A DNA stretch of 64,000 bases, taken from positions 354,310-418,309 of the forward strand of contig NW_018406620.1 in NCBI RefSeq assembly GCF_002113885.1, written 5' to 3'. Positions within the stretch are counted from its first letter, which is position 1. Each line of letters opens with the position of its first letter. This document shows, piece by piece, positions 1 to 64,000 of this stretch. The stretch is from Mizuhopecten yessoensis. Its lineage: Eukaryota. A program made the translations under genes and the position numbers. The notes under the pieces are model-generated. The model did not search any database, had not been told where the DNA came from, and worked only from the letters and a program-made list of their open reading frames with translations.

Positions 1-625
1 AAACAACATACAAAGAAACAGCATACAAAGAAAAAACAAGGAAACAGCATACAAGGAAACAACATACAAAGAAACAGCATACAAAGAAACAACATACAAA
101 GAAACAGCATACAAAAAACAACATACAAAGCAACAACATACAAAAAACAACATACAAAGAAACAGCATACAAAGAAACAGCATACAAAGAAACAGCATAC
201 AAAGAAACAACATACAAAGAAACAACATACAAAGAAACAGCATACAAAAAACAACATACAAAGAAACAACATACAAAACAACAACATACAAAAAACAACA
301 TACAAAGAAACAGCATACAAAGCAACAACATACAAAGAAACAACATACAAAGAAACAACATACAAAGAAACAACATACAAAAAACAACATACAAAGAAAC
401 AGCATACAAAAAACAACATGCAAAGAAACAGCATACAAAAAACAGCATACAAAGAACATACAAAGAAACAGCATACAAAAAACAACACACAAAGAAACAG
501 CATACAAAGAAACAGCATACAAAGATACAACATACAAAGAAACAACATACAAAGAAACAACATACAAAGAAACAGCATACAAAAAACAACATACAAAGAA
601 ACAACATACAAAGAAACAGCATGCA
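1..625. repeat. 15-bp tandem satellite (AAACARCATACAAAG)n, running off the left edge of the window
   Basis: About 40 near-identical 15-bp units are directly visible. ORF 418..675 is only the repeat translated. Confidence 0.97.
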
Positions 626-1197
626 AGATTGGTTTGGGTGAACTTCAGACCATGATTTATAAGCGCATTAAATAATTATATTAATTTATTAAACAGTAAA
701 ATAACAATAATTCATTATCATTATTTTGTAGTTTAAACTTAAACTATGGTCCTCCAAATCACCCAAATCAACATGTAGTGATAGTAATGCTACATATGTA
801 TTTATATATATAATATAGAAATTAGTCGGAGATAGACTTCATGATACTGTACATAGTTATTAAATATCAGCGGTTTGATATTCCATATATGCGACGAGAG
901 CAAAAGCAAGCTGCAAACAGGTTAATTTACAGAGCGTGACATCATTATCAGTCACTCTGTGGTAATATATACAGAAATAAAATGCCTGCTGCCGCTTCGC
1001 CAGAGAATTCGAAAGTGATGAGATGTTAGCTTGGGGGACAGCATGTTGGCCATGGGGGTTCTCTTCCGTAGGGAGTAAACATTTAATTGGTCAGCTGCTG
1101 GCTCTTGTGCCCTGCTGACATGACATCTATTGGTCAGTTTGACCAGTCATGGTCAAGTCATACTTGAGGACCTAAGGACAGACCTATATGATTTATA

Positions 1198-2112
1198 ACT
1201 GTAACCTGATAACACAAAGAAAGCTGACCACAGTATTGGTCCTGCAACCTGATTAACACAAAGAAAGCTGACCACTGTATTGGTCCTGTAACCTGATAAC
1301 ACAAAGAAAGCTGACCACTGTATTGGTTCTGTAACCTGATAAAACAAAGAAAGCTGACAACTGTATTGGTTCTGTAACCTGATAACACAAAGAAAGCTGA
1401 CCACTGTATTGGTCCTGTAACCTGATAACACAAAGAAAGCTGACCACAGTATTGGTCCTGCAACCTGATTAACACAAAGAAAGCTTACCACTGTATTGGT
1501 CCTGTAACCTGATAACACAAAGAAAGCTGACCACTAGATTGGTCCTGTAACCTGATAATACAAAGAAAGCTGACCACTGTATTCGTCCTGTAACCTGATA
1601 ACACAAAGAAAGCTGACTACTGTATTGGTCCTGTAATCTGATAACACAAAGAAAGCTGACCACTGTATTGGTCCGGTAACCTGATAACACAAAGAAAGCT
1701 GACCACTGTATTGGTCCGGTAACCTGATAACACAAAGAAAGCTGACCACTGTCTTGGTCCTGTAACCTGATAACACAAAGAAAGCTGACCACAGTATTGG
1801 TCCTGCAACCTGATTAACACAAAGAAAGCTGACCACTGTATTGGTCCGGTAACCTGATAACACAAAGAAAGCTGACTACTGTATTGGTCCTGTAACCTGA
1901 TAAAACAAAGAAAGCTGACAACTGTATTGGTTCTGTAACCTGATAACACAAAGAAAGCTGACCACTGTCTTGGTCCTGTAACCTGATAACACAAAGAAAG
2001 CTGACAACTGTATTGGATCTGTAACCTGATAACACAAAGAAAGCCGACCACTGTATTGGTCCTGTAACCTGATAACACAAAGAAAGCTGACCACTGTATT
2101 GGTCTGGTAACC
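1198..2112. repeat. 43/44-bp minisatellite, about 21 copies
   Basis: Unit GTAACCTGATAACACAAAGAAAGCTGACCACTGTATTGGTCCT repeated head to tail with no spacers. It generates the overlapping minus-strand ORFs. Confidence 0.97.
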
Positions 2113-2439
2113 AATTGTTGGATTATCTATATACAAGCTATACATTTTATCAAATCAAATTGCCTACCAATCGAAATATTAATAACTTTATATTCTCGAA
2201 TAAAAGCTAGCTAGGTCAAGTCTCTCTCAACACGAGACATCACCAAAGAGGAGATAAAAAGAATAACGTGTTTGTTGTAATTTTCACTAGTACAATAGAT
2301 AACAGAAATGAGTTCTTTGATGTGTGGAATCTTCATCTTAACCCTGACAACGTTATCTACGTTTTGGTATGTCAAGATCTACCTCGTGCCGAATTCAGAG
2401 GCAATCATTCAACGTCACATGATCCATTTACTATACAAT

Positions 2440-2870
2440 AAATATTGCCTATGGACGTCATGATGATATTGCACAACTCGTCCTGTGTTGGTGACAGCTT
2501 TGTCAATGATTCCCCATCAAATTTTATGTCAGCAATCATATTATTTTCAGCAGTAGAGTTCACGTCCGACATATTTTTCTGATCAAGCTAATTTTATTCA
2601 GAAAGTAATCACTGAACTTGTTTAACAAGTCTTTTTTTCAAAATTACAGCTTGGTAGGACAATTTCACCTTTCTGACCCATTAAGTTTTTGGTGAGTCTA
2701 AAAAGCTGTCTATGGTCTTTATTACATGCACATGCATTCTTCAATTCTTTCGAAATAATAAGCCTTCTTTGACTGAATGAGAAGTGAACCAACTAGCCGA
2801 CATTGTTCCCTGTAAAGCTGTTGGTGAACGGTTAATTTGGTCCTTCGTCACTGTTTCTCTGCATTTCTAC
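2440..2870 (-). mobile_element. Degenerate LINE (L2/CR1-group) ORF2 fragment, endonuclease-RT linker
   Basis: Minus-strand translation with frameshifts gives QQLYREQCRLVGSLLIQSK..YYFERIEE..DHRQLFRLTKNLMGQKGEIVLP..NKFSDYFLNKISLIRK, which resembles the L2/CR1 linker. Confidence 0.55.
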
Positions 2871-4229
2871 GGTTCTATTTTTCTACGCGGATATTTTCAT
2901 TTCATTTTCATATTTTCGGGCACCGAGCGACAGTTTAAGGACACTAAATTCAGAGGAATAAATGACTTACATCGACTAGCTGTTGTTTGCTTGACGACAT
3001 GTAGATTCTCGTACGATACTGATGATGTCGGAACCCGTGTTGAAATATCCTAACGGATTAATATAGGTGACCGGATTGCGTAACGGGTCACCGTAAACGT
3101 TTACCGGTTTGTCGCCTCACTGAATCTATGTGAACAAAATACATATGGTATGATTAAAAAATAAGGTTCACTTTATCATAACAAATTAAAAGTATCGGAT
3201 TTTGTTTGCATCTGATTTGCAGCTAAAGCATTCCAGTGCATACAAAATGTTAAACATACTCACTTGAGTTTAGAAAGCGGGTGACCTTCAACAAGGTGAG
3301 AGACATTACGACAGGTATTACATAATATGATGTAAAATGCGTTTAATTTTCCGCAACACCTATCACAGTCTCACTAATTTTTGAACGATGGTTTGTTTAT
3401 ATGTCTCTTCTCGAATCCTTTTCTGGTCTTTTTTTAGTTTCAAGTTACTATATTTCATTGTTTATCAAATATTTTTGCTCTCCTGCCTCGAAGTGTCTGT
3501 AATGCTATGCTGTGGTATTGTACATCAGTTGTCTATCAACTAATTTTACGTACCACCTGTGCCAAGTAGTCTTAATATTTGACCAGCAGATACCTTGAAC
3601 GGTTTCAGCACACTTGACTCACTTTTAAGGTAATTGGTACGGGTACATGTTAAACGTTTCAAACAACATTATATAACAAAAACACTACTATAAAGACCAG
3701 AAGTGGTGCATTTATTTATATGGACAAAACCTTGAACATTTAGTCCAATATTTATAGCATAGAAACAAGAAGTTATAAAATGTATGTTTTATATGTTTTA
3801 GGGGTTAAGATCGACTTTCGGTAAAAAGCAATAAATTATATAATAAGATATGAATAAATAGATAGATAGATAAATCAACCAATACATACAAGGCATGTAG
3901 TACATTGAACTACTACTCATTTGAAATCATGTCAGCTCATATATTACATGTACACTTAGGTAACTTAAGACACCACGGACAAAATCCATCCCTTATTGAG
4001 AGTTGGGGCGAGATATCGTGCCGGATGAGAAAACGTTTCACCTATGCCCATGTTTTGCACGATTTCTCACCCGGGTGAGAAATCGTATTAGGGTGAGAAA
4101 TCGTGTTGCGACCGCAGCACTTTTAGAACGATGTCTCACCCGGATGAGAAATCGTGTCGGGGTGAGAAATCGTGCAGTAACAAGCCAGCTTTGTCAAGAT
4201 AAGCAGCAAAGTTACTCCGAAAAAACTCC

Positions 4230-4370
4230 TAAACACGTGGGTTGTGTCCGGGTACTCCGGTATCCTCACACAGTAAGACCTCCGCGCGCTTACATTCGGG
4301 CCAATAAGAGTGATTAGTATAAGTCGTAAAAGCTTGTTGCATGATTGTTGTAAAATAAATAAAGGTTATA
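4230..4370 (+). mobile_element. 3' part of a tRNA-derived SINE with V-domain-like core
   Basis: GTGGGTTGTGTCCGGGTACTCCGGTATCCTC core followed by an AATAAA/A-rich tail. The same core occurs at 18340 and 23063. Confidence 0.55.
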
Positions 4371-4736
4371 GAAATATCTAGTATATTGGACGTGATCCAG
4401 CATGCTTTATACTCCCATCTGTGTCAGTTGTCGTGAAAAGCTTACCCCCACAATGCTACTATTTATTAGCTCTTTGTTGATGGGTCGTTAAGAATGGAAT
4501 GGTAATAACTAACCCCACACTTAAAATGTCAGATACATGGTACACAAAATAAACGAATACGTGTATTTTACATGAAGCTAACAACACTTAAAAACTAGGA
4601 CGCGTGACCGAGAAACAACTATTATATATTGTCAGACGCATCGAAAATAGCGGGAATCTTCACACACAGTTTAGAAATCCGATACTAGGAATTAAATAGT
4701 TCACTCAGCATTGTTAGGTAACCTTTACATAATCAA

Positions 4737-4921
4737 TCACTTGTACGCACATTGCAAAACAACCTAATCTGGAGCACGTTTTTGGAAATCCGGTTCTCGG
4801 ATTTGTTGTTACCTACCCACTCCTTGAATAGTACTACATTATTAAGGAACCTATCAATGCCCAAGCACTTCATGACTTTTACGGGCATTGCAAAAGTCTT
4901 CAAACCACAGCACAAGTCGCA
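4737..4921 (-). mobile_element. 3' half of the CORE-type SINE at 5130-5505, inverted copy
   Basis: Reverse complement of 5318-5503 over about 185 bp. Confidence 0.75.
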
Positions 4922-5129
4922 TAAACGTAAGTGAATGTTGTTTACCTTGTTAAGAATATATACTACTTCTAGCATTGTTTTTGTATCTTTGTTCATTTCT
5001 TTTTATCTCATTCATTACAGCTTATATACTGCACATACAACTTTTCAATGTTCCATTTCAGATACGTTTTATCTTAAAACGGATTATGAAATATTGTGAC
5101 TAATCTTTAACAATATACATACATAACTC

Positions 5130-5505
5130 GGGAGGCACGGCAGTCTAGTGGTAGGACGCCAGGCTCGTGAACGAAGGGTTGCGGGTTCGCGTCACAGCAC
5201 GGCACGGCAATGTGTTGTATCCTTGAGCAAGATACTTTAAAGATACTTTACTCAACTTGACCCAGTCTACTCAGCTGTAAATGAGTACGTGGTTGGGATG
5301 TGCTAGAATTATTGAATGCGACTTGTGCTGTGGTTTGAAGACTTTTGCAATGTCCGTAAAAATCATGAAGTGGTTGGTCATTTATAGGTTCCTTAATAAT
5401 GCAGAACTATTCAAGGAGTGGGTAGGTGAACAACAAATCCGAGAATCGGATTTCCGAAAACGTGCTCCAGATTAGGTTGTTTTGCAATGTTCGTAAACGT
5501 GACAT
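5130..5505 (+). mobile_element. tRNA-derived CORE-type SINE
   Basis: A-box-like GGCAGTCTAGTGG and B-box-like GGTTCGCGTC, then a CORE-like TGTATCCTTGAGCAAGATACT...CTCAGCTGTAAATGAGTAC, then a 3' tail shared with 4737-4921. Confidence 0.7.
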
Positions 5506-6266
5506 TTATCAAATTATCTGTTGTTACTTTGCTATTACCTTGTTACGAAACTGTAATTATGTTGTTTCTGTTCATTTTCCACCCTTGTTATGATGACCTA
5601 TGTCCTTATAAGAGCGAAGCTCTCGGATGCCATAGGCACCCGAGCGGAGCTCTTTACCGGTAACATGTGCGTGTAAATAGATCTGTTCCAACCAAACTGA
5701 TTCTATCACTGAATCGTACAGCTACAGCCTAGAAACATTTCGTACTTCCGGTGACCTCTTCCGGTTCATGGAGCCCGTAAATATGCATAATCGAATAATA
5801 GAGCGACATGTAACGTAGCAGGAAAATTATGTATTCGAAACAACGAATTTTTCAAAAAATATTGACCATATTCAATACACTGGATGTGTTTATTTTCGCG
5901 ATTTCTTTCCTTTTGTATCGAAAACAGAAATGATTGGCAGGGTCATCAAAAAACTTTCATGAATGTCATAAGCAAATCGCGTCGAAGAGTGCGTAAGAAT
6001 GTGATTAGTTGACAATCGGCTAGTATGAGATGTTCGGAATTTACACACAGTTATTCTATTTTGTTTCACTTAATATGGTCTAAAACTCAAATTGAGATTT
6101 GAGTATTGCGTTCGTTTGATCACGTCATGAATTTCCTGTTTCTGTACAGCAATGTTGAATAAACTGGTCAATTAAAACATATATTTAAAAGGCATTCGAT
6201 ACTGTTTTGCACAAAACATATTTCCGTATCATTGAGATGGACTGAAAACATAACGGAGAGAGATCT

Positions 6267-7500
6267 TTACCTTTGACCCTGCTTTACCCCAATGTTACAG
6301 AAATCGGATTTACTATTCATGTTTGTAACCTTCGATTTTGTATTCGTGTAAATGTTATATATAACGTGAAAGATTTGTCCTGTAATGTTACTTTTTATTA
6401 CATTTGCCCATAAACCTAACTCCACGGCGGTGTCAAATGCTTTGAATATTACAATATATTTCATATTTATTTAAGACAAAATAATACAATAGCAAAATCA
6501 AAACAATGGATAATTACATACATGTCACAAAAAATGGATATATGATTTTGGACATATGGTAAGGTTTGCGTACATTATACAATAAAATTCTCCCTATCGG
6601 TTATATAAGCATGTGATTAATAAAGAAAGTGTCGTAAATAATTTTGTAGTTAGTAATTAAACATATTGATATACAGAGTTACTTTCAAATCAGATGCTGC
6701 AAATTGTTAACATTTTATAGACATTTACCACAGAAGTAATTCTAAATTCTTCCAATTCATTATTTTCTAACCTGAAGTTAACTTCGTCTCCAATCAGATG
6801 ATACATAATTTCATCTTCAGATAGTGAATGTATGTCGTGTATATTGTCTATATCCATCCATAGCTTATCTCTAATAGTACTCGTAAACTCATCTTAATAC
6901 AACATATTCTGTATGATCTTGGTAGAGCATACCACACTTGTGACAAAGTTTTGTAGTTCTACTATTTCTTATTATTACAAGTAGGTTCATTATAAAATGT
7001 TTCTTATATCTGTATCAAGGGTATTATTTTATAACAACCATAGACAGTGCGGTTGTAATTAACTTATCATGGATATTTTTTAATTTGCTAAAATCATAGT
7101 CATTTGAAATACGTTCTCTAAAATCATTTTCCTGTTTGGTTAAAACAGACACTTTCACAATAGTTTTCTAGTTCATCTTATCAGGAAAATTACAATTATC
7201 CATAAATTCATGCACATATTTGTTCAGACTATACTTCTGAATTATTCTTAATAAATCTGGAGAGAAACTCTGCTTTTTAATCAAACAATTTGTATCCATC
7301 AATAGAACTGCTGTAATCAATAGATTCAAAAAGATCTTAAATGATAACGTGTTCCTGCCCATTCTACATAGTCTTCCAAAAAATAGTAATTTATTGACAA
7401 CAACAATACTTTCTATGTATGACAATTACTTTTTATTACATTTGCCCATACACATATCTTCACGGCAGTGTCAAATGCTTTACGGAAATCAACATCTGAA
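6267..7500 (-). mobile_element. Old fragmented LINE RT remnants
   Basis: The minus-strand KAFDTAV motif occurs twice (about 6430 and 7470), with GLW...GVKQG (ORF 6267..6464) and a C-terminal LLFFGRLC segment. Many stops and frameshifts. Confidence 0.65.
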
Positions 7501-7514
7501 CAGAAAACTTTTTT

Positions 7515-8460
7515 TACCGAGGGAGCTATTTCATCAAAAGTCTCGGTAACATCAGATATACCCCAGGGCTCGGTCCTCGGCCCAATTTTATTTTTAATTT
7601 ATATTAATGACTTGCCACTAAATATAACATCAACAGTGCGTCTCTTCGCAGACGACACTGCCATCTACCTAGTGGTAAGTAAACTACAAGATGCATACAG
7701 ACTCCAAAAAGACCTTGACAGATTACAGTTATGGGAAAAACAGTGGGATATGGAATTTAACCCGAGCAAGTGCCAGGTAATACACATATCCAGGTCAAAG
7801 ACGCAAATCCCCACAGAGTATATGCTACACGGACAAGTACTCGAAACTATTCCACATGCAAAATACCTTGGTGTCACCATATCATCAAACCTGACCTGGA
7901 ATAAACACATCCAAAATGTAAGTAGCCAAGCCAACAGAACTTTAGGATATATAAAAAGAAACATCAAGGTGAAAGACAAAAAGGTAAAGGCTGCAGCGTA
8001 CACGGCACTGGTTCGCCCTAAATTAGAATATTCTGCCTGTGTCTGGGACCCATACACCCAAGATCAAAGTAAACAACTAGAAATGGTCCAGCGCAGAGCA
8101 GCTAGGTGGGTGTCTGGCAAATTTTCCCCTCTGGACAGTGTAACAGACATGTTAGGGAGTCTGGGTTGGCAAACATTAGCACACAGAAGATCCAAAAGCA
8201 GACTGTGTTTATTTTATAAAATAGTCTACCAGACAGTAGCAATCCAAATGCCACCATATGTAGTCCACCCAACGAGACTATCAAGAAATGCCCACCCCCT
8301 ATCTTTTCGGCAAATCCCTACCAATAAGGACTTTTACAAATACTCTTTCTTCCCCCTAACCATAGTCCAATGGAACGCCCTCCCGTTAGGAGCTTGCAGC
8401 AGTCCATCACTTGACACCTTCAAGAAGGCAATCAGTGATACTCCCTTTGTTAGGCCATAG
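7515..8460 (+). mobile_element. 5'-truncated CR1/L2-group LINE, C-terminal half of reverse transcriptase (open frame)
   Basis: PQGSVLGP, YINDLP, LFADD, FNPSKC, KYLGV, LVRPKLEY, VQRRAAR and SFFP..WNALP motifs lie uninterrupted in ORF 7468..8460. The first 15 aa or so come from the flanking antisense LINE. Confidence 0.92.
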
Positions 8461-8692
8461 ACTATGTCAGCATATTTTTAACTTCACCCTCCCCCGTCCC
8501 CCTCACCCCCTGTCATCATAGTTCACCTACCCGAATACACTATTTCTGGCTCTGTATTGGAAAGAGTTCCTAAAGGTGGCCAGAGTTGATATGACCAACA
8601 CCGAATCAGAACTCTTTCCAAATACAGCTCAGTTGGAGTGTATGTTACTATATATTAGGTAAACAATCTTCAAACTATTATTATCACCCCCC

Positions 8693-8876
8693 NNNNNNNN
8701 NNNNNNNNNNNNNNNNNNNNNNNNNNNNNNNNNNNNNNNNNNNNNNNNNNNNNNNNNNNNNNNNNNNNNNNNNNNNNNNNNNNNNNNNNNNNNNNNNNNN
8801 NNNNNNNNNNNNNNNNNNNNNNNNNNNNNNNNNNNNNNNNNNNNNNNNNNNNNNNNNNNNNNNNNNNNNNNNNNNN
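8693..8876. other. Assembly gap (N run)
   Basis: Run of N bases. Confidence 1.
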
Positions 8877-11129
8877 ACTCAAAGTCCATAATAGATCCGC
8901 TATTTTGTACAACAGGAGCTATCAACATCCGTAGAGGTTCCATAAAATATGCCCTTGTATGGGCAGTAGCAGGTCTAAACTTATAGACGTTTCTTAGCAC
9001 CAAATACTCTCTCATCACACTTTTCTTTCTTTCCTCTCCCTCTGCCTTATGCATGCACCAGTCCGCACCTTAAAATTTCTATCTCGGTCACCACACAATA
9101 CCTTTTAAAATGCACAGACGCGCACGCTGCACATAATACTCGAAAGAGGGTGATGCAGAATATATAGATAGATAGATAGATAGATAGATAGGGAAAATAA
9201 CCGGATATAAGTGCATGCAAGATATTTTCTGTTGTAGAAAAACCTATCCTATTTCTAAATTCATCTAAATAACAGTGTTGAGTGCGTTTTAAGTATTCGT
9301 TTATGATACCATCAATATCCGGTGCTTTGTTATTACTAAGATTATACACGGAGTTTATAAGTTTATAAGGAGTTTAAGAATTTACAAGGAGAAGGCAACA
9401 GAGGCACGGGAAGTGATGAACATTAGAAAAGCAGAGTGTTTTGAATAGTGGACAGTGTTACTGGTGCCGCCTGTGTCGGAGAAGATCACTACCACGATCT
9501 CAAATTAAATATCTTCAAGCTATGACCTCCCCCCTCCCATTTCATTATGTTATAGGGAAAGGGCTTTACATAAGTTGGACAACTTGTGCCCGATCCCTTT
9601 TGTATATTAGATGCAAATAAAAATATGTTTAAATCAAAACTAAGATTACAATTTTTATCAAGTAATTAATGTATTATGTATACAGTTTTTATTTAGTACT
9701 AATCACGACAATGCAAAACAAACGCGCCAGTACAGTCGCGTTCTTCCGGCACAGGCAAGTACGAGTACATTCTGTGATGTAAGCTGACAGCTCCAATCGC
9801 AACTTCTCGGCCAATTCCGGCTAGGCGCGGAATGCTGACAGCTCCTATAGATGTTAAAAAATCGGGGTTCCCGGAAGTAAAATTGATATACTCTAAATTG
9901 AAAACGTTAATACGGACGACCCGGATATATTTTCCAATATCTAATGTAGTTTTTTTCTGGTTTATAGTCTGCATTTATTATACATTTGGCTTCAAACTGT
10001 ATGCATATAATGTTTTAACTAAACGATTATGGTGAACTGCATTTTATCGTCTTATAAATAATACATGTATGTCCGGATTCGTTTTAAAATTTATAACACA
10101 CTAGGTCAGATTCAAGAACGTGATAAACGACAGGGAAAAACAGGTGGGTTTTGTTTAGTGGCAATGCCTTTTATTAGGAACATGTAAAAAGAATTGCATA
10201 GCTTAAATGAAACACTTCAAATGGTCCAGGAATCGGTGCCAAATAAATATGAAACCAGTCCGCTGAAACTTGCGAGAGCTAGCTGCGATAACGTAGCTAT
10301 CCTCGGGTTACCGGTTTCCGCGCACTAAGAGGTATCCGCGATTTCGTACTCATATCGGCAGAAAACTGTTGAAATTACGGATGACAGTCATAAACATGTA
10401 TACAATCTACTAATGGAAACAAAAAACTAGCAACATAAAACTGTATTTTAAAAAAATCAGAACAAACAAAATTTCTCCCGTCGGAAGTAGCCATCATATG
10501 TTTCAGCGTGCTATTTTGATTTAGTGTTTAAAGAAAGATAACTTGAATACATTAAAAGTCTACAGTGACCTGCGAAAGAACAAAAGCTTCGTTTGGAATA
10601 CATTTTTTTTATCTTTGATCGTCAAATTAATTATCAAAACATTTTTTTTTTAAATTTCACATTTTTAATTGATTTTTCAAGATGTCAAATTGAATGAATT
10701 CATATAATTTTATAAATTTATTTATTATATGAGTTATATTTTAGTATCTGTTATTTTATTTTCTGCAGTCTTATATTGTTTTTGGTTGATGGTAAGTTAT
10801 TTCTCATTTTGTTCTGTTTAAAATTGGTGAAAATTGGAAGTTCATTGCATTACAAGGTTTACGTTTCATTGAAAACACTGTTTATCGATATAAGAATGTC
10901 TCCTTGGCTCTTCGGAAGTGGAAAAAAATCAGCGAGGAGATGTGGCCTCATTTGCATAGGACGTTTTCGTACATTTGTCAGACTACAAAAAAGACCGGTT
11001 CATGAATAAAATATATCACTGTTTTTTCAGTTATGGGCTCATTTTAAGCAAGATAAAAAGTGCATTAAGCAAAACTGCATATTTATGCATGTTTTTTTAA
11101 TCAATGATTATTTCTTATGTTTTTCGGAC

Positions 11130-11396
11130 GAACTTCCGGTATTTTTTGTGTCGGTTTACAGACGATAGCCAAATGTCTACAATATATTTGTGTTGTATCC
11201 AGCAGGTCATGTAATAACGAGATATAGCTTGATAAAATGGCTGCGCCGAAATACATAACGCGCATAAACTAAATGACTAGACTAGGACGAACCCGGGCAG
11301 ATCGGTGTATGGCCGATGACATAAATTCAAAATGTGAATCAATCGTTAATGTTTCTATTTTTAATTAAGAATTAGATAACATTGATAAAGTGACAG
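11130..11396 (+). promoter_or_regulatory. Probable promoter and non-coding first exon of TMEM35-like gene 1
   Basis: ETS-like ACTTCCGGT (about 11132), YY1-like AAAATGGCTGCG (about 11234) and a strong donor CAG|GTAAGT at 11396/11397. A matching acceptor TTCCAG| at 13780 lies 46 nt before the ATG. Confidence 0.45.
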
Positions 11397-12499
11397 GTAA
11401 GTGTGTGCTGACTTGTTAACTGTTAAAGGGGAGACAACACCATTAGATGTTTTCTCCTCTTACTTAATTTATTAACACAGGAGCCTGAAATTCATCAAAA
11501 ATCGATAATAACAGCTATACAAAACAATTTTTTTTTATACATATAATATTCTTTTTTGTATTACTGTTATTATTAATTTTTGACAGAATTTCAGGCTCCT
11601 GTGATCATTATTGATTGCTAAGAGGAGGAAACATTGATTAATTTAAGTAAAGGGGTTGAACGCTATCACAAATGTACATTTAAGTGCAGATTGTTTTATT
11701 ATAATAATGATACCTTTATAGAAGCTACAGAAGTAGATAGGAACTGCCTCATGTCTATTATTACCATAAATACCATGCACAAAGCTTTGCTGTTCTCCTC
11801 AAAACAGAACTAAACAAATAAGTGGAGATAGCACAAATGCATTAAGCTGGGGCCTGTTAGTTTATATGGAACAACCGGTATGTCTCTTATTAAATAAAAA
11901 AAAAATCAGGTATAAATCCTGGCGGACCTGCAAAAGTTTATGCAAGGCTTTGTCAAGGCTCGCCTGACAGCAGAATCAGATTACTTTTGCTCCCTGCACC
12001 CTTGGAATATCTCATATCAAAATTGAAGGCATATGGCGAGCTATTAAATTGGTGTCGGGTAAGAAAACCTGACCATTTGATAGGCTGATAGCTATCCTTT
12101 GAAGATTACAGAGGAGCAACAACCAACTTTAGATCCTGTTAATTTTACCTTTATGCAACTGCAAGAATCTTTTCATGTACATCAAAGGATCAAACTAGTC
12201 AAATCTTGCCTCATCCAAAAGGAGGTGCACACTGCGCCTTTGATTTTGCTATGACATATTCCAAGGGTGCAGAGAGCGAAAGAGAGCATAACCCCTGGAG
12301 TATTGAGGATGGATGTTCAGTATCTTCATGTACTCGGATACATGAAGAATATATGAGAATCCGAAGGTAATATTTAACCTCTGGATTTCGTAACGGTTTT
12401 AGTTAGGATTAGGTCACCTCACTAGCAGGTCCAGAAATAGTCCAAAGTGGAATTTCAAATTAAGAAAAATGTCAAAACTACTTGACCTTCTGTTTGTAG

Positions 12500-13668
12500 T
12501 TTTTAGCTCACCTGGTCCGAAGGACCATGGTGAGCTTATGCCATACCGCAGCATCCATCGTCCGTCAAGTCCGTCGTCCATCCGTCAACTTTTCCTTTAA
12601 AACGCTCCTAGTCCTGAACGGCCTTGTAGATCTTGACTAAATTTGGTCTGGAGCATCCTTAGACCAAGGGGACTCAATTTATAAATGGTGGGTGTGACCC
12701 CCCTGGGGGCAGAGGGGCGGGGCCAAATAGGGGAAATAGAGGTAAAACCTTCAAAATCCTTCTCTTACCGTAGGGATTATCCTTATTTAGTCTAGAGCAT
12801 CCTTGGGCTAAGGGGACTCAATTTTGTATAAACCGTGGGTCTGGCCACCTCCCAGGGGCCTGATGGGCGGGGCCAAATAGGGGGAACCATAGCAAATTAT
12901 TCTTTGAAATCCTTCTTCTGTAAGAATGAAAGGATTTGGTCCATGTTTGGTGTGGAGCATCCTTGGGTAAAGGGGAACCAATTTTGTATAAAAGGTGGGT
13001 GTGGCCCCCCTGGGACCTGAAGGGCGGGTCCCAATAGGGGAAATAGAGGTAAAACCTTTATAATCCTTCTACCATAGGGATTTAGGGATTTTATCCTAAT
13101 TTAGTCTGGAGCATCCTTGGGCAAAAGGGACTCAATTTCGTATAAACAGCGAGTGTGGCCCCCCTGGGGGCAGAAGGGTGGGGCCCAATAGGGGAAACAT
13201 AGCAAATTCTTCAAATACCTTCTTCTTCTTTACAAATGACAAGATTTTGTCCAAATTTGGTATGAAGCATCCTTCGGTGACGGGGAACCAATTTTGTATA
13301 AACGGTGTGTCTAACTCCCCTTGAGGCAGAGAGGCTTGGTCCAATTTGGGAAATAGAGGTAAAACCTTTAAAATCCTTCTTCTACCATAGGGATTAAGGG
13401 ATTTTATCATTATTTAGTCTGGAGCATCCTTTGGCCAAGGGGACTCAATTTTGTATAAACGGTGGGTATGACATCCCCCCCCCCCTAGGGGCATGGGGGG
13501 GGGGGCTCTGTTTGAAGTTTGTTCTCGTTATATCTCAAGTTCTGGATAGATCTTTCTGAAATTTCATATGTACTTACAGCACCTACCATGGAGTGCTATA
13601 TCTTTACCTCATTCCATTTATTTTAAACATATTCAGGTGAGCGATACAGGCCCTCTGTGCCTCTTGTT
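12500..13668 (+). mobile_element. Non-autonomous Helentron/HINE-like element with internal ~155-bp satellite
   Basis: 5' TTTTAGCTCACCTGG..hairpin..GGTGAGCT plus (CGTC)n microsatellite; 3' CAGGTGAGCGAT..AGGCCC..GCCTCTTGTT hairpin; tandem GC-rich units in between. Confidence 0.8.
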
Positions 13669-13826
13669 TTCAATTATCAGGCCACTGGGATATATTTTTT
13701 GGCCCCAGATCGATGCTGGTGGAACCTTTCTGGATCCATTACTGTACCATATTATTGTATCGAACAATTTATCGTTCCAGGTCTCAGATTTATCAGTTTC
13801 TGCCATTCAACCTCCTTCCTGTAACC

Positions 13827-16800
13827 ATGGCTAATATCGCCAGAACCATTCTGTGTTGGATACTCCCACTGATGTTTATTATGGCAGGAGCCATGAAGCT
13901 TTATCCATTTTTTCCTGGAGTATACAAGGAAATGGTAAGATGTTCCTTCATCTTAAAGGGTCTTTTTCTCGCTGCTATGAGACTGGAGCCTGTTGCTGTA
14001 GAATTGGAGGGGGGGGGATATATATACGCGATGCCCCATACAGGGATCATACGGTTTATGGGTAGTTTCTCCTACAGAAGAAAATTTCCCTGTTCTTTTA
14101 AATTCCCTCTATGTGCTTCAAAATTCCTGTATTTCAACAAGAAAATAGTGATTTCTCTTCAAAATATTTCCCCTGTATATGTTTTCTTTAACGTTCAACA
14201 GTTAAAATGCATAATACTGCAATACAATGTATATATACATTTTCTTCACATAATTTGAATAAAAATTCTACAATTTTAAGCTAAAAATTGTTTATAAATT
14301 GAAACATACTGCACACATGTTTGTCGGACAAAATATTTATCTTTTACCTTCATTTATGACACTATAGCCTTGTATCAAAATTTTAATTTCCCTCAAACTT
14401 AAAGTCAAGTTCTGCTGGGCCGATTGAACTGAAAGTTTGTAGGAATGATTGACTCATAGTCCTGACAAAGTGTTGTTATTTTTCGGGTCGATCAGAAATC
14501 CAATATGGCCGCCACGGCCGCCATTTTGAAAAACTATTTCAAACTTAAAGTCAAGTTCTGCTAGGCCGATTTAACTGAAACTTTGTAGGAATGATCGACT
14601 GTGGTCCTGACCAAGTGTTGTTATTTTTCGGGTCGATCAGAAATCCAATATGGCCGCCACGGCCGCCATTTTGAAAACCTATTTCAAACTTAAAGTCAAG
14701 TTCTGCTGGACCGATTGAACTGAAAGTTGGTAGGAATGATCGCCTCATAGTCCTGACAAAGTGTTGTTATTTTTCGGGTCGATCAGAAATCCAATATGGC
14801 CGCCACGGCCGCCATTTTGAAAAACTATTTCAAACTTAAAGTCAAGTTCTGCTAGGCCGATTTAACTGAAACTTTGTAGGAATGATCGACTGTGGTCCTG
14901 ACCAAGTGTTGTTATTTTTCGGGTCGATCAGAAATACAATTTGGCTGCCATGGCCACTATTTTGAAAATACCTATTTCAAACTTAAAAACAAGTTCTAAT
15001 AGGCCGATCTAACTGAAAATCTGTCTAGAAATGATCAGCTCATGGTCCTGACAAACTTAAGTTAACGTTATGCTTAACAATTTTTTACTCAAATTGGTAC
15101 ATATTTCAACAACAAACAAAATACTGTAGGACTGTTAAGGCCCATGGGTCTCCTGTTTAAACTTAAATGACTAGAAATACACTAACTGAATGTCACATAA
15201 ATCTGCTCTGGTAAGGCTTCTTTACCTTTTCACCACTGTATACCACAATGGACTTGTCCAGATCAATGCCTGGTAGAGTTTACTAAAGTTACATAGAGGT
15301 GAAAGGGTTAATTTGAACAACTTCAGGTTGATGAACATATTCTTTTATTTCCTTCAGTGGTTGTATTGATGTTTATTTTGAAAGTGTTTTTATAAATATG
15401 ATTTTTAGCTCACCTGGCCCGAAGGGCCAAGTGAGCTTATGCCATGGTGCAGCGTCCATCGTCCGTCTGGCATCCGGCATCAATATTTTACTTTAAACAA
15501 CTTCTTCTCAATAACCAAAAGGCCTATGATGATGATATTTGGCCAGAAGCAAACTTGGATGAAGGGCTACCAAGTTTGTTAAAATAAATGACCTTTACCT
15601 ATTTTCAAGGTCACAGGGGTCAGATATGTTAAAAACTTTAAACAACTTCTTCTGAATAACCAAAAGTCGAAGGATGATGATATTTTGTCAGTAGCATGCT
15701 GGGATGAAGGACTACCAAGTTTGTTCAAATGAACTCCAACTTCTTCTCAATAACCGAAAACCCTAGGATGATGCTATTTGGCCAGTTAAGCATGCTGTGA
15801 TGAAGGGCTTCCAAGTGTATTGAAATGAATGACCTTCATCCATTTTCAAGGTCACAGGGGTCAATTGTCTTAAAAAGTCTTTAAACAACTTCTTCTCAAT
15901 AACTAAGAGACCTAGGATAATGATATTTGGCCAGTAACATGCTAGGATGAAGGGCTACCAAGTTTGTTCAAATGAATGACTTTTATATATATTAAAGGTC
16001 ACAGGGGTCAAATATGTTAAAAACCTTTAAACAACGTCTTCTCAATAACCGAAAATCCTAGGATGATGCTATTTGGCCAGTAGCATGCTGTCATGAAGGG
16101 CTACCGAGTTTGTTCAAATGAATGACCTTGACCAACTTTGAAGGTCACAGAGGTCAAATGTTTTAAAATCTTCAAACCACTTCTTCTTAATAACCAAAAG
16201 GCCCAGGGTACTGATATTGGGCCTGTAGCATGCTGGGATGAATGACCTTGACCCACTATCAAGGTCACTGGGGTCTGATGTCTTAAAATCTTCAAACGAC
16301 TTCTTCTCAATAACCAAAAGGCCAAGGGTACTGATATTGGGCCTGTAGCATGCTGGGATGAAGGGCTACCAAGTTTGTTCAAATGAATGACCTTGACCCA
16401 CTTTCAACCTAATGTCCTTGTTCGACATTCAAGGACACAGGCTTCATGTTTAAATCCTTTAATAGGTTCTTCTGAATCAAACACTGATATTCTGCCTGTA
16501 GCTGTATTTTAGTCCACTTTTCAGATTACAAGTGTGAGATTAGTACCAGGTGAGCGATGTAGGCCCCTTGGGCCTCTTGTTATAATATACTAGAAATGTC
16601 ATTTAGATTAAAAAAAAATGTGTATTTTATGTTTCAGGTAAGCAAGTTCAAAATCTACAACAAAGCCTTTCCCACCGCTTGGGTGGGATACTCACCAGAC
16701 CCAGACTTGTACCGAATATTTGTCGGATCCATGGAATTATCAAGTGGCCTGGGAGTTCTACTGGGCCCCACAGGTCTAAGAAAGATGGGATGCTGCATCC

Positions 16801-16949
16801 TGACTGTGATCATGATAGGGGCAATCTTTACACATTTCTTCTTCCTGGAGTTTATCCCCAGCCTCGTTCCCATCGTGTACATGACCTGGACATTATATGT
16901 ACTTTGGGCCGACATGCAGAATGAGGCCAAATCAATCAAGACAGACTAG
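13827..16949 (+). CDS. TMEM35B: TMEM35B-like (TMEM35/NACHO, DoxX-like) membrane protein, gene 1, 139 aa; exons 13827-13934 and 16638-16949
   Basis: MANIARTILCWILPLMFIMAGAMKLYP..EM|VSKFKIYNKAFPTAWVGYSPDPDLYRIFVGSMELSSG..GP..IMIGAIFTH matches the family pattern G..KL / FP...GY.PDP..Y...G..E...G / M.GAI.TH. GT-AG phase-0 intron; AATAAA at 17439. Confidence 0.85.
14394..15157 (+). repeat. ~146-bp satellite array (alternating A/B units) ending in a HINE-like 3' hairpin
   Basis: CAAACTT recurs at 14394, 14540, 14685, 14831 and 14978. The 3' end is AAGGCCCATGGGTCTCCTGTTT. Confidence 0.88.
15402..16581 (+). mobile_element. HINE/Helentron-like element with ~146-bp internal repeats
   Basis: Same termini as the 12500 element; same internal repeat as 43428-44604. 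Confidence 0.82.
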
Positions 16950-18234
16950 GGACATTTTGTCTCAAGTTCATGACATTGCACCTCGCCTTTCAAAGTGCTA
17001 ATGTATTATATTGATGCCAAAAGAAAAAATATGTGTGTTTCCTTTAACAAGTTTGAAATACCGGTATAAGGGTATACATAGAAACTTAGGTAAAAAAGTT
17101 AATTTTAGAAATGTATACGGTTGATGTAGGAGAGTGACCGTGTCATTAACAGTGCTTATTTGAATGGTTTAAATAAGTTTAGGGCAAGCACAAAAAATTG
17201 GGTAGGTAAAACAAATGTTTTTTGTTTGGCCTTATTCAAGACAAATGTATGTCTGCAGTATTTTTGATAATTGATAAAGTAACTTTGCCTTTTTTAGATT
17301 TAATTCTGTTTCATTGCTTGAGTACTTTGTTAAAGCTGTAATATTTGTCCATACCGGTACATGTATATTGATATTTCAAATGTGTATACTTCTAACCATG
17401 ATCAGATTCACTACATTTTATTATGGGAGGTGGGTAAAAATAAAAACATACAACATTTGATATAGTGCCCTATCTAGCTTGAATGGAAGCCACTCGAAAG
17501 CTCTTTACAGTACATATATATACAATTTACACGATCAATACAATTAGCATACACATTAATCAATACAATTTTTGAGGAATTCGCAGGAGCTGCCTAATCA
17601 AGCGATAACTAGCTACTAGTCCTATGCCACCTGGCTAATATCTCCCTATGTGTGTATATGTCTGCATGTGTGCTGGAGATATTGTGTTCTGTTTGTAGTG
17701 GAACTGTGCTTCCAACGGCATCATTTATAGGTGTATGGTGTAGGGTAGGATGGGATGTGTGTATAGTAAGCTTAGGCCATGATTTTGTACATGTATCTCA
17801 TGTTGGTTTTATTCGATTGAATAATAGAGCAACATCATGAACATGTAACACTACCAACATATAAGTTTAAATCTCATTGATTATTGATCTATTGATACAT
17901 GTATATGTTNGGGGGGGGATAATGGAAACAAAATTGATTCAGTTAAAGACACCTGCTATGAGAATAGAGAGTTTTTGTGGAATATTTGAGAGAACAAATT
18001 TAGCAGTGAGAGAGTTTAAAATAACATTGCCATACTTTTTCATGTAAATTTCATCTTTTATAAAAAGGTCACATATTATTTTATTTTTGTAGAAATTATA
18101 TAATACTCATATATATGGATGATACAAGTAGATTAGTTTTATCCTTTTATGAATGCCACGTCATGGTAACAGTAAAATTGCCCAGCTTTGAAGTTGGTAT
18201 TGCTCCATAAATTTTGCAAAGATTTATGTTCAAA

Positions 18235-18395
18235 CGGTGGGATGGTGCAGTGGATAACACATTCGCCTTTCACCAAGGCGACCAGGGTTTGATTCCCGGA
18301 GCGGGCGTAAAAAAGTATGGGGTAACTTGCCCGACCAAGTGGGTTTTCTCCAGGTTCTCTGGCTTCCTCCTACATAAAGACCTGACGGCCAACAT
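18235..18395 (+). mobile_element. tRNA-derived SINE with V-domain-like core
   Basis: A box TGGTGCAGTGG, B box GGTTTGATTCCC, core GTGGGTTTTCTCCAGGTTCTCTGGCTTCCTCC. Related heads at 22965-23080 (+) and 55130-55226 (-). Confidence 0.65.
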
Positions 18396-19271
18396 GATTA
18401 TGATTTTAGGAAATGCTTATTTTGGTATAAGATTTTACATGACCAAGATGTACATGTTCTTAATCAATATTTTAGCTATGTTAACCAGGTTTCTACCCGA
18501 ACTACACATTCTTTTAACAGCAAAGATTTATTAAAAAGGCATACCTGCAGAAGCTTTTATAGATGTGAGTATTTTATGGACCAATTTAGAAAGCTTACTC
18601 CATATTTTTACCTAGTTGGTGTCTTTTACCTGCAGATAATGTTTTAGATGTGACAAATAGATTTATACTTTAACTTGTCATATGTTAATCTAAATATATA
18701 ACCCTGTCTAAATAAAAGATTTTATGATTATTTAACAAGAATGAGAAGTTGATATTGTTGTAAGGTAAATAAAGTGAAAGATTTTGTTTAATAACCATTG
18801 AACAAATTCCGGTTAGGCTGTTTAGCATTTGTAAAACAAAAACACATAAAGACTTTTGAGGCTTTTGACTACCATGACAAGTGTTTGGTACATCAAGTAG
18901 AAATGTGATAACAGTAAGATATTTTGAGACTGGGACAGGATCAGATCTACTAAACCTCATCTCATCTAACATTGATAGAATCATAAAAATTGTATATAAG
19001 TGTAAATGTTTTTTGTGGTTATTTTATTTTAATGTTAATTAGCCAATAATATTGCCTGCAAAGTTTTCATCACATATTGATTTGTGTTTTGATGAATTTA
19101 AAATGAACAGTATTCAATAGCGTGGGAATACTGTAAATATGTTATATACCGAGACATTTTTTGCGGAAATTCAATTTACGCCTTTTTCACCCTCAATGAG
19201 GGTGAACCACAACACAATATACAAAACAATTGATTGTGACGGGTGAAATTAACACTGGGCAAGTATGCAAA

Positions 19272-19476
19272 GGCGAAGGTTTCACTGTACAGTGTATACA
19301 GTATATAATGGCCGTTCCCATCTGTAACATTTGTAGGCGTAGGGCGAAGGTTTCACTGTACAGTGTATACAGTATAACGGCCGTTCCCATCTGTAATACT
19401 TGTAGGCGAAGGGCGAAGGTTTCACTATACAGTGTATACACTATCAGTATATATAATGGCCTTTCCCATCTGTAAC
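19272..19476. repeat. ~70-bp tandem repeat, 3 copies
   Basis: GGCGAAGGTTTCACTGTACAGTGTATACAG...CCCATCTGTAA recurs three times. Confidence 0.85.
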
Positions 19477-20493
19477 ATGAAGTATGATTCTATTGCCATG
19501 TTTATTAGCCTTGCTCAAGTCAAGATTTTAAATGTTATTTATTGAGTGAGTTCATTGTTGAAGTGTTTGAATGATTGTTGATGTTCATAAAAGTTTAATT
19601 TCCTTGTATCTGCAAAGGTACCTATACTGGTCAGAACTAGGTTTTATTGATTACTATGTCGACATATATTGAAGTCCTAGGGTAGAGCCAACACCGAAGT
19701 GAGTAATGGCGGAAAGATTAGTCCCAGTGTCCTTAGCTTGATACCAACATATAGTGTATACATATACAATCTATTTTATATACAACAATATATACAAGTG
19801 TATGTATATAGCAATCCATAAAAATTGAGAGCTGTACCTGTGTCCTGCATAATATTGCTCCCTATACTCTTGTTGAACGTTGTTTTTTTTTGAAAATTGG
19901 GATACAGACATTTCCCTACTCAGTGGTTTTTGGTACTGAGACGTTTCGGTACTTTCAAAATTTGTTATGATATTCAGATTTTCGGCACTTGTGGACTACA
20001 GTTTTAACTTCTTTTTGTTTTTCTCGGGGTCCTGTGTGTTGCTGAGTTATATTTTAAGATTCGTAAGTTTTTTTGGCTGTATAAAAAAGAGTATCAATAC
20101 ATTTTATTCTAAGCAATACAAACAATTACCAGGAACTGAAAAGTCTAGAATTCAAATAATCCATTGCACTTCCAGCAGAAGATACTGGTACAAGTGTTTA
20201 GATTCACACTGGATTTTCATGCAAAGCTGACCTAGTCAGTTTATTTAANGGTTCTTATGAAATCTTAAGATTACAAGTGTTAGATTAATAACAGGAGAGC
20301 GATGCAGGCCCATTGGGCCTCTTGTTTTATAATGTTCTGTGCAACAGACTACAGCAAATAATGTTAAATAATTATTGAGATTGATTTGTAAATGAAGGTT
20401 TTTTTTGGTGTGAAAGTGTGTTAATTCTTTTTTTTTAATAAAATATTTTACGAAATAATAAAATACGATTCCCGTTTAAGCTTGTGAATGTAT

Positions 20494-22227
20494 TTATTAG
20501 CTCACCTGGTCCAAAGGACCAAGGTGAGCTTATTCCATACCGTGGCATCCGTCCGTCATCTGTACGTCAACAATTTTTTCAAATGACTTCTTAACCACTG
20601 ATTGGAATTTAAGTAAATTTGACTGGAAGCATCCCTAGGTGGTGGGGATTCAAAATTATACAAATGGTAGGGTTAACACCCCAGGGGGCTGAGGGGCGGG
20701 GCCAAAAGGGGGCAATTTTGCTATAAACGACTTCTTCTGTATAACTGCAATGGATATCAATCATATTTGGTCAGAAGCATTCATGGGAGGCGGGGATTCA
20801 AAATTGTGCAAATGGTGGGGCTGACCCCCAAGGGGGCTGAGGGGCGGGGCCAATAAGGGTTATTTGGCTATATTGCTTTAAGCAACTTCTTCTCTACAAC
20901 TAACAGATAGACATTAACCATATTTGACTGGAAGCATCCCTAGGTAGTGGGAATTCAAAATTGTACAAATGATGAGGCTGACCCCCAAGGGGTCTGAGGG
21001 GCGGGGCCAAAAGGGGTCAATTTGGCTATATTGCTTTAAACGACTTCTCCTCTGGAACTAAAAGATGGATATCAACCATATTTAACTGGAAGCATCCCTA
21101 GGTAGTGGGGATTCAAAATTGTACAAATGGTGGGGCTGACCCCTGAGGGGCGGGGCCAAAAAGGGTTATTTAGCTATATTGCTTTAAGCAACTTCTTCTC
21201 TACAACTGAAGGATGGATATCAACCATATTTGACTGGAAGCATCCCTAGGTAGTGGGGATTTAAAATTGAACAAATGGTGGGGCTGACCCCCCAGGGGGC
21301 GGAGGGGTGTCGCCAAAAGGGGGCAATTTGGCTATATTGCTATACATTACTTCTTTTATAGAACTATGCACTGGATATCAATCATATTTGGTTGGAAGCA
21401 TTCATGGGAGGCAGAGATTCAAATTGTACAAGTAGTGAGGCTGACCCCCTTGGCTAAAGGGAGGGGCCAAAAATAGTTTATTGCTTGGAAATGGTTGAGA
21501 TCCCCACCCTATAACCATACATGTATATATATACAATTGCTGAGTATGAAGAGAAGAATGCACATATGTTTCCAGGATTGCCCAGGGGTCTGGTCCCACC
21601 ATTGGAGACATACATGTAGTCCCTGGGTCATAACTTTGAAACGGTTGAGATCCTCTCCCCAAAACTGTATATACAAATGCTGGGCATAAAGAGACAAATG
21701 CAGTCAAGATATATGAATTGACCCCAGGGTCTGCTCGACCCTTGGAGACTTAACCCCTAGGTCATAACTTTGAAACGGTTAAGATCTCCACCCAAAACTA
21801 TATATACAATTGTTGGGCATAAAGACACGAATGCAGTCATGATATTAGAATTGACCCTGAGGTGTGGCCCACCCTCGCAGTCTTAAGCCCTGGGTCATAA
21901 CTTTGAAACAGTTGAGATCCCCACCTCAAAATTGTATATACAAATGCTGGGCATAAATAGACAAATGCAGTCATGATGCATGATCATGGGGTCTGGCCAC
22001 AACCCTAGGGACATTGTTTCTGAATCACACCTTGGGAACAGTTGAGATCCCCACCCCATAACCATACATAAAATTGCTGGGCATGAAAAATCTAATACAG
22101 ATATGATACAAGGATTGGCCTTGGGGTCTGGCCCATTACCTTGGATCTTACATGTATTTGGAGAATATTTTGCCATGATTACTCTTGATATCCAGGTGAG
22201 CCATATAGACCCTCTGGGCCTCTTGTT
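20494..22227 (+). mobile_element. HINE/Helentron-like element with two internal satellite blocks (~155 bp and ~133 bp)
   Basis: TTAGCTCACCTGGTCC..GGACCAAGGTGAGCTT start and CAGGTGAGCC..GGGCCTCTTGTT end, with tandem units in between. Confidence 0.8.
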
Positions 22228-22417
22228 AACGATCCCTGTACCTCTAATAAAAACTGTGCATTCAGGGAAACTCTTTATTCAGACATGACTATAGCTTTAA
22301 TAAATCATTTCTGAAAAGTAAATCATACCATACGCGACTTTTTATGAAGAAGAAAAAATAAAGAAAAAGAAACCCAAGAAGGTAGGAAATTCACCAGATC
22401 TGAAAGAAAACAGTCAA

Positions 22418-22639
22418 GAGTCCCAGATAAATAAATCGGCAATCACAGACCATGTCACACAGAAAAACCATGTGATTGACTGGGATAACGCCAAAGTTTT
22501 GGATAGAGAGAGCAATCTGTTCAAGCGGCAGATAAAGAAAGCCATCTGGATACCCCGCAGTGGACCAGCTCTAAATCGAGACGAGGGGGCTCAAAGACTC
22601 TCGCACATCTATGACCAAGTGTTAACAAAGCGTAGCTGA
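22418..22639 (+). mobile_element. Penelope-like retroelement, C-terminus of the GIY-YIG endonuclease
   Basis: Reads ESQINKSAITDHVTQKNHVIDWDNAKVLDRESNLFKRQIKKAIWIPRSGPALNRDEGAQRLSHIYDQVLTKRS*, with the typical SAI.EH..H.IDW..R.IKEAI..LNRDEG pattern. Not in the supplied ORF track. Confidence 0.85.
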
Positions 22640-22711
22640 ATTGAGTCATTTCGATACATTTATAACAACTATTGTACATTTTACACCTTTGTGTGCTTAC
22701 GCTTCATTGGT

Positions 22712-22777
22712 CATTTGTCTGATGCAGGTGACAGTGCACATATCGTACTAGTCATCGAAACGTCACATAGAAAAATG
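22712..22777 (+). ncRNA. Type-I minimal hammerhead-ribozyme-like motif, Penelope-associated, probably degenerate
   Basis: CTGATG(C)A, stem II GGTGAC-AGTGC/GTACT-GTCATC, GAAAC-GTC, with stem I arms CATTT-GT and ACA..AAATG, about 75 nt after the Penelope stop. The core has C in place of conserved A9. Confidence 0.55.
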
Positions 22778-24349
22778 TATTGGTTGTGTAAAAAGAACTT
22801 CTCATAATCCATACCAACCTGAAGGAAATGTTTAGAAATATCAATTAAGGGATACGTATCCTTAAAGTAATCATGTAAATTTAAATTCGTTATATGCATC
22901 TGTTCATGAATAGAGATAATACCACATGGCCATTTGTCAGTAACATTTGGTGATTGGTTTCATTTGAACGGTGGTCTGGTAGCACAGTTGCCTTTCATCA
23001 AAACGGCCGGCGTTTGAATCCCTGATCGGACATGAAAGGTATAGGGTCACCTGCCCAACCAAATGGGTTTTTCTCCAGGTATTATGTAATACATGTTGGC
23101 ATACCTGTTTGTAAAAAGTACGTAAATGATTGAACGACACTCAATGGGAATATGTAATACATGTAAGTTTGCATACACAATTTTGTAATACCAACGGGCA
23201 TAGATACAGCATTCCGTGGTAATTATGCTTATAATTCTATTTTCACTATGAATGTTTGTATAAATGTATCACATACATGTGATTTTTTGTTCCACACATA
23301 GTGTGTCTGAATGTAAATAAAATATTAAAATCTTGGATTCCTCCCATATAAAGATAATCTTGCGGCCGGCTTCCATCAGGGCAATCTAATTAAAATTATA
23401 TCTTCACATCGCTCCCGTTTACTGATACAGTCGAACCTCGTTATCTCGAAATCGACGGGATCGTTGGGAAACTTCGAGTTATCCGAGTATTCGAATTGAC
23501 CGAGTTCATGTGTTTGGCATAAAGCTTGGTAAAGTGTTTGGTCCAATATGAGGCTATATATGTCATTGAATTCTCTGACAATCAACGTATGTAAACAGTC
23601 GATAAATGACAAAAAGATAACTATATAAAATAAAAAATAACAACATATTCATAATCATATTCATTAATTCATTAATGTTACAATGTATGTCGAGAAGATA
23701 CTATTTCTCGTTAACTGAAAGGGCCGATCGATGGGCCCAATTGATCTTCGGATTAAATAATTTTGGGCTATACAAATGAGGGAACAGTTACCAAAAAAGA
23801 ATATTTGACAAGTTTTGACGGAGCAAAAAGCTTTGTGACGTATGACTATGAGTGTTACACATATAATAAAATGTTCAACCCCTGGGAGTTTTGACCCTGT
23901 CTCGTGAAATCAAGCGAATTCCGAGAAAGTTCGTTTGAATATGATATCCAGGCTTGAGCATGAAAACGGTTTCACCACGGACTAATCTTATTCCGTGGTT
24001 TCATGAATCTGCATAGCATAAACATACATGTAGCATCCACATAGGGGAGGGGATCGCCTCGTTATGTTCGTCAATGCTATTTAAGTACTTGCTGGGATTT
24101 TATTTAGTAATTCCGATATCACGGTGACGTGATGGACCTTACATTAGCTAAGATGCAAATAGTCGATTTTATTTTTGAAATTTTATATGGGGAAAGGGAG
24201 GGNNGGGGGGGGGTCATGGAAAGGAATGATTTTTGATTCATGTGCATTTTCGAGTAGTTTAAATTGAAACTAACGCATTGCGAATTATGACACGGCATTA
24301 ACTTGAACATGGGATGCCATTAATTATTCAAAAGAGATAATATGTACTA

Positions 24350-24583
24350 TAGACCACAGGGACCTGTAGAATTTATTACAGTACTATTTGGACCTAAACT
24401 GAGGTGTTTAGGAGTCATTTTACACGTTTTAGCACGGAATTAGATTGCTATCTATATAGTCCGTCGTGGTTTTAAACCCCTAAAGAGTGTATGATCTGAA
24501 CTCATAAAACGTGTACAATTACCCTGAACATCTCATTTTAGGTCCAAATATAGCTGTAACAAAATAGCATGTCCCTGTGGTCT
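24350..24583. mobile_element. MITE with long TIRs (TAGACCACAGGGAC...GTCCCTGTGGTCTA)
   Basis: Inverted terminal arms. A related larger copy lies at about 36197-36765. Confidence 0.75.
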
Positions 24584-25852
24584 AGATGTATATTTTCAGT
24601 TTCTTTACTGTCCTTTCAAAAACTTTGAAGATAATGAAAATAGTGGGGGTATCAAATGAGGAAGAAAAAATAACCATCCAGCTCACAATTGCCCATGAGA
24701 AGAGGAAGTTCAGAATGCCATACACATTCATAGTTGACCGCCCCTCCAGGCCAGCAGTGGTCAACACCCACCCAAACACATAGTCACAGTGCTACATATA
24801 GTGCGCTATTATATACGTTGAACTGGTCAGTTTGATTTGATGGATGTCATTCGCCTCTGGTCATCGCGGCGTACCCGTGTGTCCTATAGACTGGTCAAAA
24901 TCTTCCGGCTCCAGTCGTGTGCGATATATATTTCTACAGACTTACCTGGACGTGTACAAACAATCGGACAAGAATCGCCAAAGAGGTAAGGTTGTATTGT
25001 TACTCCACGCCAAGCTATACCAACTCTATGCAATTCACTTTGTACTGGTACTGCACTTAGAATACAAACAGGTGTATAGTCATTGTAATACTGTGTAAAA
25101 TGTATAGCAGGATCAGATAGATATGATATCCGCATCACCCCGACACCATTCTACTTCAGTGCAATGTTCACTAGCCTAATTTTATCACGACAAATTAAGT
25201 ATTTTTTAAAAATTAAAACCTTTCCAAGATATGTCTATAAATATGAGTATTTTGGTTATTTTGCTATAACATGATAATTTGAAATTAAAATAACTTGGCA
25301 TTTTGTTTATAATTTAAACCTTCCGGTGGGGCTACTTTTGACTACTTTCTACCGTTGCGCCATACGCATTTTTGTCGTTGGGTTGTTCAAAATAGAGTAA
25401 AACAAACAGTGAGTATATCGTTGAAAACATTTAAGTTTGGCCTTGTCTTTCATTCAACGTATGAAGATCTAAACATACATATGTTACATTACACCTAAAA
25501 TCAAATTATAAATAAAATCAATGCTTTAAAGCATGTCTTTAAAATAAGATATGGATTTATGCGTTTGTTTTCGTTTGGTGGCGATCATTTTGAATCTGAT
25601 ATCCTTCAAAGGCATTTAATACACGTCCTAGTTCTAATTATACCTGTTACTTTTTTTTTTTAATTTTATAAAATATAGTCTGGTTTGATAACTATCATTA
25701 TGTGCTACCTGTGCGAATTTTAAAGACTACAATTGTAACCTTTAACGGAGGTTATTACACAGATTTATTAACACGGATGCCGTATATTAACCGAGGAAGA
25801 AGTGCGTATTTAGAACAGGTACTACATGTATGTACACACCAGATACGTGGAT

Positions 25853-25968
25853 GTCACGTGACGTTATTACAAAAGTGGAATATGCTCGTTGAACTAAATG
25901 ACGATTCTTTTCTTCAAGGTCAATTAAAGTTCATCAAGGTCAACCAAAGTTCGTCAAGGTCAACCAAC
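25853..25968 (+). promoter_or_regulatory. GTCACGTGAC E-box and three TCAAGGTCA nuclear-receptor sites before the TMEM35-like gene 2 ATG
   Basis: GTCACGTGAC at 25853-25862; TCAAGGTCA at 25914, 25934 and 25954. Confidence 0.5.
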
Positions 25969-28924
25969 ATGGCTCAGCTAGCATTACACGCGCTGACCGG
26001 GTTTCTGTCCCTGGTATACATAGCTATGGGGGTCGTCAAGCTGTATCCAGTATCACAACAAATGGCGTTCGCTGTTGTAAGTATATTTAATGTATTTTAT
26101 GTTGATTGTAATCTTTTGATCTGAAACTTTACACAATCGGGAACCGTCGGTACTTTCCGTAAACGAGAAAATAATACTCCCGAGGTATTTTCTCGATTAC
26201 GGAAAGTAACGACGGTTCCCGATTGAAACTTTACAGTGTATTTCGGTCGTATAGACAAAGACTTAGTGTTGACAAAGAAAAAAATACATGGTTAATGTGA
26301 AGTTTTCTGACATCGAAAACTCGATTCAAATACAATGTATTCATGTTTTTTTTAGTTTAAATCAATTTTATTGCAACAAAAGACAAATGGATTGGACAAA
26401 AGTTATTGCAACTTAGTACGTCCTTTCCGTAACAGAAAATATATATACAAAATTAATGAGTCTCGTAATAACCTAATACAAATTCATATATGTATATATA
26501 TATAAGATGTTAAAGATGGGTAACAGCAAAAGAGGGAATGATAGGATTAGGGACACCAACGTATAGTTTTAAAATATGTATTCGGAGAGTTTACTTGAGA
26601 TCGCGTGTGTGATTTTCCCAATCGAGTCCGCGTAAGTAGTATAACTAATCTATACACACATATCCTTCTGCTTTTCTGTATTCATGTGCTTAGAAGATAA
26701 TGCATATATATGCATATCGGCATTTATTTGGTCATATTGCACATCTTAAAGTGTTTGTAAGAAAGCAACAATTTTATCAGTTTACATATAAAACATGCGT
26801 TTTAAGTGGTTAGAGTTGTACAGTGGGTGGAATCTTATTTACTGCGTGCTCGTTTTCTAATATATCTACGTAAAATTCACCAATGAAATCATTTTCTGGT
26901 TCCCAACCGCCTGTGTTCGCTCTGATTCACAACCGCCTGTGTTCGCTCTGATTTACAACCGCCTACGCCTCGTTCTGTTATAGTAATTAAACGTTATAAA
27001 AAAGTGATTTTTTGGCAGGATGATGTAGTGCGATAAGTAAAACTAAATTCCCACACAGGTGTTTGCTATAGAGGTGGAGCCGATGTAGAGGTGGGGCCGA
27101 TGTAGACAGGTAGAGCCGATGTAGACAGGTAGCAGTGTGGTTTGTTGGTAGTGGTTTGTCCTACATTCATTATAGAATCTTTTTTATTAACGGAGATTTG
27201 AAAATATAGAAACAATGAAGGAATGGAGGAAAAATATGACCCCTCTTTAAAAACGTCAACATTTTTAGAACGTGTTGGCAAATGCATTAATTGATGGGCA
27301 TTATATATACTCATCCTACAGTTCTACAAAGTTTTGTTGTTTGGTTTTTAATATTTATACGTGGACTTGTCGACAATGTTTAGTTTTTGACAAGTGAACA
27401 AAGCTAATAGATAATACTAACATATCAGGTTACCTTAAAGAGCAATGACGCCGAGTTTGAACTGCAAATGACGACAAAGGGCGTTCCTATTTATAGAATG
27501 GTCAGTGTTAGTAGTACCATGTAGGACTATCGGTGATATGGTCATGACTAACGTTTTAAAATGTCTTCAGTTGATGGCTTATTAGCAAATATCGTGCATT
27601 ATCATGTTATTGGTGAAAATTGAACGTGTTAGTATATTTAGGGATGGTGCGGCGTCTTTTTGGTGTGTATTGCAAGGCATTTTTGGATGGTGTGTCAATA
27701 GTTGGCTGTTTGGAAGTGTCTGTCGGCATATATCGTTAATGGTAGACGTTGGTCTATTGTCTAGGAATATATGGACACATATGTTGCAATGGTGCAATTA
27801 CTTCTGCCGAAGTGTTCAAATAACTCTGGAAATAGGTCGTTATAATGGTAAGCGTTTATCTGTTACCGAAGAATATCTGGAAATATGTTGTTTGTGTAAG
27901 TGTTGCAATTTTGAAGTATCGCTGGATAGTGGATATACACAGTCCTGTGCCAAATAAGAGGTAACAAACTACTTTCCTGCATATTTCAAGATTTCTACAT
28001 CTTTTCAGTGAATTAAGTCATGAAACGAAAATTTGCAACATGAAACAGAATTGTTTAAACTTTTCTCTCACAATATTTGTTTTTCCCGCTTAGCGGTTTT
28101 TAAGATGTGGCAAATCATTCAAAGGACATTATTTCTGTTGTGCCAGTTTGTTCTTTATCTTTAGAAAATTTTATATCTAGCCCGGGGTTATCTTTTTTTT
28201 CAAATTTAAAAAAACGTATAATGAAAAAAATAACAAGAGAAAAAATAAGACGAATTTCTTTATGAGGCAAATTTTTTGTTTCAGTAGAGTTACACTTGTA
28301 CAGTGATTTCAGGAAAGTTTATTGAAATGATGAAGAAATGCATGAAAAGTACAGGAAAAACACGCTTGTGACACTCGATTTGACACAGAACTGAGACTGT
28401 ATGTCCAGATATACTTCAAAATCAAAACAAAAGTCCTAGTAGTCCTAATAGCAAAACCGTTTCCAGATATTCTGAAAACAATGGTCGGTTTTGCTGTTTT
28501 TGAAGTTTCTTAGGGTGTTTTATCCTCATCTTGTATGTTTCCCCGTCGTCTTTAGGTATTGAAATGCTGTGCTAAAGTATCTGTGGGCATTTTGTATCTG
28601 ATGTAGTATTTTCTCGCTTTGTTTCAGCAATTTCGCTGTATGTTGTACGCGTCTGTGTTTCCCAGCGCGTGGTTAGGATATACGCCAGACGATGGCTTGT
28701 ACCGGATACTGACGGGCATGTTCGAGTTGTCTTGTGGACTCGCTATGTTGTCATGGGACCGGGAACTACGCCTGGGAGGCTGTGGGGTCCTCGTGGCGAT
28801 CATGGCTCTCATGGTCTGGTCAGGGCTAGCACTAGGAGACTACTTTTTTGTCTTCTTTTATGTTGCCGGTTTACTCCTTCTGTCCTTTGTGTTTGTGAAG
28901 TTTTGGAAACAGAAGCAGGACTGA
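25969..28924 (+). CDS. TMEM35B: TMEM35B-like membrane protein, gene 2, 134 aa; exons 25969-26076 and 28628-28924
   Basis: MAQLALHALTGFLSLVYIAMGVVKLYP..AV|QFRCMLYASVFPSAWLGYTPDDGLYRILTGMFELSCG..WKQKQD*. Its 108-nt first exon and phase-0 intron match gene 1 in size and position. Donor GTAAGT, acceptor TTTCAG. Confidence 0.8.
26134..26225. mobile_element. 92-bp palindromic MITE, CAATC...GATTG, 10-bp TSD
   Basis: Near-perfect hairpin flanked on both sides by AAACTTTACA (26124-26133 and 26226-26235). Confidence 0.85.
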
Positions 28925-30515
28925 GTTGAATTCTGGTGTAGAACTGATTAATTCCTGCAGTACTAGACGCATTTTTCAAAGGATGATATTTTGTAGCGTT
29001 TTCTAGCTGGGTCAGGATCGATCAGATGCCGATCAAGACATCATTGAATGCAAACGCACAGCATTGGAAACTGGACGTGTTCCTGTCATATCAGCCATCT
29101 ACCCATCTCGGTACACTAACATGTGTTCTGGTTAGATCCACACGTACTGTAGATTCGAATTTTGTGTCTTGTTAAAAGTATTTAGAATACTGCAAATAAC
29201 TTAACTTTTGCGGATATTTATTTTCGAATCTATTTGTCCAATGACATAACCACGAAGATTTGAATTCACAAAAGGAAACCGAACGCTCGTTTTTTCTGTT
29301 TTCTTGTGCCAGAATACAAATACAAATTTCTGGATATTTAAATAAGTGATCGCCTTTCTTCGCGAGCTAACGCGAAAATTTATTTTTCGAGAAAACAAAG
29401 TGATCTACAGACAGTATTGTTTGTGAAGTCAGTTTCGCTACAATTATAAAGTATTTGTTGTTATATTTTCACTGACTGCAATTAAAAATTCAATGATATC
29501 ATACAACATTTATATTTATAAATACATGTATACCTCTAATATATTAGATAAATAAATAAAAGAAGTTTATGTAAAAAAAAACCACTTTTGTTATTATGAT
29601 CACCATGCATGCACCTCGAAGTATATCTCTATACATTGTTGCTACACACTTCCAGGCTTATAAATTCGTCTTTTGAATGAAGAATAAAACCAATTTAAAA
29701 AGACAACAAAAAAAACCCCACACCAATTTAACTAATAATTGATTATTTTGGCTGAATGTTAGGAGCTTGACAAAACAAAAAATTGACGTTTCTCAGTTCT
29801 ATAAACTCGATAACATGTATTAATTAATCAAAAATGGTTTGTTTAATTCAATCATGAAATTTAAAGGAATTTTTTTTTTAAAAGATAAAGATCAATTCCC
29901 GCTAAAAATCCTATTCTCGGAAAACTTGTAACGAAAAATATTTACAAAAAAATAAATCAGTTTTGCTATGAATTTGAGCATTTAGGCGTAGACGGTGAAT
30001 GTATTGCACAGGGAAGATTCATTCGAATACGTGTACTATGTTGCTTAGTATATAAAACATTCTATATTTCTTTCGTATGTCGTTTTGTTATTGTTATTGT
30101 GCTGCTTTTTACGGCCCATTGTCAATTTTAAGTTTATCATTTATTCAATTAATATTATTCATCCACGACATTCTAAGGGACTACGCTTATATACGTTCTC
30201 TTTGTCCCGTGAATATGTCATGATGAAATCGAAGGCTGTATACAAACCATCTTATGGATGATATAAACAGACCGTTTTTACCTTTTCGTTGTGCATCAAA
30301 AGAATCGCGCGGCGACGTAACGGTAAACTCGACTGACTTTACAATCTGGTGTCGATCCTCTGTAATCTTCAAAGTAGCAGCCTAGCGACTGTCTTTTTCA
30401 CCTGAAATTAAACAAAAAGTTAACCGCTTGCCTTCGATTTCACCATGACATACTACAGGGGTGCAGAGAAACCTATTTGAGGCTATCCCTAGAATTGGAT
30501 GATATGGGTTAAGTG

Positions 30516-30589
30516 CAATAAAGAACCGTCAACAATTTCCGTAAACGAGTAAATATTTTGTTTACGGAAAGTGTCGATGGTTCCGATAG
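30516..30589. mobile_element. Older copy of the 26134 palindromic MITE
   Basis: GAACCGTC..TTTCCGTAAACGAG..TTTACGGAAAGT..CGATGGTTCC matches both arms of 26134-26225. Confidence 0.7.
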
Positions 30590-30638
30590 GGTTTTAGACT
30601 GATGTTCTGATTGCCGTTATATTTTCGCTGATTTACAG

Positions 30639-30971
30639 ACTAGATCGTTCCAAGCCTACGCGAAAGTGTGCCCAACCGTCCTGTTCGGATACATCCCCGA
30701 GCCGCAGAAGTACCACATGACTATAGGAGTCTGGGAGGCTTGCTGTGGACTCGCCCTACTGGTAGGGGACCGGGAACTGAAACAAGGCGCTTCCGGTATT
30801 CTCCTAGTAATCATGGGCGTGATGATTACATCTAACGTCATCATCAAAGACTACTCGACCATGTTCTTCTTTGCTATGCATTTCTTTTTTCTCTCGTTCC
30901 TTTTTGCTAAATATCGTCGGAGGTCGCAACCAGTAAAAACAGAGGAAGAGGAGAATTTCAAGAAGGAATGA
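30639..30971 (+). CDS. TMEM35B: Third TMEM35B-like terminal coding exon with no first exon of its own found (probable alternative last exon of gene 2; 146 aa if joined to 25969-26076)
   Basis: TTTACAG| acceptor, phase 0; TRSFQAYAKVCPTVLFGYIPEPQKYHMTIGVWEACCGLALLVGDRELK..IMG..ENFKKE*. Same register as the other two terminal exons, intact frame; AATAAA at 31143. Confidence 0.75.
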   Translation, partial: TRSFQAYAKVCPTVLFGYIPEPQKYHMTIGVWEACCGLALLVGDRELKQGASGILLVIMGVMITSNVIIKDYSTMFFFAMHFFFLSFLFAKYRRRSQPVKTEEEENFKKE

Positions 30972-31529
30972 TCATGATTAGTACATTTAAATAATCATTA
31001 AAAAAAGCGCAATGTAAATTTTGAACATTTATAATTTATCCTGGCAAAGACAATATAATATAAAAGGAGCTGGACTTTGGATATGGGCTTCTCTGGTGAT
31101 CGCTAGGCAAAACAATTATATACATGTACATAAAGTCTCGAAAATAAAAAAAGTTTGATACTTTAGCTGTTCCTCAAGGTTCTGTACTTGGTCGCACTGC
31201 ATTTCTCCAACATTACGGACTATTTTTTAATTTTGAGTGAAATTATGAAAGTTATAAAGAACACGTCAACATTTTGGAAATACAATCTAGTGGATGTAAA
31301 TTCTTCTCCGGGAAACATTACCAGGTCAATGATACGTTTAACTCTTCTTGCCAACATAAACGGGAGATTCAAACATATGTTAACCCAACAATCTTTTATG
31401 GTCATTACATACGCATGATTTATAACTAACTGCATTACCTTTAAATTAAACCTTCTAAAATATGAATTAAGAATCGTTTTATCAATGCAGATTAGATATA
31501 ATGGAGGGTTGATATAGTACATATATATT

Positions 31530-32060
31530 AGGGTGACAGTAGATGTGTATGTGGGTGACTGTAGATGTGTATGTAGTGACAGTAGATGTGTATGTGGGTG
31601 ACTGTATATGTGTATGTAGTGACAGTAGATATGTATAAGGGTGACAGTAGATATGTATGAGGGTGACAGTAGATGTGTATGTGGGTGACTGTAGATGTGT
31701 ATGAGGTTGACAGTAGATATGTATGAGGGTGACAGTAGATGTGTATGAGGTTGACATTAGATATGTACAAGGGTGCAAGTAAATATGTATAAGGGTGACA
31801 GTAGACGTGTATGAGGGTGACAGTAGATGTGTATGCAGTTGACATTAGATATGTACAAGGGTGCAAGTAAATATGTATGAGGATGATATTAGATATGTAC
31901 ACGGGTGCAGAAGAAATGTATAAGGGTGACAGAAGATATGTATGAGGGTGACAGAAGATATATATAAGGGTGACAGTAGATGTGTATGAGGGCGACAGTA
32001 GATATGTATGAGGGTGACAGTAAACATGTATGAGGGTGATATTAGATGTAGTGTAATAAG
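31530..32060. repeat. 22-bp minisatellite (GAGGGTGACAGTAGATGTGTAT)n
   Basis: More than 20 degenerate tandem units; source of the minus-strand repeat ORFs. Confidence 0.93.
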
Positions 32061-32201
32061 GACAGTGTAAATACTATTTATTGTCACTGAATTTTTCTGT
32101 TGCCTTTGTTTCATATTAAAAAATTCATAAATTAAAACAACAACCTTTATTTCTATGACAGCATTATTTTTTTTATGTGAAACCTGTCAACTGTAACCAG
32201 A

Positions 32202-32956
32202 TTTTTGTGTCGCCTGCGAAAAGCTGGTGACACATAGGTATTGCTTTGTCGGTGGCGTCATCGTCCGAACAGAGGTTTCCGTGTGATTACTTAAGTTTTC
32301 TTGGGCCGATCAAACTCAAACTTCATGCAGTGCTTCCTTACCAAAAGTGCTTGCTTGGGATTGCTTTTCGGGTCCGAAGGTCAAAGGTCAAGGTCACTGT
32401 TACTATAAATAGAAAATCTGTTTTCGTGCGATAACTTGAGTTTCCTTGGGCCGATCAAACTTAAACTTCATGCAGTGCTTCCTTACCAAAAGTGCTTGCT
32501 TGGGATTGCTTTTCGGGTCCGAAGGTCAAAGGTCAAGGTCACTGTTACTATAAATAGAAACTTCACTAAAACTGTATACTGGACGGCTTCGATCTGCCAC
32601 TTGACCCACCGTGTATACCTCTGAAATGCCGTCTTACTCCAAATGTTATTGACAACACGAGCTGTTTAACATCATAATCCACAAGTTTTTTCATTTATTT
32701 ATGGGAAACCATCCGACAAATCATACAAATTAAACTTGGAATCGAGACAATGAGTATCTATAGCAAGTTCCTTAAAACTCAGAGTATTCTTCCCAGAATA
32801 ACAGTTTATATAACAAAATGATGCCATCCAAAAACATAATCTATGATTATTGCTTACTTTTAACATTATTTCTTGAAATGAAAAGTGTATCTATTTCTTC
32901 GTAATCTCCCAGCTTCCTGCGCAGGCAACACATCCACTTCCGTGGAATTCTTGTTT
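32202..32956 (+). mobile_element. Second-family HINE/Helentron-like element with a duplicated internal unit
   Basis: TTTTTGTGTCGCCTGCG start; GCGCAGGCAACACA plus hairpin TTCCGTGGAA and TTCTTGTT end; two ~147-bp near-identical units. Confidence 0.7.
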
Positions 32957-35695
32957 ATTTATTTTTTGGGTTTTTTTTTTTTGGGGGGGGGGGGGGGAGT
33001 TTAGAATTTGCTTTGTTGAAAAAGTTTTTTTTTATGGTTTTGAAAGTGACCTTTATTTTGTATGCATGCAATCAAAGAATGAAAAATTCAATTAAATGGG
33101 ATTTACTTGAATATCAACTTTGTTTTGTTTAATTACATTACGTCACATTTCTTCAGTTTTATGTAAGTTGATGAAGTACATACAATACTGAATAGGAAGA
33201 AACATCAGTGTATACAATACTACATTATATAATTAGTTCATGGAGGATTCATGTGGACATGAACACATCAGTTTTGCAAAGATAATGAAAACAACCTATC
33301 ATACTTGGTCTCATTTTCAAAGTCATCCGATTAAATTCTCAATATATAATAGCTTGACGTAAGTGAGCAATGCCCCAGGAATTAAAAGGATGACCAATGC
33401 CATATACCATCAGTGACTAAACTAACAAGCTTACACCATAAATTAGTCTTATTTCATTTATTATAAAATATATGTATATTACAGACATCAAAGGTACATG
33501 TATGTGGATCTACAAAACACCCTAAATTTAAATTGTGAAAAAAATGATATTAATGGTCAGCTGACACGAAAAATGGACTTCTCAGAATTTTTCGCACATA
33601 ATGAAGATTACAACAGAAATAGAGACATTCAAAAGTGTGAGCTTAAATACTCTAAAAAGGGAGATAATTTTTACATTTCATAGACATTGACTTTTCTCTA
33701 TTTTCCATGTTATTATTAAACCAACTGTCACATCAGCTCTTTGACAAGTACAATACACCAGATAATGGATATCTCTCATTTTCTACCCCCAAATCTCGAA
33801 ATTTGCCATAGACTCCAAGACTTATTTTTTGAAGTAGACTTATTTTCGAAGCAATTTAGAAGATAAGACATGTACAGCTCAATTTCATGGCTGTCCTACT
33901 GCAAAAGCCTTTCCTGAACTGGCCTTGCAATTATAAGTCTTGGTTATGTAATTATATGTTTAAATATGTGTGTATTACTATAGTATATGTTATATTTCAA
34001 AGAAGTTGAAGAAAAAACCCCACCTATTATTAGGTGTATTGTAGAAATATTTGGAAATGTAGATACATGCTTTGCAAATGATTTTTCATTGTTGCAAGAC
34101 ATATACAAACAGCATAGTACACTGGTATGTAGTGTATACATGAATAGGGTTAGTGACAACATGGAAAATTATCAGATGACTTATTTTGAAATATACAGAA
34201 GGAATCCTAGGCATATTTTCGAGGCCGGCATTTTTTTTTCTCCTTTCAGACTTATTATCAAGATTTCAGGGTGTCACAACCAAAGTTAAAAAAACTGTTA
34301 AACCTGAGAAAATAACAATCTTTATAAAAGATAAAAACTTTCGTTTCTCTATCAGTACAAACAATTCAGGGTATGGTCTCTAAATTTTGATATATAGATA
34401 AGTAACAAAGTAAATAAGAATATAAGACTGTTTCATGCCCTGGGCTGTATGATATGGAAATTCCATCCAGGCCAAGGAATTTCTGAATAGGGTAAGCCCT
34501 GAAGCTTGCCAACAGTTTTGCACCATTTTGAAAACCCTGTGGTTGGAATTTCTCTACCTTACACCCTAGCATGTAAAACAGTATTTTCCCCTCGTTCCAA
34601 TCACCAGAACTAGTTCAGAAACTACAAAAAGTGTCACTGTTTCCACATCGACACATCAGAATGTTCCCAACTTGGTGAAGTCATGTCATTGTTGTTCCAT
34701 GGTGACATTAACCACATGATATAGGGAACAAGGTATAAATTTCTTGCACACTTTTCTTTCCTTGCACAGTTCTATCATATGCACACAGGGGTGAGATAAA
34801 ACACAATTCAAGTAAAAATTGATGGACTACATTTACGTTTGATCAAAAGCTATTCATAAAATCTCACAAAAACGATTGGTCCCAAATTTGTTTGCTAAAA
34901 ACAGAAACAAATGGATGCCAAGATTAAACTCTGCACAAAAACAATTAACAAACTGCAAGTGATGTTGGGTAAAAAGATTAAACTATACACTGTCATGTCA
35001 ACAAAGCCCTGCAGTTTGCCTGTGAGGTAATCGTAAAGAGCAGTCACATCAGGTGGTTTTAAAATGTCTTCTCATTATGACACTTATGACACAGAACACA
35101 ATACATCTCCAGCAAAAACGCAGTCATACACATATAAGGAGATATTAGCCAGGTGGCATAGGACTAGTAGTTTGCTCTCAACAATAGTTTTTATTTTTTA
35201 AATTAAATGTTTCATGAACCAGATTCTGTAGTTATATATTGTTAATCTGAAGTATACATTATATATAAATCTACAAGGAAGGATGTTTAAATGTGAACTT
35301 GCGTTATTTCTTCATTGATTCAGTGCACACACATACACCTTTAATTAGTAATTTTGTATGTTTCCAAACACAATATGTATTCCTGCTCAACAACAATTTC
35401 AAGGAGTGTCTGAAGTTACCGATTATTTATATTTGAACTACCTGGTAATCTCTTTACCCTAAGAAATCCTAACCAGTGAATAAAATAATTAAGAATAAAC
35501 AGCAAATACTGGAAATTACAAAAAGTGGATTGCCCCTGGAAAAACTTTTACCTAAAGACTTTCATTGGTCCTGGATAAAAATGATAAAACTTGCAAATTG
35601 ATTTTCCCGTTTTACACATATATATTGCAGAAATATCACAAGTCAGCTTGGATTGAAGTGCGTCACCAATCTTCTGAAATCACTATGGCTGTTTG

Positions 35696-38600
35696 TTATC
35701 TGTCTGCCCCAGACCTAACATCTGAGGATTCCAGAGTTTTCCCATTCTTAAGTCCATGTTTCTCCAGTAAATCTGATGTAGGTCGTAGAGCACTAAAACA
35801 AGCATAAAAACACAATTCAGGCACATCACTATAAAGGGAAAAAGGCTAAATAAATAATTTTGTGTTTCCGGTTACCCTACCTACCAACATTTTTCGTGCC
35901 AACCCTCACCTTTTTCAGGCCACTGTCAAAGATGCACTTATAAATTTAAGTCAAGAATTAAAAATAACTCCTATTTAAACTGAAATTATTTTTAGAAATA
36001 AAATTTGTAACCTTCATGTACCTATCCCAATTTTTTCAAATATGTTACAGGAAACATATTCATTTTTATGTTTGGCCTTGAGTATACTGTAATTTTAAAG
36101 GAAAAATACCAGTATGTTTCTGGTTATTGGTACATATATCAGTAATTATATTCCAGGCTCCAAAAAACTAAGACAATTTTTATTTCAAGGATCTCTGTAC
36201 CACAGAGACCTGAGAATTTGTTACAGCTATATTAGGACCTAAACTAAGGTGTTCAGAGTAATTTTACATGTTTTAGGGGTTTAGATCGACTTTCGGAAAA
36301 AAACTTTTTTAATATCAATGAGGTTGACGTCAGCCGCATGCCGAGACCCATGGTGTGATTGGGTGGAAGTGCAAGTTTCGCTAGACCAACCAACAGTGCA
36401 TACTTCAGCATGCGCTGACGTCAACCTCGTTAATATTAAAAAAAAAGTGTCAGGCTGCGAAAAACTCCGAAATGGTGTGTGTTTTTGGAGGAAACAGAGT
36501 TCATGTCCGCAGAAGGAGAATACAGTTTACGTGCATATAGGAGGTTTTTAAAAGAAAAATATTCCATCTTTCCAACAGTACTTAGCATTTTCCCGTTGAT
36601 CAACTAGAAATGTTGTTTTCCTCCCTTCTTCTTTATATGATCATTGGGGGTGTCATTTTTACTGAAAGTCGATCTAAACCCCTCAAACATGTAAAATTAC
36701 TCTGATCACCTTAGTTTAGGTCCAAATATAGCTGTAATAAATTCTCAGGTCCCTGTGCTCTGTACCACTGCCAATAACGGCAACTATATATTGAAAAAGG
36801 TGTGTTTTTCATCATGACTACCTTAGTATAGCATTGATATATCCTCTCTAAACATGATATAGGGAAAATAATAAAGACTACATATGTAATTGTAAATAGA
36901 GAATAATACATGCCTTTTTCCATATCACACCCAGTATCAACCCGAGACTGCAATATCAGCCCAAGGGCCGAAGGCACGAGGGCTGATATTGGTCAAGGGT
37001 TGATACTGGGTGTTATATGGAAAAAGGCGTGTGTTTTATTCTGTTTATTACATACCTACTAAAAACTACTATCTTATGATTTATTTTTATTTTTGAAATA
37101 TTGAAAAACGTTTTTTTTCCCCAAAAGGGGTGTGATATGGGTTTTGCGGGCTGCTACAGGTTTTGGGGTGTGATACGGCGAGGGCTGATATGGGTAAGAG
37201 CAATTGTGTCGTATCGCATATACAAAAAACCCGTATTTATTAGTAAGTATGTATTAAATTAATTTATACAGACAATAAAAATCTGTTTGGCAATTAATCA
37301 CTGAAAAATGATGATAAATCAGTGATTATACTTTCCTTATGAAATAAATCCCTCAACGGTCACCCAAATGCAAAAGAACTCTTATGAGCATAATATTTTG
37401 ACCTGGTCATATTGTGCAATATTGAATCCCAACAAACTAGCTATAGTTCGGAACAACCACAAAATATTACCTAACTACACGAAATTAAACAGTATAGTAT
37501 CAATGTTACTATAGACATCATGTTGGTTTAAATATTATTTGCAGAATGGTATCAGAAGATTTTGTAATACCACATCAATGCCAATGGGAATAGCATAATG
37601 AAGCAAATTTTATGTTTTTGTAGAGCTCTAGGGCTGCTTTTGTTTATTGCAATCTTAAAAGTTGGACCAGAGTTGTTCGTTTATGAAATAAGGTCCGACC
37701 TGATAATATGATGCTGTTTTGAGGCGAGCCTTAACAAAGCCTAGAAGGCCTGCATAAACATTTGCAGGTCAGCCAGGATTTATACCCGAAGATGTTTCAT
37801 TTAAAAACGGACAAACCAGTTGTTCTGCATACATGAACAGGCTCTAGAAAATTAACCATACAAAAATCCAACTCAATAAAACTCTTTATCATTTCATAAT
37901 CAATGATGATTTTGTGAGAGGTTTATTGAAGCTGAATATTCTGAAATCTCAAGACTACCTGCCATCCCGTATGATTTTGAAGACTCCCGTCTGTGACAGA
38001 TCTACAACGGTCGACCCCTGCCGAGACTCTGTTGTGTTTCCCAGCATTCCTCCGTCAAATACCAAATCTAATACCGGCCACAACTCGCGAAACTCCTGTA
38101 AAATATTCAAACCATTATTTTAATGTGTTGTTAGGTCCGCTCATTTAAAATACTTCTATTGTGTCTGTCTATGCTACATAAGACTCTTAACTTGTCACTT
38201 GGTTACATTAATATGTAAAACAGATCTATAATGTTATAACACCATTTTTTATTATTTTGTGTATATCGCCAAGCAAAAAATATTTTGTGTTTCCAGGGAC
38301 ACTACCTAAGTTTCAGTGCCTCTCTGAACTTTTTAGTCAATTTTCAAAGAAGCAATTGTATGTCAAGGTCACTCTCCTATCCTATATAAGACATATAAAA
38401 GTATTTTTGAAAATAAAATTTGCTACCAAACCTATATTTTTCATACATGTTACAGGAAACAAATGTTTTGGTTGATTGACCTAGTGAAGATTTCATTAGA
38501 CCAAACAATCAAATAATGTGTTTCAGAAGCCACAGAAGCACAGACACAGCATTGGCGGTTGATATTCTAATAATAGCTAGAACTAAAATGTAAGTAAACA

Positions 38601-50800: not shown

Positions 50801-53800
50801 CTCTGAGCTTTGATAAATAATTTCAGAAAAGAAATCATACTTTGTGGGACTTTTATGAAATAAAATGATATACATGTAGATGAAATAAACAGAAATAATA
50901 ACATGTACTACATGTAGCTGAGAGTAAAAATTCAGCAAAGCTAGACCAGGATTTGAACCCATGGTCTAAAATTGTTATACTGTTGCTTTCACCAACTAAG
51001 TTACATGTCAACATGCTCTTTAACGACTGCTCAACAGTTACCTGTGTATATCCAGAGAATGAAATTAAGGGGAGGTAACTACTGTATATACAAAAAAAAA
51101 ATGTGGAATTCTCAAGTGTTTTGCCTGCAGTGGGACAGATTCTTATGACATTTTTTTTTCTTTCGAATTTTGAACAACTTTAATTCTGTAACAGCTCTAC
51201 TGCATTAACTGGTGTGTTTTATATAATGTGGAATACATCTGAATTAATTACGTAATCTGCAAAGAAAGTTGACCTATTTCAATATCATAACTACATGTAA
51301 AATAAATAGTATTTGATGGACATTTTCATCAGGGTGTATGGCTGAGAATCTGAAGAAGAAGATCATAGAGAAAGACAAACTGGTGGATATCGTGTGCGGT
51401 CCTGATGCTTACAAAGACCTCCCTCGTCTACTGGACGTCACATCCACGGGCCAAGCAGCTGGTACAATGTTATTCATGTTGTCAGACGTGTCATATCATA
51501 TCTTTTGATTATGAATATAGTGTTACAACCTGTTTTAAGGATATGAAACACGCAATCTTGTGTTGATACAACATGATGCTATATATGGTGTATTACCCCC
51601 GTAGCCATAACTCCGTCTTGATTGGATCTCATCAGTTATCTATTGATCAAGTGACAAATTAAAACCAGAATTGATCCCAAACATTTATGCCCCCATTTTC
51701 ACAATATATATGGTCATTGTCGTGTTGACTGCCATTGTGTTTAGTTTTTGTGAAGGAGATTGAACATTGATATGGGTTACTGATGTCCCCTTAGACGTAG
51801 GTTTGTTTATGTGAAGGAGATTGAACATTTATATGGGTTACTGATGTCCCCTTAGACGTAGGTCTGTTTATGTGAAGGAGATTGAACATTGATATGGGTT
51901 ACTGATGTCCCCTTGGACNNNNNNNNNNNNNNNNNNNNNNNNNNNNNNNNGACGTAGGTCTGTTTATGTGAAGGAGATTGAACATTTATATGGGTTACTG
52001 ATGTCCCCTTGGACGTAGGTCTGTTTATGTGAAGGAGATTGAACCTTTACATGGGTTACTGATGTCCCCTTGGATGTAGGTCTGTTTATGTGAAGGAGAT
52101 TGAACATTGATATGGGTTACTGATGTCCCCTTGGACGTAGGTCTGTTTATGTGAAGGAGATTGAACCTTTATATGGGTTGATGATGTCCCCTTAGACGTA
52201 GGTCTGTTTATGGCTGCTTTTGTTTGGTGGTAAGAATACTTCGTGTAAACTTAAATATAACTTCTTGAGGCACTAAATACAAGCAGATTGCCACAAAAAG
52301 CACAATTACGGTCCAATCTCTCTTAAGGTTGATCTACTTCTTGGGGAAGGCTGCAGGCTTATAACTTATCACATTTTCAAGGCACTTTCCAAAGCTATAT
52401 TAAGAAAAGATGTCTTTCATTTTTTTGTCTTTTGATTGTTTGAACAGTCAAAAGATAATTAATATTTTTTACACATATTAAGCTCATTTAGCATTTTATG
52501 GCCTGAAATAAAATATTACTTTTTCCAAGCATTGAGTTAGTTGAATTGTACAACCCTCCTTTATATCAATGAAGAAGAATTATGTTATGCCTAGTGAATA
52601 TTCAAATCAAGACTACATTTTGACTTACACATACAGGTACTTGTCTGTGACATTTTAAATCTTGTTGAAGTGTATTTATATTAAACTATTTAAAATTGTT
52701 TGTCTTCAGTAAATGTGATGCTGTCGTTTGACGAGACATATGCTGATGTGATGCCAGTCAGAGTAAATAAAGATTCACCTTCTGCTTTTGTGTAAGTACA
52801 TGTATACGTAGTGAATCTAATTTGTATCTCTCACCTGTGTGTGTGTTCATGTTAGTTAGAGATTTCTCTTACCCTGAACAGGTGTATCTGCCTGGATCCT
52901 AGTGTAAGATTCGTATAATTTTCCACCTCCTTGGGGAAGATTCTTCAGTTGTTAAACACAGGGGTTTGCCAAGTGTTTTGCAACTTAAGAATCTTTCCTT
53001 GAGATTTGAGCATCCCAATCTCACCTCAATTCGGTGAATGATCCTTTTTCTTTTACCATGTTGACCCTGTCATATTCATAATGCAATGTTGATATTACAG
53101 GTTAGTGCATTGTTGACGTTCCATTTATGCATTGTTGACGTGACAACATTGTATTGTTGACGTGACATCATACGTCTTAACCCTAGAGTGAGGAAAGAAT
53201 ATCTCACACTGTGAAAGTGGCGATCCACCTTTCTCCCCTATTGGACAAAGATATCCACACTTCCAGTCAGGGGAAAGATATCTTTCGTTATGATAGGGGA
53301 ATCCCCCCGTCTTTACCCTATATAGGGTATAGAGTAAAGACGGGAGGGGGGGTTCCTCTATCATTACTATTGCATGACTTCACGTCAACAATAGCAAATC
53401 AAGGAAGATAACTCTGATCTGCTTGAAATAGTGAAATAAACATTTTCATTTCTTGAAATTACCACTTGTATTTGATATGGGAGAAAAGTAATTATTCTCC
53501 ACTTTAGGAGTAAGACAGGAAAATGTCAACCCTGGTGGTAAGATTCTCTGACCCTCGGCAAAGCCTCGTGCTAGACATTTACCTTGGGTTGAGATTTTTC
53601 TGTCTTACCCTCAAGGTGGGGAAAGATTATATTAGGTCGGGGTAAGAGAAACCCTTGTTTACCCTAGAGTTGAAACAAGGGACTTATTCACTCATTACCA
53701 TTTGTATAATGTTGTGTCGACTATTCATTGATGTCGTATCAACAATGCATTAGCGCCATGTCAACAATACATAGGGTCGACAGAGTAAGAGAAAAATAAT

Positions 53801-56800
53801 CCTTCCCTCTTCAGGATCTTTACTGTCCAGATAAGATGCCAAAACACTTGGAAAGCTTTGTTTTTGGCAACTTCAGAATCTCCATAGGTTGTGACCCCTA
53901 CTATTACACTGTTCACACCCCAAATGAGTGAAACATTTTATTAGTTTTCAATTTGTATCCCATGCATGTAAGAAGTCAAAAAGGGTGTAACATTATAGCA
54001 ATTCCTTTGCATTGAAGACGGAAAAATCTCAAGCCATTTTTTTTGAGGTTCAAAATGAGGCTTTGCTTAGTGCTGAACCTCAAAAATCTTATCACAAAGT
54101 CTTGCGATTTCTCAATGTACTTTATATGGGAACGATAGTATTCTCCTACACTTTCCTACTGTGAAAAATACTCCGAGATGTAATGATGGCAATTTCAAAT
54201 TTTTGCCACATACATACTATAAAGGAAGACGTCTTTTATCATTTTATTTACAGGTCTATCATGCGCGGCTGTGATAACATGTGTACCTACTGTATTGTGC
54301 CGTTCACTCGAGGCAGGGAAAGGAGTCGTCCCATAGCATCTATAGTGGAAGAGATTCAAACCTTGTCGGATCAGGTATACAGAATATGTTTGTCACATAG
54401 TTTAATTCACAAAAAAAAGTACCCAGGGGAAGCATATCAAATTATTATATTATCGTGTATCTCCTTATGGAGAAATACATATCTGGTCAAGAGCCTGACA
54501 GTGTATGCTTAACTCATTCACCCCTGAAGACACATTTGAACTCTTCCAATTCAAAGGTTGGAATAGTTCATTATAACATTTCAGGGGTGAATGAGTTAAC
54601 AGAGGTCTGAACACTTTCGTTTTTGATTATAAAAGATTTAACTAATTATATTTGTTTTCGAACAATAAATTATTATGAAACAGATTTTTACCACTTATAT
54701 TCTCCATCGATATATTCATCAGAATATAAAACAATAAAACTCAAATGATATAATAGACATAAACAGGATAATAGCTCCTTGCTCATTTCATAGAAGATGA
54801 TTTGGAATTTTAGCAACCAGCTATTATGTCATTTATGTCTTGTGTTATCATTTGAATTTAATGGTTTTATAATTGGATGAATATAATGAGGGAGATATAT
54901 ATAATGCAAGTAACTTTGTTTGTATTCATATATACCTACATGTATAAGTATTTGGGTGTGGGAGGAGTCCAGACATATTCATTCTGAACACTTTGGTTTT
55001 GAAGTATGAAAAAATATAAGCTTTATTTTGAAAAAAAATATAAGCTTTATATAGCTAACAACAGTTATAAAACAGGTTTTCCAAATGATACTAATCACCC
55101 TTGTTGGCAAAGACGAAAGTGCACAGTACCTTTTTAATACCCTTTCATGTCTGATAGGGGAATCAAATCCTGGCCTAGCTTCTTGGTGAAAAGCAAGAGT
55201 GCTATCAACTGCACCACCCAACCACCCTGTTTAAGTTTTTTCAAGAATGAAAAAAAATAAAAAAAATCTAGAGAAATAAAACACTGGAATCCATTTACAT
55301 GTAGTTAGAATGTAATTTAAGTCTAAAGAAGGTATGTTTTACAATTTCTATCGGTCTGATATAACAAGACCCTGAAAACAACTTTTTCAAAATTAACGAA
55401 TTAATGGAAATTCTTTTGTTTTTTTAGGGGTTAAAAGAAATCACACTCCTTGGACAGAATGTTAATAGCTATTTGGACAAGTCAGAGTCTAAGTTTTATG
55501 GAGGATTAAGTGCTGATGCTCATACGAAAAACAGTTCAGGATTTAAGACAGTTTACAAACCAAAGGTTGGAGGTCGACGATTCAGTGACCTGTTGGACGC
55601 CGTTTCTAGAGTGGACCCCAGTATAAGGATTCGATTCACCTCACCACATCCTAAAGACTTTCCAGACGAGGTTGATGATCGTTCTTTTACAAATTCCAAA
55701 ACTAGTTTCTTTGATATGAATTCGGGATATAATTCAATATCATTTGAGTTTAAGGATCCCTGTCCCACTGCACTGCTGTTTTCCTTACATTTGTATACAC
55801 ATAATATATATAGGATCCTACATGAGTTTCCATTTCATATGAAATTTATGAAACAAGTCTTAATAATTTTTAGAGGCTCGCTAAAATGAAAAATTCATGA
55901 CGAGTTTCATAAATTTCATATGAAATGAAAATGAGTGCAAGATCCTTTTTATCACATAATCGAGATTTGAGGCATTTGTTTGTGTAAAACGACAATTTTC
56001 ATGCAACCTTGAAATGTAAAAATCCGCCATTTTGACTCTAGTGCGCGAGTTTGTGACGTCATGTACTTGTCCTAGGCATGACGTCACAATGAAACAATTG
56101 AAACTTACAACCAATCACAGGGCTTATAGGTTATATTATATGGGTTTATACGCAAAAAATATATGACATGGGTATATTAACTGAATAACACAGTACGTCA
56201 TGTGATAAGACCTCCTCTTTACTTCAGTTCTACTTGTAGCACATTCGGGATAGTACACTCCCATTGACCAGGTAGCTCAATCAATCAACAATGATTATAT
56301 TTTCTTTATTACATCTTTATTGTTTTTCATAATAGTCCCCCAAGGTATGGTTTCCTTTTCGGAAATGATTTATCAAGGTTTTAGACATGAAAAAAAACCC
56401 AACAGTTTCTAATACTTAGCTACAATTTTTGGCAGTGGTGCTGTGATCCTTAAGGAGAAAGATTTGTGTGAATGATAAATTTAAGAAGGTTACAACAGCT
56501 TTACACAAATTCTGTCTTTGCTTTAAGTTAAGACTGGTTTTCACTTTGGGTGATACCTCTCTTGTCATCGGACAAAAATTGATCACTACATATTTCCATT
56601 TATCTCCATTTTACTGTGATTATCTCCCTTGAAGTAAATCCAAATAGTTGAGCTGTGTACACATTCATTCAAAGGGCAGGAAATATCTGCCTACAGACAA
56701 ATATAAGCAAGTGTCTATATAGCTACTAACCCAGTAGACTAGTGCACATTTGTTTTGTGTATAGTACTAATTAATCATAGCATATGGATTTGGACAGAAA

Positions 56801-59800
56801 AACTAGCCTTGTTTCTTTTAGCATAATATTCATGAAGTCTAATTGCACATACCCTGGTATGTGAAAACTTTTGGACCACTAAGTAACATCTCCAGGCAAG
56901 TAATCCACTTGTCCAAATGACCAATACTTTTGAAAACTTTGTTCTAGCCCTGGCTCATCATTTAAGAAAAAAATGTATATATTGCAACAGTTTAATTTGT
57001 AGCAAAAGTTTGGTATTATGCAGCTGGTTTTGCCATACATTTGGGGAGATATATAAAGGAAGGGTTTAAACTAAGGAAAAGGGAACATTCCAATATACAG
57101 GCAATATATGATACAGCAAATCAAAACAGGGTTATCATAACTGTAGTTAAATATTAATATGTGTAACAGGACCTAGTCAGATGTTCTTCCATTGAGTAAA
57201 GGGAAATTCCCTCTAGCGAGTTGCTAGAAATTGACCATAATCCTATGTACAATTGAAATCTGCCAGACTATTCTCCCCTTTTTAAATGTGTTCTTTCATA
57301 AACACCACAACAACCCAGGTTCTAACTCCCTGTCATCACAGTGAGGAGAACATGTGTAACAGGAAAGTGAGTGTTTTGCTTCCACCTGGGATGGAACTCA
57401 CAATCACAGACTTCCTAGTCAGATGCTCTACCACTGAGCTAAAGGAAAATTTCCACCGGCACAAAAGCTAGCTATAGACGCCTATTGTAAACCTATGTAC
57501 ATTTAAAATCTGCCACACACGGATATCTAAATTTAAAAAGGGGAAAAAATGCAATAATTGCAATTATTTATATTTATTTATATGACTTCGTCTGGTGAGA
57601 AGACTCTACAGCTAGTGGTTGTTTTTCTACAGGTGCTGTATCTGATAAGAGATCGGGCGAACGTCTGTAATCATATCCACCTACCAGCCCAGAGTGGCAG
57701 TACTTCCGTACTCCAGGCCATGCGACGAGGCTACACCCGCGAGTCCTACCTGGAACTTGTACATCACATCTGGGACATCATACCAGGTAAGTTTAGAGTT
57801 ATTTACTGACTGAATATGAAATTCTGAATATCATTAGTATTAGCATTAATGCTTATTTTCCATATTGATTAATGATAAAAACATCGTAATTTCACATGTA
57901 ATGGACAGTGATGGATTTTTATATTGATGAATATATGTTATATGGACTTGAAAAAATGATATTGACATTGACTTTGTCTTTGGCTGATTTGTTTAAGACG
58001 TATCGCTGTCCAATGACTTATAATCGTGGGATTATTTGGTGAAACTTTACATTGACTTGTTTTAGATATCTCGCTGTTCTGTGACTTATAATCGTGGGAT
58101 TATTTGGTGAAACTTTACATTGACTTGTTTTAGATGTATCGCTGTTCTGTGACTTATAATCGTGGGATTATTTGGTGAAACTGTTTTAGATGTATCGCTG
58201 TACATGTCCTGTGACTTATAATCGTGGGATTATTTGGTGAAACTGTTTTAGATATCTCGCTGTCCTGTGACCTATAATCGTGGGATTATTTGGTGAAACT
58301 GTTTTAGATATATCGCTGTCCTGTGACTTATAATCGTGGGATTATTTGGTGAAACTGTTTTAGATGTATCGCTGTACATGTCCTGCGACTTATAATCGTG
58401 GGATTATTTGGTGAAACTTTACTTTGACTTGTTTTAGATATCTCGCTGTCCTGTGACTATATTGTAGGATTCTCTAGTTAAACTTTCTGTAGATTTGACC
58501 GATTTGTTTTAGATGTATAACTATCAAATAAATGCATCGCAGATTCCGTAGTGAAACTTTACGTTGATTGGTTTGTTTGTTAGTCCCCAACCAGTTCCCG
58601 GGGGGGGGGCGGACTATAGGTTTTCACACTTTCACACTGTCCGTCCGTCCTTTCGTCCAAGAAGTTTGTCTGGGGCATATCTTCTATACTTTTTCACCTA
58701 GAGTAACCAGATTAGGTGATCAAGGACATCTTGGGATGGCGAGTGCAAGAAGTAGGTCACTATGACCTCACTGTGACCTATGCTTTGAACAGTAGTTACA
58801 TCCTGACATAAGTGTATTGTTTGTTAGATATAGAAATCATTACCAGTGGGGGACTATGGATTGCCTTGATTCAGATATATCACTGTCCAGTGACTTTATT
58901 ACAGGATTCTGTGGTGAAAGTAAACTTAGACTTGGTTGATTTGCTTTAGATGTCTCGCTAAACAATGACTTTATTGCGGATTCTGTGGTGAAACTTTGCG
59001 TTGATGTGGTTGCACTTGATTTGTTTTAGATGTCTCGCTGTCCAGTGACTTTATTGCGGGATTCTGTGGTGAAACTGAGGCCGACCATGTGGACACATTG
59101 TCGCTGATGGAAATCGTACATTACAACTTTGCGTACATGTTTCCGTACAGCATGAGAAATGTAAGTTTATTTTTTTTTTATATATAATGTGAATAGTTTT
59201 CGAAAAAGAAATTCTGTTTTTGTCGCTGTGATCTTTTGACCATATAAGTGACTGAAACATTTCATGTTTTATGTTCCATATACATCATCAACTATACATC
59301 TGTTTTGAACAAGAGTTTAAAAAGGTCATCACAGTCATCTATCAATATACAGTTATGGACTTTTATGATGCTCAATATGATGTTATTTGAACAAGAAAAA
59401 TTGATATCAACCTCAACTCAAGTATCCCTTGGTCAGTGATGTTTTCACATGATATTTACCATCACAAAAGTCTACAGTACACTTTTTGTTTTGTTACTTG
59501 TGTGGTCATGGTGTAACTGTGCACTGACATAATAAATTGGTTCAGGGCAATAACATGCTGACCAAAGGAGGCCAGGTTAAAAGAAGAAAGCAGTAGGGAA
59601 GATAGGAAGAGACGTTGACCGTTTTGGGGCCCATTATGCTACACAATGGTTTATTCGAAAGTATCTTTTCACAACACCAACTGGGGAAAAGACCACTGGT
59701 CAAACAAACACAGGTTTTGTCATAGAATTATGTGTGACAAAATCATTTTGTATAACAGAAAACACATGCTCACCACAAGTTAAAAGACGATGTTCCCGAT

Positions 59801-62196
59801 GATGTCAAGAAACGCCGCCATCTAGAGATCGCTAAAACCTTCAGGAAGGGAGCTCTTATGCGGAACCAAGCGCAGATCGGACAGAAACAACTTGTTTTGG
59901 TGGAATCTGTAAGTCTCCAGTTGCTGGCATGGTTCAGCTTTGTATATTTCAACCTCATGCAAATATTTTAGTTGTACATCATGAAACCTGTCTTGCAGAA
60001 ATTTGATCTTGTCAATTCATAAAATGCTTACTTGAACCGAGGAAAATGGACCATCTTCTTATTAACTTTCATTTTGTTTTTTTCCCCTTCAAATTGCCAT
60101 GTAATTGTTGTATGCCTGATAACTTACACTCCAGCCAAACTTTTCCCTTTCATTGGAAAAAACTATATTTTCCAGTGTATATTTCACACTATCATGACTT
60201 TACTATACTCAGTTTGCTGGGTACTAATTCATGATAAATTGTTCCTTAAGCAAAGAGCAAAAGGTGAAAGTTGAACTGTAATAAAAATTACCTGGTAGAG
60301 TAAATGGGATAAAATTTGATTAATGTTAGACTGATATTAGCAAGTATGTGTACACAGAACACATGTAGGATTTGAAGTTAAAGCGTACCACTGCATCAGT
60401 GATAATTATTGCAAAAAAGAGTTCCACTCAGATTTTTTGATTTTTTTTAATGGAGTATTCTCTCTTCTTTGCACAAGATGAAGCAACAGAGTAATCCTCT
60501 GTCAAGTTATTTATAAGCTTTGGGGTCCGTTACTTAATTCTATAATTTGTATTTTTAATTCCTGTATGTCAACATTGGTTAAATATAGGTTTTTCTGGCT
60601 TTTTTTTTTTAATTAAATTTTCAAACTGTCCAATTTCGAACGACCAGAAATCCGTAAAATGCTCCACAACCTGTGATGTTTACATTAAACTTGTTTAAAA
60701 AGTTTGAAAAATACTTAGCACCCGGTAAACCAATATTTGACAATACCTGGAAACTTTCGTCCAGTCAAACTTTCGCCCTTCACTGGTAATATGTCTATTC
60801 GCCCAGTGTGTATTTCGCCCTTCACATGTAAATACTATATAAGGTAAATTGTGTGCTAATATTCGTTGTCATGATAAATTCGCCCTTATAACGGAGGGCC
60901 AAAAAGGCAAAAATTAAAGTGCAGCAAAATTTTCCCCGTTATACCGTAGTTACAGTGGTAATGAAACCGTTTTACTTGTTGGTACGCTTTACCGGAGAGT
61001 CGGATATACTGCAATCATATTAAAATCATCTGTTACATGGCTCCGTTAACTTCATACAGGCATAGTACGTAGTTAACGGAGCCATGTAACACTTGATTTT
61101 AATCAGATTGGATAGACTGAAAAAGAAAAAAAAGAAAATTCTTTGACATTTGCTCTAATGACTTTATTAATATACAGGTAAGTAAAAGATCTACAGATGA
61201 CATGGCGGGCAGGAATGACGGCAATACGAAAGTTATCCTGGTCGGCTCCGGAACAACAGCTGTTAATGGTTTAAACCTTAAACCTGGAGACTACGTAGTT
61301 GCTGAGGTAATAATCATTTTTCTACATAAAGTTTTCAGTTTTTGAAACCTAATCTGTCCTATGGTGACCTTAGATATTATGAAAAGAACTTAACCCTTTT
61401 AAAACAAGTTACATTTTCTGATAACGTATTGTTACATCTAACCTTATGAAAGGGAGATATACTGTGTAAGTATTTGTTCTTTTGTTTCTGGATTTGCTTT
61501 GTTTGAGTTCTAGTTTTAAATCTCTGTTGTTCTACTCCTTCCAATAAAATGCTATCTAAGTTATAAACTTTTCTGCATCACCCACTGGAGTTGTGCAATA
61601 CAATGTATCTAGATCACTAACTTTCAATTCCATTTCAGTGGTCAGATTTGTGCAATATTTTCCTTAAAAAATCTTGTATGGGCTCAAGATCAGTTTACAA
61701 ACCCCATTTACATTATTTAACTTCCAACACAATATGAAAAACTGCGTTAAATATGCATATCATTCTGTTGTTCATGAGGGACAGAATACCTAATTATTTT
61801 GCTGATTGCTTGATAAGAGAAAAACTATGCAAAATCTTTGACAAGATTTACCTTATATTCAAATTTCAGTAATTTATGCAAATTTGAAGTAGTTACCATG
61901 ACAACCATAATGGAAAACAAATGAATACTTTCATGACAGTGTCTGGGAATTATTTAAAGAAATGACTTAGTGATTTAAAATATCAGATTAAGGTTTGGAA
62001 TTTTCATGAGTTAGGACCGAAGCAGGCCCAAACCATTTGTAGTCTTTTTCATTTTACTTTTTTTCAGATTGCTTCCTGTTCATCTCAGGTTTTACATGGG
62101 CTACCATTATACACCTGTTCAATTCAAGACTTTTACAGATCTGAACACAGTTGTCAGGGCAACAACAACCAACAACATACTGCTGTTGCCAGTTAG
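41824..62196 (+). CDS. CDK5RAP1: CDK5RAP1 / MiaB mitochondrial tRNA methylthiotransferase (radical SAM), 598 aa; exons 41824-42124, 47269-47372, 48665-48788, 51333-51461, 52710-52791, 54254-54374, 55428-55670, 57633-57786, 59030-59160, 59759-59908, 61178-61306, 62068-62196
   Basis: Arg-rich N-terminal presequence; [62 protein letters not shown] (CxxxCxxC), [39 protein letters not shown], and TRAM-like GRNDGN..PGDYV. All introns GT-AG; 1797 nt in frame; AATAAA at 62298. Confidence 0.96.
42513..43122. mobile_element. CAATC..GATTG non-autonomous DNA transposon with perfect 9-bp TSD
   Basis: ~85-bp TIRs; GGGTAACGG at 42504-42512 and 43123-43131. The same TIR occurs truncated at 23381. Confidence 0.88.
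43428..44604 (+). mobile_element. HINE/Helentron-like element with 146-bp repeats
   Basis: Same family as 15402-16581; AACTTCTTCT at 43518, 43664, 43810 and 43957. Confidence 0.82.
47543..47634. mobile_element. ~90-bp TTAA-flanked MITE (other copies 49356-49445 and 54509-54599)
   Basis: TTAA-CTCATTCACCCCT...AGGGGTGAATGAG-TTAA in three CDK5RAP1 introns. Confidence 0.8.
48098..48200. repeat. 26-bp tandem repeat, 4 copies
   Basis: AGAAACAACAGTGAGGGTGTGCTTAT repeated four times. Confidence 0.9.
51750..52212. repeat. 61-bp minisatellite containing an assembly gap (51919-51950)
   Basis: GTGAAGGAGATTGAACATTGATATGGGTTACTGATGTCCCCTTAGACGTAGGTCTGTTTAT units. Confidence 0.93.
52950..53880. mobile_element. 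Degenerate long-palindromic non-autonomous element(s)
   Basis: Inverted similarity between about 52950-53120 and 53740-53880, plus an internal palindrome at 53497-53622 centred on CTCGGCAAAGCCTCG. Confidence 0.45.
57986..59029 (+). repeat. Tandem array of ~56-80-bp units derived from the CDK5RAP1 exon-9 splice acceptor and exon start, interrupted by a small TE (about 58580-58858)
   Basis: Units TGTTTTAG|ATRTMTCGCTGTCC.GTGACTT..GGGATT..TGGTGAAACT are homologous to 59018-59077. Confidence 0.9.
61012..61110. mobile_element. 99-bp palindromic CAATC..GATTG MITE with 9-bp TSD
   Basis: Hairpin TGTTACATGGCTCCGTTAACT..AGTTAACGGAGCCATGTAACA; flanks GATATACTG / GATAGACTG. Confidence 0.8.
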
Positions 62197-64000
62197 ATCT
62201 GATGAAAGTGTTATTTTTTTTGTGATTCATATATTCTACATCAGTTGTTTTATAATTTTTGAGACAATTAAATGTGTTTTTATTTTACATTTAACTCAAT
62301 AAATAAGTAAGTTGGCTGTGCCCTTCTGTCTTTTTTATTTCTTTTTTTCTTTTTCATGAAAATTACTGCCACATATATTTCATTGTATATATTATATTAT
62401 ATATATAGAATAGTAATAATTTGAGGTTCTTATACCGCTTTATCACAACCTAGATTGTAGGTCGTTTCATCAATGTTGAACAAACGGGAGCAATATAAGC
62501 TCCCCGATTTTGTGATTGCTGGTAATCATGTGTACCTTACTCTCATAAGTTAATTTTTGAATAGTAAAATAGTAAAAGATGCTCTGTTAACCTCGGTGTT
62601 TTTTTTCAAATTTGAAAATTGACTAAAATTTGATACAACGCGAACATGATATGAAACCAGTACACCTTGTATAAGTGTCAACCTCTGAGACCTCCAATGA
62701 GGGAGATCTCCCTCATTCCACATTTCCATTTCATTTCATTTCATCATATTTTATTGAGAAAACAATAGGATTAAACAGCAGGCTAGGCCTATATAAGTTA
62801 TCTCCTTAGCTTGACATGACAAAGACAGATGTGAAACGGTTAGTAAGAAAATATTGATGCAAAATTATATATAATATAAGTAGCATAAATCTAGCAAATG
62901 GTATAGGGGATATAAATCCATGTATGTTTCATTTTTATATAAATATTTAATTGATATTTTGAGCTATATGATGCTCTTTAATATTAAAAGTCAATCAAAA
63001 TTAATTTGTAATAGAAAAGTAATGCCCAAATAATATATATTAAACAGAGGAATTGCTACAATCTTCTTTTTATGCAAGTCACTAAAGCCCCCTGTTCATA
63101 CCCTGTTGCTGTTACACAAAGTAGTTAAAAGTATAAAACCATGTAATATCAATCTACACGTATATCCATTGGTTGGAATGATGAAAAAGTATGGAAAACA
63201 ACAACAATAAAACAAAATACTAAATGAAGCAATTCAGTTAGAAGATTTTGAAATATATGTAGTATATGTGTGAGATGTGTTGCCAGTGTTCTATGTGTAA
63301 ATCTTTTATCCCATCGAGTTTCAGACACAAAGACACTAATGGTCGACTCTACTGTTCACATATCACCACATTTCTATTGAGGGGGAAAGTGCTTGAAATG
63401 CAACTGAAACTGCTTTGCTCAATTTATCTTTCCCTTTTCATGTATCAAAATAACTCTAAAAAGCATTAATTTGATTCGGACACGCCTGTTATGATCATTT
63501 GACAACAGGATGTAGATTTTGAGTTCGTGTGAGTTAATGAGGTAGTTTGGAGGTAGATTGGTAAAATTTGGTCAAATTGAGCGAGTCTCCCTCCTAATGA
63601 GAGAGGGTTGACAGCTATGTATCATTGGGGAATCTCTAATACACCAATCACAGTTGAGATCATTACTAGTTGTGTCAGATCAGTTTATGTTTCTTTACCG
63701 AGTGATTAGTCCTCCTTGAACATTGTCTAAGATTCAGATAGAAGTACATATTCTTGCCGTTAAACATAATTTGTAACGATTAAATTGTTGCCAGGTTATT
63801 TTTGTTGATTGACACAACTTTCACATGAGAAAACCACTTAAAAGCTGAGGTAAAGCATATAGCTATTTGGTCCCTTGTCTAAAAACAAAGATAGCACTTA
63901 TTTACATATTTCTGATTATTCGTTTATGTCGAATATGATTTTATATTCAAGCATTCCTATAAATGATTACGGCCCGGACGCAACAAAATTTTCGAGCCAG

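Follow-up and report, generated by a model that had tools for sequence, protein, structure and literature searches.

The head-to-head YRDC-CDK5RAP1 gene pair of the scallop Mizuhopecten yessoensis and its occurrence in other molluscs and amphioxus

Unrelated genes that have stayed together since early animal evolution have been described as CAMPs (Irimia et al. 2012, PMC3514665), and the 5'-to-5' pair HSPD1-HSPE1 (HSP60/HSP10) is conserved across distant animal phyla (PMC3514665). The product of YRDC, threonylcarbamoyl-AMP, feeds t6A37, and CDK5RAP1 methylthiolates mitochondrial tRNAs to ms2i6A37; cytoplasmic t6A too depends on YRDC (PMC11874988). In yeast, two in-frame AUGs give Sua5 its dual targeting (Thiaville et al., PMC4615747), and a KRSN tetrad separates TsaC/Sua5 from YciO (PMC4615747). 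We found no earlier report of a YRDC-CDK5RAP1 pair in the literature, the supplementary pair list of PMC3514665 aside.

Here, we describe this pair in a stretch of 64,000 nucleotides (the window) of M. yessoensis contig NW_018406620.1. We consider it likely that the two genes are an ancient divergent (5'-to-5') pair whose transcription in both directions starts from a single compact regulatory region of ~200 bp.

The two genes in the scallop

Reading of the sequence confirmed divergent ATGs at 41590 (minus strand) and 41824 (plus strand), 233 bp apart, as noted in an earlier sequence-only reading of the window. Its identification of the genes as YRDC and CDK5RAP1 was borne out by Pfam, NCBIfam, a public scallop protein (P0275) and orthologue matches. 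The outer limits, 35696 and 62196, are the stop codons of YRDC and CDK5RAP1, respectively.

The plus-strand gene is a MiaB-type CDK5RAP1 with 12 coding exons and its ATG at 41824-41826. These GT..AG exons reproduce P0275, the public 598-aa Mizuhopecten yessoensis 'CDK5RAP1-like' protein, exactly, with one solution per junction:

41824-42124, plus strand: coding exon 1; presequence-like N-terminus; 100% identical to P0275 residues 1-100; sense RNA reads
47269-47372, plus strand: exon 2; UPF0004 start with the first cluster cysteine (YGCQMN); PF00919 3.4e-9
48665-48788, plus strand: exon 3; UPF0004, second cysteine; PF00919 3e-7; TIGR01574 2.3e-10
51333-51461, plus strand: exon 4; third cysteine (LGCMAE); TIGR01574 positions 77-117
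51739-52212, no strand: 61-bp minisatellite in intron 4 (Tandem Repeats Finder); contains the assembly gap
52710-52791, plus strand: exon 5; small exon past the gap, found by motif; exact fit to P0275
54254-54374, plus strand: exon 6; CDNMCTYC; PF04055 5.7e-7; P0275 fit
55428-55670, plus strand: exon 7; TIGR01574; P0275 fit
57633-57786, plus strand: exon 8; TIGR01574 2.4e-13; P0275 fit
59030-59160, plus strand: exon 9; TIGR01574 1.3e-10; P0275 fit
59759-59908, plus strand: exon 10; profile scan; P0275 fit
61178-61306, plus strand: exon 11; TRAM region; P0275 fit
62068-62196, plus strand: exon 12 with the stop codon; P0275 fit

UPF0004 (PF00919) matches exons 2 and 3, and Radical_SAM (PF04055) matches exons 6 and 8. 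The translations contain the three cluster cysteines of UPF0004 (YGCQMN, MTCSIRE and LGCMAE) and, in exon 6, the radical-SAM CxxxCxxC as CDNMCTYC. Single exons scanned against Pfam gave no TRAM match; a C-terminal TRAM (PF01938) is precomputed for P0275 and, since this protein equals the exon chain of the window, the gene described here has the domain. The MiaB model TIGR01574 was best for seven of the nine exons scanned, and all scored above the MtaB models TIGR01578 and TIGR01579; the full-length TIGR01574 cut-off of 355 bits is out of reach for such exon-wise scores. Identity to named CDK5RAP1 proteins across animals is 55-60%, and a separate CDKAL1-type gene is present on contig C5572 (TIGR01578, 1.3e-14).

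The assembly gap (N run 51919-51950) lies inside intron 4 (51462-52709) and touches no exon; the 61-bp array continues on both sides of it (2.9 copies left, 4.3 right). Exons 4 and 5 flank the gap in frame and supply the stretch missing from the MiaB profile, and no residue of P0275 or of its Pecten maximus orthologue (P0298) is left unaccounted for.

The minus-strand gene is YRDC, with five coding exons (253 codons) and its ATG at 41590-41588:

41494-41590, minus strand: coding exon 1; first AUG (AUG1) at 41590; junction 41494/39859 in RNA
39664-39859, minus strand: coding exon 2; PTDT(I)YG motif; K-x-R half of the tetrad (LKNRD); PF01300 1.1e-14
39859, minus strand: start of exon 2, set by spliced RNA reads
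38943-39177, minus strand: coding exon 3; S-x-N half of the tetrad (LTSAN); PF01300 1.5e-14; TIGR00057 2.5e-14
37959-38095, minus strand: coding exon 4; splice sites; 60-68% identity to amphioxus and Haliotis YRDC
35696-35792, minus strand: coding exon 5; TAA stop at 35698-35696; AG acceptor and frame; weak tblastn match to the chiton locus

Pfam Sua5_yciO_yrdC (PF01300) matches exons 2 and 3 at about 1e-14 and 1.5e-14, NCBIfam TIGR00057 (threonylcarbamoyl-AMP synthase) also matches, and identity of the exons to proteins named YRDC in Haliotis and Branchiostoma is 54-68%. In an alignment with the latter proteins, K-N-R of exon 2 stands opposite K-Q-R in Haliotis and K-G-R in amphioxus, and S-A-N of exon 3 opposite S-A-N in both; we take these motifs to be the KRSN tetrad. 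The gene is the short YrdC form without Sua5_C, a domain (PF03481) for which the whole scallop genome gave no match. The scallop has a second YrdC-domain paralogue, only 38% identical to the exons of the paired YRDC.

By composition only, the first 25 residues of both proteins are basic without acidic residues; CDK5RAP1 has 4 basic and 0 acidic residues there, and its mitochondrial import and ms2i6A37 activity are putative. In scallop YRDC, AUG1 is followed by a basic extension of 22 residues and a second in-frame AUG at 41524 (AUG2; Met23, MAKVV). All seven paired YRDC genes have this conserved second Met (MAK/R followed by I/V I/V) after a basic extension of 19-36 residues in which acidic residues are absent or nearly absent, and in each the second AUG is the start of the catalytic domain. 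This conservation suggests that two AUGs probably supply YRDC to both compartments: the product begun at AUG1 would carry a short presequence for mitochondria, and the one begun at AUG2 would start with the catalytic domain, as for Sua5 in yeast. With such dual use, only part of the YRDC output would belong to a mitochondrial module. The proposal that the pair is a specifically mitochondrial module is weakened by the cytosolic role of YRDC in t6A (PMC11874988), by the second AUG of every paired YRDC and by the second YrdC-domain gene.

Transcription from the spacer and a conserved block

Transcription is divergent and begins within the spacer:

41591-41823, no strand: spacer between the start codons, 233 bp; both transcription start regions inside

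With a GC content of 0.38 and a CpG observed/expected ratio of 0.61, the spacer is not a CpG island. The RNA data (three runs at 1-7x depth) showed expression of both genes. The YRDC exon 1/2 junction (41494/39859) was present in 4/4 RNA runs (3, 3 and 12 reads and one contig), and in two stranded libraries (X20 and X24) the reads of YRDC exon 1 and CDK5RAP1 exon 1 had opposite orientation. Almost no RNA reads mapped to the middle of the spacer. One RNA contig reached 41604; X24 reads end near 41600, and X20 cover continues ~94 nt further. In CDK5RAP1 sense, cover of 41600-41799 was about zero, so an upstream UTR exon was not seen. The term 'operon-like', used in the sequence-only reading, gives the wrong picture for these two separate divergent transcripts. 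Co-regulation of YRDC and CDK5RAP1 is plausible.

Comparison of the spacers between species revealed one conserved element:

41616-41641, minus strand: conserved block next to the YRDC start

Read in the direction of YRDC, this block consists of a YY1-like ATGGC box with TGATGAAA after it. The spacers of Ostrea and Haliotis have 22/24 identical bases here (shuffle maximum 18; z = 9), and the same element gave the best scallop-oyster, scallop-abalone, scallop-amphioxus and oyster-chiton spacer matches. In scallop and amphioxus it reads TTTCATCA, 9-10 nt, GCCATATTT, with order and strand alike. The motif TT[GT]CATCA occurs on the same strand in five of the seven paired species, 26-90 nt from the YRDC ATG (within 120 nt); against a background of 1.1e-4 per base this yields P = 9e-9, which is only nominal because the motif was picked after the data had been seen. 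The rest of the spacer, scanned across the paired species, contained nothing significant beyond this block, which lies on the YRDC side only and may therefore serve YRDC alone.

The bases presumably resemble YY1-like and bZIP (CARE-like) DNA sites. The block can alternatively be read as a predicted mini-uORF of 18 nt (41638 down to 41621, MAASR-stop), directly followed by a second predicted uORF that overlaps AUG1 out of frame in oyster and amphioxus. In such a reading, the fixed 18-nt uORF and the overlapping second uORF would choose between AUG1 (mitochondrial) and AUG2 (cytosolic YRDC), CDK5RAP1 meanwhile being driven by the shared promoter. We regard it as doubtful that the block acts in the YRDC leader as such a translational switch and is also part of a stress-tunable A37 unit with CDK5RAP1. 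If true, such a unit, hundreds of millions of years old, would set mitochondrial A37 capacity, covering modification for ANN and UNN codons together.

Gene order across animals and origin of the pair

In other species, 10 kb on either side of CDK5RAP1 was surveyed. A Sua5_yciO_yrdC gene was found directly upstream, on the opposite strand, in six species, with ATG-to-ATG spacers of 357 bp in Ostrea, 238 bp in Mytilus, 432 bp in Haliotis, 332 bp in Octopus, 328 bp in Liolophura and 779 bp in Branchiostoma. The 5'-5' orientation with a spacer of <1 kb (233 bp in scallop, 238-779 bp in the others) thus spans four mollusc classes, with oyster, mussel, abalone, octopus and chiton among the members, and amphioxus, showing that the linkage extends beyond the scallop. 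A restriction to this species, listed in the sequence-only reading among the observations that would refute it, is thus not borne out. Scallop YRDC exons are 52-71% identical to these upstream genes, versus 38% to the second scallop paralogue, and we therefore consider the upstream partners YRDC orthologues. The 3' neighbours of CDK5RAP1 vary by species (GFO_IDH_MocA, Utp14, SEP/UBX or a RING/B-box gene); the conserved unit is the pair alone, and the flanking genes are not kept.

In Capitella, Lingula, Lineus, Ptychodera, Patiria and Tribolium, the 10 kb to the left and right of CDK5RAP1 contained no YRDC (with tblastn checks); of the seven lineages sampled outside the molluscs, six thus do not have the pair there. 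Both genes are retained in lineages without the pair. The vertebrate state was taken from the literature: human YRDC is at 1p34.3 (PMC4615747, table 3) and CDK5RAP1 at 20q11.21-q11.22 (PMC5707190), in agreement with the sequence-only reading, in which the two were given as unlinked in human. Since the pair is missing in these six lineages and in human, joint control is dispensable.

With its occurrence in oyster, mussel, abalone, octopus, chiton and amphioxus, the arrangement is ancient rather than a scallop quirk. Because the pair occurs in six other species including Branchiostoma, its origin is most likely in the bilaterian ancestor, before protostomes and deuterostomes parted. At least four later breaks would then have occurred, in the annelid/brachiopod/nemertean lines, the ambulacrarians, the line to beetles and the vertebrates. 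That separate rearrangements in molluscs and amphioxus brought the genes head-to-head is very improbable, even though the pair is missing in six of the seven lineages sampled outside the molluscs and the amphioxus spacer exceeds every mollusc spacer. By a rough estimate, the probability that one named pair would arise again by chance, head-to-head as before, in a scrambled genome of ~20,000 genes is ~1e-4 or less per lineage, and scallop and amphioxus have the block TTTCATCA / 9-10 nt / GCCATATTT beside the YRDC start in common. Equally far-fetched is the extension proposed in the sequence-only reading, in which the linked CDK5RAP1 acts on t6A inside mitochondria to form ms2t6A and the genes form one pathway. 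The adjacency itself, and nothing more, speaks for it; the MiaB-type exon scores, the identity to named CDK5RAP1 proteins and the distinct CDKAL1-type gene all argue against it.

An ancient pair would be retained where a breakpoint damages intertwined promoter elements, and probably also through joint transcription balancing two A37 routes (for ANN- versus UNN-reading tRNAs). We think it rather unlikely, but clearly more probable than the two preceding explanations, that retention was passive, the core promoters being too tightly packed to break, with no benefit of joint regulation and a coincidental position-37 theme. The spacer of merely 233-779 bp, the survival of the pair in the very lineages whose gene order is known to change slowly (amphioxus and a mollusc; PMC3514665), the confinement of the conserved block to the YRDC side and the loss of the pair in at least four other lineages that keep both genes are in line with it. 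Against it, the flanking genes have been reshuffled in every species, so the region is not simply frozen. Moreover, mitochondrial tRNA modifiers are estimated at roughly 30-40 of about 20,000 genes, which gives a chance of ~0.2% that a random YRDC partner would be one.

Comparison with described systems

In its two AUGs, scallop YRDC is like yeast Sua5, a member of the same enzyme family with AUG1, a basic extension and AUG2 at the start of the catalytic domain. It differs in that Sua5 has the extra Sua5_C, absent from the scallop genome, and the scallop use of two AUGs is inferred from sequence conservation alone. The predicted uORFs recall ATF4/GCN4-type leaders, in which a short uORF is followed by an overlapping one (here the second uORF of oyster and amphioxus). 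Unlike those leaders, they are read from DNA, and the same bases are also YY1-like/bZIP-like.

HSPD1-HSPE1 likewise consists of two nuclear genes for mitochondrial proteins, arranged 5'-to-5', <1 kb apart and conserved in distant phyla. However, fungi and almost every animal studied have it, whereas YRDC-CDK5RAP1 was found in two of the nine groups sampled. The products of HSPD1-HSPE1 form one complex and their co-expression has been measured; YRDC and CDK5RAP1 act in different pathways, and their pairing is known from gene order and sequence. CAMPs are enriched in 5'-5' orientation and short spacers and are best kept in amphioxus and a mollusc; YRDC-CDK5RAP1 shares the 5'-5' orientation, a spacer of <1 kb and conserved intergenic sequence (one block). 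It departs from them on one defining point, having been found in two groups, Mollusca and Cephalochordata. YRDC-CDK5RAP1 thus adds to the known class of conserved bidirectional gene pairs.

The YRDC and CDK5RAP1 gene models

The minus-strand ATG of YRDC at 41590 and the plus-strand ATG of CDK5RAP1 at 41824 are separated by 233 bp, both positions being as the sequence-only reading had given them. The gene models are as follows.

41590-41494, minus strand: YRDC coding exon 1
39859-39664, minus strand: YRDC coding exon 2
39177-38943, minus strand: YRDC coding exon 3
38095-37959, minus strand: YRDC coding exon 4
35792-35696, minus strand: YRDC coding exon 5
41824-62196, plus strand: CDK5RAP1, twelve GT..AG exons; chain equal to P0275, the public CDK5RAP1-like protein of M. 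yessoensis (598 residues), with a single solution at each junction

The YRDC coding exons sum to 762 nt, or 253 codons. Exons 2 and 3 matched Pfam Sua5_yciO_yrdC (1e-14) and also the threonylcarbamoyl-AMP synthase model TIGR00057. Alignments showed that they contain the K-x-R and S-x-N of the KRSN tetrad, which tells true TsaC/Sua5 enzymes from YciO (PMC4615747). A profile search of the scallop assembly (987.6 Mb in 82,659 contigs) found no Sua5_C domain anywhere in the genome. A second YrdC-domain gene with introns is present on another contig (C4236:54564-55240, plus strand, loci L003 and L004), together with a fragment (C4236:37241-37402, minus strand, L005). This second gene is 38% identical to the YRDC of the window, matches TIGR00057 and has both K-G-R and S-A-N. 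In its first visible exon the catalytic domain comes directly at the start, without an extension. Judged by its sequence it could be a cytosol-only paralogue, in which case the window copy would be the more mitochondrial one. An Atlas search with this paralogue confirmed the family and gave nothing beyond that. On the far side of YRDC (35696-41590) the adjoining gene is of the TMEM35 family (13827-30971). Human TMEM35B presumably also lies at 1p34.3 close to YRDC, in which case the scallop locus would retain the vertebrate neighbourhood on its YRDC side, and CDK5RAP1 would have moved away.

The CDK5RAP1 chain was verified against P0275 one junction at a time, the exons being searched singly and not as a joined model. 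UPF0004 and Radical_SAM were found on its exons, with the three N-terminal cysteines and the CxxxCxxC motif, and P0275 also contains a TRAM domain. The MiaB model TIGR01574 was the best model for seven of the nine exons scanned, and MtaB models scored lower for all nine. Since CDK5RAP1 is thus MiaB-type and a separate CDKAL1-type gene is located on contig C5572, the pair is not evidence for mitochondrial ms2t6A. Synthesis of ms2t6A by the two genes, proposed earlier as a speculative extension, was rejected on these grounds.

A run of N (51919-51950) falls within intron 4 (51462-52709), inside a single 61-bp tandem array (minisatellite, 51739-52212) with 2.9 copies to its left and 4.3 to its right, in the same orientation and with 94% matches to one another. 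The run is there because the copy number could not be resolved by the assembler. Exon 5 follows ~760 bp past the gap. The reading frame holds through exons 4, 5 and 6, and the exons account for every residue of P0275 and of its Pecten maximus orthologue (P0298), none being lost to the gap. The gap bears only on the repeat number of the array and touches no exon.

Elsewhere in the gene, a partial degenerate duplicate of exon 9 lies at 58838-58924 (plus strand), ~100 bp upstream of exon 9 proper, with 52% identity to P0275 residues 412-436. ORFs in intron 1 matched no Pfam family. High-copy repeats in this intron (42400-44700) were covered by tens to hundreds of RNA reads on both strands; the similarity of these reads (95-99%) and their numerous loose ends indicate that most stem from repeat copies elsewhere in the genome. 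No recognisable gene was found in the 10 kb downstream of CDK5RAP1, a stretch that is 38% N, and no tRNA genes or Rfam RNAs were found in 35000-63000.

Conservation of the pair across animals

Full-length CDK5RAP1 orthologues with species names were reached starting from exon 7, the search with exon 7 itself giving mostly fragments. Their loci were taken with 10-kb flanks, and the locus coordinates are CDS-based (checked). In six other species a Sua5_yciO_yrdC gene is located directly upstream of CDK5RAP1 on the opposite strand.

ATG-ATG spacer of the pair in six further species
Ostrea edulis, bivalve: 357 bp
Mytilus edulis, bivalve: 238 bp
Haliotis asinina, gastropod: 432 bp
Octopus vulgaris, cephalopod: 332 bp
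Liolophura sinensis, chiton (by taxonomy): 328 bp
Branchiostoma, cephalochordate: 779 bp

The linkage is not limited to the scallop; restriction to this species was part of what the sequence-only reading had named as refuting its own proposal. The scallop YRDC exons were 52-71% identical to the upstream genes of the six species and only 38% to the scallop's own second YrdC gene, showing that the upstream partners are YRDC orthologues. A translated stop-free amphioxus stretch with a YRDC exon, used as query, gave 46 candidates. YRDC was not found beside CDK5RAP1, within the 10-kb flanks, in Capitella, Ptychodera, Tribolium, Lingula, Lineus and Patiria, and tblastn of the scallop YRDC exons against these six loci gave no match. 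The genes are also unlinked in human, as the sequence-only reading had stated: by map positions taken from papers, YRDC is at 1p34.3 (PMC4615747) and CDK5RAP1 at 20q11.21-q11.22 (PMC5707190). Should 1p34 and 20q11 be duplicate segments left by whole-genome doublings in vertebrates, reciprocal loss would account for the human separation.

The neighbours on the far side of CDK5RAP1 vary from species to species, which indicates that the pair itself was retained and not a frozen block. We estimate the chance that one named head-to-head pair is re-created in a scrambled genome at ~1e-4 per lineage. Given this low chance and the presence of the pair in molluscs and amphioxus, its most likely origin is in the common ancestor of protostomes and deuterostomes, followed by at least four breaks of the linkage. 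Retention of ancient linkages is reported to be highest in amphioxus and a mollusc (PMC3514665).

Divergent transcription and the spacer

The junction of YRDC exons 1 and 2 (41494|39859, GT..AG, minus strand) was found in three raw RNA runs, with 3, 3 and 12 reads, and is also spanned by one RNA contig reaching 41604. Two runs, X20 and X24, are stranded. In these, cover of YRDC exon 1 came solely from pairs with a plus-strand first mate (1.56 and 3.69), and that of CDK5RAP1 exon 1 (bin 41800-41999) almost solely from the opposite orientation (1.77 and 0.75). Within 41600-41799, CDK5RAP1-sense cover was nil and YRDC-sense cover 0.01-0.47, and no upstream UTR exon was seen in the RNA runs, which are of low depth. 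The opposite orientations and the near-empty interval indicate that both genes start within the spacer, roughly 150-200 bp apart, the depth being too low for placement at base level. The operon-like unit proposed earlier is thereby replaced by two separate divergent transcripts, and an operon is ruled out. An assembly artefact is likewise excluded by the presence of the pair in seven independent assemblies and by the RNA.

The spacer is AT-rich and has no CpG island. A conserved block adjoins the YRDC start (41616-41641 in scallop). Between Ostrea and Haliotis 22 of its 24 bases are identical (shuffle maximum 18, z = 9), and the same element gave the best match for the scallop-oyster, scallop-abalone, scallop-amphioxus and oyster-chiton pairs. 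Its core, TT[GT]CATCA, is on the same strand at 26-90 nt from the YRDC ATG in 5/7 paired species (background 1.1e-4 per base; nominal P 9e-9 for a pattern picked after the data were viewed). In the six species without the pair, this strand lacks the core over the 1 kb upstream of CDK5RAP1. On the YRDC sense strand, the block shows an ATGGC box and then TGATG(A/C)AA, which we take to resemble YY1 (ATGGC) and bZIP (C/EBP-ATF) sites. YRDC was not reported as an ATF4 target in papers treating both YRDC and ATF4, and scans of the seven spacers for ETS, NRF1, Sp1, E-box and TATA found no common pattern. By eye, AGGTCA-type half-sites were seen near the CDK5RAP1 side (CGAAGGTCAAGGT, CGAAAGGTCGAGGTCA; Haliotis, L012, ~9870-9890, and chiton, L017, ~9975-9992), likewise in Mytilus (L011, TCAAGGTCG); these were not significant in the pairwise spacer test.

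The bases of the block can also be read as an 18-nt candidate uORF, identical in length across scallop, oyster, abalone and amphioxus, whose stop overlaps the start of a second one; in oyster and amphioxus this second candidate overlaps the first in-frame YRDC start (AUG1) out of frame. If the YRDC leader spans 41600-41660 (minus strand), it would contain several upstream ATGs, including that of the 18-nt uORF.

YRDC targeting and comparison with known systems

All seven paired YRDC genes have a poorly conserved, basic N-terminal extension of 19-36 residues in which acidic residues are absent or nearly so, followed, where the catalytic domain begins, by a conserved Met-Ala-Lys/Arg-(Ile/Val)2.

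41522-41590, minus strand: AUG1 extension and second in-frame AUG (AUG2) of YRDC, from N-terminal comparison; same place in the loci of the other paired species (L010-L013, L017, L020)

The CDK5RAP1 N-termini are also basic and acid-poor. By sequence, the YRDC extension and conserved second Met suggest that a single YRDC mRNA may yield two forms of the protein, via AUG1 and AUG2. In yeast, Sua5 is mitochondrial from the first AUG and cytosolic from the second (PMC4615747), and YRDC provides t6A for cytoplasmic and mitochondrial tRNAs (PMC11874988). Paired animal YRDC likewise has two in-frame AUGs, the second at the catalytic domain start, and Sua5-like dual targeting would be the simplest reading; if true, the conserved second AUG would extend the yeast mechanism to animal YRDC.

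The modifications t6A (ANN codons) and ms2i6A (UNN codons) are both made at tRNA position A37 and serve complementary codon sets, and each of the two enzymes works on mitochondrial tRNAs. Should the pairing reflect joint control, it would offer a concrete route to how animals set mitochondrial decoding capacity, with a promoter of ~200 bp and one conserved block as experimental handle, and the separated vertebrate genes may still have common regulators.

Both genes are already in public annotations; what is new is the recognition of the pairing as ancient. No positional link between them was found in the papers searched, and the Davila-Lopez 2010 supplements mention neither gene. Deep conservation is rare for pairs of unrelated genes, and every such pair marks a constraint on regulation maintained for hundreds of millions of years. 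Conserved divergent pairs are an already known class, with HSPD1-HSPE1 as the classic mitochondrial case; ~600 pairs retained in at least four major taxa were listed by Irimia et al. (PMC3514665). YRDC-CDK5RAP1 was found in just two major taxa, below that threshold, but agrees with their pairs by the criteria of orientation, distance and sequence.
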